Shown here one piece after another: positions 1-64,000 of a stretch of 64,000 nt of DNA. The stretch is taken from IMG/VR virus record IMGVR_UViG_3300022660_000050. One strand, 5' to 3'. Under the pieces are notes generated by a model. The model did no database searches. It was not told the origin of the DNA and saw only the letters and a program-made list of their open reading frames with translations. The DNA comes from a virus. Taxonomy: Duplodnaviria; Heunggongvirae; Uroviricota; Caudoviricetes. Numbering within the stretch: the first letter of the stretch is position 1; each line of letters starts with the position of its first letter. Both the position numbers and the translations under genes were made by a program.

Positions 1-621
1 AATAAACTTGTTTATGATAAACAAAACTGGGATAGCTACGTTAAAAGACAGCAGGATGAAATTAGCTGTCTTGAGGCCGAAATTGCAAGGTTGACTAATA
101 TTATTTCACTCACAAGCTTATCAAAAGAAGACTTAGATCAGCGCCTCTTAATTGTTAAGAAAATGGACCAGCTGACCAAACGAGATTTTCGTGGGTATTT
201 ACTTACAAATATTATTAACTATATTGATAATAAAGCAAAAGATTACTGTGCAACAGTTTTTGGTACACGAGAGCTTGTGCTTGAAATAAATGGCAATGCC
301 CTTGATATTACATATTGTGGTAAATCATTTGATGGCCTGTCCGGCGGCGAAAAACAGAGAGTTGACCTAATCTTGCAGCTTGCTATAAGAGATCTTTTAA
401 ACTCCTATCTCGGACTAAGCGCAAATATTCTTGTACTCGATGAGATAACAGACTTCCTGGATAAGAAAAGTTGTCAAGCAGTAATGCAACTTCTTGAGAA
501 AGAACTACAAACTGTCGAGTCAGTCTTTATTATTTCTCATCATGTTGATGAGCTGGAAATTCCAGTAGACTCGGAAATTAAAGTAATAAAAAATGAGCAC
601 GGCATCAGTGAACTGTGCTAA
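1..621 (+). CDS. SbcC/Rad50-like recombination ATPase, C-terminal fragment (5' truncated by window edge; frame open from nt 1)
   Basis: ABC signature LSGGEKQRV, Walker B ILVLDEITD, H-loop FIISHH. The frame is open upstream of the TTG at 91 through a coiled-coil-like sequence. Confidence 0.6.
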   Translation, partial: NKLVYDKQNWDSYVKRQQDEISCLEAEIARLTNIISLTSLSKEDLDQRLLIVKKMDQLTKRDFRGYLLTNIINYIDNKAKDYCATVFGTRELVLEINGNALDITYCGKSFDGLSGGEKQRVDLILQLAIRDLLNSYLGLSANILVLDEITDFLDKKSCQAVMQLLEKELQTVESVFIISHHVDELEIPVDSEIKVIKNEHGISELC

Positions 622-636
622 AGTGAGGTATTATAA

Positions 637-1455
637 ATGTTATGGAAAAAACCCAGTGGCATGAAGTTCACCGATATGTGTATCTTTATCGATGAAAACG
701 TGCCGAAGATCGTTAACCCAGGAGAGCACCCAGAGCTAGAAAATACAATCTATAATTATTTGTGGCTGCTAGTTAAAGCTCTTGCAATTAAAAAGTGTAT
801 GTTCAAAGACTTCCAAGATTATGATATGTATGCTTTTTACTCAGCAAATCGATTATATCTAGCACTAAGAAAAAATCAACTAAATCAAGGTAAAACTATT
901 AAAGGTAAACTAATTCGACCGATTAAATCTTGCTTAAATTATACTAAGGCACTGCTCTACCCCATGAAGATTGAGTACCAGCGAGAAAGCTTTAGAGAGA
1001 TTATTGAAGAAGAGTTTGTATCCACTAAGTTTGATGCTATCGCATACAAAGAACAGCTAAAGAGTCAAGCAAGAGCTGACTCAGGTGTAACAGACCAATT
1101 TAAAGAATACGTTACTACAGCTTTAAAGCATAGTGATGCAATCTTGGAAGAAGTTTTACAGAAGTCACCTTTTAATAGTACTACTCCTGAGTATCAAAAT
1201 TTAAAGATCTCTATTTTACTTACAAGTCTACAGGTGCTAAAAAACAAGAAAAAGCTAAATGCAACACCTCAGAGTGTTATTTTATGGCATTTACCTAAGA
1301 GCATGTCAAGTTATACTAAAGTGCTTTTAAAAGAATTTTTTACAGCACTTAAGCTTGAAATTATCGATTGTTATAAAGAAGCAGACTTAAGTGATGATGT
1401 CTTAGAAAATATCTTAACAACCACTACGGAGGATTGGCATCTTAATGAAGACTAA
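637..1455 (+). CDS. hypothetical protein
   Basis: Long ORF, RBS-like GAGG upstream, tightly packed with neighbours. Confidence 0.5.
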   Translation: MLWKKPSGMKFTDMCIFIDENVPKIVNPGEHPELENTIYNYLWLLVKALAIKKCMFKDFQDYDMYAFYSANRLYLALRKNQLNQGKTIKGKLIRPIKSCLNYTKALLYPMKIEYQRESFREIIEEEFVSTKFDAIAYKEQLKSQARADSGVTDQFKEYVTTALKHSDAILEEVLQKSPFNSTTPEYQNLKISILLTSLQVLKNKKKLNATPQSVILWHLPKSMSSYTKVLLKEFFTALKLEIIDCYKEADLSDDVLENILTTTTEDWHLNED

Positions 1456-1840
1456 TATTAAAAAGAATTTAAATAACCTACATCTGTCGGATATCTATTC
1501 TTTAATGCTGTTTATTCTGTTTAAGGTACAAGAAATACCTGAATATGCTGTTACTAGTGAATTATGTTATCTACTTGATGGCGCAAATATGACACGCCTG
1601 CTAACTTACTTTGCAGGTAGAACGGTCACATTTCCTACGGAATCGGAAATGACTATAGTAACAAACGCGTTGTTAATGTATCAGTACATAAATATTGACG
1701 GAGAAACCTTTACTGCGGCCCAAAATAAACTTGGTAAGCTTACCAATAAAGAAAAAGATGAAGTAACTGAGCTATATGTAAAGTTAATTCCTATAATGAA
1801 ACAATATAATATTGATAGGAGTCAAATTCAAAAAAGCTAA
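1445..1840 (+). CDS. hypothetical protein
   Basis: ORF overlaps neighbours by start/stop coupling. Confidence 0.45.
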   Translation: MKTNIKKNLNNLHLSDIYSLMLFILFKVQEIPEYAVTSELCYLLDGANMTRLLTYFAGRTVTFPTESEMTIVTNALLMYQYINIDGETFTAAQNKLGKLTNKEKDEVTELYVKLIPIMKQYNIDRSQIQKS

Positions 1841-2061
1841 TGGCAAAATTTGATAGAAATGCACGAACGTTTGAGACTAGAGTTAATTTTATCCACGATA
1901 TTTTTGCAAATAAGCATACGCCAACAGAAATAATGGCACACAGCATTAAATATAAACTAGATAAATCCTATGAGATTTATTTATCAGATATTTTAAAAAG
2001 TATCTGGAACCTAAATGGGCAAGACCCAATGAAAATCCTAAAGCGTATTGATAGCAACTGA
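1840..2061 (+). CDS. hypothetical small protein
   Basis: ATG overlaps the upstream stop (TAATG). Confidence 0.4.
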   Translation: MAKFDRNARTFETRVNFIHDIFANKHTPTEIMAHSIKYKLDKSYEIYLSDILKSIWNLNGQDPMKILKRIDSN

Positions 2062-2074
2062 AAGGAATAAAGTT

Positions 2075-2404
2075 ATGTCAACACAAATAAATATTGTAAG
2101 TGATGTAGGAACACTACTTAAAATTCCTACTAAAGTTACTACCGAGTTAACTGATAAAGCCTGTTTGTGTATCGGTAGTGCAATTAATGAAGCAAAGCGC
2201 AATGGAGAAGAGTGCTTGACTATTGGCATTGGAATCGGCACACTTAGCATTAACTTGATCGATATGCAGTGTAAGTTTGTACCTGGAAAAAACCTTAAAA
2301 CTGCAATTAAATCTGCTGTGACTAACCAGACTGACCCGCTTGAGATTATGCTGGAGCAGGCCTTTGCGGATAGACTTCTCGCAATCTGTGATGAGGTGAT
2401 TTAA
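2075..2404 (+). CDS. hypothetical protein
   Basis: ATG at 2075 preceded by AAAGGA. The track ORF starts earlier at a TTG. Confidence 0.45.
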   Translation: MSTQINIVSDVGTLLKIPTKVTTELTDKACLCIGSAINEAKRNGEECLTIGIGIGTLSINLIDMQCKFVPGKNLKTAIKSAVTNQTDPLEIMLEQAFADRLLAICDEVI

Positions 2405-2405
2405 T

Positions 2406-2969
2406 ATGTCAAATGACTACCCAGTAGAAACCAATGATACTGAAACTGGTATTGTACCAGTTAGTTCTAGGGTTAAACTTAATGAGGAGTCTATGGCATT
2501 AATTGAACAGATTGTTTCTGAAACTGATGAGCAGCGAGCTAGAGACCTAACACAGCTATTTAATGCAAACCAGAATAAAAAAACTATGGTAAGAGTTAAC
2601 AAGCTGAGTGACCTGCTAGATACGATCACAGACCAGGCAGTTACAAGATTTACTACCAGGCCGGATGAAATTTCAAATAAAGAACTTTTCGACGGTCTAA
2701 AGATAGTGCAAGATCTTATTGAACGCGGTCAAAAACAGGTTTCTGGCTCCGGAGAAACTCCTCTAATTCAAGTAAATCAGCAGACCAACGAAGTCAATAT
2801 TGGTGGTGCTGGAAATAACTTAAATAGAGACTCAAGAGAACGTGTTAAGTCTGCTGTAATGAGTCTATTAAGTAGCATATCTAATGCATCAACTGCTGAA
2901 GCACAACCTGCTGAGTACACTGAAGTTGAAGCAGAAGAAATAATAAGTGAGGAAACAGACGATGAATAA
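2406..2969 (+). CDS. hypothetical protein (acidic C-terminus)
   Basis: ORF with TAATATG coupling. Confidence 0.45.
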   Translation: MSNDYPVETNDTETGIVPVSSRVKLNEESMALIEQIVSETDEQRARDLTQLFNANQNKKTMVRVNKLSDLLDTITDQAVTRFTTRPDEISNKELFDGLKIVQDLIERGQKQVSGSGETPLIQVNQQTNEVNIGGAGNNLNRDSRERVKSAVMSLLSSISNASTAEAQPAEYTEVEAEEIISEETDDE

Positions 2970-3264
2970 TCCGTTAAAAAATATTTTAGCCAGACTTGGC
3001 ATCGAAGAAACCGGCAAGTATGATAATCGCTTTTATATTATTAATATCGAAAATAGTGATGAGTATGCAAAAATGTACACCAAGCTAAGTAAGAATGCAA
3101 TTAACACTGAATTTCCTACTTTTGGTACAAATACTAGCAACTCTACCGTAAAAGTTACGAATTATTTTGAGCTCGAAGAAGATAATGAAAAGTATACTCT
3201 TTTCTTGATTGCTGACTTCGATAATGATAAATATTATTTAAAAATCGGAGGTTTTACCAACTAA
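2962..3264 (+). CDS. hypothetical protein
   Basis: ATG at 2962 preceded by GAGGAA. The track start at 2947 is a GTG. Confidence 0.4.
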   Translation: MNNPLKNILARLGIEETGKYDNRFYIINIENSDEYAKMYTKLSKNAINTEFPTFGTNTSNSTVKVTNYFELEEDNEKYTLFLIADFDNDKYYLKIGGFTN

Positions 3265-3623
3265 TGATTTTTGAATACTCCGCACAAAGAACTTTTAACG
3301 ATTCAATTGATGTAGTAGATATTGGTAATACTGCATTGAGATGCACAAATGTAAAACTCGATGACTATTACATTATCCTAAGAACAATTATGGGCAAAAC
3401 TTCTATTATTAAGTTTGGCCCGGTCTGTCCAGATATCGAAGTACTTATAAATGACTTTTCAGTTACCTATAAAAAAATGGACTATAAAGAAGCAGGTATT
3501 TGTAAAGAAATTGACAAGTTTATAAACGACTTCAGAAAAGAAATTAATTCAATAGAAGAAATCACCGAATACGAAGCATGGCAAGCTTTTCCAGCTGTGC
3601 AACAGTACTTTGAAAATGCTTAA
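3264..3623 (+). CDS. hypothetical protein
   Basis: ORF with ATG overlapping the upstream stop. Confidence 0.45.
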   Translation: MIFEYSAQRTFNDSIDVVDIGNTALRCTNVKLDDYYIILRTIMGKTSIIKFGPVCPDIEVLINDFSVTYKKMDYKEAGICKEIDKFINDFRKEINSIEEITEYEAWQAFPAVQQYFENA

Positions 3624-3632
3624 GAGGTATTT

Positions 3633-4001
3633 ATGGCACTAAAAGATGTAAAGAATTATTTTTATACGATGCTTTGTCAGTATATTGAAGAAAAACAGAA
3701 TTTAGCTGACTTCGAAGAAGCACTAAAAGAAGGGCATATTACTGAAGACCAAATGCAAGAAGCTATAGAGATTGTCGCAGGGCTAGAAGAAAATTATCAT
3801 AGGCTTGTTTACATTATGTATCTTCTAAATATGCCTAACCGTAAATCTAAAAAAGAAGCTTATGTAAAACAGCACAAAGAAATTCTTGATGAACTAACAA
3901 GACTTGGTGCAGATATTGACTCAGTTAAAGCAGAAAACTCAGACATGCTTATCCACTTTAAAGCAGCTCTTGAGTCTCTTAAAAACAAAAGCGAGCACTA
4001 A
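3633..4001 (+). CDS. hypothetical protein
   Basis: ORF with AGAGG RBS. Its stop lies inside a terminator hairpin. Confidence 0.45.
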   Translation: MALKDVKNYFYTMLCQYIEEKQNLADFEEALKEGHITEDQMQEAIEIVAGLEENYHRLVYIMYLLNMPNRKSKKEAYVKQHKEILDELTRLGADIDSVKAENSDMLIHFKAALESLKNKSEH

Positions 4002-4016
4002 GCTCGCTTTTTTCGG
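3987..4016 (+). terminator. intrinsic terminator hairpin (GCGAGC..GCTCGC) plus T-run
   Basis: Seen directly: aaaagcgagcactaagctcgcttttttcgg. Confidence 0.6.
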
Positions 4017-4067
4017 CTATTAAGTTATTAATTTATTAATTTAATAGATTTAAAATTATTAAAATTG

Positions 4068-4090
4068 GCTAAATTTAATGTATAATATAT
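4068..4090 (+). promoter_or_regulatory. promoter region: GGCTAAATTTAATG variant of the recurrent late-type motif, followed by extended -10 TGTATAAT
   Basis: Motif seen directly. It lies about 35-50 nt upstream of the ATG at 4122. Confidence 0.4.
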
Positions 4091-4121
4091 TGTATATTTA
4101 GATTTATAAGGAGATATTTAA

Positions 4122-4910
4122 ATGGAAACAATTATTACTGATGCTGAAGTACTTAGCACACCAGTAGAACCTTTAACATTTTTAACAGAAGAAGGTCCTA
4201 AAACTGAGGAAGGCACTGAGATTATCAGCAAGATCAAAGAAGTTCTTAATGCGAATCCAGATCTTATTGCACTTTCTGCTCCTCAGATTGGTATTAATAA
4301 GCGTATCTTTTGTTTAAGATTTAATGACCAGATTAAGACTTTTATTAACCCTATTATCACGAAAAAGAAGGGCCTCAACATTGTTATCGAAACCTGTGCA
4401 TCAATGCCTGGCAAAGAGATTGTAATCGGTAGACCTGAAGAAATTACTGTTGTTTATTACAATGATGATTTTAAGTACGAAGATAACAAGCTTATAGGCA
4501 TTGCGGCAAGCATGTTTGATCAACAGGCTCAAATTATTGACGGAGTTCTTCCTAGTGCGCTTGGCCTTGTTTCTGACATTGAAGAAGATGGCAAGATCGA
4601 AGAGTCAGACCTTGCTGAGATTATTCCTTTCTACAAAGATACCTTCTTACCTGCGCGTATCGAAAGTTTAAAGACTGTTATCGAATCAGACGATGTTGCT
4701 GCTAAGCAGTTTAGAAATCTCAAGTTTACTGAAAATGTTATCAATGGTCGTATTACAGTAGTAGAGTCTGAGCACGAGACAGACCGACATGCAAAGGCAA
4801 ATAAGGCAGCTAACAAAGCTATTGCGACGGCAGGTGCCTCTGAAAAGGCCAGACAAAGAGCCGAGTTTAAAAACTTTGTGTCAAAAGTACACAAAAAGTC
4901 TCATAAGTGA
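4122..4910 (+). CDS. peptide deformylase-like protein with a degenerate metal-binding motif
   Basis: PDF motif 1-like LSAPQIGINKRIF and motif 2-like ETCASMPG are present. The expected HExxH motif 3 is replaced by QQAQIID. The C-terminal tail is Lys-rich. Confidence 0.4.
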   Translation: METIITDAEVLSTPVEPLTFLTEEGPKTEEGTEIISKIKEVLNANPDLIALSAPQIGINKRIFCLRFNDQIKTFINPIITKKKGLNIVIETCASMPGKEIVIGRPEEITVVYYNDDFKYEDNKLIGIAASMFDQQAQIIDGVLPSALGLVSDIEEDGKIEESDLAEIIPFYKDTFLPARIESLKTVIESDDVAAKQFRNLKFTENVINGRITVVESEHETDRHAKANKAANKAIATAGASEKARQRAEFKNFVSKVHKKSHK

Positions 4911-4921
4911 GGAATAAAATA

Positions 4922-5089
4922 ATGGCAAAGAAGATGATAAGCTTAGAAATATCTGACGAATTACGAGAAGAGCTTAGATTAGAAGCTTTCAAACGTTCAG
5001 TTAGTATTTCTGCTGTTATTAGACAACTCTTAGAAGAAAGTTTACATAAGGAGAGATCTAATGAGCAGCAAAGTGAAAACAAACAATGA
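4922..5089 (+). CDS. ribbon-helix-helix (Arc/CopG-like) small DNA-binding protein
   Basis: MAKKMISLEISDELREELRLEAFKRSVSISAVIRQLLEESL has the RHH pattern. ATG preceded by GTGAGGAA. Confidence 0.5.
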   Translation: MAKKMISLEISDELREELRLEAFKRSVSISAVIRQLLEESLHKERSNEQQSENKQ

Positions 5090-6929
5090 AAGGATACTTG
5101 TAATAGTCGAATCGCCTAATAAGGTAAAAACTATCTCAGGAATACTGAAAAAGGCTGGTTATGCAAAAGCAGTAGTAATGGCCTCTGTCGGTCACATTAT
5201 GAAACTTGGCGATGGTGGACCTGCTTATAATTCAGGCATATATCCAAAGCAAAAATTTAGAATGAATCTGGCTATTGCTGATGATAAGCAAAAAGTAGTA
5301 GCAGATATTATCGCACAGGCAAAAATTGCAGATAAAATTTATATTGGAACCGACCAAGATAGAGAAGGCTTTGTAATTGGGTGGAGCTTAATTAAATTTT
5401 GTGAACTGCCTGTTGACAAGTGCTTTAGGATCGTTATGCATGAAATAACACCTAAAGCAGTTGTATATGCATTAGAAAATCCTGTACCTTTTGATGATAA
5501 TATCGTAAATGCTGGGCTAACCAGAATGATGATAGATAAACTTATTGGCTACGGTCTTAGTCCTTTAGCGAAAAAGTATCTTGGTGCTAAGTCAGTTGGG
5601 CGGTGTCAGTCCGTTGGACTTAAACTTGTTTCAGACAGAGAAAAAGAAATTATGGATTTTGTACCAGAAATGTATTTTAATCTATATTTAAACTTTATAA
5701 AAAATGGTACAGCTTTTAAAGCAAAATATGCTGGGTATAATGACGAGGTTATTGATAAATTTTCAAGGCAAGCTGACGTTGATGCGGTTATAAACAACTG
5801 CAAAGGTGGTGCTTATATAATTGAAGATACCAAAGTGGTTAAGCACCAAGAGTCTCCAAAACCGCCGTTTTGTACTGCTACTTTTCAACAGGAGGCAGCG
5901 AATAAGCTCGGTCTTAAAGTAAAAGATGCTATGAGCTGTGCGCAAAAACTCTTTGAAGGAATTAGTCTAGCTGGCGAACACATTGGTTTGATTACGTATA
6001 TGCGTACAGACTCTACGGAATTTGCACAAGAATTTATTCCAGAACTAAAAACTTTTATAGAAAATACTTACGGCGCAGCCAGTTATGTAGGGCCAAGAAA
6101 GTCTAAACAAAAAGAAACAGACCAAGATGGGCACGAAGCCCTTAGAGTCACAAACCCGAATCTGACTCCAGATATTGTAGAGGCTACCACTGGCAATGAA
6201 CTACTTGCAAAAGTTTATAGGCTAATATGGCAACGTACTGTTGCTTCAGCAATGCCAAATGCAGTTATTTCAGAAACAATTTATATAATTAATAATAACG
6301 GGCATAAATTTACGCTTAGCTCAAAAGAGCTTTTAAGTGCTGGTTATAAAGCAGTATATGAATACGATGATACTTCTGACATAGCTTCTACGCCTATATT
6401 TACCGTTGGCGAAACCTTGGAAGATGCTGAGCTTGAGGCAGCTAAAAAATTTACACAACCTAAGCCTAGGTATACAGAGGCAAGTTTAGTTAAAGAGCTT
6501 CAGAATAGAAGTATCGGCCGACCATCTACTTATGTAACAATAGTAGAAACAATTTTAAGCCCAACAAGAGGTTACGCAAAGTTGGAAGAAAAGCACATTG
6601 TTCCTACTGATCGTGGTATGCAATTAGCTGACTACTGTAATAGGTCATTCCCTACTTTAATAAATTTAAATTATACTAAAGAAATGGAAGAAAGCCTTGA
6701 TAAAATTGCCGGCGGTAAAATTCTTTGGCTTGACTTTATGGAAAATTTCTATAAAAATTTACAAGATATTATTGGAGCCACTAATGAAACCGGTATTGCT
6801 CCAGAGATGCCAGAGAAAGAGTGCCCAAATTGCGGCAAACCTATGGTAGTTAGAAGAAGCAGATTTGGAAAACTATTCTATGGTTGCTCTGCCTACCCTA
6901 AATGCAGAGGAATTATCAGTATTGATTAG
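5061..6929 (+). CDS. DNA topoisomerase type IA (Toprim domain plus C-terminal zinc ribbon)
   Basis: N-terminal ILVIVESPNKVKTISG matches the Toprim/topo I motif. Active-site-region GLITYMRTDST is present. C-terminal CPNCGKPMVVRRSRFGKLFYGCSAYPKCRG is a Zn ribbon. AAGGAGAG RBS. Confidence 0.8.
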   Translation: MSSKVKTNNERILVIVESPNKVKTISGILKKAGYAKAVVMASVGHIMKLGDGGPAYNSGIYPKQKFRMNLAIADDKQKVVADIIAQAKIADKIYIGTDQDREGFVIGWSLIKFCELPVDKCFRIVMHEITPKAVVYALENPVPFDDNIVNAGLTRMMIDKLIGYGLSPLAKKYLGAKSVGRCQSVGLKLVSDREKEIMDFVPEMYFNLYLNFIKNGTAFKAKYAGYNDEVIDKFSRQADVDAVINNCKGGAYIIEDTKVVKHQESPKPPFCTATFQQEAANKLGLKVKDAMSCAQKLFEGISLAGEHIGLITYMRTDSTEFAQEFIPELKTFIENTYGAASYVGPRKSKQKETDQDGHEALRVTNPNLTPDIVEATTGNELLAKVYRLIWQRTVASAMPNAVISETIYIINNNGHKFTLSSKELLSAGYKAVYEYDDTSDIASTPIFTVGETLEDAELEAAKKFTQPKPRYTEASLVKELQNRSIGRPSTYVTIVETILSPTRGYAKLEEKHIVPTDRGMQLADYCNRSFPTLINLNYTKEMEESLDKIAGGKILWLDFMENFYKNLQDIIGATNETGIAPEMPEKECPNCGKPMVVRRSRFGKLFYGCSAYPKCRGIISID

Positions 6930-6936
6930 TAATTAA

Positions 6937-6953
6937 TTGCTAAATTAATTGAT
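6937..6953 (+). promoter_or_regulatory. late-type promoter motif TTGCTAAATTAATTGAT
   Basis: One member of the roughly 13-copy intergenic motif family, 55 nt upstream of the ATG at 6992. Confidence 0.5.
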
Positions 6954-6991
6954 AATTTAATAATTACAAAAATAAATAAAGGAGAGTTATT

Positions 6992-7993
6992 ATGGCTCGT
7001 ATTTTTACTACACCTGAGTCAGAGCAGAAAGCAAAACTTGTAATGCATGACTTGACTCTGGCAGGTGGAATTAGAACAAGTAACCAAAGAAGCGGCGGTT
7101 CTACTAATTTCTCAAGCAGCTTTATTGGTGCAGCACAGCAAATTTGTACAGAGCTTGTTGAACGTGAGTTTAAAGATGTTGATGCAGCTATTAAAAATGT
7201 CTCGTATTATGGCTTTGAGCCTATGAATGGAGGACGTTACTTCCGCTATAAGCCTGAAGCTATCGCTAAAGCTGTGGTTTATATGGCAGAATGTGTTGGC
7301 TTGTATTGGGATGATACTATTAGAACTCCTTATGAGATAACAGAATTTAAGAAAACACTTTTAGGTGAAGCTGTTTATAAGTATGGCAGATATATTTCAG
7401 CGCTTTCTGGTAAGACTGCACAGAGCTCTGCCACAGCTTCTACTGGTGGTGCTCAGGTTGCACCTTCTGCGCCTCAAAATAATTATAAGCAGTCTGGTCC
7501 TCAGTCCGGTAATGTTAGAGACCTACAAGGTAATCCAGGTGATAAGGTGACCGCAGATACTAGCCTTATTTATAAAATTATTGCTGATAAGGTAGGTAAA
7601 AACACTCCTAATGTGTTTATTAAGCCTCTAAGTTCTTCTGGTGCAACCGGAAATACTAATAAGATTTTTATCAGTAGCGGTAACGGTTATACAGACTGTA
7701 CATGCTATTTTGATGACCCTAATGAGGCTCAGACTTTCTTAGATAAGATTGTAGCAGCTAACCGTGTGCCTGCTAATATTAATAATCTACGTGTCGTTAA
7801 AATGAAGGCAGACCCAAATGGCTATTTCCTTGTTGGTACTGAATTTGGTGTAGTAGCCGTTAGTGCTAAAACCTTAAATGAAGCACTTAATGAAGGTGTT
7901 ACTGAAGACCTTTCTGGCGGCTGGAAAAAGGCTACAGAAGGCTGTAGCAAGGAAGAACTAGATGAGCTGCACACTTGGATGCGCAAAGATTAA
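6992..7993 (+). CDS. hypothetical protein (codon usage typical of highly expressed genes)
   Basis: GGAGAG RBS. Codon choice resembles the capsid and sheath genes. Confidence 0.55.
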   Translation: MARIFTTPESEQKAKLVMHDLTLAGGIRTSNQRSGGSTNFSSSFIGAAQQICTELVEREFKDVDAAIKNVSYYGFEPMNGGRYFRYKPEAIAKAVVYMAECVGLYWDDTIRTPYEITEFKKTLLGEAVYKYGRYISALSGKTAQSSATASTGGAQVAPSAPQNNYKQSGPQSGNVRDLQGNPGDKVTADTSLIYKIIADKVGKNTPNVFIKPLSSSGATGNTNKIFISSGNGYTDCTCYFDDPNEAQTFLDKIVAANRVPANINNLRVVKMKADPNGYFLVGTEFGVVAVSAKTLNEALNEGVTEDLSGGWKKATEGCSKEELDELHTWMRKD

Positions 7994-8006
7994 TAGGAGG
8001 ATAACA

Positions 8007-9416
8007 ATGAAAATTAATAAAATTATAACTGAAAGTATTTTAGATACAGAGCTTGTAGAAGAAGTTATTACTGAGGCTGAAGATACAGCCGCTGAAGCTT
8101 CTGCGGACGAGCTAGTTATCGATAATGTTGTAAATGCGCCTGTAGATGAAATCGCTGACGCAGTTAAGGCTGCTGCTGAAGAAGCTTCTGATGGCGAGGA
8201 AACTTACTCCGATGCTAAAGCAGAAAAAGTAGCAAATGAAATCAAGACTTATGCTAAAGGCTTTGATACTGCTACTTGGGCACCTCTTGATGTAAGAAGT
8301 GCTCTTACTGATGCGCTTGATGACTGCCTTGCGGCTTCATTCGAGTCTAAAGCTATTGGTACTCATGATGGTACTGACATTCTAATTTCAGGACTTCCTG
8401 GTTCCGGTAAAACCGGTATCACAAAGCAGTGGGCAAGGGATAGAGGTGTAAATCTATTCTACCTCAATGCTAAAAACGATGACCTCGGCGCTATCCTTAA
8501 CGGTTTCCCTGTTGATACAACAGAAACAACAGATGATGGCAGAAGTGTACATACAGTAGCTAGATCTTATTCTAACTCACTTGATGCGCTAGACAAAGAA
8601 AGATCTGTACTATTCCTTGATGAATTTAACAGAGCTCCTGCTAAGCTTCGTGCCGTACTTCTTTCACTAATTAATGAGCACGTAATTGACGGTAATGGTC
8701 CTGATGGTTATAGACACTTTGATAACCTGCTCTTTACTGTAGCTTGTATTAACCCTGCAGTTCCCACAGACCCTGGCGCAATGGAGCTTAATGACGCTGA
8801 AATGTCTCGTTTTGTAGACACTATGGATTGGGACTCTACTCCTGAGGAAGCAATTAAATATATTAACTGGTACATTCCTGAAAAAGTTATTAAGAGCATT
8901 CCTCATGACGAGAATTACAATGCTCTTTACATTAGAGCTAAGAAGAGATTAAATTTAGCTAACGCATTGCTTGCAGACTATCGTTTTGAGTTTGACTCAC
9001 GCGATGACTTACTTGACTTGTTTCAGACAAAATCAAAGATGTTAAACCAGCGCTCAATTACCGACGCTATTATGAAACATGGTCATGATAAAAATAAATT
9101 CCTTGCTTGGGTAGACCAAAAGTCTAAATTCCTAGATAAGGATAAAGAAATAATCCATGAGATCCTTGATTCTTGGGTTGAGCCTGACGTTATTATGCCA
9201 GGTGCCGGAGATAACAATGAAGAGCCTGCCCCAACAACTTCAAGCGCTAAGAGTACTACTTCAGATAGTGATGATTTTGATAGTGTATTCGGTGCTGGCG
9301 GTGATGAGACTGATACTGACCTCTTCGGTTCAACTGCATCTGCGGCAGGTGCTGCTGCAAAGGTTAGCTCAGCTGACGCACTAAACCGTATTAAGAGTTT
9401 CGACTTCTCACTTTAA
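8007..9416 (+). CDS. MoxR-like AAA+ ATPase
   Basis: Walker A LISGLPGSGKTGITKQW, Walker B VLFLDEFNRAP and sensor region AVLLSLINEHVIDG resemble MoxR/RavA/CbbQ-type ATPases. TAGGAGG RBS. Confidence 0.6.
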   Translation: MKINKIITESILDTELVEEVITEAEDTAAEASADELVIDNVVNAPVDEIADAVKAAAEEASDGEETYSDAKAEKVANEIKTYAKGFDTATWAPLDVRSALTDALDDCLAASFESKAIGTHDGTDILISGLPGSGKTGITKQWARDRGVNLFYLNAKNDDLGAILNGFPVDTTETTDDGRSVHTVARSYSNSLDALDKERSVLFLDEFNRAPAKLRAVLLSLINEHVIDGNGPDGYRHFDNLLFTVACINPAVPTDPGAMELNDAEMSRFVDTMDWDSTPEEAIKYINWYIPEKVIKSIPHDENYNALYIRAKKRLNLANALLADYRFEFDSRDDLLDLFQTKSKMLNQRSITDAIMKHGHDKNKFLAWVDQKSKFLDKDKEIIHEILDSWVEPDVIMPGAGDNNEEPAPTTSSAKSTTSDSDDFDSVFGAGGDETDTDLFGSTASAAGAAAKVSSADALNRIKSFDFSL

Positions 9417-9441
9417 TTCTAGTATAAAGGAGATTTATACT

Positions 9442-10602
9442 ATGCATATAAATAGAGCATTACTTGAATCTTCTGATATTACTAAGCACTTTATGACTGG
9501 CAGAGAGAGACAGGTCAAAAAAGCTCTCTGCCAGCTTTTAATAGATAAAGGGCATAGAAAATATGCAGAACGATTCTGGAAACTAGATTTCAATATCATA
9601 GACTCTAAGAAGCATCCTGATTTTACTGCTGCAATTTCTTTTGATGATGCGACTGTTTTTATTAGCGATGGCTTTCTTGGTAGTGGCGAAGGTATTTTTA
9701 ATCAGTTAGATGTATTAATGCGCCACGAAATGGCTCATAATTTAATGATGCATCAGATTAGAATGATGTATGTGTTTAAAAAACTTCATGCACATGACCC
9801 GGACGAAGCTTATGAACATATTAAATATAGTAGTACACTTCATAACCTTTTAAACATTATTGAAGACTTTGAAATCTCCAATAAACGTTATAGTGCTACT
9901 GATAAGCAGATTGTACGTAACATGATGCTAAATGGTGAAATAATTGGCGGTTTAGTAACTGAGGATCATAGAGGCTGGGATAAGATGTCTCTTGAGCAAA
10001 TGTATGAAGAGCTTTCTAAGGAAATAATTAGAATAAACAGCGCAATCAGAAGTGACCCTTATTGGCGGCCAAACACAAGAACTCATAATGGCAGAGTTGC
10101 TGTAGACAACATTGAGTATAGTACTGCCAAAGCAGCAAGCCTATATCAGAACATAATGAAGCCTTCCGGTATAAAGGCGCCTATTGACGTATTTATGAAG
10201 TCTAAAACTTATAAAAAATGGCCAGAAGTTTTCCAAAAGCTTGTACAGCGGCTATATGACGAATTTAAAGATTTTACTTCTGATGCTGATAAGCAGCGCC
10301 TACTTGACCTTATTGATGATATAGCAGTATCGGCACCACAGCAAGCATGCGATGTTTTAAATCCTCTTACGGGCGAAGTAGTTTGTATTTTATATACACC
10401 AGAAGATAAACTAATTGCTACGGATGTTTTAAAAAATCTTGGTGGTAATATTAATTATAATCCATTAAAATTTAATGTTAAGCGTCAAGTAAACCCACAG
10501 GAGTATAAAGACGCTTGGAATGAGGTTGTTCGTCAGCTAGATTCTAGTAAGTTTGATGATGAGACCCTTAGACAGTTACAAGATGCTATTAATGCAATGT
10601 AA
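9442..10602 (+). CDS. HExxH-motif protein, putative metallopeptidase associated with vWA/MoxR
   Basis: Motif VLMRHEMAHNLMMHQ. Located between the MoxR and vWA genes. AAGGAG RBS. Confidence 0.45.
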   Translation: MHINRALLESSDITKHFMTGRERQVKKALCQLLIDKGHRKYAERFWKLDFNIIDSKKHPDFTAAISFDDATVFISDGFLGSGEGIFNQLDVLMRHEMAHNLMMHQIRMMYVFKKLHAHDPDEAYEHIKYSSTLHNLLNIIEDFEISNKRYSATDKQIVRNMMLNGEIIGGLVTEDHRGWDKMSLEQMYEELSKEIIRINSAIRSDPYWRPNTRTHNGRVAVDNIEYSTAKAASLYQNIMKPSGIKAPIDVFMKSKTYKKWPEVFQKLVQRLYDEFKDFTSDADKQRLLDLIDDIAVSAPQQACDVLNPLTGEVVCILYTPEDKLIATDVLKNLGGNINYNPLKFNVKRQVNPQEYKDAWNEVVRQLDSSKFDDETLRQLQDAINAM

Positions 10603-10626
10603 AAACTGTGAAAGGCAGAGATAATT

Positions 10627-12330
10627 ATGGAAATTAAAGATATATTAAGTAAACTCGGAATAGACTTTTCTAACCCTGATGCAAAACGTGGAGCTTTAGA
10701 AGCGATCGATGCTATTCTTTCTTCGAGAGTTGACTTAGGCTCTGGAGGCGCAGGTGGTGGTCCGGACCTTAACGGAAACGGAGGAGAGATCGAAGTAGAG
10801 ATTGACCCTGATTTGCTGCAGCCTTCAGTAAAACACCATCCAAAAGGCGGTGGGGATGACCTTGAAGTAGAAGATGAAGAAAAGCTACTCGATAAAATAA
10901 AACACAATAAAGCTGAAGATGAGGAAGAGCCTGAAACAAGGGGCCAAGATAACCAGAGCAATTCAGAGGACTCAAGTGAGTCAGGGGAGTCAAGTGACTT
11001 TGATGGCTCCGACGAGAGCTCTGAGCAAGATGATACTGACGACTCTGAAAGCGCCGATACTGGTGATACTAAAGAAACAAGCGAAACTGAAAATTCTGAA
11101 GAAGTAGAAGAGGAAGAAGCTGAAGATTCTTCTGAGGAAGATTCTGAGGAAGATTCTGAGGAAGGTGAAAACTCTGAGGATACTAACACGGAGTTAGACG
11201 GTGAGTCTGAGATAGCTGACGAAACTGAAGATTCAGATGAAGAGGCTGAATTTAGCGATGAAGAAGAATTTCCAGATGAGCATGATTGGCTAGACGACGA
11301 TACTCGAGATGCTATGACTGATAATGGCATTAGCAGTAAGGCAGAGGCTCGTAAAGTAAAAAGAGAGCGCACGTTGCTTGCAGCAAAAGAAGCTTTGAGA
11401 AAAGCTAATGAACGCGGTGCATCAAAAGCACTTATATCTGAGCTCGAAAGCGCTATTGAGGCACTTGAAGCTCTCACAGAGGCTGTTGCAAAAAATATTG
11501 CAGACGTGTCAGATGAAGAGTTTAATCAATTAGTTAACAGAGTATTCGATGCTATAGATGCTCTTGGTACTGGTGATTTGACGTATTCTTCCGAAGAAGA
11601 TCGTCAAGCAAGAGCTCAAGAGATAAAAACTGACTTGGCGAGTAGTAAAACACAGGCGGAACTTTCAGCAGAAGATGCAGCTCAAATAAGAGCTGAAACT
11701 CAAGCAATTAAAGCAAGAGAAAAAGAAGCAGACAAATATAAAACAAAATCCAGAAGCTCGTTCCAAGGTTTCCAAGCGTTTATGGATAGCTTGCAGCGTG
11801 GTATTGCTTTACAGGTTTCTTACGAAGAAGAGCGTGATGACACTTGGTCTGCAATAAGTCGTAGAAATAGTGGTGCAGGTGTTCTTAGACAAGGACAGAA
11901 AATTAATGAGCTTCCAAATAAAAAAATTCCTATCATCGATTTCTATTTTGACCAGTCTGGTTCTTGGGATGAGAGCGATGTAGAAGTAGGAAATCAGGCA
12001 GTAGAAGCTCTTGCAAAAATGCAAGAAGATGGTAAGATAAAAATCAATATTTACTATTTTTCTAATCATGTTCATACTGATGCTGCATCAGCAAGAGCAG
12101 AAGGTGGTACCCGTGCCTGGAACGACATAATTAAAAACATAATAACAACTGAAGCAACTAACGTTGTTATTATGACCGACTCTGACATGGAAGATTGGTG
12201 GGACGGGCCAAAAGCATTGTCCTACACTGTTCCTGGTTTTGTTTGGTATCTATGGCGTAATGGTGTTAACGCACCAAGACTTCCTCGTGACCTAAAAGGT
12301 CGTGGTGGTACTATGCAGTATTCCTTCTGA
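10627..12330 (+). CDS. vWA (von Willebrand factor A, MIDAS) domain protein with a long acidic N-terminal tract
   Basis: MIDAS-like IIDFYFDQSGSWDESD (DxSxS). A D/E-rich low-complexity region lies near aa 70-220. Confidence 0.5.
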   Translation: MEIKDILSKLGIDFSNPDAKRGALEAIDAILSSRVDLGSGGAGGGPDLNGNGGEIEVEIDPDLLQPSVKHHPKGGGDDLEVEDEEKLLDKIKHNKAEDEEEPETRGQDNQSNSEDSSESGESSDFDGSDESSEQDDTDDSESADTGDTKETSETENSEEVEEEEAEDSSEEDSEEDSEEGENSEDTNTELDGESEIADETEDSDEEAEFSDEEEFPDEHDWLDDDTRDAMTDNGISSKAEARKVKRERTLLAAKEALRKANERGASKALISELESAIEALEALTEAVAKNIADVSDEEFNQLVNRVFDAIDALGTGDLTYSSEEDRQARAQEIKTDLASSKTQAELSAEDAAQIRAETQAIKAREKEADKYKTKSRSSFQGFQAFMDSLQRGIALQVSYEEERDDTWSAISRRNSGAGVLRQGQKINELPNKKIPIIDFYFDQSGSWDESDVEVGNQAVEALAKMQEDGKIKINIYYFSNHVHTDAASARAEGGTRAWNDIIKNIITTEATNVVIMTDSDMEDWWDGPKALSYTVPGFVWYLWRNGVNAPRLPRDLKGRGGTMQYSF

Positions 12331-12350
12331 TAAATGAGGTTAAGGTATAT

Positions 12351-12767
12351 ATGGTAGAATTAAAAGATAAACTTACGGTAACAAAAGATTTTATTGATGA
12401 GCTCTGTAGTAAAAGCTGGCAAGATATTGAGCAACTTCAGACACAGCTCGCTAATATAGCTGACTCTGATGAAGGCAAAAAAGTAAAGCAGCTCCTAAAA
12501 AACCTGATTACGAGTTACTATGTATTCATTGGAAGTCTAGAAAATCTAGATGATATCAATTATACTACACAAGATGTTGTACACGTTAAAGAACCGGAAG
12601 TTGTTAAAATAGAACCTCAGGCAGAACCTGATATAATGTTTGAGCCGGAAGACGAAAATACTCAAGCAAAAACAATAGACCTCGATATTAGTGAACCTTT
12701 TGAGTACTTTGTAGATTTTGACGAGCCAACAGGTGAGCCACTTACCGACAAAGACTTATACAATTAA
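12351..12767 (+). CDS. hypothetical acidic protein
   Basis: ORF with GAGG RBS, last gene before a terminator. Confidence 0.45.
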   Translation: MVELKDKLTVTKDFIDELCSKSWQDIEQLQTQLANIADSDEGKKVKQLLKNLITSYYVFIGSLENLDDINYTTQDVVHVKEPEVVKIEPQAEPDIMFEPEDENTQAKTIDLDISEPFEYFVDFDEPTGEPLTDKDLYN

Positions 12768-12772
12768 CAATA

Positions 12773-12806
12773 AAAGCACTCTAAATATTTAGAGTGCTTT
12801 TCTTTA
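12773..12806 (+). terminator. intrinsic terminator hairpin (AGCACTCTAAATATTTAGAGTGCT) plus T-run
   Basis: Seen directly. Confidence 0.6.
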
Positions 12807-12821
12807 TTTGCTAAATTATAT
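12807..12821 (+). promoter_or_regulatory. late-type promoter motif TTTGCTAAATTATAT
   Basis: Motif family member located immediately after a terminator. Confidence 0.5.
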
Positions 12822-12904
12822 GACGGTCGCGGCGGCGGACTTAGCCTTTCACCGTTGCTGTGGTCGTCTTTCTTTGTAAATAACAAGAAGGAGAGTATCT
12901 TTCA

Positions 12905-13666
12905 ATGAAAATAAATAAAACTCCTATTACAGAGGAGAAAAAACTAAAAACTAAGAAAAAGCCTTATGATTCTATCACATATACAACTGGTGATATTTCT
13001 TTAAATATAGGTAGATTCAATCAGGCTATGGGGACAGACTGTGTGGAGACTTCTGCTGAAGGCACTGAAGGCTGTGGTATGACTGAAAGTGTTGAGCTAA
13101 AGGAGGCTAAACGTTACGTTCGTAGATACTATATTCGTCCTCAAAATATCTTCTGTTCAAATAAAGCTGAGATCTTAAAAGCTCTTATTGAACTAGATAA
13201 TGCTAACTGCTCTGTTTATACTCTAAATAATCTTGGAGATGATAAAGATGTAACTAAACTTATGAATAGTGACATTATTTATTATTATGATGATGGTATT
13301 CTTTATGATAAAAATAGAGTAAAAGTAATGGACTACGACCTCTCAATTAAGAAAGAAGAGGACCGTAAACACTTTGCTAACGTGGACAAAGCTCCTGAAA
13401 AAGAATTTAAGGCAGAGTATGAGGATAGAATGACAGACGCAACAGAACTTGAGGAGAGCTTCTTTAATCTTGATTTTGACGCTGTTAATGTATTTGGTGA
13501 AAAACTAACAGAAGCAAAAGAAAGCTTTTGTTGTATTTGTGGTGAACCTATCGAAGGTCATGGAAATAACCCTGAGCCTTTTATGTCTGCAGATGATGGC
13601 AGATGTTGTGACGGTTGTAATCTCAAGTTTGTTATTCCTATGCGACTAGATAGAATGGAGGATTAA
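12905..13666 (+). CDS. hypothetical protein with a C-terminal Cys cluster (CCICGEP...H...CCDGC)
   Basis: ORF with AAGGAGAG RBS. Putative Zn-binding motif. Confidence 0.5.
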   Translation: MKINKTPITEEKKLKTKKKPYDSITYTTGDISLNIGRFNQAMGTDCVETSAEGTEGCGMTESVELKEAKRYVRRYYIRPQNIFCSNKAEILKALIELDNANCSVYTLNNLGDDKDVTKLMNSDIIYYYDDGILYDKNRVKVMDYDLSIKKEEDRKHFANVDKAPEKEFKAEYEDRMTDATELEESFFNLDFDAVNVFGEKLTEAKESFCCICGEPIEGHGNNPEPFMSADDGRCCDGCNLKFVIPMRLDRMED

Positions 13667-13667
13667 T

Positions 13668-15131
13668 ATGGCGGCGCCAGTGATTACAGACCCTAAATTA
13701 GTAATACCTACACAAGAAGATATTGAAAAACTTCTAACAGCAAAATTAAGTTATGAAGCAAAACAGAACACACCTGAGCGCGATACTTGGAATAAAGCTC
13801 ACTTTAATGAAACGCCTTGGGGTATTGCATATAACTGTAGTAAAGCTAAGTATGATAAATCGGTGGCTTCTTATAACAAAGTTCAAAGAAAGTCTAAGAA
13901 TCCACCACAGCAAAAAGCTGATGTAGCTTTAAAGTATCTTATCGTTGCTGTAGCAATTGATTGGAAAGAGCTAATTGACCAATTAAAAAGAACTCTAAAA
14001 AATTGGGGCTATACCTCACAAGATTTACAAAATATCGCTAAAAATGTTTGGTTAACTGACGCGCAGTATATTGCAAATCTATGTGACCGTGTTACAGTAA
14101 CCAAGTTAATTGAGCAAGAGCTTGGCGAGCAGTCTAAAACAGAACTAACCGAAGCTATTGAGAAACATGATAGCTTAAACAATAAGCTCTTTACAAAAGA
14201 AGAGTTGCTAAAAGATCAAGTAAGAGATAAGATGCTTGAAATTGTCGACGAATTTTTAGCAGACCTTAAAGAGCAGGATGTTAAAATAAAAGTTGATGAT
14301 ATCCTTATGATTGGCTCTAATGCTAGCTATAATTATACAAAAGATAGTGATATTGACCTTCACGTTCTTGCTAACGCTAAAGCCGCTGACTACTCTACCG
14401 ATATAGCAAATGCTCTATATAGTGCATATCGTTCACTATTTAATAAAAATTTAGATATCAAATTGTTTGGCATTCCGCTTGAAATCTTTGTTGAAACTGA
14501 GGAGAGCACAAGAGTAAGCAATGGTGTTTATTCCGTAAAGAAAAATAAGTGGATTAAAAAGCCTGTTCACGAAGATATCCCAGACTATGACAAGGAAGCA
14601 CTAAACAAACTTGTTGATGAGTGGGAAGATAAGTGTAAAAAACTTATTGATGATATAAAAGCAGATAAGCTTGAAGATGAAAAGAAAGTAGTTAAGATGC
14701 TAGAAGAGATATATGATAAACTCCGTAAAAAAGGCATCTCGAAAGGTGAATACTCTACAGAAAATTTAACTTTTAAAGAGCTTCGTAATAAAGGATATTT
14801 GGACCAGCTAAAAGACTACAGAAATGAGCTTGTATCAAAGAGATTATCTCTTGAGGAAAAACTCGATAGACAGCAAAGAGTTGATATTTATAACCAGCTT
14901 TTTAGAGCTGCCGGCACACAGCCAGTTATCCAAGATAACGGAATGTTCTTTATATATAATCTAAAGGCTTCTGAGGTTGACGCTGCGTTAAGTGCGATAA
15001 GAAGACTTCCATTTGTTATTGAAGTCCATGCAAATGAAAATGGAAAGTATGACTTCTCAAATACACTTGATATAGCAATGAACAAAATACCTAAGAAATA
15101 CTATAATATCCGAGGTACTCTTAAAATATAA
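13668..15131 (+). CDS. nucleotidyltransferase (Pol-beta superfamily) fold protein
   Basis: ILMIGSNASYNYTKDSDIDLHVL fits the h-G-S-x9-13-D-h-D NTase core. A helix precedes it. Possible downstream acidic residues at EIFVETEE. Confidence 0.45.
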   Translation: MAAPVITDPKLVIPTQEDIEKLLTAKLSYEAKQNTPERDTWNKAHFNETPWGIAYNCSKAKYDKSVASYNKVQRKSKNPPQQKADVALKYLIVAVAIDWKELIDQLKRTLKNWGYTSQDLQNIAKNVWLTDAQYIANLCDRVTVTKLIEQELGEQSKTELTEAIEKHDSLNNKLFTKEELLKDQVRDKMLEIVDEFLADLKEQDVKIKVDDILMIGSNASYNYTKDSDIDLHVLANAKAADYSTDIANALYSAYRSLFNKNLDIKLFGIPLEIFVETEESTRVSNGVYSVKKNKWIKKPVHEDIPDYDKEALNKLVDEWEDKCKKLIDDIKADKLEDEKKVVKMLEEIYDKLRKKGISKGEYSTENLTFKELRNKGYLDQLKDYRNELVSKRLSLEEKLDRQQRVDIYNQLFRAAGTQPVIQDNGMFFIYNLKASEVDAALSAIRRLPFVIEVHANENGKYDFSNTLDIAMNKIPKKYYNIRGTLKI

Positions 15132-15133
15132 AG

Positions 15134-15170
15134 TAAAAGCACTCTATTTTTGATAGAGTGCTTTATTTTT
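15134..15170 (+). terminator. intrinsic terminator hairpin (AAAGCACTCTAT..ATAGAGTGCTTT) plus T-run
   Basis: Seen directly. Confidence 0.6.
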
Positions 15171-15178
15171 ATTAAATT

Positions 15179-15196
15179 TATTTGCTAAATTATACA
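15179..15196 (+). promoter_or_regulatory. late-type promoter motif TTTGCTAAATTATACAG
   Basis: Motif family member, 47 nt upstream of the ATG at 15226. Confidence 0.5.
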
Positions 15197-15225
15197 GTAG
15201 AACATTTTGAAAGGATAGTCCAGCA

Positions 15226-16182
15226 ATGAGAAAACAAACTTTGCAAGAACAATGCTTATCAGAGCTTCTTAAGCTGACTGAGGCAAACAGAACTTCTTTG
15301 ATAGCCCAATCTAGAAATGCTGGGGCCTATAAAAACCAAGAGCGTGGCAAAAATAGAATGGAACGTAAGAAGTATTCTAAGATTGCTAACGCTGTTAAGA
15401 ATTATAATGAAATAGATATGAACAAGCTGTTCAAACAAGATATACTTCAAGTAAATATTCCTGTTGTCGGTGAAAATGATGAGTACACTGTTACCATCAA
15501 AATCGAAGGCGTCATTGGAGAAATGCAGAAAAATATTAAAAACAACAACAATAAGATGGAATTCCGAACAATAGTTCAGTCACTCACAAAAGTTTTTAAT
15601 ACTACAGATGTTTATGTAAAATGCACCTGTCCTGACTTTAAATATCGCTTTGCACACTGGAACATTATAAAAAATGTTTCTGTAGATGATTCTTCTGCCG
15701 ACCCTGGCCCTGGTAAAGGAATCGCTAACCCAAATGATGATAAGGGAAGAGGTTGTAAACATATCCTACTTGTTCTCAGTAATGGCGACTGGATGCTCAA
15801 AGTTGCGTCAGTTATAAATAACTATTGTCACTTCCTATCAGAGAAAAAGCCAGAAGCTTTCTTGAAACTTGTGTTCCCTAAACTATATGGAGTTCCTGCT
15901 GATGAGGCTGCTGAGAATGGACTTGTGGCCGACAACGAAGATCTCGAAACAGGAAAAGACCTTATTGATATAGTTAATGAATACGGTAAGAACCGCGGTA
16001 AATTCCAGAAAGGTTCTAATAAAAATCCTGTTACTGGAACTGGCGGTAAACAGAAAGCTGAAAAGCCTGAGGAAGAAAAACCTGAGGAAAAGCCTACTAA
16101 AAAGGTTGAAGAACCTGCTGAGGAACCTAAAGAGGCACCTAAGGAAGATTCAGAAGAAAACGATAAACAGAATAAAAACTAA
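15226..16182 (+). CDS. SWIM-type zinc finger protein with a Lys/Glu-rich C-terminal tail. By position it is a candidate terminase small subunit or DNA-binding packaging factor.
   Basis: CTCPDFKYRFAHW...GRGCKHILLVL matches the CxC...CxH SWIM pattern. Immediately upstream of terL. Confidence 0.45.
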   Translation: MRKQTLQEQCLSELLKLTEANRTSLIAQSRNAGAYKNQERGKNRMERKKYSKIANAVKNYNEIDMNKLFKQDILQVNIPVVGENDEYTVTIKIEGVIGEMQKNIKNNNNKMEFRTIVQSLTKVFNTTDVYVKCTCPDFKYRFAHWNIIKNVSVDDSSADPGPGKGIANPNDDKGRGCKHILLVLSNGDWMLKVASVINNYCHFLSEKKPEAFLKLVFPKLYGVPADEAAENGLVADNEDLETGKDLIDIVNEYGKNRGKFQKGSNKNPVTGTGGKQKAEKPEEEKPEEKPTKKVEEPAEEPKEAPKEDSEENDKQNKN

Positions 16183-16197
16183 CTATTTTTAAAATAT

Positions 16198-16205
16198 TGT
16201 ATAAT
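16198..16205 (+). promoter_or_regulatory. extended -10 promoter element TGTATAAT
   Basis: ATTGTATAATATATAG recurs at several genes (4079, 45035, 53869, 61365). Confidence 0.35.
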
Positions 16206-16227
16206 ATATAGATAGGAGATTTTCGAA

Positions 16228-18276
16228 TTGATGATATCAAACGAACTAAATTTAGAACAACTAAATAATCTATCTCCTGAGGAAAGAGCTCTCGCCCTTG
16301 AAATTTTAAAAGAGTACTCACAAGAAGGTTTCTCCGGTATATTAGAAGATCTTAAATACTCTGACTATGAAGAAATCCCAGTAGATATTATGACGTTTAT
16401 CTCTGATGAACGTTATCTCGGCCGAGGCCTCTACATAAAAGATGAGTTTACTGGAGAAAGAAAGTGCACAGTATTCCCGTACTGGATAGAAAAGCTTAAA
16501 GAGATATTTCCAGATAACTTGACAACTAGATATAATACTATTGTATTAACTGGTTCTATCGGTCTTGGTAAGTCTTTTATTGCAGTCGTTTGTCAGCTTT
16601 ACCTGCTGTATAGAATGCTTTGCTTAAAAGATCCTTATACTTATTATGGCCTCCAGCCTATCGATAAAATCACATTTTCAATGTTAAACGTAACATTGGA
16701 AGCAGCACAAGGTGTCGGCTGGGATAAGATGCAGCAGCTGCTCCAAAGCTCTGATTGGTTCATGGAACGAGGCAATATGAATGCTAGTAGGACAAACCCT
16801 CAGTGGCAACCGCCTAAAGGAATTGAGCTTGTATTCGGTTCTAGTAATAGACACGTAGTTGGTCGTGCACTATTCTCTAACTTCTCGGATGAAGTTAACT
16901 TCGGTGTCGGTAATAATGTAGAGAAACAAAAAGCTAAGCTTAAGAAAATGATTTCTCAGATCGACGCCCGTATGATTTCTCGTTTTGGTAAAGGTACCTA
17001 CCTTCCTACGATGAATATTATCGCTTCATCAAAAGACTCTGAACAGGCTTTCATGGAATCTTATATTGAAATGAAACGCCAAAATGAGAGTAAAACTACT
17101 CTAATTGTTGACGAACCTCAGTGGATAGTCAGAAATGATAAAGGTTCGCCGGATGACCCAGGAAGCTTCTATGTTGCTGTCGGAAATAAGTTCCTAGCAC
17201 ATGAGCTACTTCCAGTCGGAGCGACAGAAGATGAAATAAATGCATACAGAGAAAAAGGTTATTTCATGCTAAAAGTTCCTCCGATTTATAGAGAAGCTTT
17301 TGAAGATAACATTGACCTTGCGCTCACTGATAACGCCGGTATTTCTACTTCAAGTTCTACTAAGTATATCTCCGGTGTTCGTTTAAATCAGATTAAGACA
17401 GACACATATAAAAATCCATTTACAAAAGATATTATCGAAGTTGGCAACAGCCCAGATGATATATTACAGTATTCTAACTTCTTTGATATATCAAGAGTAA
17501 ATCCACGAGATCTTTCAAGACCTCTGTTTATACATCTCGATATGTCGCTTTCTGGAGACAAAACTGGTATCGCCGGTATCTGGATAACAGGTAAAAGGCC
17601 ACCACAAGCCGGAACAAATGACCCAAGCAAAGAACTTGAATTCAAGGTCGCGTTCTCTGTTTCTGTTAAGGCACCTAAAGGTTTCCAAGTAAGCTTTGAG
17701 AAGAATAGAAACTTTATACGCTGGCTTCGTGACCGAGGCTTTGCAATCAAAGGAGTATCAAGCGATACTTATCAATCTGCGCAGATTCAACAGCAACTTA
17801 AAGCAGATAATTTTAATACTAAAATCTTATCTGTGGACCGCGTAGATAGTGCTACAAAACAATGCTTACCATATGCTTTCTTTAAATCTGCAATATATGA
17901 AAGACACCTGCAGTTATATAAAGATTGTGAATTACTTACTAACGAGATAGTTAGTTTGGAAAGACTTTCTGATGGTCATATCGATCACCCTCAAAACTTC
18001 TCAAAAGACCAGGCCGACGCCGTGTGTGGTGCACTCTTCCTTGCAAGCGAATTTGCAGAAGAATACTCTTACGATTATGGCGAGAGCCTTGAAACATCCT
18101 TGGAAGTTAATGCGGTAGCAGATGACTTTAGAAAACAACAAATGATCCTCGAGTTCCAGGAAGAGCTAACTAGGATTTATATGGATAATGCTATAGCCGT
18201 TGAGAAAGTAGATTATCAAAAGAAAAAAGAATATGAAACATACCAAGATATTTTGAATGGTATAATTATTTTATAA
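16228..18276 (+). CDS. terL: terminase large subunit
   Basis: Walker A LTGSIGLGKSF. Walker B-like FSDEVNF. C-terminal RNaseH-like nuclease motifs (IHLDMSLSGDKTGIAG, DHPQNFSKDQADAV). Positioned before the portal gene. Confidence 0.75.
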   Translation: MMISNELNLEQLNNLSPEERALALEILKEYSQEGFSGILEDLKYSDYEEIPVDIMTFISDERYLGRGLYIKDEFTGERKCTVFPYWIEKLKEIFPDNLTTRYNTIVLTGSIGLGKSFIAVVCQLYLLYRMLCLKDPYTYYGLQPIDKITFSMLNVTLEAAQGVGWDKMQQLLQSSDWFMERGNMNASRTNPQWQPPKGIELVFGSSNRHVVGRALFSNFSDEVNFGVGNNVEKQKAKLKKMISQIDARMISRFGKGTYLPTMNIIASSKDSEQAFMESYIEMKRQNESKTTLIVDEPQWIVRNDKGSPDDPGSFYVAVGNKFLAHELLPVGATEDEINAYREKGYFMLKVPPIYREAFEDNIDLALTDNAGISTSSSTKYISGVRLNQIKTDTYKNPFTKDIIEVGNSPDDILQYSNFFDISRVNPRDLSRPLFIHLDMSLSGDKTGIAGIWITGKRPPQAGTNDPSKELEFKVAFSVSVKAPKGFQVSFEKNRNFIRWLRDRGFAIKGVSSDTYQSAQIQQQLKADNFNTKILSVDRVDSATKQCLPYAFFKSAIYERHLQLYKDCELLTNEIVSLERLSDGHIDHPQNFSKDQADAVCGALFLASEFAEEYSYDYGESLETSLEVNAVADDFRKQQMILEFQEELTRIYMDNAIAVEKVDYQKKKEYETYQDILNGIIIL

Positions 18277-18290
18277 GGAGACCATAGATT

Positions 18291-20246
18291 ATGGCGGAAA
18301 ATACTACAACTAAAACGTCGCATGCGCTAGTCGGCAGTCAGACACAACCAATAACACTTGACAATACGACCACGCTAGATATTGACGTCAATAAAACTTT
18401 AGTAGACAATATTATAGAAGCTGGCTTAAATAGCAAGCTTGATGTTGCAGCACTTGAGAACTTTACCAGTATCTCAAATTCACGTGACCAGATATATCAG
18501 TTAATTGATACTATGGCTCAGGATTCTTCTGTCGCCTCGATATTAAGAACGTATGCAGAAGATGTCTGTGAGCCTGCAGACAATGGACATGTTATTTGGT
18601 GTGAGGCTAGCGACCCAAAAGTTAGTAAATTTGTTAACTACTTGCTAAACACCATGAATGCAGATAAAAATATGTTTGGCTGGACGTATGCACTATTAAA
18701 ATACGGTGATGTGTACCTACGACTTTATCGAGAGTCAGACTATGCCGATGCATTATTTAAGACTGATAACATTGATAAAGTATATTCTGCGAGAAATACA
18801 CTTAATGAAGCTTTTGATATAAGTATAGATGAAGAGCCTAAGAAAGAGACTCTTGATGAGGCAGTTAAACTTAATTTACACACCGCTTCAGACCCATACA
18901 GCTACTATGTAGAAGCAGTAGATGACCCTGGCACAATGTTTGAGCTTACCAAATTTGGTAAAACCTACGGCTATATAGAAACACCAAATGAAACATCTAC
19001 CGTAGATAATACATCAGCTTTTACAGGTGTAACTGCTTCTGGTACATATAACTTTAGAATGAAGTCTGCAGATGTAAATGTATTCCAAGCTGATGACTTT
19101 GTTCACGCCTGTCTTGAAGATAACTTTACTAGATACCCAGAAACTGTTGATTTGTTTATCGATGCTGATGGTACAAAGAGCCAATCTTATAGTGTTAGAC
19201 GTGGTAAATCACTTCTATACGATTCTTATAAGATTTGGCGAGAGAAAGCACTACTTGAAAGCGCCGCACTCTTAAACAGAATTACCCGTTCAAGTGTAGT
19301 ACGTAAAGTTGGCGTAGAAGTCGGTGACATGCCGAAAGAACAAGTTCAGCAAACCCTACGTCGCGTTAAGGAAATGATGGAGCAAAAGAGTGCTCTAAAC
19401 GTTGGCAACTCAATGAATGAGTATAACAACCCAGGCCCAATGGAAAATAATATTTATTTTGCAACACACGGTGGCCAAGGAAATATTACCGTAGAAGCAG
19501 TCGGCGGTGATGTTGAAGTAAAGAACCTCGCTGACCTTGACTGGTGGAATAATAAGTTCTATTCTTCTTATGGTATTCCTAAGCAGTACTTTGGCTGGAC
19601 CGACGATGGTGCAGGCTTTAATGGGGGTACTTCTCTTACTATTCTTTCTAGCGTTTATGCTAAAGGTGTTAAGAGAGTTCAGAATGCAATGATTCAGGCA
19701 CTCACAGACGCTATCAATCTTTTCCTTCTTAACAAGGGCCTCAAGAGCTATCTCAATAACTTTACTCTTAAAATGAAAGCGCCTATCACTCAGGAAGAAA
19801 TTGACTACCGTGCTGACCTTTCTAACAAGATTAATGCAATCAGCAGTATGCAGGGATTATTTACTGATATTGAAGATAAGCCTAGACGTCTGCGTATCTT
19901 AAAAGCTCTTCTTGCTGGACTTGACTATGGCGATGATATTAATGTGGAAATAGATGCCGAAATTAAGGCTATTGAAGAAGCCGCTGCTGAAGCAGCTCTC
20001 GAAGCTGAAAATGAAGAAAACACCACAGCAGAAGATACAGAAGTGGAAACAGAAGCAGCCGAGGAACCAGCAGAAGATATAGATTTGGGCTCACTTGAGG
20101 AACTTAATCTAGAAGCATTTAATGTAGGCACCGGTGATTTGTTGTTAGAGGAGCAGGATGTTCTTAGTAATATAATTCTTACTGAAGATGACCTCCCCTC
20201 ACCAAGTGACTTAGATGCGGAAAAAGATTTCTCTGAAAATAACTAA
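18291..20246 (+). CDS. portal protein (putative), acidic C-terminus
   Basis: 651 aa ORF directly after terL, with the size and position typical of portal. No motif confirmed. Confidence 0.5.
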   Translation: MAENTTTKTSHALVGSQTQPITLDNTTTLDIDVNKTLVDNIIEAGLNSKLDVAALENFTSISNSRDQIYQLIDTMAQDSSVASILRTYAEDVCEPADNGHVIWCEASDPKVSKFVNYLLNTMNADKNMFGWTYALLKYGDVYLRLYRESDYADALFKTDNIDKVYSARNTLNEAFDISIDEEPKKETLDEAVKLNLHTASDPYSYYVEAVDDPGTMFELTKFGKTYGYIETPNETSTVDNTSAFTGVTASGTYNFRMKSADVNVFQADDFVHACLEDNFTRYPETVDLFIDADGTKSQSYSVRRGKSLLYDSYKIWREKALLESAALLNRITRSSVVRKVGVEVGDMPKEQVQQTLRRVKEMMEQKSALNVGNSMNEYNNPGPMENNIYFATHGGQGNITVEAVGGDVEVKNLADLDWWNNKFYSSYGIPKQYFGWTDDGAGFNGGTSLTILSSVYAKGVKRVQNAMIQALTDAINLFLLNKGLKSYLNNFTLKMKAPITQEEIDYRADLSNKINAISSMQGLFTDIEDKPRRLRILKALLAGLDYGDDINVEIDAEIKAIEEAAAEAALEAENEENTTAEDTEVETEAAEEPAEDIDLGSLEELNLEAFNVGTGDLLLEEQDVLSNIILTEDDLPSPSDLDAEKDFSENN

Positions 20247-20272
20247 TGGATATTTGAAAGGTATATATTATA

Positions 20273-20746
20273 ATGATTACAAAAAATGATTGTTTGACTA
20301 TCCTGGTCTCACTTGAAGACAAGGGAATCAATATAGATAAGCCTATGAGGAAGCTTGTAACGAGCAAAGAAATTCCTATGGAAGTGCTAAAGTTTATCTT
20401 AGACAACCGTGGTATTGAGGTTGCTAATTTTTATGAAATGCTTCGTAAAAAACACAACCAGAAGAAATCACCTCTATATCATAATATTGTAAAAGACATT
20501 TATGATACTGATGAGGTTATTACAACACTTGCCTGTCTACTAGTACAAATCACCCTGTATGGAAGAAAGCTTCCGACAAATAAAGAAATTTTTCAGCGAG
20601 AAGTACGCGCCGAAGAAATTTCAAGAGTGCTAAACAGCTATTACAGCACTGGCGAGTTTGATCAGTGCATCGCTCTGCTAAAGCTACTCAAGTCAGATTT
20701 ACTTGTACTCGAGCATATCAGCGGTCGACGTGACGCACTAAATTAA
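20273..20746 (+). CDS. hypothetical protein
   Basis: ORF with GAAAGG RBS. Confidence 0.45.
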   Translation: MITKNDCLTILVSLEDKGINIDKPMRKLVTSKEIPMEVLKFILDNRGIEVANFYEMLRKKHNQKKSPLYHNIVKDIYDTDEVITTLACLLVQITLYGRKLPTNKEIFQREVRAEEISRVLNSYYSTGEFDQCIALLKLLKSDLLVLEHISGRRDALN

Positions 20747-20760
20747 AAATATAATATAAA

Positions 20761-20805
20761 AAATAAACTATATTAATAAAAAATAATATAGTTTATTTTT
20801 TATTT
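20761..20805 (+). terminator. AT-rich terminator hairpin (AAACTATATTA..TAATATAGTTT) plus T-run
   Basis: Seen directly. Confidence 0.5.
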
Positions 20806-20824
20806 AATTTTAATACAAAAATAT

Positions 20825-20844
20825 TAGCTAAATTAATTGATCAT
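20825..20844 (+). promoter_or_regulatory. late-type promoter motif AGCTAAATTAATTGATCAT
   Basis: Motif family member. Confidence 0.45.
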
Positions 20845-20911
20845 AAAGATGTGTAATTAAACATCTTAAATTAAATTAATTAAAAATTATCACCTATAAG
20901 GAGAGTTAAAA

Positions 20912-21286
20912 ATGAAGCTTGAGAACGGCTACAAACTAATTTATGAAGTTGTTGATAACGGAGTAAGAGAGTTCAGAGCATCTAAGACTGGTGTACCCGC
21001 TGATGATGACTTTGTAATTACTTCTAATACAATCGGAGCTAATAAGCTTATATACCAGTACGAAGGTAAGTTCTATGGCACCGGTGATAACTTTGTTCCT
21101 ACATACAACGATGATGGAACCCCTGCCGATGAGGCACTCATTACGGATGAAGCTTTTGCAGAAGTTTTTGTTGCTAAGACTGAAGAGCCTGAGGTAGAGG
21201 AAGCCCCTGTGTGCGAGCACGAATTCGTAGACGGTGTTTGCACAAAGTGCGGTACGGCTGACCCTGACTTTGTTCCTGCTGAGTAA
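20912..21286 (+). CDS. hypothetical acidic protein with a C-terminal CxxxxxxxCxxC
   Basis: ORF with AAGGAGAG RBS. Confidence 0.45.
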   Translation: MKLENGYKLIYEVVDNGVREFRASKTGVPADDDFVITSNTIGANKLIYQYEGKFYGTGDNFVPTYNDDGTPADEALITDEAFAEVFVAKTEEPEVEEAPVCEHEFVDGVCTKCGTADPDFVPAE

Positions 21287-21325
21287 TAAAAATTATTATT
21301 AAATTATTTAATTATTAATTTATTA

Positions 21326-21341
21326 TCTGCTAAATTATTTA
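21326..21341 (+). promoter_or_regulatory. late-type promoter motif CTGCTAAATTATTTAG
   Basis: Motif family member, 41 nt upstream of the ATG at 21367. Confidence 0.45.
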
Positions 21342-21366
21342 GAACGCTGTAACTAAGAGGACGATT

Positions 21367-23277
21367 ATGGATTTAAATAAAAAAAGAATTCTTGAAGCGT
21401 TACAGATGCAGCCACTATCACCTGAGGAGATGGCCTCTAGACATATTTTAGGCAGATTGTATGGTCCTATTGCTACGTGTGTTGAAAGCACCAGAAACGG
21501 TAGACTTTACAACAAGCCACTTTGGGAGAGAGCCCTACAAGATGACATCTTTTTAGAGAAGGTAGCTACTAAAGCACTTTTCCTAGAACTCGGTCATCCC
21601 GCTGATAGAGAAGAGACAGATATGAAGCAGGCATGTGCTTGTATTCCTGAGGTGCCAAAGATTGTCGGCGACGACCTTTGTGCTTATGTTGATATTCTAG
21701 ATACTCCTAACGGTAGACTGCTAAAAACGCTCGTAGATTATGGATTTGTTCCTGGAATCAGTTCACGTGGTTCCGGTGATGTAATGGACAACAACCAGGT
21801 TGACCCAGAAACATTCTTTTTGGAAACTTGGGATATTGTTCAACTACCTGCAGTTAAAAAAGCAAGACTTAATGTTTGTGAATCTTTAGACTCTGAAGGC
21901 CTTAAGCTTAAGAAAGCTTTAGCTGAGTCTTATAAGGCTGCAAAAGAAGAGGATAAAGATACTATGAAAAAGGCACTAGAAAATTTAAATATTGATATTG
22001 AAAATGAAATCTCTGACGAGGCACCTATCGAAGAGTCAACTAGACTTACTGCTGAGGATATTCCTTGGGCAGACGATGAAGAGATTCTAACAGAAGAGAT
22101 GCCTGCTGAAGAGGAAACTGAGGAAGCCGAAGAAGAGACTACTGAGGAAGCTACTGAAGAAGCTGATGTAGCTGAACCTACTGATGAAGAAGTTCCTGTA
22201 GAAGCAGAAGAAGCAGAGGTAGAAGAGCCTGAAGTAGTTGATGTAACCGGTGACGGTGAAGCGGATGTCAGCACTGTCGGAGATGCTATCGAGTTGCTTA
22301 AAGAATTCGACGAAGATACTAAAGTAGAATTCGAGGCTACTGATGCCAATGGAGAAGTTGCTCCTGTAGATAATATCGAACATTACATAGACGATGATGT
22401 TCTTGTTCTTAATGTGAAATCCTGCGAAGCTGAAGAAGAACCTTCAGAAGTCGCAGATTCAAATATAGAGACTGAAACTGATGAAATTCCTGTTGAAACC
22501 ATCGAAGAAGTAACCAATGATGAAGGCACAGCCGACGATGACGGAGATGACGAGGTCATTGAGAGCTTGAAAGAGATGGTCAGACAGAAAGAAGCTTTGG
22601 AAACCGAACTTAGTGATTTGCGTAAAGCTAAAGCAGTTGGCGATGCCAAAGAACAAGAGTTACAAGAAAAGCTTGGCCGGTACAGAACTGCATTTAGAAA
22701 TACTAGTGCAGAAGCTGCAAAAGTTCCTGAGCTAATTGCAAAAGTTGAAGAGCTCACAGAAAAACTTAACCAATCGCAACAAAATGTAAAAGTATTAACT
22801 GAAAAGGTTAATAAAGCACAACAGCTAAAAGAGAGCATTGAAGGCAATAAGGCAAATGAAAGACGCTTAAATGAAGAAGTGTCTAGACTTACTAAAGAGT
22901 CTAAAGCTCTTGAAGCTAAACTTGAAGGTCAAACAAAAGTTTATACTGAAAAACTTCAGGAAAGAACAAACCTTGCAAAAGCTTATAAAGCACGCTATAT
23001 TGAGTCACTCAATAAGTATGTAAAATCTAAAGCTGACATGCTCGGTGTTGCACCTTCAGAAATTACAAGCCGCCTCAATGAGAACTTTACTCTCTCAGAT
23101 GTTGATGCTGTTTGTGACAAAATTCTTGATTCTACTGTCAATTTCAGTAGACTTCCTTTCGGTGGAAGAACTAAAACATCTGCTCGTATAGCTGAATCTG
23201 TATCTAGACCTGCTAAGAATAATTATGACGACGATGACCTTAGTGACCTTCTCGAGCTTGCCGGATTGAAGAAATAA
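21367..23277 (+). CDS. putative scaffolding protein (possibly with an N-terminal protease domain). Acidic middle region and coiled-coil C-terminus.
   Basis: Lies between the portal and major capsid genes. Contains a long D/E tract and a heptad-like Lys/Glu/Ala-rich C-terminal half. Confidence 0.4.
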   Translation: MDLNKKRILEALQMQPLSPEEMASRHILGRLYGPIATCVESTRNGRLYNKPLWERALQDDIFLEKVATKALFLELGHPADREETDMKQACACIPEVPKIVGDDLCAYVDILDTPNGRLLKTLVDYGFVPGISSRGSGDVMDNNQVDPETFFLETWDIVQLPAVKKARLNVCESLDSEGLKLKKALAESYKAAKEEDKDTMKKALENLNIDIENEISDEAPIEESTRLTAEDIPWADDEEILTEEMPAEEETEEAEEETTEEATEEADVAEPTDEEVPVEAEEAEVEEPEVVDVTGDGEADVSTVGDAIELLKEFDEDTKVEFEATDANGEVAPVDNIEHYIDDDVLVLNVKSCEAEEEPSEVADSNIETETDEIPVETIEEVTNDEGTADDDGDDEVIESLKEMVRQKEALETELSDLRKAKAVGDAKEQELQEKLGRYRTAFRNTSAEAAKVPELIAKVEELTEKLNQSQQNVKVLTEKVNKAQQLKESIEGNKANERRLNEEVSRLTKESKALEAKLEGQTKVYTEKLQERTNLAKAYKARYIESLNKYVKSKADMLGVAPSEITSRLNENFTLSDVDAVCDKILDSTVNFSRLPFGGRTKTSARIAESVSRPAKNNYDDDDLSDLLELAGLKK

Positions 23278-23348
23278 ACCAGAAAGCTTAAACACAAAAT
23301 CTAAACAAAAAACAAAAACTAATTATTACTTTTAGAAAGAGGTATATT

Positions 23349-24680
23349 ATGAAACAAAATCTTCTTGAGACTTATTCTCGTCAGCTCAAGGTTGCTGAAG
23401 CTTATGTAGCTAAGAACTTTGAAGGCAAGACTATTTCTTCTAACACAGCACTTACTACTGCTGTTCTTCTTGACAACACTAACCGTTGGATGACCGAGTC
23501 TATGGATATCGGTGCTCTTGGCAACGCTACTGACCGTAGCCAGCTTGGCGCTTGGAAGAAGTTCTGCTTGAACCTCACCAACATCGCTGTTCCTTCTCTT
23601 ATCGCTAACGACCTCGTTATCGTTCATCCTATGACCAGTTACTCTGGTTCTGTTGCTTACCTTGAGTACGTAGCACTTTCTGACAAGGCTGGTATGCAGG
23701 GTAAGGTTCTTAACGGTGTATTCGGTCTTGGTGAAATGAGCACTGAGCGTATGAGCTACACTTCCCAGATCGTTGTTGAAACTCTTGTTGCTGACGAAGA
23801 TGGTAATGTTGCTCTTGCATTCGAGGCTAGCGAAATTGATCCTGAAGGCTTCAAGTACTTCGATGAAGAGACCAAGACTGTTAAGACTGCTGCTTACAAG
23901 GTAAACGGCAAGTATGAGACTTCCTACACTCCTAAGGCAGGCGACAGAGTTGCTTACAAGGCTATGGAGTATCAGATGGAGAAAGTTCCTGCTGAGAACA
24001 TTCCTACTATCGGTCCTCGCATGAAGCACATTCCTCTCGTTGCTGAGCCTCGTAGAATTGCTGTTCGTTACGACCAGATCACTGCTTTCCAGGCTAAGAC
24101 TGACTATGGCTTCTCTCTTGACAAGCAGATCGCTGAGCAGGCTTGCGGTGAGCTCGCTTACGAAATCGACACTGAGATCGTTGACATGCTTTACCAGGGC
24201 TCTAAGAAACTCGAGGGTGTTAGAGAGTGGTCTAAGACACTTCCTGCTGGCGTTTCTAAGTTCGAGCACTACAACGGCTTCCTTGAAGTTATCGAAGAAG
24301 CTAAGATGGTTATCTATAACAGAACCAAGAAGTTCCATCCTAACTACATGGTAATCGCTTCTGACGTTCTTCCTGTTCTCCGTTTCGTTAACGGCTTTAC
24401 TGCTGTTAAGAACGCTAAGATGAATGGTCCTTACAAGGTTGGTGAGCTTGACGGCCTTAACGTTTACGTTTCTCCTATCCTTGGCAAGGGTGAATTCTTC
24501 CTCGGCCTCAACGGTAACGACATGATGAGCTCTGCTGGTGTTTACGCTCCTTACATGGCAATCGTTCCTACTCAGCTTCTCGGTACTCCCGATGGCGGTA
24601 TGGCACAGGGCTTCAGCACTTGGTATGCTAAGGCACTCCTTAACGAGGCTCTCCTTGTTTCCGGTAAGATCGTTGACTAA
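23349..24680 (+). CDS. major capsid protein (putative)
   Basis: 443 aa ORF. Strongly biased codon usage of the highly expressed type (GCT/GGT/CTT/ACT), the strongest in the window. Sits after the scaffold gene. AAGAGG RBS. Confidence 0.55.
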   Translation: MKQNLLETYSRQLKVAEAYVAKNFEGKTISSNTALTTAVLLDNTNRWMTESMDIGALGNATDRSQLGAWKKFCLNLTNIAVPSLIANDLVIVHPMTSYSGSVAYLEYVALSDKAGMQGKVLNGVFGLGEMSTERMSYTSQIVVETLVADEDGNVALAFEASEIDPEGFKYFDEETKTVKTAAYKVNGKYETSYTPKAGDRVAYKAMEYQMEKVPAENIPTIGPRMKHIPLVAEPRRIAVRYDQITAFQAKTDYGFSLDKQIAEQACGELAYEIDTEIVDMLYQGSKKLEGVREWSKTLPAGVSKFEHYNGFLEVIEEAKMVIYNRTKKFHPNYMVIASDVLPVLRFVNGFTAVKNAKMNGPYKVGELDGLNVYVSPILGKGEFFLGLNGNDMMSSAGVYAPYMAIVPTQLLGTPDGGMAQGFSTWYAKALLNEALLVSGKIVD

Positions 24681-24714
24681 TTGCTGACTAACTAACGCTA
24701 ATAAACCAATTAAT

Positions 24715-24747
24715 GAAGCACGCAGTGTAAAAGCTGCGTGCTTTTCT
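24715..24747 (+). terminator. intrinsic terminator (AGCACGCAG..CTGCGTGCT) plus T-run
   Basis: Seen directly. Confidence 0.65.
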
Positions 24748-24765
24748 TATACATTATTAAAATTA

Positions 24766-24783
24766 TTTGCTAAATTAATTGAT
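24766..24783 (+). promoter_or_regulatory. late-type promoter motif TTTGCTAAATTAATTGAT
   Basis: Motif family member, 40 nt upstream of the ATG at 24806. Confidence 0.5.
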
Positions 24784-24805
24784 TAGTTAGCAAGGAGTTA
24801 AAATA

Positions 24806-25528
24806 ATGAAACTTGAAGATATTATTGATGAAGTTAAATTAGAGCTAACTGGCTACATACTTGATATGGAAATAACAGATGAAACGCTAGTTTCAGTTAT
24901 TAAAAAGGCGTTAAGAGAGCTCGAAAGGTTTTGGGACGAGACTACACTTATTAGAGTACCATTTGCTTCCTGTATCGACCTTGACGGCGACTTTTTTAAA
25001 GAAAAAGTAAGTTCTATTGTAAAAGTATACAGAACTGAAGGCTTTGGTGATATGGAAGGTGGCGTGTCTGTTATGAATGATCCCATTCAGCTCGCTCAAT
25101 TTGCTATTTTTAGCAATGGTGGTACTATGTATAACTTACAAGACTATGTAATGAACTATGCTTCTTGGATGTCATTAAGCCAGATGAAAAATACTATGTC
25201 TACTGACATGGCTTTTAAAGAAGACCGCCACAATAAAAAATTATATATTAATAGAGCCAATAGTGCACCTAGTATGGTTACAATAGAGTATATTCCAAAG
25301 CTAAACTCTGTTGAAGATATTAAAAGTGACTATTGGATTGATATCTTAATTAAATACTGTGTTGCTCTTACAAAAGTAGTTCTAGGTAGAATTAGAACAC
25401 GTTTTGCTCAGTCTAATGCTCTTTGGACACAAGACGGCGATAAAATTCTTGAAGAGGGTAACACTGAGTTAAAAGAACTGCGTGAGATACTTCGTGTAAA
25501 CTCTAACATGACTTACTTAATCGATTAA
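24806..25528 (+). CDS. hypothetical structural (neck/connector) protein
   Basis: Position between capsid and tail genes. AAGGAG RBS. Confidence 0.4.
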   Translation: MKLEDIIDEVKLELTGYILDMEITDETLVSVIKKALRELERFWDETTLIRVPFASCIDLDGDFFKEKVSSIVKVYRTEGFGDMEGGVSVMNDPIQLAQFAIFSNGGTMYNLQDYVMNYASWMSLSQMKNTMSTDMAFKEDRHNKKLYINRANSAPSMVTIEYIPKLNSVEDIKSDYWIDILIKYCVALTKVVLGRIRTRFAQSNALWTQDGDKILEEGNTELKELREILRVNSNMTYLID

Positions 25529-25548
25529 TAAACTAAGGAGAAATATAA

Positions 25549-27645
25549 ATGAAAGAATCTGTCACTAAATTTGACTTTGAGTCAGCTTTCAAGGCTCTTG
25601 ATGAGATAGATATTCCAGTAGCAGAACCAGGTATTAGAGCTAATAGACCTGCACTTACAGAGATCTTCTCTCGCAAGACTAAGTTTGATTCTTTGTTTGA
25701 AGAATACTATGATATCAACAATTCTGAAGATTTAACAGATGCTCAAGAAGCACGTGAAGCAGAAGTTGCAAAAGCTAAGCTTGCTCGTATTGAGAAAATT
25801 GTTGATCTTGATGCTGATTCGCCTGAGGACTTACTAACTTCCTATGTTGGTAAATATATTATGCAATGTCCTCAGTGTATGACACTATTCTATAAAGATA
25901 AGGAAGACATTGTAGAATCTGAGGATGATCCACTAACTGTAAATGTAAATGAAGTATGTCAGCACTGTGGAAACGAGTCTGGCTATACTCTTGTTGGTAA
26001 AGTTGGGGAAGCTGAGGCTGAGGAAGAACTCCCTACTGACGAACTTCCTCTAGAGGACACCAGTGAAGAGTCTGCCGAGGAAACTGTGGATGAGGAAACT
26101 ACTAACGACCTTACTGACAGTGAGGATTTTGAGGATCTAAATCTTGATGAGCTGGACCTTAATATTGAAGACGAAACTTCTGATGAAGAGGTTGAAGAAT
26201 CACACTTTGTAGAACATACTGGCGAGGCTCTTGTAGAAGACTTAGCTGATGATAAAGACCTTGATGATAAGCTTAAAGCACACAGTGAGTATATTGAGTA
26301 TCTAAGAGATGCTATTGCTCAAGAGGAAGAGAAGCTTGAAAAAGCAACTAACGATCAAGTTAAGGTTGCTATCCAAAGAAATATTGATGCCTTTAAGGCA
26401 GACCTTGAGGCAGCTCTTCCTGATGCAGTTAAAAATGAAACTATTGAAGAGCCTGTAGTTGATGAGACTGCGGAGCCTGTAGAAGAGATCTCAGAAGAAG
26501 ACAAGGAACTTGATGATATTATTGAAGCTCTCACAGAAGAGCTTCATGAAGATGCCGACCTAGAAGTTTCGGCAGACGAGTTTGAAAAACTCATTAACAC
26601 ACCTGAATTTAAGAAGCCTATTTCTGACACTTCTGTTAGAGCAATGCTCAATGACGAGAAAGAAGAAGAAGCTGAAGTTGAAGAGTCTTTAGAAGAGGCT
26701 CTGCTTACTGAAGGAAATCTGCTAGACCTTGGTAAAGCATTGTTAAAAAAAGTAAAACAGGCTGGTGGTAGTTTTAAAAATAAAATTTCTGCTGCTATTG
26801 ATTCACTAACTAAAGATGCTACAACCAGAGAAGAAAGAGCAGACTGGATTCTAGCCAACGCCCTAAAAGATTATGCCAAAGCAAAAGTTGACAAAACCGG
26901 AGTTGTTCCAGAAGAAGAAAACCGTAGATTTAAAACTTTCTTAGTTATTGGCTTTGATGGTAAAGATGCCAAAGGCAAGCCATTTACTGCTGCTCCCGCT
27001 TATGATCAAAAGGGCTTAGTACCAAAAGAGGTTCAAGAGAAAGGCACTTACAAAGACGCTGAGGCTGCTGCAAAGGGTTGGAGCATGCTTTCTGAAAACG
27101 GTCCCGCTTTTATTTATCTAGCTGAAAATAAAGAGGATCCAAAAGCAGCTTTCTTGTGTGAGTTCTTTGAAGGCAAGCTTGAGCTTGACCAGCTAGATAA
27201 CTATTTTGATACTATTAAAAAGAACTTTGAAGGTGTTATGCTTAGAGCACAAAGCGCTACTAGCACTGACACTGCTGAAGAAGAAACACCTGCAACTGAG
27301 GGCCTAGAAGTACAAAATGATCTAGCTACTATCGTTGAAGGCATTGAAGAGCTTCAGGAAGCCTCGCTGGAAAGTCAGATTGCAAAGAGCTTAGCTGAAA
27401 CCTGCGGAAATGTTGAAGGCTTTACACTTACTAACTGTTCCTACTTAAATGAGAAGCTCTCAGTAGAAGGTAATATTACTTTTAAGTCTGGTAACTCTGA
27501 AGCTACTACTTTTGTATTTACAGAAGCACTAAGTGCTGAAGATGCACTTGTTAACCTAATTGGTTGTAATGAGGCTCTTGGTACTAAAGTTACTATGACC
27601 GGTCGTACCGTTGATAAAGTATTTATTACTGAATCTTTTAACTAA
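25549..27645 (+). CDS. large acidic protein with an internal Zn-ribbon (CPQC...CQHC)
   Basis: 698 aa ORF with a long D/E-rich tract. AAGGAG RBS. Confidence 0.45.
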   Translation: MKESVTKFDFESAFKALDEIDIPVAEPGIRANRPALTEIFSRKTKFDSLFEEYYDINNSEDLTDAQEAREAEVAKAKLARIEKIVDLDADSPEDLLTSYVGKYIMQCPQCMTLFYKDKEDIVESEDDPLTVNVNEVCQHCGNESGYTLVGKVGEAEAEEELPTDELPLEDTSEESAEETVDEETTNDLTDSEDFEDLNLDELDLNIEDETSDEEVEESHFVEHTGEALVEDLADDKDLDDKLKAHSEYIEYLRDAIAQEEEKLEKATNDQVKVAIQRNIDAFKADLEAALPDAVKNETIEEPVVDETAEPVEEISEEDKELDDIIEALTEELHEDADLEVSADEFEKLINTPEFKKPISDTSVRAMLNDEKEEEAEVEESLEEALLTEGNLLDLGKALLKKVKQAGGSFKNKISAAIDSLTKDATTREERADWILANALKDYAKAKVDKTGVVPEEENRRFKTFLVIGFDGKDAKGKPFTAAPAYDQKGLVPKEVQEKGTYKDAEAAAKGWSMLSENGPAFIYLAENKEDPKAAFLCEFFEGKLELDQLDNYFDTIKKNFEGVMLRAQSATSTDTAEEETPATEGLEVQNDLATIVEGIEELQEASLESQIAKSLAETCGNVEGFTLTNCSYLNEKLSVEGNITFKSGNSEATTFVFTEALSAEDALVNLIGCNEALGTKVTMTGRTVDKVFITESFN

Positions 27646-27719
27646 GCATAAAAAAATTAAAGTTAACAACGAGATGATAACCATCTCGTTGTTAACAAAA
27701 AAATATAAAGGAGCCAGAA

Positions 27720-28231
27720 TGTCAGATCTTAATACAAACTATGGTCTTTTACTAAATAAAGACATAAAACTACATAGAATGTGGTTTAAACAAATGACGG
27801 CACTGCATGGTATTAATTGTAAATATAAGGCTCCTCTTAAAAATAAAGAATATGATGTACATGGCGACTTACAAACAGGTTATAAGCCAGAAATTCTTGT
27901 TGGCTGTTTGTTTGTAGAACACCCAGATCAGAAGTCATTAAAGAAAGCTGGTTGGGTTGCAGAGCTTCAAGAAGGCTCTTCAGTTATTCATGTTCCGTAT
28001 GACCTACCTGACCTTCAAGTCGGAGCTTTATTTGAGGTCCCTAGCGGACTAGATAATGGCAAAGGCAGATTGTTCCGTGTAATAAGCATGTCAAATATTA
28101 TGATATATCCTGCTTCAATTGCTTGTGAAATAGCTCTTGAATATGAGTCAAATGATGAACAGCGTCTAATTTCTGCTGCGCATGAGCAAGAAGACATGCC
28201 TTTGCTTATTGATAGAGAGGAGGATGATTAA
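27720..28231 (+). CDS. hypothetical structural protein
   Basis: ATG at 27720 with AAAGGAG RBS. The track start at 27611 is upstream and lacks an RBS. Confidence 0.45.
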
Positions 28232-29331
28232 TGTCTGAAAAATTACTTGAAGCTGATTTTATTTCAGTTGATATAAGATCTTTACTTAGTGGTGGTGCGC
28301 CAGCGGATGCTGCAGCCACTTCTGCTACTCCTGCTAGCTCAGCGGTGCCAAAGACACGAGTAAAAGAGGCACTACCAAGCGCTGGTGATTGGGCAGCTTG
28401 GAGTGAGCTTCTAAAAGCTAGACTGGAGAAAAATAAAACTGCTAGAAACAAAAAACCTGATTATGAAATAGAGCAGGTGTTTTTTGAAGAATTTTTTAAA
28501 GCAAACTGGGAAGCCGATATTGCTGCAAAACTAATAGATATCGGTGAACCGCTAAGAAAAATATTAAAAGTACTTGGTATTAAAGAAACAAACCAAATTC
28601 TTATCTTTATAACACTTGATTTTACAAAAGAATTACTTCGTAGTGGTAAGCTAAATATACTTACCTTTAAAGCTATTTATAATGCTGTTGCTAAAAAATT
28701 AGTTGCTGATAGTGAATTTATACAGCAAAATAATTATAATATAATTTACTGTAAAGATCTATATAACAAGTCACCAAAAGATATTGAGCAGTACTTAGAA
28801 TACCAAAGTAGCAGCAGTAGACTTGCCCTAAACAAAGATACTTATACCGCTGCTGACCAGATAGCAAATAAAAGAACGTTTTGTCATTTCGATAGTGTTG
28901 GTGAGCACGAGCCTCAAAAGTACGTAGAAAAAGTATTTAGAAAAGAAAATCCTATGCCAAGTGATGATGAAGTAGTAGCCTTTTCTATGGAAAGTGCTAA
29001 ACTTAATAGCCTTGATGTAGTTAAGCTTCTTTTAGGTAAAAACACCAAAGAAACTATTCATGTAGATACCTCTGGTGTTGCAGCTATTACTAGCAAAATA
29101 ACTTCCGTATCACATGCATATGCGGCATTATTGGCTGTTAGTATGAACTCAGATAGTACCGAGGCCAGAAAAGCTCTTGCCCTGCCCTATTTTAAAGGAC
29201 TTAATACTGAGCAGATAAACGCAGCAGTTGTTATGCTAGCTACCTCAAGTATTATTCCAAAGGGACATATACAAACGGCTGATGCTGATGCAATAGTAAA
29301 TAGTATAGTAACTAAACTAAGTAAGGTATAA
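28231..29331 (+). CDS. hypothetical structural protein
   Basis: ATG overlaps the upstream stop (TAATG). Confidence 0.45.
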   Translation: MSEKLLEADFISVDIRSLLSGGAPADAAATSATPASSAVPKTRVKEALPSAGDWAAWSELLKARLEKNKTARNKKPDYEIEQVFFEEFFKANWEADIAAKLIDIGEPLRKILKVLGIKETNQILIFITLDFTKELLRSGKLNILTFKAIYNAVAKKLVADSEFIQQNNYNIIYCKDLYNKSPKDIEQYLEYQSSSSRLALNKDTYTAADQIANKRTFCHFDSVGEHEPQKYVEKVFRKENPMPSDDEVVAFSMESAKLNSLDVVKLLLGKNTKETIHVDTSGVAAITSKITSVSHAYAALLAVSMNSDSTEARKALALPYFKGLNTEQINAAVVMLATSSIIPKGHIQTADADAIVNSIVTKLSKV

Positions 29332-29334
29332 GCT

Positions 29335-29661
29335 ATGCTATTTATCGTTAACAATAAACATTATATGTCTCAAGAACAATTGCGAACAAATACTCTACTT
29401 GATGCTTACTTTCTGATTGAAAATTATTCTCTACATGCGTCTGAAATAATTCTGGATAATTACATACAACAGCAGTATAAAACAACTTTAAAAAATATGT
29501 GTATTAAACTGCTGCTCAGCTTATCATTTTATACAGATAATGATGGAAACTTGGTGCTTTTATTTAAGGACCCTAAGTATGATACAATAGCAAGTTTGAT
29601 TACCTATGGTAATGGAGCTATCCCCGGTAGTCGAATTCTTCAAGTAGCTCTAAAATCATAA
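29335..29661 (+). CDS. hypothetical protein
   Basis: ORF with weak RBS. Confidence 0.35.
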   Translation: MLFIVNNKHYMSQEQLRTNTLLDAYFLIENYSLHASEIILDNYIQQQYKTTLKNMCIKLLLSLSFYTDNDGNLVLLFKDPKYDTIASLITYGNGAIPGSRILQVALKS

Positions 29662-29674
29662 GGAGGTACAAACT

Positions 29675-30328
29675 ATGGCAATAAACTACTATGATGAAGC
29701 GGTTACTCAAAAAATCAAAGGCTGGCTAGCTGACTCTTCTAAACTAAGAGTATTAGCACCAGATGAGTCTAATAGACTAATTCAGTTACATGCTGAAGAT
29801 ACCAATGACGAACCGCTTAAGTTACCTCTAATTGCAATATCAAGAAATAGGGATTTAGAAATAGAATCCACTATCAAACAAAATAAATCTTTTGATGGCT
29901 TAGTAATTGGGCAAGATGCTACTACTGCAGCAACTATTCATTTAAATGTTATCCCAGTAAAAACTACTTATCAGTTAGATATTTACACAAAGAAAAGAAT
30001 TGAGGCTGATGAGTATGTTAGACAATATCTATTTAAGCTTATAAATAATCCGCAAATTATTATAGAAATTCCTTATAATAATTATGTTGTAAAACATACT
30101 GCAAATCTAAGAGTACTTAATACAGTATCTGATACAAGTGATATACCATCACATCTATTTGCCGGACAGTTTTATAAGTGGACTATTCAGTTGGAGCTTC
30201 AAGATGGTTTCCTATTTAGTATACCTCAGAAGCAAAACTGGCGTATCGTAGGTATTGAAGTTACTGCTGCTGACAAAATTTCTGACCCTACAGAAGAAGA
30301 AATTTTATTTGAATGTAGCATAAAATAA
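29675..30328 (+). CDS. hypothetical structural protein (possible tail terminator or completion protein, by position)
   Basis: AAGGAGG RBS. Last gene before the sheath gene. Confidence 0.4.
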   Translation: MAINYYDEAVTQKIKGWLADSSKLRVLAPDESNRLIQLHAEDTNDEPLKLPLIAISRNRDLEIESTIKQNKSFDGLVIGQDATTAATIHLNVIPVKTTYQLDIYTKKRIEADEYVRQYLFKLINNPQIIIEIPYNNYVVKHTANLRVLNTVSDTSDIPSHLFAGQFYKWTIQLELQDGFLFSIPQKQNWRIVGIEVTAADKISDPTEEEILFECSIK

Positions 30329-30347
30329 TCTGCTAAATTATTTGAAG
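30329..30347 (+). promoter_or_regulatory. late-type promoter motif TCTGCTAAATTATTTGAAG
   Basis: Motif family member, about 78 nt upstream of the ATG at 30407. Confidence 0.45.
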
Positions 30348-30406
30348 TTGCAAAAAGAACTTTCAACAATTAAAGTTATTAAATTAAACAAGGAGATATA
30401 ATTAGT

Positions 30407-32158
30407 ATGCCTAAAATACTTATTAATGAGAAAGATAGAACTTCTCCCGGCACACCTGCTAGTTATGCCAACTATTCAGTTCTAATCGCCGGCTACAAAA
30501 ACCGCGAGCCTGTTTTAGCACCTATTTATGAAGCTGATGGTAAGACTATAAAAACACCTGCTGACGTAGTGCTTCCTGACTCTAATGGTGTTTATGAGTT
30601 TAGTTCTAGACAGGATTTTGAGGATGTTATTGGACTAACAGACATTGAAAAAGAAGTCACTATTGTAACTTCTGTAGATGCAGAAGGCAAGGAAGTTACT
30701 TCAACGAGAACAGAGTGTCATTATGGTAACAGAATGGCTGCCGAGCTTTTAAGTCTTGGATATACCATTATTTATTTACCTATTAACTCTATTGACGATA
30801 TTAGCTCTGAAGCTAACTGGGAAATCTTTAAGGATAAAGCAAGCTACGACTTCCGCTTTATTAGCCATGGCTTACTTAAGACTACCTATGAAAAAGATAC
30901 ATTTGATCCATTAAATGATCGTTTGAAAGCAATTAAAGCTGATATAGCAAAACTTGCTGAGATCATTGCTGATGTAGAGGCGTCTGATGCTTATAAAACT
31001 CTTGAAGCTAGCCTCAAAACTGCAACAGAGACTGAAAAAGTTAATATACAAGGCGATATTGCTGATCTATATGCGGATGCTTATGCTGAAGTAATTGATA
31101 AGGGTTATACTGGATTTAAGGTATCGACGGAATCTGGGAAGGCTGGAACGGCCACCTACAGCTATGCTGAGGCAGTTAACAACCTAACAGAAAACAGCGA
31201 AGGCAAAATCACTGCTTACGATACTCAGAAAGATTTCGTGGACGCTTACGACGACACAACCGTTACACCAAACGTATTCAATAAGATTAACGGTATTATT
31301 GCAAAGCTTGCTTGCTACAGAACTGATGATGCAGGTGTAGTTCTTTGTGGTGGTCGTGGTGACTGTACTGCGCTTATCGAGCTTGATAAGAACTGCTATG
31401 TTGATACTAATTCTACAGACAGACCTGAAAAGCTTATTGCTGATGGCATCAATAACATGTCTACGGTTACTAAAACTGAAGGTCCTTACTGTGCTATGAC
31501 AGTACCTAGCGTACACTACAAAATGTCCGGCGATGTTGTTGAATTCCCTGGCGCATTCCATTATCTTGCTTGCTTTATGAATGCTCTTGGTGGTGGTTTT
31601 GCTGAGTGGTATGCAGCTGCTGGTTATACTCGCGGTGTTGCTAGTTATGTAATCGACCATACTGATGTTAAACTTGGTGAAATTGCTATCAACGCTCTTG
31701 AGCCTAGAAACATTGTAGATGCTTCTGCACAGCCTAAGTTTGCTTGTAATGTAATTGCTAACTTCCGTGGTAGCTATTACCTCTGGGGTAACAGAACTGC
31801 TGCTGAGCTTGGTGCAGCTGCAGGCGGTAATGACCTTACTGCTGATGACTTCCTAAACATCAGACAGCTCTGCACCACAATTAAGAAACAGCTTTATGTT
31901 GCTTGCCGTAGATTTACATTCGATCCTAACAGTGATACTCTCTGGTTCAACTTTGTAAACGCTATTACACCTACCCTCGAAAGAATGAAAGCTGACCAGG
32001 GTGTAAGAGATTACAAGATTATCAAGGTATACACTGATAAGAAAGCAACTCTAAAAGCTAAGCTTAGAATTATTCCTATCGAAGCTGTTGAGGACTTTGA
32101 CCTTGAAATCTCTCTTGAAGATTCTTTCGGTGAAACCTCTGCTGTTGTAAATGGTTAA
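30407..32158 (+). CDS. tail sheath protein (putative)
   Basis: 583 aa ORF with highly-expressed codon bias, followed by a roughly 190 aa ORF, a chaperone and TMP. This is the canonical contractile-tail gene order. Confidence 0.5.
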   Translation: MPKILINEKDRTSPGTPASYANYSVLIAGYKNREPVLAPIYEADGKTIKTPADVVLPDSNGVYEFSSRQDFEDVIGLTDIEKEVTIVTSVDAEGKEVTSTRTECHYGNRMAAELLSLGYTIIYLPINSIDDISSEANWEIFKDKASYDFRFISHGLLKTTYEKDTFDPLNDRLKAIKADIAKLAEIIADVEASDAYKTLEASLKTATETEKVNIQGDIADLYADAYAEVIDKGYTGFKVSTESGKAGTATYSYAEAVNNLTENSEGKITAYDTQKDFVDAYDDTTVTPNVFNKINGIIAKLACYRTDDAGVVLCGGRGDCTALIELDKNCYVDTNSTDRPEKLIADGINNMSTVTKTEGPYCAMTVPSVHYKMSGDVVEFPGAFHYLACFMNALGGGFAEWYAAAGYTRGVASYVIDHTDVKLGEIAINALEPRNIVDASAQPKFACNVIANFRGSYYLWGNRTAAELGAAAGGNDLTADDFLNIRQLCTTIKKQLYVACRRFTFDPNSDTLWFNFVNAITPTLERMKADQGVRDYKIIKVYTDKKATLKAKLRIIPIEAVEDFDLEISLEDSFGETSAVVNG

Positions 32159-32178
32159 TTGAAAGGAGATTATAGAAT

Positions 32179-32760
32179 ATGTCAAATAGTTTATCTGCTA
32201 TGCATATCAGCACCAACCTCGCTAACTATGAAGCTGCCAGATCTGGCTTTTTCTCGCTAATCGTAGATGATATCGACAATATCGTTAGCGCAGCTTATAC
32301 AGGCGACCATAGCGCGGCTGCTGATAGTGATAAAATTAAAAAGGCTCAAGAAACTCTTAAGCTTAATGTAGTTAAAGCTCCTGTTCCTCACTTTGGCCTC
32401 GAGGTTCTTAAGTATAAGCGTGGTAATGACACTGTTACCTTCGCTGGTACTCCTGAATATGAGGCAGGTTCTATAACTGTTGATGACGTTGTTGGTTTGG
32501 ATACTAAGTCTATCCTAATGGCTTGGCAGGCACTTGCTTACAACGTTCATACTCGTAAGGGTGGCCGCATGAAGGACTACAAGAAAAACTGCACACTCAT
32601 TGAGTATACCCAGGACTTTGAGCAGGTTAGAAGCTGGACTCTCTACGGCTGCTGGATTAATAAAATCAGCGAGGGCGAGTTCGACAAAGAAAACGACGGC
32701 AAGAGACAGATTACTGCAGAGCTTCAATACGACCGAGCTATTATGGTAATGCCTGACTAA
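32179..32760 (+). CDS. tail tube protein (putative)
   Basis: 193 aa ORF directly after the sheath candidate. GAAAGGAG RBS. Same codon bias as the sheath candidate. Confidence 0.45.
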   Translation: MSNSLSAMHISTNLANYEAARSGFFSLIVDDIDNIVSAAYTGDHSAAADSDKIKKAQETLKLNVVKAPVPHFGLEVLKYKRGNDTVTFAGTPEYEAGSITVDDVVGLDTKSILMAWQALAYNVHTRKGGRMKDYKKNCTLIEYTQDFEQVRSWTLYGCWINKISEGEFDKENDGKRQITAELQYDRAIMVMPD

Positions 32761-32780
32761 TATATAATAAATAAAAATAA

Positions 32781-32815
32781 AAAAGAGTAGTAAGTTACTA
32801 CTCTTTTTTATTTTT
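32781..32815 (+). terminator. intrinsic terminator (AAAAGAGTAGTAAGTTACTACTCTTTTTT)
   Basis: Seen directly. Confidence 0.6.
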
Positions 32816-32832
32816 AATAAATCTATTTATTG

Positions 32833-32850
32833 TTCTGCTAAATTATATAG
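32833..32850 (+). promoter_or_regulatory. late-type promoter motif TTCTGCTAAATTATATAG
   Basis: Motif family member. Confidence 0.45.
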
Positions 32851-32889
32851 TAGTCAAAAGCTATATATCTTAGAGAAAGGACTTTTATA

Positions 32890-33054
32890 ATGGGACGTAA
32901 AAAAGTAGATAGAAGTGACAAGGTTATACAAACTTTTGAGTCATCAAAACCGCTGATTGAACGTTTAAAAGAAACTGCTAATGCCAGAGGTATTACTGTA
33001 TCAGCTCTTATAAGGTATATTTTAGAACACTACTTTGAAAATCGAGAACTATAA
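32890..33054 (+). CDS. ribbon-helix-helix (Arc/CopG-like) small protein, 54 aa. Not in the ORF track.
   Basis: MGRKKVDRSDKVIQTFESSKPLIERLKETANARGITVSALIRYILEHYFENREL has the RHH pattern. GAAAGGA RBS. Confidence 0.45.
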   Translation: MGRKKVDRSDKVIQTFESSKPLIERLKETANARGITVSALIRYILEHYFENREL

Positions 33055-33086
33055 TAATTGAATATTAAATGAAAGGACTTATTATT

Positions 33087-33851
33087 ATGGATAGACAGAC
33101 CGATTACACTATTATGGAAGGCTATGAGCTCCCTTCAAAGGGAAAAATTTATAGCGAAAATGTAAATCCTCATGTAGAGCTTCGCTCTATGACTGCAAGA
33201 GATGAGATGAAGAGACTTTCTCCTTCCAGTACTCCGCTAAAAACACTTGCAGATATCATCGAAGGATGTTGTATTGAAAAACCTGCTATTCATGTATATG
33301 ACATGAGCCTCGGTGATTATGAGTTCTTACTTCATAAGCTAAGAATTGTTACATATGGCGAAGACTACAAGGTAGCCCTTCGTTGCTCAGAGTGTGGAGA
33401 AACTATAGAAACTATTGCTAAGCTTGACCAACTTAGCGTTAAAGAGTTTGACGAGGAAGCTATAAATGCTCTTCGCGTTTTCTCTCTCCCTAAGAGTGGT
33501 CGTAGCATTACTCTTGACTTCATTTCTCCTCGCAGAGTCGAAGAAATGGAAGTAAAGGTAAAAGATATGAAGCGTAAGTACAAGACAGCTACAATTGACT
33601 TTGAAACTCTTGTAAGACTTCTTTCTAATATTGACCTTGTTGACGGTGAAAAGAAGACAGAGACTGAACTTGAAAATATTATTACCAACCTACCTGCAAT
33701 GGATTTACAGAAAATTCTAAATAACATAGACAAGCTTAATCAGCAGGTTGGCTTAGATAATGTTCTTTACCTAACTTGTCCAAAGTGTGGCGAAGAAATT
33801 ACTACCTTTTTTCGCTTCGGGCCCGAGTTTTTTAGACCCACAAACATCTAA
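33087..33851 (+). CDS. tail assembly chaperone (putative), upstream frame
   Basis: Position immediately before the tape measure gene. AAAGGA RBS before the ATG at 33087. Has paired CxxC motifs. Confidence 0.45.
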   Translation: MDRQTDYTIMEGYELPSKGKIYSENVNPHVELRSMTARDEMKRLSPSSTPLKTLADIIEGCCIEKPAIHVYDMSLGDYEFLLHKLRIVTYGEDYKVALRCSECGETIETIAKLDQLSVKEFDEEAINALRVFSLPKSGRSITLDFISPRRVEEMEVKVKDMKRKYKTATIDFETLVRLLSNIDLVDGEKKTETELENIITNLPAMDLQKILNNIDKLNQQVGLDNVLYLTCPKCGEEITTFFRFGPEFFRPTNI

Positions 33852-34047
33852 TGACGGTACACCCTATGGGCCTAAACATTATAAAGAGCTCGTTAGGGAA
33901 TGCTGGTATGTTAGCGATAATCTGCATACCAGCTATACAGATGTTTTAAACCTTGCCTATCAAGATAGAATTTATCTTATAGAATGTATAAATGAAAAAA
34001 AGGAAGCTACTGCAAGGGCCATAGAAGAGGCACGGCTTTCTAACTAA
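33787..34047 (+). CDS. candidate frameshift extension of the tail assembly chaperone (+1 frame relative to 33087..33851)
   Basis: Overlapping ORF with no ATG and no RBS. It fills the gap to the TMP start. T-rich slippery runs (CCTTTTTTC, GAGTTTTTTAG) lie in the overlap. Confidence 0.35.
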   Translation: MAKKLLPFFASGPSFLDPQTSNDGTPYGPKHYKELVRECWYVSDNLHTSYTDVLNLAYQDRIYLIECINEKKEATARAIEEARLSN

Positions 34048-34070
34048 ACTTTCTAAGGAGGGAACCATTT

Positions 34071-37000
34071 ATGGCTAATGAAGAATTAGGCAAACTATCG
34101 CCAGAACAATTACAAAGACTTGGTAATGTAATTTCTGAAGCAAAGAGCCTCACTAGCCAACAGGAGGAAATTATCGGAAGAGTCTTATCTGGTGAAGAAG
34201 ATATTGGCGAACTCCGAATTTCATATCTAGAAGAATACTTTGATATATATTCAAAGAATCTTGATATGATTGCTCGAAAATATAGCAAGCTAAACGATGC
34301 CTTTTTGTTAGCAAACGAATTACTCAATGAAAGCTTTAAATCTGCTGAAAGAGCTTCTCGAGAGCAGCAACGTCGAGAAAAAACAGAACGACCAAAAGAC
34401 AAACCTGATGGCTCTGAGAGTGCTTCAGCTACTACAACAAGCAGAACAACGCGGGCTACTAAGGCTAGCAGAGAAGAAACTCGTTTTGTAGAAGCAGCAA
34501 TGGCTCTAAGAGATGCTCTAACGGCAAGTCGTGCTAGCAGCGCAGCAAATAGTGATGAGTATGCTACTACACTAAGAGACGCCCTTAAAGCCAGCAACTT
34601 TACTGCAATAACAAGCGGTGATACACCAAGTGTAAGTAGAACCGAAGAAGTTAGTCCTGCGGCGGGGGAAGTAGCAGCTACTCGTCAAGATAATGCTTCT
34701 GCTATTAATGATATCTCTTCGGCACTTATAGAGGCACTTAGAGCAAGCCATTATACTCCAACTCCCGGTAGCGGTGGTGCTGACGCTGGAGCTGGTGACG
34801 AAGGTCGACCTCCCGTCGTGCCAGACGTTACAGTACGAACTTTCGCGGCAGAGGATGAAATTGCTGGGCTTTCTGATGCAGTAGTCGACTTGAGTGCAGT
34901 TATGGATGCGTTAAATGTACGTGAAGCAGAAATTGATGCTGCGCGTAAAGAACGTATTACTAAGCATCTGACTACGTTATTAACTTCAGCTAAGGAAGCA
35001 CATGATGCACAAGTTGCCTTAGCTCTAGCAAGGAACAAAACCGAAGAAGATTTGGAGCGCCAGAGAGTAGAATATAAAATAGCTCGTATACAAGAAGTTG
35101 TTGATGCTGAAACAAAAGCACAGCAACTAATGGATGAGATTAATACTCAACTTGACTATGCTAGAAATGCTGCTAGTAGAAGAGAACTTGGTAAGCTAAG
35201 AGCTGAACAAATTGCAGCGGAAGAAAATGCAAAGTCTTTAGAAGAAATTAAAACTGCTATGGCCGAGAGGCGACAAGCATTAGAGCTTGAGGCTATGGCC
35301 AATAATAATGGTAAGCTCAGAGCTGCTGACGCTGCGGCTATCGAAAAACAGCTTAAAGATGAATTTGATACTAAACAAAAGCATTTAGACGAGCTCACCG
35401 CTAAGCGTTTTAGAGCTGCACTAGAAGCTAAAAAGCTTGAAGAGTTTAAAGAGGCAAACCAAGAAGCTGTCGCTGCTTTTGAAAAGAAAAAAGCTATTGA
35501 CATCGTAAATGAAGAAATAAAGCTTAGAAAAAAGTATAGTGGTGAAGAGCTTGCCAAAAAACTAAAAGACCTCAAAAAACAGAAAAACGAAGAGTATGTT
35601 CTTGACGAGAAAAATCAGAAAAAGCTAGAAAAGTTGCAGCTAGAAGCTGCTAAAAAAGAAAAACGAGATTCTGTTGCTGCTACTGATAGTAAAATCGAGC
35701 ATGCAGCTTCTTTCCAGAATCTCAGTAAAGAAGATAATCTTGTTTCTAGATTTAAAGAACTAAAGAGTATAACAGACTCTGTTGATGATGAAGATAAGGG
35801 CGCAGCACAGATGGCTGTTGCTATAAAAGCAATAAGCAGTCTTATGGCTCAACTTGAGAGCAAGATAGACAGTATTGCTCAGTACCAAGGTGGAATAGAC
35901 ACACGTCTCCAAGGCTCTAACAATAAAAAGTCTATGGGCTCCTATTGGAACCAGCTTACCAAAGATATGATGAGTGTTGGCGCTGTTACGCCTTTCTTTA
36001 AACAAGAAGACTTTGCGAATAACATCAAAGAGCTCGTTAATAAAGGTATTTCTTTTGATCTTAAACAGCGTGCTTTCTTGATGACTGTTCAAGAAAAGAT
36101 TGCTAATACTTTTAATGTGGCTGATGGCACCCTACTAAGATTAATAAGAATTCAGCAAGAAGACTCTACTGCTGGTCGTCTTGGCATGGAGTCTGCTTTG
36201 AACTCTTTCTTAAATAACATGTATGAAACATCTGAGTATCTAACAGATGTTGCCGCAAGTGTACGTGGTAGCTTAGAAGAAATGGAAGCTCTTATGGGTG
36301 GAGCTGCTGCTACTGAAGTTGAGTACCAAGTTCAGAAGTGGATGGGTTCACTTTATTCAGTAGGTATGTCATCCTCTTCAGTACAGGCAATTGCTGGCGC
36401 ATTAGGCCAAATTGCTTCTGGTCAGATTGATGCTCTTACTGGAAATGGTGCAGGTAACTTACTTGTTATGGCCGCAAACAATGCGGATATTCCAATTGCG
36501 GAAATTCTTTCTGAAGGCTTGGATGCAGAAAATACAAATAAATTATTACAAGCAACTGTAAATTACTTGGCTGAAATTGCAGAATCCTCTAAGGGTAATA
36601 ACGTAGTTCAGCAGCAGCTGGCAAATGTATTTGGTGTTAAAGCTTCTGACCTAAAAGCAGCTGTTAACCTTGCTAAAGATAATACTACCGCAAATATATT
36701 TGGTGATTATAAAACATATGGTAATCTAATAAATCAGCTATACGACATGGCTGGCACGATGTTTATGCGTACAAGTATTGGTGAGATGATGACCAATATT
36801 TGGGAAAACGGTCAGTATACAATAGCTAGCAGCATGGCAAATAACCCAATCTCCTACCTAACCTACAAAATGGCAGGCTTACTTGAAGATACTACTGGCG
36901 GTATTGCTCTCCCATTCTTAAACGTAATGGGCTTTGGTGTTGACCTTGAAACTACTGTTGCGGACTTAATGCGTGTTGCTTCTGTCGGTACAGGTATTCT

Positions 37001-37559
37001 TGGAAGCATCGGTCCTATGATCTCTGGTTTATTTTCATCCTTCAGTGGACGATCTATGTTAAATAAGATGGGTATAAAGGAAGGCTCCGGCTTAACTATT
37101 ACACCTCGTGGTGAAATAAGTGGCGGTGGTCTTACCGGCGGTGGTGCACAAACTACATCTGGTTCTGCTACTGTTGGAAATGGTTCAGGCAGCGACCTCA
37201 AAGACTCAACTGTTCAAGGTGCTGAGGACGACAAAAAGAAACAAATGGTTGAGGCCAAGGAAGAAGCAGAAGACAACCAGGTAGATGTACTAAACTCTTA
37301 TGTAATAAAAATCTATGAACTACTTGATAAAGTTGCTAGTGGTAGCAGAGCTATTACCGTTAAAGTCGCTGGCTACGGCTTAACTGGTGGCGGACTTGGC
37401 TCTGGGGACACAGCTCTTGGCGGAGTTCCTGGTATAAGCAGTGATACAACTTCTAGCAGTGGACAAGTCAGTGATAAAGTAGCCACTGATGAAACTGGTA
37501 GCGTAACTCCGGGTACTGGCAGTGGAAATGTTAGCCTTGGTGGCTGGGTAATGGGATAA
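34071..37559 (+). CDS. tail tape measure protein
   Basis: 1162 aa. Long Ala/Glu/Lys-rich coiled-coil N-terminal half and Gly-rich C-terminus. AAGGAGG RBS. Follows the chaperone pair. Confidence 0.7.
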   Translation: MANEELGKLSPEQLQRLGNVISEAKSLTSQQEEIIGRVLSGEEDIGELRISYLEEYFDIYSKNLDMIARKYSKLNDAFLLANELLNESFKSAERASREQQRREKTERPKDKPDGSESASATTTSRTTRATKASREETRFVEAAMALRDALTASRASSAANSDEYATTLRDALKASNFTAITSGDTPSVSRTEEVSPAAGEVAATRQDNASAINDISSALIEALRASHYTPTPGSGGADAGAGDEGRPPVVPDVTVRTFAAEDEIAGLSDAVVDLSAVMDALNVREAEIDAARKERITKHLTTLLTSAKEAHDAQVALALARNKTEEDLERQRVEYKIARIQEVVDAETKAQQLMDEINTQLDYARNAASRRELGKLRAEQIAAEENAKSLEEIKTAMAERRQALELEAMANNNGKLRAADAAAIEKQLKDEFDTKQKHLDELTAKRFRAALEAKKLEEFKEANQEAVAAFEKKKAIDIVNEEIKLRKKYSGEELAKKLKDLKKQKNEEYVLDEKNQKKLEKLQLEAAKKEKRDSVAATDSKIEHAASFQNLSKEDNLVSRFKELKSITDSVDDEDKGAAQMAVAIKAISSLMAQLESKIDSIAQYQGGIDTRLQGSNNKKSMGSYWNQLTKDMMSVGAVTPFFKQEDFANNIKELVNKGISFDLKQRAFLMTVQEKIANTFNVADGTLLRLIRIQQEDSTAGRLGMESALNSFLNNMYETSEYLTDVAASVRGSLEEMEALMGGAAATEVEYQVQKWMGSLYSVGMSSSSVQAIAGALGQIASGQIDALTGNGAGNLLVMAANNADIPIAEILSEGLDAENTNKLLQATVNYLAEIAESSKGNNVVQQQLANVFGVKASDLKAAVNLAKDNTTANIFGDYKTYGNLINQLYDMAGTMFMRTSIGEMMTNIWENGQYTIASSMANNPISYLTYKMAGLLEDTTGGIALPFLNVMGFGVDLETTVADLMRVASVGTGILGSIGPMISGLFSSFSGRSMLNKMGIKEGSGLTITPRGEISGGGLTGGGAQTTSGSATVGNGSGSDLKDSTVQGAEDDKKKQMVEAKEEAEDNQVDVLNSYVIKIYELLDKVASGSRAITVKVAGYGLTGGGLGSGDTALGGVPGISSDTTSSSGQVSDKVATDETGSVTPGTGSGNVSLGGWVMG

Positions 37560-37571
37560 GGAGTGTACTAA

Positions 37572-39086
37572 ATGTTTAAATTTAATAATACACATATTTT
37601 TACAGGTTATTTGAAGCAGCTTCTTGCTTCATTTAACCTGCCTACATGCAAAATATATACGAGAGATTTTGCAAAATATTTAGAGCAGCACGGCACAGAA
37701 GATCCAAGAGTACTTCAATCTTTTGACTCTTTTGCAGTCGGTGAGAAAGAAAAGGCAGCTGTGCGTATAAACTACTTAAAAAATAATGTACCTTATAGCT
37801 ATTTTTCTAAAACCCCCAGTTTAAACGGAAAAGCTGCCTGGAAAAAAAGTGCTGACGTATTTTATACCAGCGACAAAACTATTAGAGGTTTGACACGTTC
37901 ACTCTATAACCAAAGTGCTACTTACGATACTGAAACGCACGAATATTTAGGAGAGTACCTACGATTCCTAAGAGATTATCATAATGTAGATTTGATGCCT
38001 CTTTATAACTGTTTTAGTAATAAAATATATAATAATATATCCTTCTCCTTTCCAAATAATAGCAAAAGAGTAATATTTAACTCACAGGATTCTAACTATA
38101 GGATCTATGCCCTACCAGTTAAACTTTTTGCTAATTATACTATTGCAATAGACTGTGAACAGGATATAGAGCTATTCTGTGGTCTGTACAGTACTAGTCT
38201 TGATACGTCCACAAAAGGAGAAGAGCTAGCAAGCAAAACATATGAAAAAGCCAGCAAAACCTTATTTAAGCGTCCTTTTATATACGATAAACTCAGTCTT
38301 GCCTACTGGAACGCTGAAACAGATTTTAATGCTACAACCGGTCTTCCGTATATGGATAGATATACCAGATGGGATCTCACTTTGCGTGAACAAAACTTAA
38401 GACTTTTTATAAAAGTGCCAACTGGATGTCGTTCTTCTATTACGATATTAGAAGGAGACTTTAGAAATTATAATAATGTAAAATATGCGCCGGTTCAGTA
38501 CAAGCAGGATGGAACAGTTTATAATCCAAAGATAGACCCTGAAGATGCAGCGGTCAAGGCAATGTGGGTTTACCAAAACAATAAAAGTATAATGAACTTT
38601 AATGCTAATCAGGTAGACCTGAACAGATATGACTTTAATCCTATCTGTCAATTACAACTATTAGCTTTTAACACAGAAGAGTCTTATCCTTTTTCTGACA
38701 AGCTTATAGAGTATCTTGGCGGTAGTGCAATAACACCGCTGGATCCAATTACGGATAACATCAAAAGAGCACAGCGCGTCATGTCTCAAAATAAAAACTA
38801 CTTTAGAATAGAAGGACTATGGGAAAATAAAATGCGTAATATAGTCTATGATAATATGTTAAATGCAGGACCTTTCTCAGCACAAGATGGTAAAATCTTG
38901 GATAGAAGACTTGGTTATAACAATGGACTCGGACGAACCAAGAAAAGTACAACATTTGATGTCTTAGGCTATATTGATAAAGACACTGAGAAGCGTTACT
39001 CTAGCTGGAAAATAGAAAACAATAAAGTAGTAACTAAAAATAATATTCAAAATGTAGATATTTATGACGGTCTATATGACATTTAA
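37572..39086 (+). CDS. hypothetical tail/baseplate protein
   Basis: ORF with AAGGAG RBS directly after TMP. Confidence 0.45.
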   Translation: MFKFNNTHIFTGYLKQLLASFNLPTCKIYTRDFAKYLEQHGTEDPRVLQSFDSFAVGEKEKAAVRINYLKNNVPYSYFSKTPSLNGKAAWKKSADVFYTSDKTIRGLTRSLYNQSATYDTETHEYLGEYLRFLRDYHNVDLMPLYNCFSNKIYNNISFSFPNNSKRVIFNSQDSNYRIYALPVKLFANYTIAIDCEQDIELFCGLYSTSLDTSTKGEELASKTYEKASKTLFKRPFIYDKLSLAYWNAETDFNATTGLPYMDRYTRWDLTLREQNLRLFIKVPTGCRSSITILEGDFRNYNNVKYAPVQYKQDGTVYNPKIDPEDAAVKAMWVYQNNKSIMNFNANQVDLNRYDFNPICQLQLLAFNTEESYPFSDKLIEYLGGSAITPLDPITDNIKRAQRVMSQNKNYFRIEGLWENKMRNIVYDNMLNAGPFSAQDGKILDRRLGYNNGLGRTKKSTTFDVLGYIDKDTEKRYSSWKIENNKVVTKNNIQNVDIYDGLYDI

Positions 39087-39097
39087 GGAGGAATAAA

Positions 39098-39685
39098 ATG
39101 GCAAGTGCAGATATTTTAAGCAGAGTTTTACCAGACTGCTACCTATATATTTCACACCTAGATGTTCCAGAGGAAGCTAAGTATTGGCAGCTTCCCGGCT
39201 ACCCAGACAAAGTTACAGACCAAATGCAATCTTCCTTTCAGGAAAATACTGCGTTAGGTCGTTCAGCTCCGGTATATACGTTCAGCCACTCTGGTCCACG
39301 TTCTGTTCAGATAAATATTAGTTTTCATCGTGATATGTTTGACGAAATGCCTACCAATGTTACTTTAGAAGAAGGTGAGGATAAAGCAGAAAGCTTTATT
39401 CATGCGCTACAGGCAATTGCAGTACCAAAATATAATCTTGCTAATAAGGCAGTTGAGCCGCCTCTTGTCGCCATTCGACTTGGTAGAGAAGTCTTTATAA
39501 AAGGAATCGTTTCTGGTGGCGTTTCAGTTACTTACGGAAAGCCTATTTTATCAAATGAAAAGTATGCTTTAGTTGATATTAGTTTTACTGTATCTGAAGT
39601 AGACCCTTATGATGCTTCTACAGTATATAAAAATGGATCTTTCCGCGGACTAACAGCTACACTCAGGTCTGGCTTACATTATTAA
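39098..39685 (+). CDS. hypothetical tail/baseplate protein
   Basis: AAGGAGG RBS. Confidence 0.45.
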   Translation: MASADILSRVLPDCYLYISHLDVPEEAKYWQLPGYPDKVTDQMQSSFQENTALGRSAPVYTFSHSGPRSVQINISFHRDMFDEMPTNVTLEEGEDKAESFIHALQAIAVPKYNLANKAVEPPLVAIRLGREVFIKGIVSGGVSVTYGKPILSNEKYALVDISFTVSEVDPYDASTVYKNGSFRGLTATLRSGLHY

Positions 39686-39704
39686 GTAGTAAAGGAGCAA
39701 AATT

Positions 39705-40034
39705 ATGGATACACTAAAAAATAAAACCTATGCTAGCTTTGATTACTTAAGTAGATATACTAACGTACCCTATTATTATGATACTTTAAAGGATAGACAA
39801 ATATTTGGTATTGGCACTAACCTAAAAACTAATACAGAGTTCGTTACTCATAAAGTAAAGAGTAACGATACTCTACATTCGCTTGCGCTTAAGTATTATA
39901 ATAATCCTACTTATTGGTGGGTAATTGCATATTTTAATAATGTACAGGACTCTTTTAAACCACTTATTGAAAAGTATCAAACACTTAAAATTCCTAATAT
40001 TACAAGTGTTGAGTTTGGAAGTGTGAATAAATGA
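39705..40034 (+). CDS. LysM-like domain tail protein (XkdP/gpX-like position)
   Basis: HKVKSNDTLHSLALKYYNNPTYWWVIAYFNN resembles a LysM motif. A LysM protein after TMP is typical of PBSX-like and P2-like tails. Confidence 0.4.
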   Translation: MDTLKNKTYASFDYLSRYTNVPYYYDTLKDRQIFGIGTNLKTNTEFVTHKVKSNDTLHSLALKYYNNPTYWWVIAYFNNVQDSFKPLIEKYQTLKIPNITSVEFGSVNK

Positions 40035-41320
40035 GTAACTTAATTTTAAACAGAAAACTTCTATCAAGCCAAGCTAGAATTCAGGTTCCATGGGTTAAGG
40101 TAACAATTGGCGACTATACTTTCGGTATATTTGATGACCAAACTAAAAGGTGGGGCGAGGATAACGCCGGCTTCTATCAGCCTTTTTCTATACAGTATCC
40201 GCAGTATATCAAGCAGCTTGAAGTAAAAAAGATAAACGGTCAGGTAAATAGATATACTCTAAGTATTGAATATCCAGTTACTCAGTTTGACGACCCAAAC
40301 TTTTTTGAAAAAGTTTTTTCAAGTGTTAGCAAAACCAGAAAGATTATTTTTACCTACGGTGATGCGGAAACTCCTGCATATATTTATAGAAACGAAGAGG
40401 CAATCATAACAAAGGTATCTCAGCAGTTTAGACTGGCTAGTAGCACAATCGCATATACTGTAGAAGCTGTGTCAAGCGCAGCACTCTCAGTAGACGGCAA
40501 TATAACCATGCTCGGCTCAGGTGGAGCAAAAGTAAAGCCAAGTGATGAAATAAAAAAATTATTTAAAAATAATAAAAGCCTACAAAATACTTTTACAGGT
40601 ATGTCAGTTGGAAACTTAGAGTCTCTTATTGCTGGTGATGATATGGCAGTTACCCTTGACTCTAAACGAAATATCTCGGCGATCGACTACATAAATTATC
40701 TGGTTGGTTGTATGATACCGGAAGGTACTCAAAGTGGTTTAAGTAAAGAAGTCTACATCATGACTATCTATGACGACTCAATTACTAATTCTGATAAAAA
40801 CCTTAGTAACAAAGGTCCTTATTTCAAGGTATCAAAAGTTTCTGCAGTAATGGAAAGAGATGATGCCTACGAAATCGATATTGGTATAAATACATCTACT
40901 ATTGTAAGATCTTTTGAAATTGAAGCTAACGAAAACTACTCAATCTACTATGAGTACCAGAATCTGGCACACCCACAGGAGTATGTTCGTAGACTGGGTG
41001 ATGATGGACTTTGGACCGACGAATATGCACCAACCGGCCTGCTAAGAAATGACCAATCCAGCTTGAGTACTAATGATGTAGTTTGGTGGACAAAGGCTAC
41101 ACAGTTCCCTATAAATGCCACAATACAGATTCAGGGACTCTTACGACCTGCTACACTCATGCAGTATGTAAAACTAAATGTAATTTTCCCTGGTGGTAAT
41201 AAGCATATAGCCAGCGGCCTTTATATTGTAACTAGACAGATAGATAATATTGGACCGAATGGTTATGCTACAAACCTTGGCTTAACAAGAATTAAAGGTG
41301 ACATGGATAAAATTAATTAA
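40031..41320 (+). CDS. hypothetical baseplate/tail protein
   Basis: ORF overlaps the upstream stop. Last gene before a terminator. Confidence 0.45.
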   Translation: MSNLILNRKLLSSQARIQVPWVKVTIGDYTFGIFDDQTKRWGEDNAGFYQPFSIQYPQYIKQLEVKKINGQVNRYTLSIEYPVTQFDDPNFFEKVFSSVSKTRKIIFTYGDAETPAYIYRNEEAIITKVSQQFRLASSTIAYTVEAVSSAALSVDGNITMLGSGGAKVKPSDEIKKLFKNNKSLQNTFTGMSVGNLESLIAGDDMAVTLDSKRNISAIDYINYLVGCMIPEGTQSGLSKEVYIMTIYDDSITNSDKNLSNKGPYFKVSKVSAVMERDDAYEIDIGINTSTIVRSFEIEANENYSIYYEYQNLAHPQEYVRRLGDDGLWTDEYAPTGLLRNDQSSLSTNDVVWWTKATQFPINATIQIQGLLRPATLMQYVKLNVIFPGGNKHIASGLYIVTRQIDNIGPNGYATNLGLTRIKGDMDKIN

Positions 41321-41335
41321 ATACTAAAAACTAAG

Positions 41336-41376
41336 ATAACCTTATTGTATTATATAATAAGGTTATTTTTATTTTA
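41336..41376 (+). terminator. terminator hairpin (ATAACCTTATTGTATTATATAATAAGGTTAT) plus T-run
   Basis: Seen directly. Confidence 0.55.
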
Positions 41377-41389
41377 AAGGAGATTTTTT

Positions 41390-41812
41390 ATGGCGCTTAA
41401 AGAAATGATTAACCAAAAGTTTATTGAAGCTTTCAAAACAAGAGAGTATATCCGAAGATATCCTTATGAAATTATGAAGCAGAGAATTATGACAGCTGAG
41501 AAGTCCGGGCAGTTTGAGCTTCCGCTTACTGATGAGCAAATTGTAAATATCATTGCAAAAGAAGTAAAGGAAAGAGAAGAGCTACTTTCTGTATATAAAC
41601 CCGAGGATGAACAGTATATTCTTGCAGAGTATTCTATTAAAGAACTTTCTCAGTATCTTCCTAAGCAAATGTCAGAAGACGAAGTTATTGAGATTATCAG
41701 AAGGATCAAAGAGACTGAGTCTAATATGGGAAAAGTTATCGGTCTTACTGTAAAAGAAGTCGGCAACAGATTCGATAAGTCTAAGATTGCTCAGTTGGTA
41801 AAGAATGTATAA
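41390..41812 (+). CDS. YqeY/GatB-domain-like protein
   Basis: LTDEQIVNIIAKEVKEREE, YLPKQMSEDEV and MGKVIGLTVKEVGNRFDKSKIAQLVKNV match hallmark segments of YqeY family proteins. Confidence 0.5.
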   Translation: MALKEMINQKFIEAFKTREYIRRYPYEIMKQRIMTAEKSGQFELPLTDEQIVNIIAKEVKEREELLSVYKPEDEQYILAEYSIKELSQYLPKQMSEDEVIEIIRRIKETESNMGKVIGLTVKEVGNRFDKSKIAQLVKNV

Positions 41813-41833
41813 AAATTAAAAAAGGTATTAAAT

Positions 41834-41880
41834 TTGGAAGGAGCTTACTGTATAATAAAATAGCACCTTCCACTTTTATT
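41834..41880 (+). terminator. terminator hairpin (TGGAAGG..CCTTCCA) plus T-run
   Basis: Seen directly. Confidence 0.5.
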
Positions 41881-41921
41881 TACAAAAAAAAATATTTTTA
41901 AAATCGAAAGGAAACAAAAAA

Positions 41922-43118
41922 ATGGTTGGATTTATTTTTGGCATTATCTTCCTCATCGCCGGTATTATTACCGCTGTTTGTCTTGCACAGTATAAGAAGA
42001 CTGAGAAGACTGAAGAGTACGTACTCGACGAAGGAGGCAATCGCGTAAGAAACGCTTATGGCGGTTATCAGACTACAATGAAGAGTACAGTTACAAAGCC
42101 TCTTGCAAAGTTCAGTGTAGTTTCTGTAGTTGCAGGTATTTTCCTCGGTCTTCTTCTTACTTTCTTCGGCTGTATTGCTTCAGTTGATACCGGTCATGTT
42201 GGTATTGTAAGAACATTTGGTAAGGTTGAGAATTATACCTTTGATGCAGGTTTTCATCTCAAGGCACCTTGGCAGTCTGTAACTAAGATGGATAACAGAG
42301 TACAGAAGACTACTATTGAGCTTCCTTGCTTTAGCTCCGACATCCAGGAAGTAAATACTACATATACTGTAAACTATCAGATTTCAAAGACTAATGCTCA
42401 GAACCTCTATAGAGATATTGGAACTGGTTATCTTGAGACTGTTGTAAATCCCACAATTCAGGAAACAGTAAAAACTATTATTGCAAAATATACGGCAGAG
42501 GAACTTATCGGTAAGCGTGCAGAAGTTGCTGTAGAAATTGAGACTTTGCTTACTACAAATCTTCAGAAGTATAATATTGATGTATCTTCTACTGCTATTG
42601 AGAATATGGACTTTACCGATAGCTTTACTAATGCAGTTGAGGCTAAAGCTGTTGCTGCTCAGAATAAGCTTCAGGCTCAGATTGAGCAGGAAAGACTTAC
42701 TATGGAAGCTCAGCAAGCTGCAGAGCGTGCTAAGGTCGAAGCTGCAGCTCAGGCTGAGGTAAATAAGATCAATGCAAATGCACAGGCCGAAGTTGATAAA
42801 ATTAAGGCAGAGGCAGATGCAAAAGTTGCTGAGATTAGTGCAAACGCAGCAGAGTATCAGGGTCAGAAGGATGCAGCTATTGCGCTCCAGAGACTTGCTT
42901 CTATTAATGGTTGGACAGTAAAGACAGAAAAGATTGATGATACACACACTAAGTATACTGTGTGTTATGCAGATGGCACTCCTGTAACTGAAGCTGACCT
43001 TAAGATTGGTGCTCAGAGACTTATTGAGTATTATTACACTCAGTCTTGGGACGGAAAGCTTCCTGATACTTTTGTAGGTGACGGCGACGTTTCTAATATC
43101 ATTATCGGTAATAACTAA
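41922..43118 (+). CDS. SPFH/band-7 (HflK/C-, prohibitin-like) membrane protein with a C-terminal coiled coil
   Basis: N-terminal TM helix, then GHVGIVRTFGKVEN..FDAGFHLKAPWQSV..DNRVQ and the downstream SPFH pattern, then an Ala/Gln/Glu coiled coil. Confidence 0.65.
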   Translation: MVGFIFGIIFLIAGIITAVCLAQYKKTEKTEEYVLDEGGNRVRNAYGGYQTTMKSTVTKPLAKFSVVSVVAGIFLGLLLTFFGCIASVDTGHVGIVRTFGKVENYTFDAGFHLKAPWQSVTKMDNRVQKTTIELPCFSSDIQEVNTTYTVNYQISKTNAQNLYRDIGTGYLETVVNPTIQETVKTIIAKYTAEELIGKRAEVAVEIETLLTTNLQKYNIDVSSTAIENMDFTDSFTNAVEAKAVAAQNKLQAQIEQERLTMEAQQAAERAKVEAAAQAEVNKINANAQAEVDKIKAEADAKVAEISANAAEYQGQKDAAIALQRLASINGWTVKTEKIDDTHTKYTVCYADGTPVTEADLKIGAQRLIEYYYTQSWDGKLPDTFVGDGDVSNIIIGNN

Positions 43119-43129
43119 AGAATAGTATA

Positions 43130-43174
43130 AAGAACAATACTGAGAATTTTATCTCGGTATTGTTCTTTTTTTTT
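43130..43174 (+). terminator. intrinsic terminator (AAGAACAATAC..GTATTGTTCTT plus T9)
   Basis: Seen directly. Confidence 0.65.
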
Positions 43175-43243
43175 CTATTAATTTATTAATTTAATAAATT
43201 TCATATTGTATTATATATTACAAAGTGATTAAGGAGGACGTAA

Positions 43244-44353
43244 ATGATTTATACTTATCAGAAGCCTTTGCAAGGTAAAACAGTTGGTGTTGTCTTCGGA
43301 ACTTTTGCTCCGCTTCATCAGGGACACCTTGATGTTATTATGCGAGCTAAGAAAGAATGCGACGGTGGTTGTATTGTTATCGTAGACGGTAGAGACGGAG
43401 ATCGTGGTGGTGAGCTTATGCCTCTTAGAAAGCGTTATCGTTATGTAAGAGAGTTCTTTGCCGACGACGACCTTGTGGCTGTTTACCCTATCGATGAGAC
43501 TGAGCTTGGTATCGAAGCTTATCCTAATGGGTGGAATAAGTTTATGCTTAAGGTAAATGAGATTATCAGAAATGCTACAGATTTGTGCGAGGCTGTTTTC
43601 TATGTAAGCGAGGAGGCATATGCTACTCATCTTGAAAGTCTTGGCTATGAAGTGGTGTTACTTGATAGAACACTTAACCCTATTTCTGCGACAATGATCA
43701 GACATAATCCTATTAAGTATTGGGATAAAATTACTTTTCCCTTCAGAAGAGTCTTCAGTACTAATATTCTTATCTGCGGCACAGCAAGTGAAGGAAAAAC
43801 TACTCTTGTAAAAGACCTTGGTAAGTATTTCAACGCACCCTATTCTACTGAATATGCAAGAGACTATATGGAAGAAAGTTATATTTCTGAGTGGGAACTC
43901 GACGGGGCTGACTATCTTGCTTTTCTTGACGGTCAGTATCAGATGAATAAGAAACTCATCAACTCGCCAAGTAATCAGGGAATCTTCTTCGCAGACTCTG
44001 ATAGTATGACTACTCGAATGTATGCTGAGTATTATCACAGAGACCCTGATCTCGACCTAACTGAGGAAGAGTTTAAAGAAATCGCTGTTGCTGCGGATGC
44101 GATCACTAAGAAATGTCGTTGGGATAAAATTTATCTTCTCTGCCCTCACGGAGTATTTGTAGACGACCATACTAGATACATGGCTTTCAGCGGCGATACA
44201 GAAAGAAGAGAACTCTTTGAGATTCTTTGTAACAATATCAAAGCTTCAGGTAATTGGGATAAGGTAGTTATCCTCGACGGCGGATATTATAATAACTTTA
44301 AGAAAATTGTTGATGATGTAAAGGAGATTATTGAAAATGGTAAAATGGCTTAA
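43244..44353 (+). CDS. nadR: NadR-like bifunctional NMN adenylyltransferase / ribosylnicotinamide kinase
   Basis: N-terminal nucleotidyltransferase motif GTFAPLHQGHLDVI (H/TxGH). C-terminal P-loop ICGTASEGKTTL. AAGGAGG RBS. Confidence 0.6.
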   Translation: MIYTYQKPLQGKTVGVVFGTFAPLHQGHLDVIMRAKKECDGGCIVIVDGRDGDRGGELMPLRKRYRYVREFFADDDLVAVYPIDETELGIEAYPNGWNKFMLKVNEIIRNATDLCEAVFYVSEEAYATHLESLGYEVVLLDRTLNPISATMIRHNPIKYWDKITFPFRRVFSTNILICGTASEGKTTLVKDLGKYFNAPYSTEYARDYMEESYISEWELDGADYLAFLDGQYQMNKKLINSPSNQGIFFADSDSMTTRMYAEYYHRDPDLDLTEEEFKEIAVAADAITKKCRWDKIYLLCPHGVFVDDHTRYMAFSGDTERRELFEILCNNIKASGNWDKVVILDGGYYNNFKKIVDDVKEIIENGKMA

Positions 44354-45017
44354 GAATGAATTTTGGAACGGCTACACGGCTTTTGAGAGAATCTTTTTCG
44401 CTTCCTTGATTTTGCTTCAGGTAATTATGTATTTCATCGTCCCTGACACTGCTATCGGAATTATCTGTGGACTTGCGGGTGTTATCTGTGTCGCTCTCAC
44501 AGCAAAGGGAAAGATTTCTTCGTATATCTTTAACTTTGTGCAGATGATTACTTATATGATTATTTGCTGGGACCTTGCTCTCTATCTTGAGTTTGGCGAA
44601 CAGGTGTTCTACTTTATTGTTTGTATCTTCGGCGTTTTTATGTGGAAGAAGAATATGAAGAAGAATGACGACGGTACTGAACAGGTTAAGGCAAAGAAGT
44701 TTAAGCTTTGGCAGTGGCTTGGGTCTGTTGGCGTAGTAGCGGTAAGTACTTTCCTTCTTGGTTATTTCGGTGAAGCCGTTCTCGGAAGCACCCTTCCTTA
44801 TCTTGATGCTATGACTGTTGCTCTTGCTGTTATTGCCCAGCTTCTTATGATTTGGAGATATAGAGAACAGTGGGCGTGCTGGATTCTTATCGATGTAGTA
44901 AGTTTGGTTATGTTTATTATTCTCGGTCAGTGGTCTATGGTTGCTATGTATATTGCTTGGACTGCTAATGCTTTCTACGGTTGGTATAACTGGACTAAAC
45001 TTCAGAAGGCCGCGTAA
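44337..45017 (+). CDS. pnuC: PnuC-like nicotinamide riboside transporter
   Basis: Multi-TM protein ending AWTANAFYGWYNW (PnuC signature). Translationally coupled to the nadR-like gene. Confidence 0.55.
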   Translation: MVKWLKNEFWNGYTAFERIFFASLILLQVIMYFIVPDTAIGIICGLAGVICVALTAKGKISSYIFNFVQMITYMIICWDLALYLEFGEQVFYFIVCIFGVFMWKKNMKKNDDGTEQVKAKKFKLWQWLGSVGVVAVSTFLLGYFGEAVLGSTLPYLDAMTVALAVIAQLLMIWRYREQWACWILIDVVSLVMFIILGQWSMVAMYIAWTANAFYGWYNWTKLQKAA

Positions 45018-45034
45018 TTTTAAATAGTTAATAT

Positions 45035-45042
45035 TGTATAAT
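45035..45042 (+). promoter_or_regulatory. extended -10 promoter TGTATAAT
   Basis: ATATTGTATAATATAAT, 34 nt upstream of the ATG at 45076. Confidence 0.4.
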
Positions 45043-45075
45043 ATAATAAATTAAATTTGAAAGGATATTTAAAAA

Positions 45076-45465
45076 ATGAAAAAACTTTTTGCACTACTTC
45101 TTTGTATTATTGTTCTGGGAACTTGCTGCGTCGGCTTTGCTTCCTGCACTGCAGCAGACAATGTAAACCACAATCTTTCCCAGGCAGCCGACAATTTCCA
45201 ATGTCTCAGAAAGATCACGGTTTATAATGCTAGAACAGACCTCATTGTTATGGAAATGGAAGGTTATATGAGTCTTTCTAATACATCTACGAGTGAGCTT
45301 GTTGTTACTTGTAAGACCGGCGCTGATGAGTACAAAAAGAATTACATCTATCTTAATGAATATGTTATCTATGTAGTCGAAGATATTACGGGCACTTCTA
45401 CTGATCCCTTCCACTATAAGGTACACTTCTATACAGCCCTTCCTGATTTCGATGTAAATAAGTAA
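45076..45465 (+). CDS. lipoprotein (signal peptide with a lipobox)
   Basis: MKKLFALLLCIIVLGTCCVGFASC has the lipoprotein pattern (hydrophobic core, then a candidate lipobox cysteine). Confidence 0.55.
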   Translation: MKKLFALLLCIIVLGTCCVGFASCTAADNVNHNLSQAADNFQCLRKITVYNARTDLIVMEMEGYMSLSNTSTSELVVTCKTGADEYKKNYIYLNEYVIYVVEDITGTSTDPFHYKVHFYTALPDFDVNK

Positions 45466-45477
45466 AAGAATATTATA

Positions 45478-45519
45478 AAGAACAATATAAAGATTCAGAT
45501 CTTTGTATTGTTCTTTTCT
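45478..45519 (+). terminator. intrinsic terminator (AAGAACAATATAAAG..CTTTGTATTGTTCTT plus T-run)
   Basis: Seen directly. Confidence 0.6.
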
Positions 45520-45539
45520 TTTGCTAAATTATACGTAAG
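45520..45539 (+). promoter_or_regulatory. late-type promoter motif TTTGCTAAATTATACGTAAG
   Basis: Motif family member, 46 nt upstream of the ATG at 45567. Confidence 0.5.
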
Positions 45540-45566
45540 AAAATATCACAGAAAGGGACAAACCCT

Positions 45567-46721
45567 ATGAAATTAAACGAATGGAAAGATGGTAACGGAA
45601 ATAAAATTGGACAGGCTTCGTCTGCAACGGCCGCTACTATGACTAAAACAAATAAAGATAAGTTTATTAGTTTACTTTATTATATAATGAGAAACAGAGG
45701 TTCTCAAGTGCTTGATTCTAAAGTGCTAGGTCTTAATGATACTGGCTTTACTTACAGAGAATTACGTAAGATACCAACTGGTCAAGAAGAACTAATTGCC
45801 GTAGTAATTTTTACCGATGATCGTTGGCACATGAGTATCTATAAAAACGGTAAATGTGTAGATAACTATGCAGGAGAATCATGGGAGACTTTATTAGAAG
45901 CTCTCGAGGGTTATTATAATGTTCCTGTATCTGGTACAAAGGAATATGATAAACTATGTGAGTGGCTAGACAGTAAAGGAAATAAAGTAAGTATCTCTTC
46001 TTCGACACCCACCACAAGTACTTCTATCAAAAACAATGTTGATCAGACAGACAGATATAAAAGTCTAGTGGCACAAATAGATGCTGATGGCATTAGCACT
46101 TATACATTAAATGATTTAAATGCTACCGAACTTAATATTACAGTAAACCGTCCTAATAATAAAACTTTAGATATTAAAATAATCTATGACCCTGCTACTG
46201 ACACATATACTCTGAGAATGCTTGGACGTGAGCTTAAAGGCTGTGACTACAAAAAAGATATTCTGGAATTATTAGTAATAGGAAAAATTATTAAAGATAC
46301 TAATCTCTGTGAGTCGGCACTTAATGAGTTTGTAGATAAGAATGGAAAAAAGATAAATTTAAACAATTCTGCTGCACAGACAACTAATAAGACTTCTACT
46401 AAAAATTATCCAGACCAAACAGAAAGATATAAAAAGCTTTTAGCCCAAATTGACTCAGACGGATTTTGTAAGTATACTATTAATATATTAGATGATAGAA
46501 TACTTGCTATTACTCTTAATAACGGAGTCGGAGTAAAAATAATTTTTAAACCTTATGTTCCTTGCTACTTAGTTCAAGTCGACGGCTATGATAATAACTG
46601 TGATACTTTTGAAGATGTTCTAAAGCTTTTAATTATCGAAGGTATTATAGGAGATACCGACTTATGTGAGTCTACTTCCTTTGCCGACGACTTTAAGATA
46701 TACGAAGATATGTGGAACTAA
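45567..46721 (+). CDS. hypothetical protein with an internal tandem duplication
   Basis: Two repeats of about 110 aa (DQTDRYKSLVAQIDADG.. and DQTERYKKLLAQIDSDG.., each ending ..IIKDTNLCES / ..IIGDTDLCES). Confidence 0.5.
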   Translation: MKLNEWKDGNGNKIGQASSATAATMTKTNKDKFISLLYYIMRNRGSQVLDSKVLGLNDTGFTYRELRKIPTGQEELIAVVIFTDDRWHMSIYKNGKCVDNYAGESWETLLEALEGYYNVPVSGTKEYDKLCEWLDSKGNKVSISSSTPTTSTSIKNNVDQTDRYKSLVAQIDADGISTYTLNDLNATELNITVNRPNNKTLDIKIIYDPATDTYTLRMLGRELKGCDYKKDILELLVIGKIIKDTNLCESALNEFVDKNGKKINLNNSAAQTTNKTSTKNYPDQTERYKKLLAQIDSDGFCKYTINILDDRILAITLNNGVGVKIIFKPYVPCYLVQVDGYDNNCDTFEDVLKLLIIEGIIGDTDLCESTSFADDFKIYEDMWN

Positions 46722-46732
46722 TTAAATAATAA

Positions 46733-46772
46733 AAAGAACGAGTATAAAAAGTATTCGTTCTTTTTCTTTTTC
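46733..46772 (+). terminator. terminator hairpin plus T-run
   Basis: AAAAAGAACGAGTATAAAAAGTATTCGTTCTTTTTCTTTTTC. Confidence 0.5.
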
Positions 46773-46961
46773 GGCCGACATGAAAAAAAAATAATATGAG
46801 TTATATTTCCTTCTTAATCTCATATATAGAATACATATAATAATCCTACTATATATAAAATGAGTTATACCTTTTCATATATATAAATAAAACTTCTTTC
46901 TTCCTTAAGCCCCCTTATTAAACCATCAAGTTATTAAAATAATAAATAAGTTAAAAATATT

Positions 46962-46979
46962 ACGCTAAATTAATTGAAT
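46962..46979 (+). promoter_or_regulatory. late-type promoter motif ACGCTAAATTAATTGAAT
   Basis: Motif family member. Confidence 0.4.
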
Positions 46980-47102
46980 GGGAAAAAGGATTGGCATAGT
47001 TAGACTCAAATCTAATATAACCTATTTAAATAGCTAACTACTTGCTTCTGAGGCTTGCTTCCTTGGAAGCTTTTAATCTATATAGAAAGGCAGCAAGAAA
47101 AG

Positions 47103-47648
47103 ATGAATATGAATTTTATTAATGCTCTTCATGCTCTTAGCGCTATAGCAGAGGGCGGAGCGGATTATCAGAAAGAATATCAAGAGTATATAGAAGCACA
47201 TAAAGAAAGAGTAAAGAAGTTTGCTTCCTGGCTAGAAGAAAATTGTCCTGAAGTTTTCGAGGGCGTCGACCTCGATGCTTTCCATGAAGTTATTAATGAA
47301 CACGATGAGTCTAAATTCTCGGAAGAAGAGTTCGAGCCTTACGCTCAGAAGTGGTATGGCAACGGAGAGAAGACCTTCGAGTATGAGGAAGCATGGAAGC
47401 ATCACTGGATGAACAATGAGCATCACCCTGAATTCTGGCTGGGAGAAGACATGCCTTATATCTATATTCTTGAGATGCTCTGCGACTGGGGTTCCTTCTC
47501 TATAGATAAGGGAGACCTAAAAGAACTTTCTGATTTTTATTATAATAAAGCTATGGACGACCCGGAGAAGAATCTTTCTGATGCTACTAAAGAAATAATC
47601 CAAGATGTTCTTTCTCATATAGAGTCCGCGGCAGAAAGAGAGGAATAA
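47103..47648 (+). CDS. hypothetical His-rich protein
   Basis: ATG at 47103 after AAAGGCAGCAAGAAAAG. The track start at 47055 is upstream. Confidence 0.4.
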   Translation: MNMNFINALHALSAIAEGGADYQKEYQEYIEAHKERVKKFASWLEENCPEVFEGVDLDAFHEVINEHDESKFSEEEFEPYAQKWYGNGEKTFEYEEAWKHHWMNNEHHPEFWLGEDMPYIYILEMLCDWGSFSIDKGDLKELSDFYYNKAMDDPEKNLSDATKEIIQDVLSHIESAAEREE

Positions 47649-47651
47649 CTT

Positions 47652-48767
47652 ATGGCTGAACCTTTAAAGCTAGAATGTTCAGTAGAATTTGAAGATGAGT
47701 GGCGACAGCTTGAGTGCCATTGGGATTATAAAAGATTTTTTACTATTAAGTGTAAACTTTTTCATGGTGCTGTTTATACTGCCGCGCACACAAAAGTATC
47801 CGATGGAGAAAGTCTTGGTTTTGCTAGCGGTAGGGACAAGTTAGAATTTTATTATCTCGAAGGTGTCTACCTTCCCATTCTAACTACCTTTAAGGCTGCC
47901 ACTGTCACTGCTTACAAGACAAAAAGTAAGTTAGAAGTATATAATAATTATTATAGAAATGCAACTATATTTGAATGTCGCATACCTTTTGAAAATCTGG
48001 ACTTAAAAACTTTATGTAAAGCTAACGGCTGCTTTACTGCTAAGGTAAAAGCCTTCAGCGATACTGGCGCTGTTTATGAAAAAACCTGTTCAATAAATAC
48101 TGCAGCAGCGAAGCTTCCTTATTATCTTGAGTTCGCCCCAACCATGAGCGGCGTGGTAGAAGTAAAGAAGGAGACTTCCTATAGAACTAAGTGCTCTTGG
48201 ACTAAGGCAGAGCCGGCTGCAGACTATTCTCCTGTATATGGCTACTGTGTAGAGCTTAGATATAGAGCAGGAGAGTCAGGATCTTTTAGTGTGGTAAAAG
48301 GACTGACCGCAGTAAAGAAAGATTCAGGCTACTGGCTTGAGAAGTCTGATCCTGCTGTTACGGCTTCTATAGAGGCACTCGAGGATGAGCCGCCGATCGA
48401 AAGTTATGAAATAGCCGGTAAAGATATTGAAGTCCCTATCTTAGGCGCCGATACTACTGAAATTTATTTTAATCCATTAGACCTGGGTATAGAGAGAGAT
48501 TATCAAATAAAGGTTGCTGTATATCCTTTTACGGTTTATGGACTTTCTGTAGACTACGAGCCGACAGAGGATGAGATACTAAATAGCTCTTTACTCGCCG
48601 GTCCCGGAATTTCTTCTGAGGCACTTAATAAACAACTCGGTTTAGTAAGAATCAAAACTTCTAAGGGTTGGGTAGAAGGTCAAGTCTGGGTTAAGACCCC
48701 TAATGGCTGGAAGGAGTCCTGTGGTGTGTACACAAAAACTCCTACAGGCTGGAAAGAATCAATTTAA
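47652..48767 (+). CDS. hypothetical protein with C-terminal short tandem repeats (KTPNGWKES / KTPTGWKES)
   Basis: Translationally coupled ORF. Followed by a terminator. Confidence 0.45.
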   Translation: MAEPLKLECSVEFEDEWRQLECHWDYKRFFTIKCKLFHGAVYTAAHTKVSDGESLGFASGRDKLEFYYLEGVYLPILTTFKAATVTAYKTKSKLEVYNNYYRNATIFECRIPFENLDLKTLCKANGCFTAKVKAFSDTGAVYEKTCSINTAAAKLPYYLEFAPTMSGVVEVKKETSYRTKCSWTKAEPAADYSPVYGYCVELRYRAGESGSFSVVKGLTAVKKDSGYWLEKSDPAVTASIEALEDEPPIESYEIAGKDIEVPILGADTTEIYFNPLDLGIERDYQIKVAVYPFTVYGLSVDYEPTEDEILNSSLLAGPGISSEALNKQLGLVRIKTSKGWVEGQVWVKTPNGWKESCGVYTKTPTGWKESI

Positions 48768-48776
48768 TAAATTTAA

Positions 48777-48806
48777 GGCCTCTTCACAGGGGCCTTTATT
48801 TTTACA
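48777..48806 (+). terminator. intrinsic terminator (AAGGCCTCTTCACAGGGGCCTT plus T-run)
   Basis: Seen directly. Confidence 0.6.
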
Positions 48807-49340
48807 ATTTGTTTTGGCGCGTTTTAAGCTACCTATTTCGCGTTTAAGACTGCAGACATATAAACACCAGGCCCCCTACCATAAAACTCGATACAGAGAG
48901 AATAAGGAGCCCTGTCGTCGATGTTCTAGCCTTACCTACCTGTGCCCGGAAAATAATTTACAAAAAGTTTGCAAATATTTATTAAACTATTAAATTAATA
49001 AATTAATAGCTCGCCTCAATAAATAACATATTTTTCTGAAAATTTTTTAATAAATTGATAAATTACTAGATATTATACTGTATATTATTATATATAGATC
49101 TATAATAATAAATATTGTTTAGCTCTATAGGCCAACGGCCTAGCGGCTTGCCGCAATAGCTATATATTTTTCTCAAGATCTAAAATAAAAATAAAAAATA
49201 TATAAAAAAAATAAATATATCTATTATAGATATATAATATAACGCTGGAGTATTATATATATAGCGTTAGACGCGTGCGCGCGTGCTAATTATTTTTCAT
49301 AAAAAATTTATTTTTCGAATTTTAAGGAGTTTGATAGATT

Positions 49341-49646
49341 ATGTGTTCTAATACCACCCGTAAATCAGCTAGTTTTAAGTGCCCACATTGTGGTGCTCAA
49401 TACCTTCCGGGAGAAATTTATATACCTGGTGCCTTGATCGGCCAGCCGGAAGATTTAGTAAAGGATTCTCTTGGTAAGATCATTTATGAAGACTACCGAG
49501 AGGGAAAAGAACCCGACATGATTGAGCATTATATTTGTGATTACTGTGATAAACCCTTTGTAGTTGAAGCAACTATTACATATAAGACTATGGCAGAAGC
49601 ACCAGAGAAGGACTTTTCTACCCAATATGTCTCACTCTTAGACTAA
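49341..49646 (+). CDS. small zinc-ribbon protein (CPHCG...CDYCDKPF)
   Basis: ORF with AAGGAG RBS. Confidence 0.45.
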   Translation: MCSNTTRKSASFKCPHCGAQYLPGEIYIPGALIGQPEDLVKDSLGKIIYEDYREGKEPDMIEHYICDYCDKPFVVEATITYKTMAEAPEKDFSTQYVSLLD

Positions 49647-49837
49647 TTATACATATTTCAGGCTAAATTTAGTGCTAATTTGCACATTTTTGCGTTTTTT
49701 AGCACAAATTTAGCCTTTTCCTTACGCGTGCGCGTAAAGGCGTGCGTAACTTCCGAAATTACAAAAATCTCATTCTGTAACTTCTGTAATTTCGGTAATC
49801 TCATTTATTTCAAATACGTAACTTAGGAGATTTCGTT

Positions 49838-51565
49838 ATGATTAAGATTTACGAGATTTCTCCTCCACAGAAAATATCAGGCCTTAGTTCTCTTATAGTC
49901 CAATTCGACTATAATGAATACATAGTAGATTCTATTAAGACTATTCCTACTGCCCACTACCACAAGAAAGAAAAGGTTTGGGAGCTGCCTGTTTGTTATC
50001 TAGGTAGATTACTTGATAGCCTGACTTTCTTGGATGAGATACAACTACGATTACTTGATACACCGGAAAACGGTGAATTTCATTTTAATAAAAACTTTGA
50101 CCTGGAGCCCTTGACCGAAATTGAGAAAGTTTCGTTCAAGATGAAACCATTCGAACATCAGCTCGAGGCTATTAACTTTGGGTTAGACAAAGAGAAGTGG
50201 CTACTCCTTGACTCTATGGGTCTAGGAAAGACTAACTCTATCATCTGGCTAGCAGAGACTCTTAAGAGGAGAGGGATAATCGATCACTGTTTCATTATCT
50301 GCGGAGTCAACTCCCTAAAGCAGAACTGGAAGAAAGAGATTCAGAAGTTCTCGACCGAGTCGGCTGTTGTACTAGGAGAGTACACTACTAGAACCGGAAC
50401 TACTCGCTATAGGTCCATGGACAAGAGAGCTCAGCAACTCAAGGATCCAATAGAGGAGTTCTTCGTGATCACTAACTTAGAGTCACTCAGAGACGACCGG
50501 ATCATCGAAGCTTTCAATAAGTCAGCTAATAAGTTTGGGATGATTGCTTTCGATGAAGCTCATAAGGCAGCGACTAAAACTTCTCAGCAGGGAACTAACC
50601 TACTTAAGCTTGAAGCTCCCTTTAAGATCGCCGCTACCGGAACCCTGATAACTAATAATCCCCTCTCGGCCTATGTCCCTCTCTCGTGGACCGGGAATGA
50701 TAACTCTATTCTGACTAACTATAAATCTCAGTACTGTAATTTCGGAGGTTTCAAAAACAACCAAGTTATAGGATTCAAGAATCTTGAGGTTCTACAGGAA
50801 GTTATTAAGTCGTGTTCACTTAGAAGAACTCTAGACCAAGTTAGATCAGACATGCCGCCGAAGACAGTAACCCTGGAACTTCTAGAGCCGGAAGATGATC
50901 AGCGTAAGTTCTATGAAGCAATCAAAGAAGGAGTCAAGGAAGAAGCCGATAAGATCGAACTTAAGACCTCGAGTCTCCTTGCTCTCACTACTAGACTTAG
51001 ACAAGCTTCAGCCTGCCCGAGTATCCTGACTACTCAGCCGGTTAGTTCATGTAAAGTGGATCGCTGTCTAGAGCTGATCCAAGAACTTACTTCTCAAGGA
51101 GAGAAAGTTGTGGTACTCTCTGTCTTTAAAGAAACTCTAAATGAGCTTGCAGCGAAACTCGGGGAATTTCGTTTTAGTATAAATACTGGAGATATCCCGG
51201 ATCCGGTAGTCGCTAACAACGTTGCTAGATTCCAGGATGATCCTAAGGAGCAAGTCTTTATAGGAACTTGGGGTAAAGTCGGAACTGGCTGGACCTTGAA
51301 CTCTTCTTCTTACCTCATATGTCTAGATACACCTTATACAGCAGCAATGTTCGACCAGGGCACAGATAGAATCTGGAGAGTTAATAACACTCGACCCGCT
51401 TTCATTACTGTGCTCATGTGTAAGGATACAATAGACGAGAGGGTTCAGCAGATCATAGAGACTAAGAAAGAACTAGGAGAGTATCTCGTAGATGGAGTCG
51501 AATTTAATAACACCAATAACTACAAGCTTGACGACGAACTCAGAGCAATCCTTCGAGATCTCTAA
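49838..51565 (+). CDS. SNF2-family helicase/ATPase
   Basis: Motif I LLDSMGLGKTN. Motif II IAFDEAHKA. Motif III ATGTLITNN. C-terminal motifs V-VI (GTWGKVGTGWTLNSSS, QGTDRIWRVNN). Confidence 0.7.
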   Translation: MIKIYEISPPQKISGLSSLIVQFDYNEYIVDSIKTIPTAHYHKKEKVWELPVCYLGRLLDSLTFLDEIQLRLLDTPENGEFHFNKNFDLEPLTEIEKVSFKMKPFEHQLEAINFGLDKEKWLLLDSMGLGKTNSIIWLAETLKRRGIIDHCFIICGVNSLKQNWKKEIQKFSTESAVVLGEYTTRTGTTRYRSMDKRAQQLKDPIEEFFVITNLESLRDDRIIEAFNKSANKFGMIAFDEAHKAATKTSQQGTNLLKLEAPFKIAATGTLITNNPLSAYVPLSWTGNDNSILTNYKSQYCNFGGFKNNQVIGFKNLEVLQEVIKSCSLRRTLDQVRSDMPPKTVTLELLEPEDDQRKFYEAIKEGVKEEADKIELKTSSLLALTTRLRQASACPSILTTQPVSSCKVDRCLELIQELTSQGEKVVVLSVFKETLNELAAKLGEFRFSINTGDIPDPVVANNVARFQDDPKEQVFIGTWGKVGTGWTLNSSSYLICLDTPYTAAMFDQGTDRIWRVNNTRPAFITVLMCKDTIDERVQQIIETKKELGEYLVDGVEFNNTNNYKLDDELRAILRDL

Positions 51566-51959
51566 GGAAGCCAGGGAACTCGGATTAGTAGTTCGCTACG
51601 ATACTATAGAGTACAGAGGGGAAACTGTGAACTTCCTCTCTGATCCTCCCGGTCATCAGTGTTTCGCTCAGTGGAGAGGGAAGCTGGTAGATCTAGGATT
51701 AAACAATATCTACTACAAAGAAGATATGTGTAAGTTTGTGGATCGAGAACTCGACCTTATAACTGACTTCCGTAATTGTCCGGATTTCGCCGGCGCGAAA
51801 TTAGAGTATTTTCATAACGGCGACTTTAGAGATATTAGACTCTGCTACAAAGGTCGGATACTTAAAGTCTTCTTAGTCGCCGGCGAAGTGAACGAAACTT
51901 TCCTAATTTCGGAATCAACCCGGATTCTTAGAACGCCGGGAATTATTGACGAAACTTGA
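51492..51959 (+). CDS. hypothetical protein (start uncertain; overlaps the 3' end of the helicase gene)
   Basis: ORF in another frame. No start codon lies downstream of the helicase stop until 51723. Confidence 0.25.
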   Translation: MESNLITPITTSLTTNSEQSFEISKEARELGLVVRYDTIEYRGETVNFLSDPPGHQCFAQWRGKLVDLGLNNIYYKEDMCKFVDRELDLITDFRNCPDFAGAKLEYFHNGDFRDIRLCYKGRILKVFLVAGEVNETFLISESTRILRTPGIIDET

Positions 51960-51967
51960 TCAATTTC

Positions 51968-51987
51968 GTTTGCTAAATTATACGATT
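51968..51987 (+). promoter_or_regulatory. late-type promoter motif TTTGCTAAATTATACGATTG
   Basis: Motif family member, 43 nt upstream of the ATG at 52012. Confidence 0.45.
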
Positions 51988-52011
51988 GAATTTTTGTAAG
52001 GAGAATTACAT

Positions 52012-53194
52012 AATGGTAACATACATTTATTTTGTAAAGTGCCCTAACTGTGAAGATGAGCACTTTGATTTCTTTGATGATGCTAAAGCTTTCGCAAGAG
52101 GTTGCATGAGTAAGAAACCTATTATCACTCAGACTGAGGTAGAGAGAAATGACTTTGGTGAGTGTACTGACTCTTCTGATCTCGGAACTATCTGGTCTTG
52201 GGAAGATGAGATGGAAGAACCCGAAGCAGAACCTGAAACTAAGTTCTCTAAAGATGACGTTGTGAGTGACTACGACCCAGACACTGACCCTGAATTCGCA
52301 GATGACGATTTTTTTGCTGTTAATGACGACTTATACGAAAGTGCCGAAATTTCGTTTACTAATAATGCCGACAGAGATGAGTTTTTTAAGCTTTGTTCCG
52401 AAATTGGTATAGTTACAGGTGCGGACCTTAAGAAGTTTATGGATGAGTTTGGTGCAGATGACAGCAATATTCTTGCTAAGCTTAGAGAGTACAGAGCAGA
52501 ACTCGGAGATGACTTTAAGATCGAGGAGTGCCAAAGAAAGCCGATTCCTGAGGGAATGACTATTGAGCAGTTAGTAGAGACCATGCAAGAGAACGAGGAC
52601 ATGGTTGAGTGTGCTGGTTGTGAAGAGCTCTTTCCTAAGGACGAGTGTTTCCATAAAGATGATATTGGCTGGCTCTGTGGTGATTGCGAAGACAGAATAG
52701 TTAAGTGCACTTGGTGCGAAGAACTTTATGATAAAAGTGAGTGTCGTTATGAAGTAGACCTTGGATGGCTCTGCAGTAGATGCGAAGCTGCTATTAAGTC
52801 GAGAGGTGAAACTCTTACTTTCCGAGAGGGAAACTATTGGGATTTCCTTGACGAAGATGTAGAGGAACTTCATGACCTTGGAAATACTTACGATGGTGGT
52901 TATCCTGAAACTCGTACTTGGATGTGCTATCTTAATGGTAATGACCTTGGTACAGTAGAAGCTACTACTGAAGAAGAAGCTTATCTTAAGATGGAACAGA
53001 CTTGGCCAGAATATAGATACAATAACGAAGATGTCCAGGTAATTCCGGTAGATGAGCTTGAGGAGAGCACTTCTAAAGTGGATACTCTTGAAGAAGCTAC
53101 AGATTACAGAAAGCGTTTGACTGCTTGCCCTGAATGTGGCAGTGAGTCATACGATGCTGAAACACGTTTCTGCCTTAAGTGCGGATTTAATTAA
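52012..53194 (+). CDS. Cys-rich multi-zinc-finger protein with an internal repeat
   Basis: AAGGAG RBS. CPNCEDEH motif. A repeated motif C.GCEELF.K.EC......GWLC..CE occurs twice. Terminal CPECG...CLKCG motif. Confidence 0.5.
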
Positions 53195-53307
53195 GTTTAA
53201 ACTGAATAACTAATAAGTCTCAGGTTAGAAATTCATTTTAATATATCGTATATTATGAGAGGACTTAATATACGAAAATAAATAAACTAATAGGATGGTA
53301 ATTTAAA

Positions 53308-53820
53308 ATGAAGAAAGATAATCAGAACATTGAAAATGTTGCGAAGGATACCAAGCTTGGCTACTCCTTCTATTCCAGATTGCTCGGCAAGCCTTTCGAT
53401 ACAGTAGAAGAGCTTGCTGCAGCAGAAACTGCTTACTATGATAAGCTCAGAGCTAAGGATGAGAAAGCCGCTGCTAAGAAAGCAGATGCTCAGAAAGTAG
53501 AGGATGCTTTTAAAGCTCTCAACGCAGCTCGTAGAGATTATAAGAGTAAGCTTAATCAGCTTACGGAAGAGTTCAGTGAAGCACTCGCAGACCTTAAGAA
53601 AGCTTACGAGCTTGGTAAGGCTGACATCCATAACACTCTCGCTGCCGCAGAGAAAGCTTATGATGATGCGCTCAGAACCTTTACCGAAAAGTATCCTGAA
53701 GGATATCACCTTACTCTTAAGGATGGCGATTTCGAAACGACTATTAGTAGTCAGACCACGAAGAATACTTTTGATAATAAGAATCTCGCGGATATCTTCA
53801 GCCTGCTGTTTAATATTTAA
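53308..53820 (+). CDS. hypothetical Lys/Ala/Glu-rich protein
   Basis: ORF with a weak RBS. Confidence 0.4.
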   Translation: MKKDNQNIENVAKDTKLGYSFYSRLLGKPFDTVEELAAAETAYYDKLRAKDEKAAAKKADAQKVEDAFKALNAARRDYKSKLNQLTEEFSEALADLKKAYELGKADIHNTLAAAEKAYDDALRTFTEKYPEGYHLTLKDGDFETTISSQTTKNTFDNKNLADIFSLLFNI

Positions 53821-53920
53821 GTATACATAAAAAATTACTGAGACAATTTAAAAATTTCGATTTTTTATTGTATTATATAATATAAGATGAAAATCTTGTA
53901 GACAAGTTTCCTCCTTTGTT

Positions 53921-53960
53921 AAACGCCTTGATGATTCCTCCGATCAAGGCGTTTTTATTT
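53921..53960 (+). terminator. hairpin (AACGCCTTGATG..GATCAAGGCGTT) plus T-run
   Basis: Seen directly. The track ORF 53916 would read through it. Confidence 0.5.
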
Positions 53961-53981
53961 TATTTAGTTATAGGATGTATT

Positions 53982-54359
53982 ATGCAAACAACAGAAGCAC
54001 AACAGCTTTTATCAGAAATATTTGAACGAGCCGAAAAAGAACAGATTACAGAATTTCAGCTTATTACTTCTTGGGATGCTTTTATAGGCTGCTGGAAATT
54101 CCATAAAGCAACTAAGTTAATTATTAACGCTCTTAAAGATTCTTCTGCAACCTTATTTAAGGAGTACTGTAGTGAGGTAGCTACCGGATCTGCTGTAGTA
54201 GAAAAGCTTCTTGCTTATAATAGACTGCAGAACGTTATTGAGTTCTATGAGAGAGATCTTGCGGTATTACGAAGTATGCTGGATGAGTACGATGAATATC
54301 TTGGGAATGGCCACTTCTGGTATTCTTTCTTAGGAGGCGAGAGGGACTTATGGAACTAA
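53982..54359 (+). CDS. hypothetical protein
   Basis: ATG at 53982, downstream of the hairpin. Confidence 0.4.
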   Translation: MQTTEAQQLLSEIFERAEKEQITEFQLITSWDAFIGCWKFHKATKLIINALKDSSATLFKEYCSEVATGSAVVEKLLAYNRLQNVIEFYERDLAVLRSMLDEYDEYLGNGHFWYSFLGGERDLWN

Positions 54360-54568
54360 CTACTCTATTTCAGACTTATGCTGAGCTTGAGAACCCGCCG
54401 GTAATTGAACTACTTAATATCCGGAAAGAACCGGTTGGAGCTATCTATTTAGATAAGTTTAAGTATAAGAATTTCGTAGTATCCGAAACGAATAACTCTG
54501 AGAAGTACTATCTTTATGTCGATGGACTCGGAATTTATTTCTCTTTTTATCAAAAAATAACACCGTAA
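54350..54568 (+). CDS. hypothetical small protein
   Basis: ORF overlapping the upstream stop. Confidence 0.3.
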   Translation: MELTTLFQTYAELENPPVIELLNIRKEPVGAIYLDKFKYKNFVVSETNNSEKYYLYVDGLGIYFSFYQKITP

Positions 54569-54681
54569 TTATCGTATAATATTATAGGTGATTGCGAGTA
54601 TGTGGTGTTCATTGGCATCAGGGGCGATGAGGTAAAACTCGTCGTCCCGCTCCTTTTATAGGGTAAAATTGACCCTGTAAT

Positions 54682-54699
54682 CAGCTAAATTAAATACAG
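54682..54699 (+). promoter_or_regulatory. late-type promoter motif CAGCTAAATTAAATACAG
   Basis: Motif family member, 60 nt upstream of the nrdD ATG. Confidence 0.4.
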
Positions 54700-54742
54700 A
54701 GTTTCGGCTCTTAGACATAAAAATTAAGGAAAGGTATTGATT

Positions 54743-56947
54743 ATGCAAAGAGTTATTAAGCGTGATGGCAGAGAAGTCGAATTCGATAAGTCTAAGATTA
54801 TCAAGGCAATTTCTCAGGCTAATCAGGAAGTTATTAAATCAAAGCAGATTGGTCCTAGAAAGATTGATCAGCTTGCAACTATTGTAGAAGAGAAGTGTAA
54901 AGTATATAAGAGGGCAATTAAAGTCGAGGACATTAATGACCTGATCGAAGACGAACTCATCTCCCGAAATTACAACAATCTCGTTCGTGCATTTATTAAA
55001 TATAGATACAATAAGGAGCTTGTTAGAAAGTCAAACACTACCGATGATTCGATCTTGAGTTTGATTAACCTCGCAAATGAGGAACTCAAGCAGGAGAACG
55101 CGAACAAGAATCCTGTAGTTAATTCTACGCAGAGAGATTACATGGCAGGAGAAACTAGTAAGGATATTACCAGAAGACTTCTTCTTCCTAAGGATGTAGT
55201 CAAGGCTCATGATGATGGTACTATTCACTTCCATGACTCAGATTACTTCATTCAGAAGATGCATAACTGTGATTTAGTTAATCTCGAAGATATGCTTCAG
55301 AACGGAACCGTAATTTCCGGTACTCTAGTTGAGAAGCCTCATAGTTTTGCTACCGCTTGTAATATTGCGACACAGATCATCGCACAAGTAAGTAGTAACC
55401 AGTATGGCGGTCAGTCAATCACCCTCTCACATCTTGCTCCTTTCGTAGACGTCTCTAGGCGTAAGATTATGGATGAAGTAAGAGCTGAATTCGATATGGT
55501 AGGTTTCGATACAGAAGCTGAAGCCGAAATTGCTGCAATTACAGAAAAGCGTGTAAGAGCAGAAGTAAAGCGCGGCGTTCAGACTATCCAGTATCAGGTT
55601 AATACCCTGCTCACTACAAATGGTCAAGCCCCTTTCATCACTGTGTTTATGTATCTCAATGAAGTAGAAGATGAGCGGACTAAGAAAGATCTTGCGATGG
55701 TTATCGAAGAAGTTCTTCGTCAGAGAACTGAGGGCATCAAGAATGAGAAAGGCGTCTGGGTTTCCCCCGCGTTCCCAAAACTTGTATATGTTCTAGAAGA
55801 AGATAACGTGTATCCTAATTCCGAGTACTGGTATCTTACTAAGCTTGCAGCAAAGTGTACTGCTAAGCGACTTGTTCCGGATTACATTAGTGAGAAGATC
55901 ATGAAGGAACTCAAGGAAGGCGGATGCTTCGCTCCTATGGGTTGTAGATCCTGTCTCTCTCCTTGGTATGATGAGAATGGTAAACAGAAGTGGTACGGCC
56001 GCTTTAATAAGGGTGTAGTCACCGTCAACTTAGTTGATGTCGCGTGTGGATCCGATGGTGCGAACTACTCGAAGGATCTTAGTAGCTTCTGGAAGAACTT
56101 CGATGAAGTACTTGAGCTCTGTCATAAAGCCCTGCTCTGCCGCTACGAAAGACTCAAGGGTACAGTAAGCGACGTCGCTCCCATCCTCTGGCAGCATGGT
56201 GCTATCGCTAGACTTAAGAAAGGTGAGACTATCGATAAGCTTCTTACTGGCGGATACTCGACTATCTCACTTGGATACGCTGGTTTGTGGGAATGTGTGG
56301 TAGAACTTATTGGTAAGGACCTTCTAACCGAAGAAGGCCAGGAACTCGGACTCGAGATCATGCGATACATGAACAAGAAGTGCGATGAGTGGAACAAGGA
56401 ACTCTATCTCGGCTTCGGAATCTACGGAACCCCTCTTGAGAGCACTACTTACAAGTTTGCTAAGTGCTTGCAGAAGCGCTGGGGCGAAATTCCCGGAGTT
56501 ACAGATAAGAACTATATTACTAATAGTTATCATGTTCATGTAACTAAAGAGATAGATCCTTTCGAAAAGCTTGCGGTAGAAGCGAAGTTCCAGAGACTTT
56601 CTTCCGGCGGTGCAATCAGCTACATCGAAAGTGCGAACCTAGAGAATAACCTCGAAGCAGTACTTACAGTAATCCAGTATATCTACGATAACATCATGTA
56701 TGCGGAACTCAACATTAAGTCAGACTACTGTCAGGAGTGTGGCTGGGATCGTGAGATCATGATCGTAGAAGATGAGTCGGGTAAGCTTGTCTGGGAGTGT
56801 CCTAACTGTGGTAACAGAGACCAAAGCAAGATGAATGTTGCTAGAAGAACTTGTGGCTACATCGGAACTCAGTTCTTTAACCAAGGCAGAACTGCAGAGA
56901 TTAAAGACCGCTTCGTTCATATGGACTGTCATGAGTGTGGGTGCTAA
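54743..56947 (+). CDS. nrdD: anaerobic ribonucleoside-triphosphate reductase
   Basis: N-terminal ATP-cone (VIKRDGREVEFDKSKIIKAI). C-terminal Zn site CQECG..CPNCG. Glycyl-radical motif RRTCGYIGT. Confidence 0.8.
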   Translation: MQRVIKRDGREVEFDKSKIIKAISQANQEVIKSKQIGPRKIDQLATIVEEKCKVYKRAIKVEDINDLIEDELISRNYNNLVRAFIKYRYNKELVRKSNTTDDSILSLINLANEELKQENANKNPVVNSTQRDYMAGETSKDITRRLLLPKDVVKAHDDGTIHFHDSDYFIQKMHNCDLVNLEDMLQNGTVISGTLVEKPHSFATACNIATQIIAQVSSNQYGGQSITLSHLAPFVDVSRRKIMDEVRAEFDMVGFDTEAEAEIAAITEKRVRAEVKRGVQTIQYQVNTLLTTNGQAPFITVFMYLNEVEDERTKKDLAMVIEEVLRQRTEGIKNEKGVWVSPAFPKLVYVLEEDNVYPNSEYWYLTKLAAKCTAKRLVPDYISEKIMKELKEGGCFAPMGCRSCLSPWYDENGKQKWYGRFNKGVVTVNLVDVACGSDGANYSKDLSSFWKNFDEVLELCHKALLCRYERLKGTVSDVAPILWQHGAIARLKKGETIDKLLTGGYSTISLGYAGLWECVVELIGKDLLTEEGQELGLEIMRYMNKKCDEWNKELYLGFGIYGTPLESTTYKFAKCLQKRWGEIPGVTDKNYITNSYHVHVTKEIDPFEKLAVEAKFQRLSSGGAISYIESANLENNLEAVLTVIQYIYDNIMYAELNIKSDYCQECGWDREIMIVEDESGKLVWECPNCGNRDQSKMNVARRTCGYIGTQFFNQGRTAEIKDRFVHMDCHECGC

Positions 56948-57435
56948 TGAATTATAGTCAGATTAGAAGTTTAGATATTGCTAATGGCCCTGGCTGCCGG
57001 ATCAGTCTCTTCGTTAGTGGCTGCGAGCACAGATGTAAGAACTGCTTTAACCCGGAAACTTGGAACTTTGATCATGGCAAGGAGTTTACTGAGGATATTT
57101 TAACTAGTATCCTCAAACTCGCTAAGCCGGATCATATTAGCGGACTGAGTATTCTTGGTGGAGAACCCTTGCACCCTAGGAACCTTGCTGAGGTATGTCG
57201 ACTTGCCAGAAGATTTAAGGAAGTGTATCCGGATAAAACTGTTTGGCTTTGGACCGGCTACTTGTTAGAAGAAGTATTAGAGGGTCTAGTAGATTCCGGA
57301 ATCGATGTAGTAGTCGACGGTAGATTCGTAGAAGAACTAAAAGACCTTAGACTGAAATATCGCGGATCTTCGAACCAAAGAATTATCGACCTAAAAGAAA
57401 CTCTCCGAACCGGCGACCTTATATTATATGAATAA
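56947..57435 (+). CDS. nrdG: anaerobic RNR activating protein (radical SAM)
   Basis: CEHRCKNC matches the CxxxCxxC radical-SAM cluster motif. Overlaps the nrdD stop. Confidence 0.7.
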   Translation: MNYSQIRSLDIANGPGCRISLFVSGCEHRCKNCFNPETWNFDHGKEFTEDILTSILKLAKPDHISGLSILGGEPLHPRNLAEVCRLARRFKEVYPDKTVWLWTGYLLEEVLEGLVDSGIDVVVDGRFVEELKDLRLKYRGSSNQRIIDLKETLRTGDLILYE

Positions 57436-57441
57436 AAAGAT

Positions 57442-57506
57442 TAACGTTTGTTATTATTGACGAAACCCTATATTTCGTTTATATTAACAAACGTTATTTT
57501 TATTTT
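57442..57506 (+). terminator. long nested palindrome (TAACGTTTGTTA...TAACAAACGTTA) plus T-run. Likely terminator or operator.
   Basis: 12-nt perfect inverted repeats flanking an inner CGAAA/TTTCG pair. Confidence 0.5.
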
Positions 57507-57545
57507 GCACAAAAGCACACAGAAAAATTATTGAAACTTTGTTGG

Positions 57546-57600
57546 TTTTGTCGGTTTACAAATCGCGCGAAACGTGATATAATATTAATGTAAGAAAACA
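57546..57600 (+). promoter_or_regulatory. sigma-70-type early promoter (TTTACA-N17-TGATATAAT) with conserved flanks
   Basis: -35 at 57555..57560, -10 at 57578..57583. Member of a 5-copy family. Confidence 0.55.
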
Positions 57601-57615
57601 ACGGAGGAAATTAAA

Positions 57616-57867
57616 ATGAGTAAATTTAATGTTGGTGACATTATCAAAGCAAAGCCCGAGTGGCTCGGACCTCGTGAGACTGGTGAGGAGAGATACCTCG
57701 TTCTCGAAGACAGAGGCAATAAAACTTTAGTTGCCTACATCGATGTGAATCATGTATTCTCTTTCGGCAGCACTCATGTCTACGCAGACGAGTGGATGGA
57801 ACTTGATCCCAATCCATCAAATGAAGTTCTCATGACGATTATGGATATGACCAATGGAAAGATGTGA
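57616..57867 (+). CDS. hypothetical small protein
   Basis: ACGGAGG RBS. Confidence 0.45.
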   Translation: MSKFNVGDIIKAKPEWLGPRETGEERYLVLEDRGNKTLVAYIDVNHVFSFGSTHVYADEWMELDPNPSNEVLMTIMDMTNGKM

Positions 57868-57879
57868 GGAGGAAAACAG

Positions 57880-58062
57880 ATGAGACAAAGAACGCATGAA
57901 GTCAGAGCTAAGAAGCCTGACAACATTATTCGCTTTACGATCGATGTTGCTTCAGTTCCTAACCCTGATAGAAAGTTTAGCCGGCTAAAGAACAAAGCTC
58001 AGGTCTTTGACGACCGCCGAAAGAGAAAGCCTAAGTATAAACCCAATTACATGGAGGACTAA
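57880..58062 (+). CDS. hypothetical small basic protein
   Basis: GAGGAGGA RBS. Confidence 0.45.
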   Translation: MRQRTHEVRAKKPDNIIRFTIDVASVPNPDRKFSRLKNKAQVFDDRRKRKPKYKPNYMED

Positions 58063-58065
58063 AAT

Positions 58066-58365
58066 ATGATTACATATAAGATTCATCAGATTAAGGACAT
58101 CGCAAATACTGACTATGCTTTCAGAGGTTATGATCCTAAGAAGTTTAATTTCAAGGATTACGAGTGCCTCGGAGAGGGAGAGTTCGATGCAGAAGCAAAG
58201 ACTGCTACCGAGATTTGTGATATTATCTTTCATGTATTTAACATGAGAATGCCGGCAGACTTTAAGGGACACTCTTTATCAGTGAGCGACGTGATTGAGC
58301 TTAAGACTGATATTACCACAAGCTTTTATTATTGTGATATTGTTGGTTGGGTGCGCATCAAATAA
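58066..58365 (+). CDS. hypothetical small protein
   Basis: GGAGGA RBS. Confidence 0.45.
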   Translation: MITYKIHQIKDIANTDYAFRGYDPKKFNFKDYECLGEGEFDAEAKTATEICDIIFHVFNMRMPADFKGHSLSVSDVIELKTDITTSFYYCDIVGWVRIK

Positions 58366-58457
58366 TTATTAACAATTTATTTACAGTCTGTTAGCACATT
58401 ATCTGACAAAATATGTTATAATATAAATGTAAGAAAAATTTAAGAGAGGTACATATT

Positions 58458-59045
58458 ATGAACGTAAAAGAATTGTTTGAGAATGAAGAGCTTATGGATT
58501 CTATCGTAGAGGACATCGAGGATATTCCTGAAGACTCTGAAGTAACTTACGAAGTATGGGCACTCGGCTACAATGATGAGGACGAGCCTACCGATACCGA
58601 AGTTCTTGTTGGAGAGTTTGTTAACCCTGATGAAGCCGTCGCTTGTGCAGAGAAAGTTACTGTAGTAGCACTCGATGAGATCGGTTATGAGAAACTTGAT
58701 AAGTCTACTATGTACTTCTCTATTGAAGTTGAAACTGTAGTGGCTGATCCTGACGATGAAGGTACTATAAATATTGGTACTATCTATTCGAGAGACCTTT
58801 GGATTGATGATGAGTACGGTCCCGACTATGAAGAGAATATAGTAGCTCTTGCTGATGAAGATTATGAACTCCTCGATGATGGCACTCTTAAGATTCCCTG
58901 CAAACTGCTAAGAGACTTCAATAAGAATGATCTTATTGGAATCGACTTTGTTAAAGAAGTCAACAAGGCTATTCTCTTCTATAAGATTATTTCGAAGGTT
59001 ACTTACGCTGACGGCAACTATTACCACTGCGAACTTATTATTTAA
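58458..59045 (+). CDS. hypothetical acidic protein
   Basis: AGAGAGG RBS after a TGTTATAAT promoter (-10 at 58416..58421). Confidence 0.45.
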   Translation: MNVKELFENEELMDSIVEDIEDIPEDSEVTYEVWALGYNDEDEPTDTEVLVGEFVNPDEAVACAEKVTVVALDEIGYEKLDKSTMYFSIEVETVVADPDDEGTINIGTIYSRDLWIDDEYGPDYEENIVALADEDYELLDDGTLKIPCKLLRDFNKNDLIGIDFVKEVNKAILFYKIISKVTYADGNYYHCELII

Positions 59046-59048
59046 GGG

Positions 59049-59077
59049 TTTACAAAACTCTTCATTTATTATATAAT
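59049..59077 (+). promoter_or_regulatory. consensus sigma-70 promoter TTTACA-N17-TATAAT with no downstream ORF
   Basis: -35 at 59049..59054, -10 at 59072..59077. Confidence 0.45.
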
Positions 59078-59084
59078 AGACTTG

Positions 59085-59250
59085 TATCCTAAATACACAA
59101 CCATTAAAGCCAAACGTTTTTCCGTAGACTCATAGGGAAGAGCATTATAATATTTTTATTCTAATTGCCTAACTTCTATAAACCTTCTTAATCGGCTCTT
59201 CCTTATGGTGTCTCTACATATTGCACAGAAATAAATAAAATAATTTTGAA
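59085..59250 (+). ncRNA. candidate small noncoding RNA (ORF-free transcript with a long-range inverted repeat AGGGAAGAGC...GCTCTTCCT)
   Basis: A promoter precedes a roughly 170 nt region with no ORF longer than 9 aa and no RBS, and the next promoter starts at 59256. Confidence 0.3.
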
Positions 59251-59261
59251 AACTTCGGTTG

Positions 59262-59300
59262 TTTTGTCAGTTTACAAATCGACCTTTTTGTGATATAATA
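59262..59300 (+). promoter_or_regulatory. sigma-70-type early promoter (TTTTGTCAGTTTACAAATC..TGTGATATAAT)
   Basis: -35 at 59271..59276, -10 at 59294..59299. Family member. Confidence 0.55.
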
Positions 59301-59338
59301 TATACGTAAGAAACACTGATACTTTGGAGGAAAGTAAA

Positions 59339-59635
59339 ATGGAAAAACTTTATATTGTTTGTTGGGGCTCGGCTGGACAGGACGATGTTGGAAACTCTAA
59401 AGCTTTTTGCGGAGTTCACGGAGTTTATACTTCTAAGTCTGACGCTCTCAAAGGTCTTGTAGAGTGTAAGGATGTCTGCTATGACGAGGTTGTTCAGTCC
59501 GATGACCATGTGGAGCTTGAGTACAACATGTCTCGTACCAGAGTCTATGGTTCCGAGGCTGAAGAGTACTTCGAGATTGATTGGGACTTTGCAGATGTGA
59601 CCAACGAAATCTATATTACTATTGCTGAGCACTGA
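59339..59635 (+). CDS. hypothetical small protein
   Basis: TGGAGGAAAG RBS before the ATG at 59339. Confidence 0.45.
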   Translation: MEKLYIVCWGSAGQDDVGNSKAFCGVHGVYTSKSDALKGLVECKDVCYDEVVQSDDHVELEYNMSRTRVYGSEAEEYFEIDWDFADVTNEIYITIAEH

Positions 59636-59648
59636 GGAGGACTACATA

Positions 59649-60377
59649 ATGTTTTACCAGACTGGAATTGATATTACAAACGATAAGCAAATGTTCAATT
59701 TTCTTAAGGACCACTTCAGATACCCTACTATGAACTCTTGGAACGGAGTTTATTCTATTGCAAACAACGTAAAGGTACATAGACTTAATCTCAGCGGAGA
59801 CTGCTGGACTGCTCTTAATCTTCTTAATAACGGAGAGTACGAAGTACTTAACGATATAATCAGAGAATGGGAGAGGGAGCATCCCGGTTACGTTGTCGGC
59901 TTCAATGGAAGAAGCGGTGGTTATCTTGTTCTTTATAACAAAGACGACCGTGGTGATGTTCTTCCTTGCTCTATAACTGATAATGATGATTATTCTCAGT
60001 ATAAGGAATGGTGTCGTTATTACGGATATACGGTAAAAGAAAACCGCTTTGAGCTTCAGATGTTTACTAAGCTCGTTCGTGAGTTCGATAAACTTTGTGA
60101 TGAACTCAGAGCTTTCTGTGATTGGCTGTCTCAGCTTAAGTTCGAAGTTATCGAGATGGATAAAGCTGTCGAAGACTTCAACTATATTTATGCTGACGAC
60201 CTCGAGTACCTCGGCTTTGCTGAGCTCTCTTGCACGGATGAGGGTAAGGTAGACTGCTCTGAGATTCGTCAACTTGCTTGCTTGATGGAAGCTTTTATTA
60301 AGCTTGCAGACCGTTCTGACTCTGGGTATTCTATTACCTGTGATGATAACGGAATAACGTATTATGAGCATTACTAA
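59649..60377 (+). CDS. hypothetical protein
   Basis: TGAGGAGGA RBS before the ATG at 59649. Confidence 0.45.
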   Translation: MFYQTGIDITNDKQMFNFLKDHFRYPTMNSWNGVYSIANNVKVHRLNLSGDCWTALNLLNNGEYEVLNDIIREWEREHPGYVVGFNGRSGGYLVLYNKDDRGDVLPCSITDNDDYSQYKEWCRYYGYTVKENRFELQMFTKLVREFDKLCDELRAFCDWLSQLKFEVIEMDKAVEDFNYIYADDLEYLGFAELSCTDEGKVDCSEIRQLACLMEAFIKLADRSDSGYSITCDDNGITYYEHY

Positions 60378-60412
60378 TTTGTGAATAGTTTGTAAACATA
60401 TGCCAAAAGGGG

Positions 60413-60441
60413 TTTACTTTTGTCACAAAATGTGTTATAAT
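60413..60441 (+). promoter_or_regulatory. sigma-70-type early promoter (TTTACT-N17-TGTTATAAT)
   Basis: Seen directly. Confidence 0.45.
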
Positions 60442-60474
60442 GTATTATACGAAAGATAAACGGAGGATATACAT

Positions 60475-61335
60475 ATGCTAAATGATACTAAGAAAGATTT
60501 GATTGAGCAGGCCCGCAAACTTGTAAAGCCCTATGAGCAGTATTCTATCGACGAACTTGCCGATGCTTACTGCGACGCAACTGACACTGGTAATGAACAG
60601 CTGAAGAACATTTATATCTCGGCACTTATTCTTCGCTTCTGGTATAAGATTGATAAGATGTACAGAGAGAATACTGTTGCACCTTGTCTCGAGTACGAAG
60701 ATTTCTTCTGGTGGCTCTATGAAGCAATCGAGTACGCTTGTAAGTACAGAGGCTGGAGAGACGAGACTAAGAAACTTAATGCACAGCAGTGTATCAATAA
60801 GTGTATTGATACTATTAAGCTTCAGAAGTACTATGATCTCAGGCTTGATAAGAAGAAGGCTGTAAACTACTGCACTAGTATGGACGCTCCGATTGCCGGT
60901 GATTCTGATGATGAGGCAAAGACTCTCGGTGATATGCTTGAGGATGAAGACGACTGCTTCGACACTAGTGCTGATGACGTTATGATGCTGGTTCAGAACT
61001 ATATCAATCGTAATAAAATCATTGAAGCTATCTTAATTGATAATATTGCTTTCAATGACGTACAGCGACACTCTAAAAGAACTATTAAGACCACTAATGC
61101 CGACGGTGAGACTTATAGATATACTGAGCACAGCTCAGAGTTCTGGCCCTATAAGCTGGTTCAGATTGTAAGTAAGCTTCCGGCTACATATAAGAGTTCT
61201 TTTATGAGACGTTATCACATTTCAGAAGAGAAACTTACTACGGTTCTCGATGCGATTGAGAGAGCTAACAATCAGAAGCTTTATAAGTACCTTAAGAGTT
61301 GTCTTGCTGAGCTTAAGGTAAGTTATGCGCTGTAA
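60475..61335 (+). CDS. hypothetical protein (possible regulatory or DNA-binding role; candidate for the factor that recognises the late motif)
   Basis: ACGGAGGA RBS. Function not recognisable. Confidence 0.4.
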   Translation: MLNDTKKDLIEQARKLVKPYEQYSIDELADAYCDATDTGNEQLKNIYISALILRFWYKIDKMYRENTVAPCLEYEDFFWWLYEAIEYACKYRGWRDETKKLNAQQCINKCIDTIKLQKYYDLRLDKKKAVNYCTSMDAPIAGDSDDEAKTLGDMLEDEDDCFDTSADDVMMLVQNYINRNKIIEAILIDNIAFNDVQRHSKRTIKTTNADGETYRYTEHSSEFWPYKLVQIVSKLPATYKSSFMRRYHISEEKLTTVLDAIERANNQKLYKYLKSCLAELKVSYAL

Positions 61336-61412
61336 AACTCTAGGCCGGCTTAAAACCCCGGCCTTTTATATTGTATAATATAATAAAAAACGAAACTCGG
61401 AGGATTTCAATT

Positions 61413-62111
61413 TTGTATCTGGATTTATTTGACGAACTAAGATTAAATAAAAGACTTGTGAAGATTGCCGGCTTTGAGGTCGCAGCTTACTGGGCCGAGC
61501 TTCAGAGTATTCTTAAGCAGGTCGTAAAGAAACAAACTATGGATGAGAAAGGATTCTTCCCTCTCGATAGAGACTATGTAGAGAGGGAGACTACTTTGAC
61601 TACTGCTAAGCAACTTAAGTGTGATGAAAAGCTTCTCAGTCTCGGAGTACTTCTTAAAGACCCGGAAGATCCTAATAAGATTGCTATCGCAGTAAACGGA
61701 ATGGTTGCGGTGATCACAGACGAGGATACTACTAAGCTTAAGAAGACTGGTAAAACTTCTGCAGACGCTCGGGCAGCGAAGGTTGCCGGGATTAAAGCGA
61801 CTATGAAGAAAGCTATCTTAGAAGACGACTTAGAACTTCGCGCCGCTTACGAACGCTGGATCGACGGAATGATCGACGCGCAGAACTGTAAGTTTACTAA
61901 AGCAGTAGTGCAGGTATTTGAGAAGACGGTTACCGGATACACTACGGACAAAGCCCTGCGACTTAAGATCATTGAGATTGCTACTACTAATAGTTATAAG
62001 GACGCTACTTGGGCAATCAACAGGATCTACAACCCCGGAAAGTTTACTTCGCCGGCTACTAAACTTCCTGAGCAGAAGATTTGCACCGGCGTTTCTAACG
62101 ATGTATTTTAA
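61413..62111 (+). CDS. hypothetical protein (probable TTG start)
   Basis: GGAGGA RBS 8 nt before the TTG at 61413. The ATG at 61371 lacks an RBS. Confidence 0.35.
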   Translation: MYLDLFDELRLNKRLVKIAGFEVAAYWAELQSILKQVVKKQTMDEKGFFPLDRDYVERETTLTTAKQLKCDEKLLSLGVLLKDPEDPNKIAIAVNGMVAVITDEDTTKLKKTGKTSADARAAKVAGIKATMKKAILEDDLELRAAYERWIDGMIDAQNCKFTKAVVQVFEKTVTGYTTDKALRLKIIEIATTNSYKDATWAINRIYNPGKFTSPATKLPEQKICTGVSNDVF

Positions 62112-62120
62112 GGAGGACTT

Positions 62121-62402
62121 ATGAACGAGTTTATTTCTGTAAAGACTTGTCCTATCTGCGGAGAGGGACCTCAAAGAATTACTACCGAATTAGGTAGACC
62201 GGGAGGACACGGATACCCCGGACATAAGGACTATCAGTATGTCTGCGAGTGCTGTGGACTTGTTAAGGGTGAGTCTCATCATGATATTTATGGATCTTCC
62301 GAAGATGCAATTAACCGAGCTAAGAAGTCTTGGAACGACCGAGTAGCTGGTGTACAGACCTACCTTGACCGCATCTATGTAAAGCGCACGGAAGGTATCT
62401 AA
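62121..62402 (+). CDS. small zinc-finger protein (CPICGEG...CECCG)
   Basis: AAGGAGGA RBS. Confidence 0.45.
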   Translation: MNEFISVKTCPICGEGPQRITTELGRPGGHGYPGHKDYQYVCECCGLVKGESHHDIYGSSEDAINRAKKSWNDRVAGVQTYLDRIYVKRTEGI

Positions 62403-62424
62403 AAAATTTCCGAAACTTCATCTA

Positions 62425-62462
62425 TTTTGTCAGTTTACAAATCCTCAAAAATATGTTATAAT
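62425..62462 (+). promoter_or_regulatory. sigma-70-type early promoter (TTTTGTCAGTTTACAAATC..TGTTATAAT)
   Basis: -35 at 62434..62439, -10 at 62457..62462. Confidence 0.55.
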
Positions 62463-62495
62463 ATATACGTAAGTAAAACTTAGGAGGATTAAAGA

Positions 62496-62723
62496 ATGGA
62501 TACCGAACTTATGATGATTCAGATTAATCAGGATTTCAACGAACTTGCAGAACAGTATGCTGGTGCAGCGAGCAACGAAAGACTTTGGGCAAAAGGTGCA
62601 CCTGATGCTGAAACTGCCCGGATGCATGAAGAGAATGCAATTCAGAACCATACTATGGCATTATTTTATGGTTATCTCGCAAGTAGATCACTTGACCTTA
62701 TAGAGTCTTTTGAGGAGGACTAA
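62496..62723 (+). CDS. hypothetical small protein
   Basis: TAGGAGGA RBS. Confidence 0.45.
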   Translation: MDTELMMIQINQDFNELAEQYAGAASNERLWAKGAPDAETARMHEENAIQNHTMALFYGYLASRSLDLIESFEED

Positions 62724-62725
62724 TT

Positions 62726-63067
62726 ATGGAAACAGTAAACATCACCGGCATTACTTCAAAGGAAATTTCGCGCACGCTTTTGCACGAGGGCTTTACTAAG
62801 AAAGTAGAGTGCAAGAACTACTGGGACTCACACGGTACCAGAGTAGAATATGCACCTACACAGTATAAGTTCGATCAGGAAAAGAAGTTTGAGATTTGGG
62901 AAGTGGTTACTGAAACTCATTACCCGGCAATTAATCATACTCAGACTTACACTGACTGGAGACTTGTAGTGGAAGGCAAGCCCCTTGATCCTAATCTCGG
63001 TTGGGTTGTAGGTTACGATCACCTCAAGACTAAACTCAAGCTTGATTGCTGCGTCGGTTGCGGTTAA
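62726..63067 (+). CDS. hypothetical protein with C-terminal CCVGCG
   Basis: GAGGAGGA RBS. Confidence 0.45.
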   Translation: METVNITGITSKEISRTLLHEGFTKKVECKNYWDSHGTRVEYAPTQYKFDQEKKFEIWEVVTETHYPAINHTQTYTDWRLVVEGKPLDPNLGWVVGYDHLKTKLKLDCCVGCG

Positions 63068-63101
63068 TAAACTAATAATTTAATAAGAGAGGAATATACG
63101 A

Positions 63102-63425
63102 ATGATAAGATCTGAATTTTATGGGCTCAAGTCTGGTGACTGGAAGTGCACTCACGTTGGTGTAGCGTCTATCACCGGTGCATATAAGCAGAAGAAAGTA
63201 GATGGAAGAAGAGTAAGGAACAAGACTCCCGGACACCGGAATTACTACTACATATTTGAGCGACTCACTTCTGATGCGAAGGCAATGAAGATGATCCGGC
63301 TCAATGCTCAGCAGGTCAGAAGAGTACGGGACGGTTGGTTTACTGTAGAGGAGATTGCTGACAAGAAGGCAGCAAAGCGTTCTCAAATCTTTAAGGAGAA
63401 GGTGAGCTACAGCTTCTGTGACTAA
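63102..63425 (+). CDS. hypothetical basic protein
   Basis: AGAGAGGAA RBS. Confidence 0.45.
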   Translation: MIRSEFYGLKSGDWKCTHVGVASITGAYKQKKVDGRRVRNKTPGHRNYYYIFERLTSDAKAMKMIRLNAQQVRRVRDGWFTVEEIADKKAAKRSQIFKEKVSYSFCD

Positions 63426-63426
63426 T

Positions 63427-64000
63427 ATGAGAAAAGAAGAATTTCAGAAAATCATGGACGCGCTCGGAGATCGTCTACTGGTGTGTGAGCAGCACCTTGG
63501 CGACATACACACTACAGACGATCTCAGCCGACTTTCTTTGGCGAGAGCCGCAGACCTTAAAAGCTTCTGTGTGACAGAAGAGGAAGTCATGACCAAGATA
63601 GTTATGGTAGACCTGTATCACATCATTGGTATGGGACATCTTCTTCCGCCGCAGATGATGAAGTTTACTTACGCTATTCAGGAGTACTTGCAGTATCGTC
63701 CGACTATCAAAGCGATCGCTAAGCACCTCGATAGTATCTTCGAGCTGCCGAAGATTCCGGTAGAAACTCAGTATAAGTTGATGGGTCTTGGAGACTTTAC
63801 TCTGACTTCTGGAGTTGGCGATCCTGTGGTAGATGATGCTTCTGTCGCGGACTATGACCAGACGAAACAGAGAACTCTTGGGCAGTCACTTCTGCCTTTC
63901 CGAATTGAAGGAAGCCAGATTAGAGTGGACATGACCCAGTTCGATTTCTTCGTAACTCTTATGACGAATCTCTTTAAGTCTCCCCTCTCGGTAGATAACT
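63427..64000 (+). CDS. hypothetical protein, 3' truncated by the window edge (not in the ORF track)
   Basis: ATG at 63427 overlaps the upstream stop. The frame stays open to nt 64000. Confidence 0.4.
   Translation, partial: MRKEEFQKIMDALGDRLLVCEQHLGDIHTTDDLSRLSLARAADLKSFCVTEEEVMTKIVMVDLYHIIGMGHLLPPQMMKFTYAIQEYLQYRPTIKAIAKHLDSIFELPKIPVETQYKLMGLGDFTLTSGVGDPVVDDASVADYDQTKQRTLGQSLLPFRIEGSQIRVDMTQFDFFVTLMTNLFKSPLSVDN

Follow-up and report, generated by a model that had tools for sequence, protein, structure and literature searches.

The window analysed here, a stretch of 64,000 nucleotides of tailed-phage DNA, carries between positions 6937 and 12806 genes for a MoxR-like AAA+ ATPase, a protein with an HExxH motif and a vWA/MIDAS protein. 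The questions that this locus raises are whether these genes belong to one operon, to which known system their products are related and what such a machine might do for the phage.

Organisation of the operon

The operon at 6937–12806 is real: it comprises a promoter motif, five genes on the + strand that occupy 6992–12767 and a hairpin terminator (Table 1), and the gene calls of an identical public contig give matching products of 333, 469 and 386 aa. The 9-mer GCTAAATTA is present in 12 exact copies in the window, all on the + strand and all intergenic, against 1.74 copies expected; none of 100 shuffles reached 12. Directly after the terminator the next GCTAAATTA promoter motif follows (12808–12818), and this order of terminator and promoter is also found in ten related viral contigs (L001–L010), as is the promoter motif 5' of g333. 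Comparison of gene neighbourhoods thus shows that the whole bracket of promoter, five genes and terminator is kept in L001–L010 (with g138 unmatched in L008), and L010 retains it at 35–40% protein identity. The placement of an operon between promoter and terminator in the preliminary description is therefore borne out by the ORFs, the motif statistics, the hairpin and this conservation.

The phage itself is of a type with a genome of ~210–240 kb whose morphogenesis genes are T4-like; in the window, topoisomerase and peptide deformylase genes precede the module and a separate gp21-like protease is encoded at 21367–23277. The label "late-type" is an inference: the GCTAAATTA motif lies 5' of the genes for the prohead protease, the gp13-like protein, the sheath and the baseplate, but it likewise precedes the NrdD gene, so that late expression is not proven. 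The further claim of a codon-optimised g333 and of capsid-like codon bias was not supported. When CAI is computed relative to the capsid and sheath genes, the five operon genes reach 0.50–0.61 and the capsid gene 0.83; g333 takes rank 24 among 60 ORFs, and its ENC is 43.8, whereas that of the capsid gene is 30.7. In its codon usage the module is unlike highly expressed virion genes, an observation that speaks against the assembly role proposed below.

Table 1. Coordinates and basis of the features of the operon and of the neighbouring gene g487.
Feature	Position (nt)	Strand	Remark or basis
Promoter-like motif TTGCTAAATTA	6937..6947	+	45 nt 5' of g333 start codon
g333	6992..7993	+	First operon gene; lineage-specific protein, two conserved halves and linker
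MoxR-like AAA+ ATPase, 469 aa	8007..9416	+	Pfam AAA_3/AAA_5, PDB profile match
Walker A GLPGSGKT, aa 129–136	8391..8414	+	Alignment
Walker B with MoxR-type "DExNR" signature, VLFLDEFNRAP, aa 201–211	8607..8639	+	Alignment
Sensor-1 ACINP (N249) and putative arginine finger MSRF (R268)	8742..8813	+	Alignment
HExxH protein, 386 aa	9442..10602	+	N-terminal DUF2201_N-like zincin domain, ~aa 14–209
Putative zinc-binding motif RHEMAHNLMMH, aa 94–104	9721..9753	+	R94, H95, E96, H99, H104
Conserved EDFEISNKRY helix	9862..9891	+	Conserved columns; predicted helix 131–149
vWA/MIDAS protein, 567 aa	10627..12330	+	ORF, alignment, model, BLASTP
Poly-acidic D/E/S-rich tract, aa ~77–238	10855..11340	+	Composition
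vWA domain, aa ~432–567	11920..12327	+	Complete MIDAS
MIDAS D442-x-S444-x-S446 in FYFDQSGSWDE (aa 439–449)	11941..11973	+	
MIDAS T495 in EGGTRAW	12100..12120	+	
MIDAS D518 in VIMTDSD	12166..12186	+	
g138	12351..12767	+	Last operon gene; small acidic protein, pI 4.06
Intrinsic-terminator-like hairpin	12772..12801	+	13-bp stem, then T-run
g487	13668..15131	+	Pol-beta-type nucleotidyltransferase-like; GS...DxD motif nt 14313–14363

The MoxR-like ATPase

The AAA+ protein can be classed as MoxR-like from its sequence, as had been proposed from its Walker motifs. Both Pfam families AAA_3 (30.2 bits, cut-off 27) and AAA_5 (27.7 bits, cut-off 22) were matched, and among PDB entries its profile matched MoxR (2r44, E 2.8e-9) best. 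This alignment extends over the stretch between Walker A and the Arg finger, both included: ILADEVNRSP of 2r44 falls on the Walker B segment, and ATQNP and VDRF on the Sensor-1 and arginine-finger segments. No variation is seen among the window clade, L012 and Burkholderia phage BCSR5 at G129, G132, K135 and T136 of Walker A; F203, L204, D205, E206, N208 and R209 of Walker B, as well as A246, I248, N249, P250, S267, R268 and F269, are also invariant in the alignment. The AAA+ core (~aa 115–290) is preceded by an acidic, Ala-rich N-terminal region (aa 1–110) and followed by a helical C-terminal region, with the protein ending in a disordered acidic tail that carries DFDSVFG and DLFG motifs.

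The HExxH protein and its fused relatives

In case of the HExxH protein, the assignment as a DUF2201_N-type metallopeptidase stands only by way of intermediates: the protein had no match of its own in Pfam, and the fold search with its AlphaFold2 model, which is confident for the C-terminal but not for the N-terminal part, gave no match either. A profile search, which collected 363 representative proteins, however ties it (E ~1e-20) to phage proteins of 500–680 aa in which a DUF2201_N zincin, an acidic linker and a vWA domain are joined, encoded beside a MoxR gene in T4-like contigs. These fused relatives match Pfam DUF2201_N directly with 28–57 bits (cut-off 23.2), the DUF2201 vWA family is matched by the fusions too, and hhalign of the HExxH alignment against the fusions gave 99.8% (E 2.6e-30). 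The HExxH motif is retained in all representatives of at least 200 aa whose sequence reaches the motif position, and 26 sequences of 27–55% identity all share R94, H95, E96, H99 and H104. The motif aligns with the HExxH of minigluzincin MJ1213 and of M48 peptidases; marginal PDB profile matches were almost exclusively to M48 peptidases and minigluzincins, aligned at HExxH, and the L010 orthologue lies above the Pfam M48 threshold. In the conserved helix downstream, E144, I145, S146, N147, R149 and Y150 are invariant in one alignment (A1) and D142 in another (A7), together with N138 just upstream of EDFEISNKRY; E144 is a candidate for the third zinc ligand or the "Glu helix" residue. A C-terminal alpha/beta domain (aa ~210–386) completes the protein.

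The HExxH and vWA genes are the split form of one fusion gene, since homology to the fused DUF2201_N–linker–vWA proteins was detected by BLASTP and hhalign for both: BLASTP aligned the HExxH protein with the N-terminal half of one L012 protein (E 4e-26) and aa 316–545 of the vWA protein with the C-terminal half of this fusion (36% identity, E 1e-36), whilst hhalign of the vWA protein against the fusions gave 100%. The MoxR gene lies directly 5' of the fusion gene in L012, L016 and BCSR5. On this homology, the operon is best described as a split-gene version of the phage MoxR–DUF2201 system.

A triad of this kind in a phage had been regarded as unusual, a view that is not supported: a MoxR gene paired with a metallopeptidase–vWA gene has already been described for group 2.2 T4-like jumbo phages (Iyer et al. 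2021, Viruses 13:63; PMC7824862), with the same three domains, adjacency and phage type. Its examples, ASV44729.1 and ASV44728.2, are likened to the window proteins here by that paper's description. The machine is therefore known from jumbo phages as a fused gene pair, and what differs here is that zincin and vWA protein are encoded separately. Further differences are the additional C-terminal alpha/beta domain of the zincin protein (~180 aa), which the fused relatives do not have, the additional conserved 75 N-terminal residues of the vWA protein and the lineage-specific genes g333 and g138. The split zincin and vWA sequences have diverged too far for direct Pfam matches or BLAST matches in GenBank phages.

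Amongst GenBank phages, the nearest relative of the AAA+ protein is QRE00205 (AAA_5) of Burkholderia jumbo phage BCSR5, with 31% identity over the core. Its downstream neighbour QRE00206 follows the same domain order as the window: first a zincin-like domain, then ~200 aa of acidic tract and last a vWA domain, which carries DxSxS...GGT...D. In QRE00206, however, these parts are fused in a single protein of 602 aa, which outside the MIDAS strand bears very little resemblance to the window proteins. As its motif reads HLVTH and has no catalytic Glu, catalysis is dispensable in at least one lineage, a point against the processing role proposed below. DUF2201-type proteins are also found in N4-like, PBS1-like, KSY1 and cyanophage genomes. 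YP_009830540 of the N4-like Pseudomonas phage ZC03 matches the same Pfam families DUF2201_N and DUF2201 (121.7 and 92.9 bits), with weak BLAST similarity of its vWA region to the metagenomic fusion P0380; it is, however, a compact fusion of 385 aa that has no long acidic linker. A gene annotated "ATPase" lies immediately upstream, and its 250-aa product had no Pfam match. YP_009830540 is itself mis-annotated as an HNH endonuclease.

The vWA protein and its acidic tract

The vWA protein consists of the conserved N-terminal 75 aa, the poly-acidic tract, a helical region (aa ~240–400) and the C-terminal vWA domain, which at ~135 aa is compact compared with bacterial MoxR–vWA pairs. The DxSxS MIDAS noted previously was found in FYFDQSGSWDE, and the MIDAS residues lie at canonical places, at the end of beta1, in the loop before a helix and at the end of beta4. 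The matches to MoxR families are significant and the HExxH aligns with that of M48 peptidases and minigluzincins, so that the preliminary description withstood the refuting check that it had named.

The acidic tract, put at roughly 150 aa in the preliminary description, was confirmed: among the 160 residues of aa 76–235 there are 45 E, 32 D and 22 S, with D+E making up 48%, and the densest stretch in a sliding window (aa 110–238) holds 36 E, 26 D and 24 S with a net charge of -59. The underlying DNA carries imperfect GAA/GAT-rich tandem repeats. Such a charge, together with a promoter of the type called late, could suggest that the capsid takes up the operon proteins, or just the acidic vWA protein, as virion-borne or ejected components, the tract serving as an internal or DNA-mimicking element. 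Members of this AAA+ clade (Rea1, BchD, CobT), however, generally have acidic linkers before their MIDAS domains, so that the tract needs no packaging role; equivalent tracts occur in QRE00206 and in metagenomic fusion proteins, and tract length is poorly conserved (46–171 aa among 117 homologues). Nor does the sequence seem to contain a signal for capsid targeting or for gp21-type cleavage. Purified virions of Staphylococcus jumbo phage DC4 did yield a MoxR-like ATPase peptide, but only one, with one PSM, flagged by the authors as possible co-purification (PMC10638138). We therefore hold packaging to be improbable.

In CobT and BchD, as in the window protein, an acidic linker occurs together with a vWA domain at the C-terminus, which raises the alternative of a CobS/CobT-like or BchI/BchD-like chelatase fragment, an auxiliary metabolic module inserting metal into a tetrapyrrole or metalloenzyme. 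A weak PHROG match of the AAA+ protein, phrog_249 (E 8.9e-6), bears the annotation "porphyrin biosynthesis", but the better PHROG match of this protein is a generic ATPase family and Pfam CobT/CobS gave no match; similarly, CobT-like phage proteins are found among the weaker viral fold matches (ranks 29, 39 and 41), below metallopeptidase/VWA-like phage proteins. As the partner protein is homologous to DUF2201_N/DUF2201 proteins, whose conserved HExxH is absent from chelatases, this alternative is very improbable.

Proposed function of the module

Our best guess for the triad is a role in virion maturation, although we regard it as evenly balanced whether the split MoxR–DUF2201 machine is in fact an accessory chaperone of virion assembly and processing; the same combination of assembly chaperone and peptidolytic processing was proposed for the group 2.2 jumbo phages (PMC7824862). 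By analogy with NorQ/NorD, for which a mechanism is described from cryo-EM (PMC13036017), and with CbbQ/CbbO, RavA/ViaA and Rea1, the AAA+ protein would form a hexamer, with the vWA protein as its adaptor, the MIDAS metal site gripping an acidic residue of the target protein and the long poly-acidic and helical linker coupling the adaptor to the ATPase ring. ATP hydrolysis would then pull or twist the adaptor, such that the target is remodelled and, once exposed, may be cleaved by the zincin; the latter belongs to the same polypeptide in the fused forms, whereas here it presumably binds non-covalently. NorQ/NorD, CbbQ/CbbO and RavA/ViaA mature metalloenzymes and, unlike the window module, have no peptidase. 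The target is most likely a structural or assembly protein of the phage, because the operon would be expressed with the virion genes and T4-like relatives have the cassette beside or within their morphogenesis block: it is positioned between gp23 and gp13 in L012 and ~5 kb upstream of gp13 in L016. The single MoxR-like peptide from the DC4 virion preparation (PMC10638138) is in line with this reading as well. The module would work alongside the canonical gp21-like prohead protease.

A viral MoxR–vWA pair is likewise present in Acidianus two-tailed virus (p618, MoxR, and p892, vWA); it is cited as needed for tail development (PMC7824862) and is the only such viral pair with experimental support for morphogenesis. 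When the window vWA model was compared with viral folds, ATV ORF892 came up at rank 23 (E 7e-3), but this is an archaeal virus whose pair has no metallopeptidase domain and no detectable sequence similarity to the window.

The same proteins could instead act during infection on a target outside the virion, remodelling or cleaving a protein or complex of the host, or else a non-structural complex of the phage, which would imply host takeover or counter-defence. Linkage to morphogenesis genes is indeed not universal, as the ZC03 gene lies among RNA polymerase and small early/middle genes rather than virion genes and the DUF2201/MoxR pair of DC4 near replication and transcription genes (PMC10638138); the topoisomerase and peptide deformylase genes that precede the module and the presence of the promoter motif beyond structural genes are in line with this. 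Against it, the motif is common to the operon and virion genes, T4-like relatives embed the cassette between capsid and neck genes, and the vWA protein carries no fused effector domain. The search of PADLOC defence models gave no match, and hence lends nothing to the counter-defence role suggested earlier. A non-virion target thus appears unlikely, though it deserves to be kept in mind.

Bacterial vWA–MoxR systems include ternary conflict systems (PMC7159879), a further point in favour of a non-virion target, and the operon, which unites a MoxR ATPase and a vWA protein with a third partner, resembles these formally, as the preliminary description remarked; a phage copy (VMAP or iSTAND) would serve superinfection exclusion or abortive infection. 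This reading is largely refuted by the architecture: VMAP-C and inactive STAND components and vWA C-terminal effector domains are absent, the vWA domain lies at the extreme C-terminus and the third component, by its fused relatives, belongs to the DUF2201_N zincins. Considering also that PADLOC is silent here and that the module is a conserved, core-like cassette in a lytic-type T4-like lineage, we give a conflict system hardly any credence.

Accompanying genes

The remaining operon genes, g333 and g138, may be lineage-specific partners or substrates of the proposed machine. No match to g333 was obtained in Pfam, PHROG, NCBIfam, PADLOC or PDB; 454 homologues were found, and none of the 120 matches listed carries a Pfam domain. 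Its linker contains the invariant motif NYKQSGPQSGN.R.L.G.PG.K (nt 7478–7546), and the gene is syntenic in L001–L010. Family searches with g138 (Pfam, PHROG, PADLOC, NCBIfam) also gave no matches; it has a conserved C-terminal motif, EPFEYFVDFDEP (nt 12693–12728), and is syntenic in 9 of the 10 related loci, the exception being L008, where tblastn found no match.

A possible module-associated gene is g487, which lies in the next transcription unit after the operon and has weak Pfam matches to NTP_transf_2 and Polbeta. Homologues are located within a few kb of MoxR/DUF2201 genes in L012, L016 and L017, with that of L012 (44% identity) directly upstream of MoxR, and this association holds although the position of the cassette relative to gp23 and gp13 differs.

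The operon and its phage

The window stems from an uncultured T4-like jumbo phage, for which no close relative was found among 50,697 GenBank phage records. Its HExxH protein recurs unchanged on contigs up to 220 kb long, and close relatives of that protein are encoded on contigs of 208-243 kb. All of its long ORFs lie on the plus strand and include genes for a portal, a gp21-like head maturation protease, a major head protein, a tail sheath, a T4-type baseplate protein, gp13-like and gp15-like neck proteins and NrdD; the capsid protein shares 48% identity with a Pfam Gp23 protein encoded on a related contig. Within this genome, 6937-12806 is a single transcription unit whose five genes encode g333, an AAA+ protein, an HExxH protein, a vWA protein and g138. 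The gene order topoisomerase, g333, AAA+, HExxH, vWA and g138, continued downstream by g253, g487 and g318, is kept in ten related IMG/VR loci together with the promoter and terminator bracket, and this still holds for L010 at 35-40% protein identity.

Positions of the operon components and of other features discussed in the text
Feature	Sequence	Position	Strand	Remark
Peptide deformylase gene	window	4122-4910
Type IA topoisomerase gene	window	5061-6929		directly upstream of operon
Promoter motif TTGCTAAATTA	window	6937-6947	+	45 nt ahead of first start codon
g333	window	6992-7993	+	first operon gene
AAA+ gene	window	8007-9416	+	second operon gene
HExxH gene	window	9442-10602	+	third operon gene
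Antisense ORF	window	10533-11477	-	314 aa, Ser-rich; not a gene
vWA gene	window	10627-12330	+	fourth operon gene
g138	window	12351-12767	+	last operon gene
Strong hairpin with T-run	window	12772-12801		ends unit; next promoter copy at 12808
First terminator-plus-promoter cassette	window	12772-12818
Hairpin in 5' leader of g253	window	12825-12870
g487	window	13668-15131
Second terminator-plus-promoter cassette	window	15136-15192
SPFH/Band 7 gene	window	41922-43118
vWA orthologue	L010	9065-10877		two overlapping ORFs
g487-like segment	L012	3051-4763
g487-like segments	L016	17-247, 1143-1310
g487-like segments	L017	3821-4354, 6610-6789
YP_009830540 (phage ZC03)	L018	4320-5477

The 9-mer GCTAAATTA occurs 12 times in the window (expected 1.74), always on the plus strand and always intergenic; besides the operon, genes preceded by one of these copies include those for the prohead protease, the gp13-like protein, the sheath, the baseplate and NrdD. 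The preliminary description had termed the operon 'late-type': this is a reasonable reading in that the motif is common to virion genes, but it is not a demonstrated one, since a copy also precedes NrdD. The codon optimisation and capsid-like bias claimed alongside it were not borne out, with all five genes showing mid-range CAI values (0.50-0.61) compared to 0.83 for the capsid gene.

Concerning gene boundaries, the alternative ATG at 7962 was rejected and the AAA+ gene taken to begin at 8007, since this is the MKI start shared by most orthologues in the related loci (L001-L005, L010) and by the public call on an identical contig. The antisense ORF was likewise discarded, as it is a reverse reading of the GAA/GAT-rich repeats that encode the acidic tract of the vWA protein. 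An Rfam scan of 6800-13000 returned sub-threshold noise only. On its upstream side the operon adjoins a complete type IA topoisomerase gene (Toprim, Topoisom_bac and zinc ribbon; 343 bits) and a peptide deformylase gene, whose 262-aa product is identical to one of contig L014 that matches Pfam Pep_deformylase. Elsewhere the window encodes a protein of the SPFH/Band 7 family (108.9 bits). For capsid-like codon adaptation its gene ranks second in the whole window (CAI 0.69), which suggests that it is highly expressed.

Direct searches were of limited use. A megablast search of the 6-kb region against GenBank phages gave no match, tblastn of the HExxH and vWA proteins gave noise only up to E <= 10, and the AAA+ core alone among the module proteins matched a GenBank phage, the Burkholderia jumbo phage BCSR5. 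Single-sequence scans with Pfam, PHROG, NCBIfam and PADLOC returned nothing for the HExxH, vWA, g333 and g138 proteins, nor did phmmer searches of single sequences against the PDB return anything useful. Alignment to the lone BCSR5 sequence using hhalign was uninformative for the zincin and covered only the MIDAS strand of the vWA domain, whilst the metagenomic fusion proteins P0358 and P0380 gave either no match or only weak N4-like vWA matches amongst GenBank phages.

A MoxR-class AAA+ protein

The AAA+ protein lies above the Pfam thresholds for both AAA_3 (30.2 bits, cut-off 27) and AAA_5 (27.7 bits, cut-off 22), and a search of its profile (A4) against the PDB identified the Cytophaga MoxR protein 2r44 as top match (E 2.8e-9), aligned from Walker A through to the Arg finger and thus also over the stretch where the helix-2 insert of this AAA+ clade would lie. 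Both results uphold the MoxR-like identity proposed in the preliminary description, and from its sequence the protein can be assigned to the MoxR class; the margin over other AAA+ proteins is modest, since ClpA D2 (E 2e-8) trails 2r44 closely. In an alignment of the orthologues with two more distant phage homologues, the Walker A residues G129, G132, K135 and T136 (GLPGSGKT), the Walker B motif with its MoxR-type DExNR signature (F203-R209; LFLDEFNR), the sensor-1 Asn N249 and the putative Arg finger R268 are all invariant. Within the operon the AAA+ gene is separated from the vWA gene by the HExxH gene only; in the relatives with a fused zincin-vWA gene (the T4-like contigs L012 and L016, and BCSR5), the MoxR gene is found directly upstream of the fusion.

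The HExxH and vWA proteins as two halves of a fused family

The HExxH protein by itself gave only a sub-threshold Peptidase_M48 match (16.7-18.3 bits, cut-off 20.3), did not match DUF2201_N and had no sequence match in the PDB. An exhaustive search with its profile reached 363 representative proteins, in which HExxH is kept in every representative of at least 200 aa whose sequence reaches the motif position. The distant matches (E 1e-18 to 1e-22, aligned over aa ~18-200 only) are proteins of 500-680 aa in which an HExxH domain at the N-terminus is followed by an acidic or Gln-rich stretch and, towards the C-terminus, by a D[QR]SGS motif; these pass the Pfam DUF2201_N threshold (28.5-57 bits vs 23.2), with sub-threshold matches to the DUF2201 'VWA-like' family. 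Using hhalign, the HExxH alignment matched the N-terminal 190 residues of the fusions (window aa 14-209; 99.8%, E 2.6e-30) and the vWA alignment their C-terminal 225 residues (100%, E 7.9e-47), and BLASTP against the fusion protein of L012 gave E 4e-26 and E 1e-36, respectively. Since these hits fall on the two halves of the same proteins, both window proteins belong to one fused family.

A diverse profile of the N-terminal domain (26 sequences, 27-55% identity) exhibits invariant R94, H95, E96, H99, H104, R107, N138, D142 and D154. Its PDB matches are marginal and consist nearly exclusively of M48 peptidases, BepA and the minigluzincin MJ1213, with the strand and the HExxH helix as the aligned elements. 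The homology to the fusions, the invariant HExxH and these M48/minigluzincin matches together argue that the protein is probably a divergent DUF2201_N-type zincin: of the DUF2201_N-type metallopeptidase proposed previously, the homology stands by way of the fusions, although the protein's own score does not reach the DUF2201_N threshold. We know of no DUF2201_N family member that has been assayed for peptidase activity, and a literature search on DUF2201 retrieved no functional study.

The vWA protein carries a complete MIDAS (D442, S444, S446, T495, D518) that is invariant in 46 homologues, is also kept in the fused relatives and occupies canonical loop positions in the structural model (end of beta1, before helix 129-139 and end of beta4) of what is a Rossmann-like vWA fold. 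The vWA/MIDAS assignment of the preliminary description holds; all the motifs quoted there, and the acidic tract, were found in their places. No Pfam family was matched at E <= 0.1, and it is the fold, together with the profile homology to vWA domains of DUF2201 type, that places the protein in the family. Amongst predicted viral structures, the best matches to the vWA model are phage proteins named 'metallopeptidase' or 'VWA-like domain', of Zuri, KSY1, FBKp27, cyanophage S-TIM5 and PBS1, with ATV ORF892 and CobT-like proteins ranking lower.

The acidic tract comprises 48% D+E over 160 residues, with a net charge of -59 across aa 110-238. Such a poly-acidic linker is common to the long forms of zincin-vWA proteins and is not peculiar to the window, being present in long fused forms such as that of BCSR5. 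In a 4-kb metagenome contig (L015) the otherwise identical vWA gene carries T11586G, which converts Tyr320 to amber, and is called as 319 + 231 aa; the L010 orthologue is likewise found as two overlapping ORFs with the break near the same region. It may be that the vWA part can be separated from the acidic N-terminal part; alternatively, the splits may be errors or variants.

Relatives and known systems

In the T4-like contigs L012 and L013 the order is gp23, DUF7487/Mom-like, a small gene, a nucleotidyltransferase-like gene, MoxR, the fusion, one gene and gp13, and in L016 it is MoxR, the fusion, LRR proteins and gp13. Several genes of L012 and L013 (ENA ERZ15609952/ERZ15610059), and also of L016, contain in-frame TGA, with five in-frame stops under table 11 in a neighbouring gene of L016. 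Translating TGA as Trp recovers the protein as it stands in the database, along with Trp at conserved positions, so that the fused-gene phage appears to use TGA-to-Trp recoding.

The nearest GenBank relative of the window AAA+ protein is BCSR5 QRE00205, and the next gene downstream, QRE00206, encodes DUF2201_N (34.5 bits), an acidic tract of ~200 aa and a vWA domain; it has HLVTH where the window protein has HExxH. The N4-like Pseudomonas phage ZC03 encodes a canonical 385-aa DUF2201_N+DUF2201 protein behind a gene annotated as an ATPase, whose product gave no Pfam match, and this pair sits amid RNA polymerase and early/middle genes. ZC03 YP_009830540 is labelled 'HNH endonuclease' in RefSeq, but matches DUF2201_N (121.7 bits) and DUF2201 (92.9 bits), so that the label is probably a mis-annotation.

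The module is thus real and its proteins were in essence correctly identified, but systems of this kind have already been described. Iyer et al. proposed a virion-assembly role with peptidolytic processing for MoxR plus metallopeptidase-vWA of group 2.2 jumbo phages, and cite the ATV MoxR-vWA pair as being required for tail development (PMC7824862). In a Staphylococcus jumbo phage an AAA ATPase gene adjoins that of an acidic 643-aa 'metallopeptidase', and one ATPase peptide was detected in purified particles, a result its authors treat with caution (PMC10638138). Phage 0305phi8-36 has been annotated with a two-subunit MoxR chaperone (PMC2147016).

A conflict system was considered as an alternative. 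The VMAP/iSTAND systems are also vWA-MoxR ternary systems, with VMAP-C or an inactive STAND as third component and effectors C-terminal to the vWA domain (PMC7159879). Here the third component is a DUF2201_N-type zincin and the vWA domain ends its protein, on which grounds we rejected this identity; PADLOC found no defence-system match in the module. A CobS/CobT chelatase, towards which there is a weak match to phrog_249, was rejected on architecture: the partner is of the DUF2201 lineage, Pfam CobT and CobS are unmatched and no CobN partner was found among the annotated ORFs.

What is new here is that the fusion is split into two genes, that the zincin protein has an additional C-terminal domain and the vWA protein a conserved segment at its N-terminus, that two lineage-specific genes, g333 and g138, share the operon, and that a nucleotidyltransferase-like gene is apparently linked to it in a conserved manner. 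Homologue searches returned 514 (HExxH), 278 (vWA) and 454 (g333) proteins. The linker motif of g333 is invariant; no Pfam domain was found among 120 listed g333 homologues, and the g333 profile matched nothing in the PDB. The tail of g138 is acidic (EPF-x-YFVDFDEP).

Downstream of the operon, g487 encodes a protein resembling Pol-beta-type nucleotidyltransferases, with a GS...DxD motif and weak NTP_transf_2, Polbeta and MntA-like matches. In four lineages a g487-like gene is no more than a few kb away from the MoxR/DUF2201 genes, although the place of the cassette relative to gp23 and gp13 varies; the nucleotidyltransferase-like protein may be a fourth component of the module. Other ORFs part the g487-like segments of L016 and of L017, which gives the impression of an interrupted gene.

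A model for the module

What the domains are, how the operon is built and how the split form relates to the fused one can be regarded as shown; how the module might act is considered next. The MoxR protein would assemble into a hexamer for which the vWA protein serves as adaptor, its MIDAS binding an acidic residue of the target, whilst the acidic and helical linker would tie adaptor to ring and the zincin would cut the remodelled target. D/E-rich linkers precede the MIDAS domains of Rea1, BchD and CobT, from which the proposed coupling by the linker is drawn. The best mechanistic template would appear to be NorQ/NorD, in which cryo-EM revealed a vWA finger entering the hexamer pore and ATP-driven twisting that remodels the adaptor linker (PMC13036017). 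We favour a structural or assembly protein as target, with the module acting in addition to the gp21-like protease present, because the promoter motif is common to virion genes and, in T4-like relatives, the cassette lies in or beside the block of morphogenesis genes. Confidence in the functional part of this model, built by analogy, is only moderate, given that N4-like phages and those of the DC4 type (DC4 being a Staphylococcus jumbo phage) have the genes in a non-structural setting and that one promoter copy belongs to NrdD.

A more specific version, which we consider rather unlikely, is that the split module is a self-contained, late-acting 'unfold-and-clip' machine with g487 as partner and with g333 and/or g138 as co-encoded substrates, which the MIDAS would capture, the MoxR ring would pull and the zincin would then cut. 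Were this true, T4-like jumbo phages would possess a second proteolytic maturation pathway, one that depends on ATP and is independent of the gp21 protease, and the natural gene fission would reveal which parts need covalent joining.

MoxR-vWA pairs are widespread remodelling machines, with zinc-peptidase-bearing phage versions in T4-like jumbo phages, BCSR5, N4-like and PBS1-like phages. To these can now be added a lineage of T4-like jumbo phages, abundant but uncultured, in which the fusion is naturally split and under a virion-type promoter, and which hence offers ATPase, peptidase and adaptor with acidic tether as separable parts for genetics and biochemistry. Current views are not overturned by the split module; our favoured model predicts that removal of any part would cause an assembly or processing defect.

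Intergenic elements

The two terminator-plus-promoter cassettes share a nearly identical hairpin stem, AAAGCACTCTA...TAGAGTGCTTT, followed in each case by TTTGCTAAATTA, and together look like a repeated intergenic punctuation element. The 5' leader of g253 contains, close behind the promoter copy at 12808, a GC-rich hairpin without an Rfam match, which is kept in seven related phages with the conserved loop GGACTTAGCCTTTCACC. Three of its 14 predicted pairs exhibit compensatory changes, and the hairpin may form a structured leader RNA.

Follow-up and report, generated by a model that had tools for sequence, protein, structure and literature searches.

A conserved two-gene operon with a covarying leader RNA stem-loop, a zinc-ribbon protein and a predicted Pol-beta-type nucleotidyltransferase in uncultured jumbo phages

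Results

Two genes bracketed by terminators

In the window, by which we mean the whole 64,000-nt stretch of phage DNA analysed, two genes lie between a MoxR/vWA-type operon and the packaging genes (Table 1), and both open reading frames are as given in the initial annotation of this DNA. A single base separates the TAA stop codon of gene 1 from the ATG of gene 2, and a GGAGGA Shine-Dalgarno sequence is located within the 3' end of gene 1. The description of the pair as a terminator-insulated unit is borne out by two terminator-like hairpins of 13 pairs each that are followed by T-runs. The arms AAAGCACTCTA/TAGAGTGCTTT are common to both hairpins, and all four exact copies of this 11-mer in the window fall within them. 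In every relative checked, a hairpin with a T-run occupies the position of the upstream terminator with a differing stem sequence; relatives also have a terminator at both ends of the cassette, the downstream stem being unlike their own upstream stem. Because the two stems of relatives are unrelated, the near-identity of the terminators is a peculiarity of this genome rather than a meaningful design feature, and the arms probably became near-identical by local recombination.

Each of the two terminator hairpins is followed by a copy of the motif TTTGCTAAATTATA. Allowing up to 2 mismatches, this motif has 9 matches in the window, all on the + strand and all intergenic, a number reached in 0 of 100 shuffles; looser GCTAAATTA variants, likewise intergenic, stand before further genes, and the distant relatives examined carry TTTGCTAAATTATA at the place corresponding to 12807. 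The motif does not form a canonical sigma-70 -35/-10 pair, and the site at 12807 is missing from the promoter list. We infer from this distribution that TTTGCTAAATTATA acts as the general promoter motif of the phage. Thus, the suggestion that the unit has its own promoter holds in that a promoter-like motif lies 5' of it and fails in that the motif is genome-wide and not specific to the cassette. The motif also precedes non-structural genes (NrdD, SNF2 helicase, peptide deformylase), so that it need not mark "late" timing. The Shine-Dalgarno sequence of gene 1 is predicted in the minimum-free-energy structure to pair locally with UCUUUC just 5' of the AUG, and AAGGAG-type Shine-Dalgarno sequences are present in all relatives.

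Table 1 Features of the two-gene unit and its borders (positions in the window)
Feature	Position	Strand	Remarks
Intrinsic terminator, end of upstream MoxR/vWA-type operon	12772..12801	+	Stem AAAAGCACTCTAA/TTAGAGTGCTTTT, T-run after
Promoter-like motif TTTGCTAAATTATA	12807..12820	+	2-3 nt 5' of leader hairpin
5' leader RNA stem-loop	12822..12868	+	17-bp G.U-rich stem, 13-nt loop ACUUAGCCUUUCA
Shine-Dalgarno sequence AGAAGGAGA of gene 1	12887..12895	+	Read from sequence
Gene 1	12905..13666	+	253-aa Cys/zinc-ribbon protein
Gene 2	13668..15131	+	487-aa predicted Pol-beta-type NTase
Gene 2, N-terminal helical domain	13668..14120	+	aa 1 to ~150, lineage-specific
Gene 2, NTase core	14130..14870	+	aa ~155-400, corresponds to PHROG 36119
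Gene 2, C-terminal small alpha/beta domain	14880..15131	+	aa ~405-487
Intrinsic terminator, end of cassette	15136..15164	+	11-nt arms as in upstream terminator
Second TTTGCTAAATTATA copy	15181..15194	+	Before packaging operon (SWIM-type 318-aa protein, TerL, T4-type portal)

All relatives covering the region have the cassette in the same place

The gene order (MoxR/vWA genes, Cys protein-NTase, SWIM protein-TerL-portal) is the same in two relatives with 71-73% NTase identity (L002 and L004) and across the fetched IMG/VR loci covering the region, down to ~45% identity in the NTase core, so that the location between the MoxR/vWA operon and the packaging genes is kept in relatives. In distant relatives, identity is 58-69% for the central domain of the Cys protein, 53-70% for TerL, and 43-55% for the NTase core, with the Cys protein as conserved as TerL and portal; the N-terminal domain of gene 2 has 25-41% identity or is missing. 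The tight coupling of the two genes is confined to close relatives, the genes being 0.4-1.6 kb apart in distant ones. The phages concerned are represented by contigs of ~170-240 kb from gut and rumen metagenomes and have T4-type portal, prohead protease and capsid genes.

The architecture had originally been called moron-like, with universal conservation among relatives named as the observation that would speak against this. We found just such conservation, since no relative whose sequence covers the region lacks the cassette or has it elsewhere. Of the hallmarks of a moron, an own promoter and terminator are present, while neither patchy presence nor deviant base composition was found, the GC content of the cassette being 0.34-0.36 compared to 0.36-0.42 in its neighbours with no step between them. 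Synteny, conservation, the phage-wide promoter motif and GC content thus rule out a moron or acquired cassette. We conclude, on the basis of these sequence comparisons, that a large family of uncultured jumbo phages has inherited the cassette vertically and conserved it as a core operon.

A covarying stem-loop precedes the Cys-protein gene

A structured leader RNA, an element absent from the initial annotation, lies on the sense strand between the inferred promoter motif and the ribosome binding site of gene 1. Folded as + strand RNA, it has an energy of -31 kcal/mol (z = -3.3), compared to -12.2 kcal/mol for the antisense RNA and -9.2 kcal/mol for the DNA; a DNA cruciform or an antisense RNA was rejected because folding is weak as DNA and on the other strand. 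Among 34 sequences, both sides of the stem change at every one of its 17 pairs, and 94.7% of alignment cells are paired versus 31-50% in slid controls, values that were reached in 0 of 500 shuffles; in a smaller alignment that was not model-fitted, 10 of the 17 pairs covary. The loop core CUUA(G/U)CCUUUCA (12-13 nt) is kept where the stems differ completely. As for the extent of the hairpin, a transcription start inside the 5' arm would shorten it, and covariation of the outermost pairs argues that the outer pairs are transcribed. The hairpin was seen only in loci with a homolog of the Cys protein, and there upstream of its gene; no such hairpin follows any other copy of the promoter motif in the window. 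Searching the whole window against Rfam at gathering thresholds gave no match, and the best hit of a permissive search of the leader region was RsaD on the opposite strand with 25.6 bits versus a threshold of 50. Based on these alignments and searches, we regard the leader stem-loop as an RNA element that is strongly conserved and had not been described before.

What might the conserved loop recognise? A role as an anti-Shine-Dalgarno mimic hiding its own ribosome binding site was rejected, because the duplex energy (-5.04 kcal/mol) is that of shuffled loops (-5.02 kcal/mol), as was pairing with another site in the window, for which complementary matches are fewer than expected by chance. Because neither type of pairing explains why the loop is kept, recognition by a protein is left. 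A different possibility is that the hairpin is just a generic stabiliser of the mRNA 5' end or an RNase III site with no specific regulator; it starts 2-3 nt after the promoter motif in 34 of 34 sequences, and its stem is long and perfect, as in the known 5'-terminal stabilisers in the ompA and T4 gene 32 leaders. However, a generic stabiliser needs no fixed loop, whereas here 12-13 loop nucleotides are kept while all the stem pairs change, and it would not explain why the other promoter copies in the window lack such a hairpin. We therefore regard a purely generic stabiliser as improbable. Because the leader covaries, has no Rfam match and occurs only 5' of the Cys-protein gene, it is probably a protein-recognised operator.

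Gene 1 encodes a conserved zinc-ribbon protein

The gene 1 protein has a variable N-terminus, a nearly invariant central domain (aa ~65-185) and a C-terminal C4 zinc ribbon (CxxC-x22-CxxC with a GNNPEP loop); at one site, relatives have insertions, which can bring the protein to a total length of 1,118 aa. The "Cys cluster" noted from the sequence turned out to be partly conserved, with the ribbon cysteines C209, C212, C235, and C238 invariant and C84 and C102 also conserved, but not the N-terminal cysteines. Gene 1 had no match in Pfam, PHROG, NCBIfam, PADLOC or the PDB, and Pfam and PHROG scans of seven expanded homologs detected no extra domains. DksA/TraR, the name that one source gives to a gene 1 homolog, has only the CxxC...CxxC spacing in common with gene 1, and Pfam zf-dskA_traR did not match at E up to 1.

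Gene 2 encodes an apparently active Pol-beta-type nucleotidyltransferase

The minimal-NTase signature IGSNASYNYTKDSDIDLHVL is present in gene 2, and G216, S217, D228, D230, and H232 do not vary among 37 close relatives or among 36 diverse members of the family. In PLEIFVETEE, the segment proposed to hold a third catalytic acid, E276 shows no variation in the diverse set and E272 is conserved to at least 90%, which bears out that proposal. A full-length AF2 run with a shallow alignment gave a core pLDDT <50, which was unusable, and was replaced by a core-only run with a diverse alignment. The resulting AlphaFold model of the core is confident (pLDDT 90.5) and, as anticipated for an NTase beta-sheet, places GS, DxD, and E on consecutive strands, with the GS/DxD residues at the ends of the adjacent strands 60-66 and 80-86 and E272 and E276 on strand 120-127. 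In this model, a Pol-beta alpha/beta domain is followed by a helical bundle with a GEYxxxNLxFKExRN motif; the core also has an upstream HDxLNPxLF segment. At the level of the fold, gene 2 thus has the hG[GS] and [DE]x[DE] motifs, the third carboxylate and the likeness to solved NTases that mark the Pol-beta superfamily. Of the about 220 helical residues initially placed before the motif, ~150 are indeed helical and lineage-specific, while ~60 belong to the conserved enzyme core. In the full-length run, the N-terminal domain (aa 1-140) had a pLDDT of ~72-94 and the C-terminal domain, with strands and helices, of 76-90; the latter is attached to the core in many other family members (matches to aa 483-487). 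No fold or sequence match and no relative of known structure was found for the N-terminal domain, no significant fold match for the C-terminal domain, and nothing significant in a fold search with the full-length model (best E = 0.66). Searching the PDB with sequences and profiles of gene 1, the full-length NTase and its core likewise gave no relatives.

The claim that the enzyme belongs to no recognisable family is correct for curated functional families, none of which matched, but the core itself matches PHROG 36119 (profile positions 11-247 of 247 align with aa 156-395, E = 7.3e-34). We count 3,714 cluster representatives in this NTase core family, seen only on phage-like contigs. With Pfam, the gene 2 protein scored 20.2 bits for NTP_transf_2 (gathering threshold 21) and 19.4 bits for Polbeta (26.9), and 51 and 38 of 121 family members, respectively, match these models at E <=0.01 or 0.001 (best 1e-9). 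Motifs, conservation and model together identify gene 2 as a Pol-beta-type NTase whose catalytic triad is intact and which is apparently active.

We considered three other readings of this enzyme. The first, an accessory, moron-like cassette with a cGAS/CD-NTase-like signalling or anti-signalling enzyme acquired to manipulate host immunity, would agree with the promoter motif and terminators of the unit and with a variable insertion hot spot directly 3' of the cassette in relatives (e.g. an amidase gene in L004). The initial suggestion of a cGAS/CD-NTase relationship, however, comes down to weak Foldseek matches, headed by CdnE cyclic-dinucleotide synthases (E = 2.6e-3, TM 0.23), and no SMODS/CD-NTase Pfam or PADLOC cyclase model matched gene 2 (E up to 1) or any of the 121 family members. 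We give this reading very little credence. Second, gene 2 could tail or repair RNA 3' ends in the manner of non-canonical poly(A)- or CCA-adding enzymes or RlaP, with the zinc ribbon binding RNA, and so restore or mark RNA ends during infection; this is doubtful, because no RlaP or PolyA_pol (CCA) Pfam match was found in gene 2 or the 121 family members, RNA ligases account for only 1 of 149 neighbouring genes, no tRNA genes are present in the window, and no similarity extends beyond the generic NTase palm.

In the third reading, gene 2 would be an MntA-like protein nucleotidylyltransferase that AMPylates or NMPylates a protein, for example to neutralise RNase toxins of host abortive-infection or toxin-antitoxin (TA) systems or to silence the toxin domains that are joined to it in other phages. 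Profile searches match best to the minimal-NTase type (NTP_transf_2, Polbeta), NCBIfam MntA and PADLOC PDC-S09 gave E-values of 0.0018 and 5e-5, structural matches include 2rff, 1ylq, and MntA-HepT complexes, and the fusion partners of the family are TA toxins (YafQ, PemK/MazF, ParE-like and Fic/Doc domains). Against this, scores are far under the family cut-offs (18.1 bits versus 60 for MntA), the adjoining genes are the Cys and SWIM proteins with no HEPN partner, and MNTs are half the size of the gene 2 core, which has a conserved helical domain of its own. The toxin fusions, moreover, are rare, occurring in ~7 of 121 family members, and some could be gene-calling or assembly artefacts. A specifically MntA-like activity is therefore possible, though we would not expect it.

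Other properties of the family concern its genomic surroundings. ORFs carrying the NTase core can be as long as 1,500 aa without adding any known domain, and Pfam and PHROG scans picked up no extra domains in seven proteins of this very long type. Family neighbours are rich in virion genes and include ART-PolyVal and a PARP-like ART. The only domains found in the neighbour ORFs scanned were this PARP-like one, a BspA-type LRR domain, and a SOD domain. The toxin-domain fusions, the very large ORFs and the virion, ART-PolyVal and PARP-like ART neighbours suggest to us that the NTase may be an effector, features that fit the concept of polyvalent or injected effectors of PMC5512222.

Discussion

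We propose that positions 12772-15164 form a self-contained transcription unit in which a terminator is followed by the general promoter motif, a stem-loop at the RNA 5' end whose pyrimidine-rich loop is invariant, a Shine-Dalgarno sequence, gene 1, gene 2, and a second terminator, after which the same promoter motif would drive the SWIM protein-TerL-portal operon. Gene 2 would be translationally coupled to gene 1. The stem-loop would be a sequence-specific, protein-bound operator that sets the level or timing of the gene pair and may also stabilise the mRNA 5' end; the most economical candidate for the protein that binds it is the product of gene 1, which would imply autoregulation of the kind known from the T4 gene 32 and gene 43 operators or Mu Com. 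The NTase would move a nucleotide from an NTP onto a macromolecule, the acceptor being the 3' end of an RNA or the side chain of a protein, and would act on host or defence components rather than in metabolism or structure. Its expression would accompany that of the head and packaging genes, and the virion may deliver it. What we infer here on substrate, timing and binding partner of the cassette products comes from comparative data; as a whole, the explanation as a core transcription unit with an operator leader, a zinc-ribbon protein and an NTase acting on host or defence components is one that in our judgement could go either way. In the leader, all stem pairs covary and the loop is fixed across deep divergence, making it a clean candidate for a new RNA family, and its tie to one gene makes it unusually accessible to experiment, with a single RNA, two proteins as possible binders, and a single readout.

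The T4 gene 32 and gene 43 leaders are phage operators and Mu Com is a small zinc-finger RNA regulator; in Mu com-mom, as in the cassette, the small C4 zinc-finger gene is located directly before, and is coupled to, an enzyme gene. By analogy, the cassette resembles T4 gene 32/gene 43 and Mu com-mom in having a structured 5' leader element in a tightly linked phage operon. It differs from Mu com-mom in that the hairpin is upstream of the zinc-ribbon gene itself and not between the genes, and the leader has no sequence or Rfam relationship to any of the three.

For the enzyme, the MNTs, including MntA of the type VII HEPN-MNT TA system, share the GSx10DxD signature with the same spacing and are the best profile and structure matches of the alpha/beta domain, all below cut-offs; gene 2 differs from them by the lack of a HEPN partner, the extra helical bundle, the HDxLNPxLF segment and the restriction of its family to phage-like contigs. 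TENT5/FAM46 non-canonical poly(A) polymerases and the antibiotic NTases ANT(4')/AAD(9) are also among the closest known systems. Gad2 of Bacillus phage SPbetaL7, an anti-Gabija protein predicted to be an NTase (bioRxiv 10.1101/2023.05.01.538930), is a functional analogue for the counter-defence hypothesis, being a phage protein with an NTase fold that is used against the host. Homology to Gad2 was rejected (hhalign probability 0.3%, BLASTP E = 2.3), and Gad2 lies in a variable anti-defence locus whereas gene 2 is a conserved core gene.

The gene 2 core matches end to end the profile of PHROG 36119, a group listed as of unknown function that includes, in cultured phages, Synechococcus phage S-CRM01 g125 and Maribacter phage Molly gp026. 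These two proteins have ~29-33% identity to the core and the same invariant residues, are stand-alone proteins of 242-265 aa, and are encoded in early or metabolic regions among unrelated neighbours; the small ORFs that adjoin them showed no homology to gene 1 or to the N- and C-terminal domains of gene 2. In gene 2, by contrast, an orphan domain flanks the core on either side, and the gene belongs to a dedicated operon next to the packaging genes. Because the core stands alone in early or metabolic regions of cultured phages, a packaging or virion role is not a property of the enzyme family.

Finally, polyvalent or virion-delivered effectors such as T4 Alt and MuF fusions (PMC5512222) have, like the NTase family, an enzymatic domain in very large multidomain ORFs; the family also resembles them in its occasional toxin fusions and in being encoded beside ART-PolyVal genes in head and packaging regions. 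Unlike them, it has no MuF, portal or other known packaging-anchor domain, and it is known here from genes alone. In term searches of that paper, RelA/SpoT and GGDEF were the only NTases to appear, and the gene 2 family was not among the domains returned. In its strongest form, which we regard as decidedly unlikely, the comparison would make the cassette a new kind of virion-delivered effector system: its two proteins would be synthesised along with the products of the head and packaging genes under a dedicated RNA operator, packaged and injected with the DNA, and the NTase would nucleotidylylate a host target, for which RNA polymerase, the ribosome or tRNA, or an abortive-infection toxin would be candidates. 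If so, gene 2 would do by nucleotidyl transfer what T4 Alt does by ADP-ribosylation, and the PHROG 36119 domain would serve phages widely as an injected "NMPylase".

Gene content and relatives of the source phage

The window had no DNA match in the cultured-phage collection. Its head and packaging genes include those for a large terminase, T4-type portal, gp21-type prohead protease and gp23-type capsid protein, and other genes encode topoisomerase I, peptide deformylase, a SNF2 helicase and an anaerobic ribonucleotide reductase. The 487-aa product of gene 2, a nucleotidyltransferase (NTase), has 100% identical copies on 21 metagenome contigs, the longest 220 kb, and contigs reaching 243 kb carry hundreds of full-length relatives that share 71-92% identity with it. 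Because of this gene content and these relatives, we conclude that the source clade is a large group of uncultured jumbo phages, whose likely habitat, judged from the samples and mis-binned MAG contigs, is the animal gut and rumen. In the GTDB collection, NTase-bearing phage-like contigs of 120-220 kb (L113-L140) were binned into MAGs of Bacteroidales, Lachnospiraceae, Bacilli, Erysipelotrichaceae, Acholeplasmatales, Treponema, Methanobrevibacter and Melainabacteria, and because these taxa are so different, the binning says little about the host.

The window genes read cleanly with the standard code. In many of the IMG/VR relatives L047-L108, the genes for TerL, the portal, the 318-aa protein, the NTase and the Cys protein are broken by in-frame stops under table 11 (e.g., L047:8786-11635 and L063:8932-11025). 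These stops are TGA in 135 of 142 cases, and TGA lies opposite Trp of the window orthologs at 44 of 58 positions, indicating TGA-to-Trp recoding in a sub-lineage. Separately, a 314-aa Ser-rich antisense ORF (10533-11477, minus strand) faces the central, acidic and low-complexity part of the 567-aa protein (10627-12330, plus strand) and is almost certainly a compositional artefact of this Asp/Glu-rich region rather than a gene.

The cassette as a conserved core operon

Both ORFs of the cassette described in the initial annotation are present, separated by a single base, and a GGAGGA ribosome-binding site lies inside the 3' end of gene 1.

Features of the cassette, its leader RNA and the promoter-like motif (window positions in nt unless marked aa)
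Feature	Position	Strand	Description
Upstream terminator	12772-12801	+	terminator-like hairpin and T-run
Leader RNA stem-loop	12822-12868	+	GC-rich island between promoter-like motif and gene 1 Shine-Dalgarno (SD) sequence
Gene 1	12905-13666	+	ORF, 253 aa (Cys protein)
Gene 1, part 1			variable N-terminus
Gene 1, part 2	aa ~65-185		central domain, nearly invariant
Gene 1, part 3			insertion point in relatives; whole protein up to 1,118 aa
Gene 1, part 4			C-terminal ribbon CxxC-x22-CxxC with conserved GNNPEP loop
Gene 2	13668-15131	+	ORF, 487 aa (NTase)
Downstream terminator	15136-15164	+	terminator-like hairpin and T-run
(T)GCTAAATTA motif sites	4068, 6939, 12807, 15181, 20827, 21326, 24766, 30329, 32834, 45520, 46964, 49662, 51969, 54684	+	intergenic

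The cassette had been proposed to be moron-like. In relatives at 71-73% NTase identity, it is preceded by genes for an AAA (MoxR-like) protein and proteins of 392, 618 and 148 aa, consists of a 249-311 aa Cys protein and the NTase, and is followed by a 302-320 aa protein, TerL, the portal and, further on, protease and capsid. In a survey of 80 IMG/VR loci retrieved by their NTase core, the arrangement 567-aa protein, 138-aa protein, Cys protein, NTase, 318-aa protein, TerL and portal was kept down to ~43-55% NTase-core identity, and in lineages more distant still an NTase-domain gene lies directly 5' of TerL. Identities in the distant genomes are 53-70% for TerL, 52-70% for the portal, 43-55% for the NTase core, and 58-69% and 49-70% for the central domain and zinc ribbon of gene 1, respectively. 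The moron reading is contradicted by this conserved gene order, by a promoter-like motif that occurs phage-wide and by a GC content without discontinuity across the cassette; instead, the cassette is a core operon, conserved and insulated, that belongs to a large family of uncultured jumbo phages.

The sole variable spot lies just 3' of the cassette terminator; in some relatives an additional gene is present there. This insertion hot spot between the NTase and 318-aa protein genes is occupied in L004 (11559-12371), by a gene with Amidase_3 and PG_binding_1 domains, and also in L032 and L036. The 318-aa protein itself (window 15226-16182), between the cassette and TerL in the place expected for a small terminase, shows a sub-threshold match to Pfam SWIM (E = 0.0067), with the zinc-finger signature of that type (CxCPD...CKH), and is 57-67% identical at the same position in distant relatives.

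The near-identity of the two terminators noted initially holds in the window, where 11-nt arms AAAGCACTCTA/TAGAGTGCTTT are common to both hairpins and all four exact copies of the 11-mer arm in the 64 kb lie within them, but it is not a general trait: all relatives examined have terminator hairpins on both sides of the cassette, preserving the insulation, with unrelated stem sequences. The near-identity is thus peculiar to the window genome. Because stem AAAGCACTCTA recurs at differing positions (upstream in relative L002, downstream in L034 and at both ends in the window), terminator exchange or gene conversion may have occurred between the two ends of the cassette.

After each terminator hairpin lies TTTGCTAAATTATA, which has nine matches in the window with up to two mismatches, all on the plus strand and all intergenic; no shuffled sequence had as many. 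Looser GCTAAATTA variants precede further genes, including those for peptide deformylase, NrdD and the SNF2 helicase. TTTGCTAAATTATA bears no likeness to a sigma-70 -35/-10 pair and is a general promoter-like signal of the phage rather than a cassette-specific one. The (T)GCTAAATTA motif comes in two flavours (...TTATA and ...TTAAT), is found 25-100 nt 5' of start codons, often right behind a terminator hairpin, and in the distant relatives that were examined it also occurs 5' of the cassette. Because the leader hairpin always starts 2-3 nt after GCTAAATTAT, we suggest that transcription may begin immediately downstream of the motif, an arrangement that would be atypical of a sigma-70 -10 element.

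A structured leader RNA upstream of gene 1

The initial annotation missed a hairpin with a 17-bp stem, including many G.U pairs, and a 13-nt loop, ACUUAGCCUUUCA. Its folding energy is -31 kcal/mol as sense RNA (z = -3.3), compared with -12.2 kcal/mol for the antisense RNA (z = -1.0) and -9.2 kcal/mol as DNA. In relatives found via the protein, the loop is unchanged and stem changes are compensatory. Pattern scans, which demanded the loop sequence, yielded 23 distinct leaders; in a model-free alignment of 17 of these, 10 of 17 pairs were changed on both sides, and the share of paired cells is 95.5% (33-68% in slid controls). Because these scans presupposed the loop, we built a covariance model and ran it on loci fetched through the protein. 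Directly 5' of the Cys-protein gene in distant relatives, it recovered leaders with loops reading (A/G/U)CUUAUCCUUUCA on entirely different stems. Among 34 leaders, all 17 pairs were changed on both sides, and 94.7% of cells pair (31-50% in slid controls); no shuffle attained these values. The leader occurs once per locus and only with a Cys-protein homolog, even in cases of its expansion to a 3-4 kb gene, and was never found in loci that have the NTase domain without such a homolog. It matches no Rfam family. On these comparative grounds, we regard it as a strongly supported candidate for a new cis-RNA element.

The loop contains an anti-SD-like CCUUUC. Pairing with its own ribosome-binding site was no better than for shuffled loops, and complementary partners elsewhere in the window did not exceed chance. 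In the minimum-free-energy structure (window 12884-12904), the gene 1 SD (GAAGGA) can form a small hairpin with UCUUUC just before the AUG; the SD-AUG spacers of relatives are similarly pyrimidine-rich (UCUUUCA or ACUUCUA), and the CUUUCA hexamer of the spacer is also in the leader loop. An exact copy of the 18 nt of loop and closing pairs in L012 (IMGVR_UViG_3300033233_000042, 2169-2186), which lacks both promoter motif and flanking stem and has unrelated surroundings, is probably a chance match.

Because the loop is fixed, the stem varies freely and the element is tied to one gene encoding a near-invariant domain and a zinc ribbon, the leader is best explained as a putative protein-recognised operator. 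In the simplest model, the gene 1 product would autoregulate via the leader, which may also stabilise the 5' end. The motif offers a direct experimental entry point.

Gene 1 homologs are confined to this jumbo-phage family, and the protein has no match in Pfam, PHROGs, NCBIfam, PADLOC or the PDB; the expanded homologs also lack Pfam domains. C209, C212, C235 and C238 are invariant. One source names a homolog 'DksA', and the DksA/TraR model gave no match. We consider gene 1 a predicted orphan zinc-ribbon protein. Its ribbon presumably resembles TRASH/L24e-type zinc modules, which we treat as a lead.

Gene 2 and its NTase family

Pfam gave sub-threshold NTP_transf_2 and Polbeta matches at aa 195-265 of gene 2, and PHROG 36119 (function unknown) covers aa 156-395 end to end (E = 7e-34). 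An exhaustive HMMER search with this core identified 3,714 cluster representatives (50%-identity level) at E <= 1e-3, and 2,983 at E <= 1e-10, in proteins of ~235 to 1,500 aa. By tBLASTn, the core is found at ~30% identity as a 'hypothetical protein' in freshwater/estuarine cyanomyoviruses and Lak megaphages, and also in Maribacter Molly/Colly phages and Caulobacter phages; among 185,579 species genomes, it occurs only on gut/rumen MAG contigs, mostly of 120-220 kb and phage-like.

Across 36 diverse members (window numbering), invariant residues include H167, N171, G216, S217, D228, D230, H232, E276, S284, G286, Y288, S289 and W295 together with a helical-domain motif, GEYxxxNLxFKExRN, while E272 is conserved in at least 90%; the third catalytic acid proposed initially is thus confirmed. 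AlphaFold with a shallow alignment of the whole protein yielded a model for the flanking domains alone; aa 150-405 with a diverse alignment gave a mean pLDDT of 90.5 and a pTM of 0.78. This model places GS, DxD and E on successive strands of an alpha/beta NTase domain followed by a helical bundle, bearing out the proposed Pol-beta fold. Every PDB structure matched by Foldseek was a Pol-beta NTase (CdnE, AAD(9), MNT, poly(A) polymerases, CCA-adding enzymes or ANT(4')), and the matches were weak throughout (best E = 2.6e-3, TM ~0.2). No PDB entry was retrieved by sequence or profile, and gene 2 cannot be assigned to a characterised family; its N-terminal helical and C-terminal alpha/beta domains have no detectable relatives. 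Based on residue conservation and the predicted structure, gene 2 is apparently an active member of a very large, uncharacterised Pol-beta NTase family on phage-like contigs only. Nothing here overturns current knowledge; this family is large and entirely unannotated.

Comparison with known NTases and phage effectors

The suggested cGAS-like identity found no support; gene 2 has no CD-NTase or CBASS cyclase match in Pfam or PADLOC. Its MntA score was 18 bits, where the cut-off is 60, and no HEPN gene is adjacent. RlaP and CCA-adding enzymes (reviewed in PMC7824862) gave no Pfam match, and there was no association with RNA ligase or tRNA genes. Gad2 is a predicted NTase that inhibits Gabija (bioRxiv 10.1101/2023.05.01.538930); the SPbetaL7 gene (OQ921347.1, 109563-110765) showed no relationship to gene 2 (hhalign probability 0.3%, BLASTP E = 2.3). 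We consider an RNA 3' end as substrate and protein nucleotidylylation equally likely, each at low probability, and a role in nucleotide signalling less likely still, with much of the weight falling outside these three.

In cultured phages, the core stands alone in early or metabolic regions with unrelated neighbours, and therefore the linkage to packaging genes belongs to this phage family and not to the enzyme. In lineages where the NTase domain lies outside the cassette, it is mostly found beside virion-module genes and genes for BspA-type LRR proteins and RecA, with two ART-PolyVal cases and one RNA ligase; in relative L054, an 871-aa NTase protein has a PARP-like domain two genes away. Among 121 members scanned, the core is fused to PemK/MazF (three), YafQ (two), ParE-like (one), Fic (one) and SprT (one) domains, as in the 368-aa representative P0304 (YafQ at 2-87, core at 116-368); very long proteins with the core have no other recognisable domain. 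P0376 (1029 aa) is a further fusion-bearing representative; the PTS-HPr segment of the fragment P0305 may have arisen as a chimera of assembly or gene calling. On evidence that is still thin, these fusions and neighbours resemble those of polyvalent or virion-delivered phage effectors (PMC5512222).
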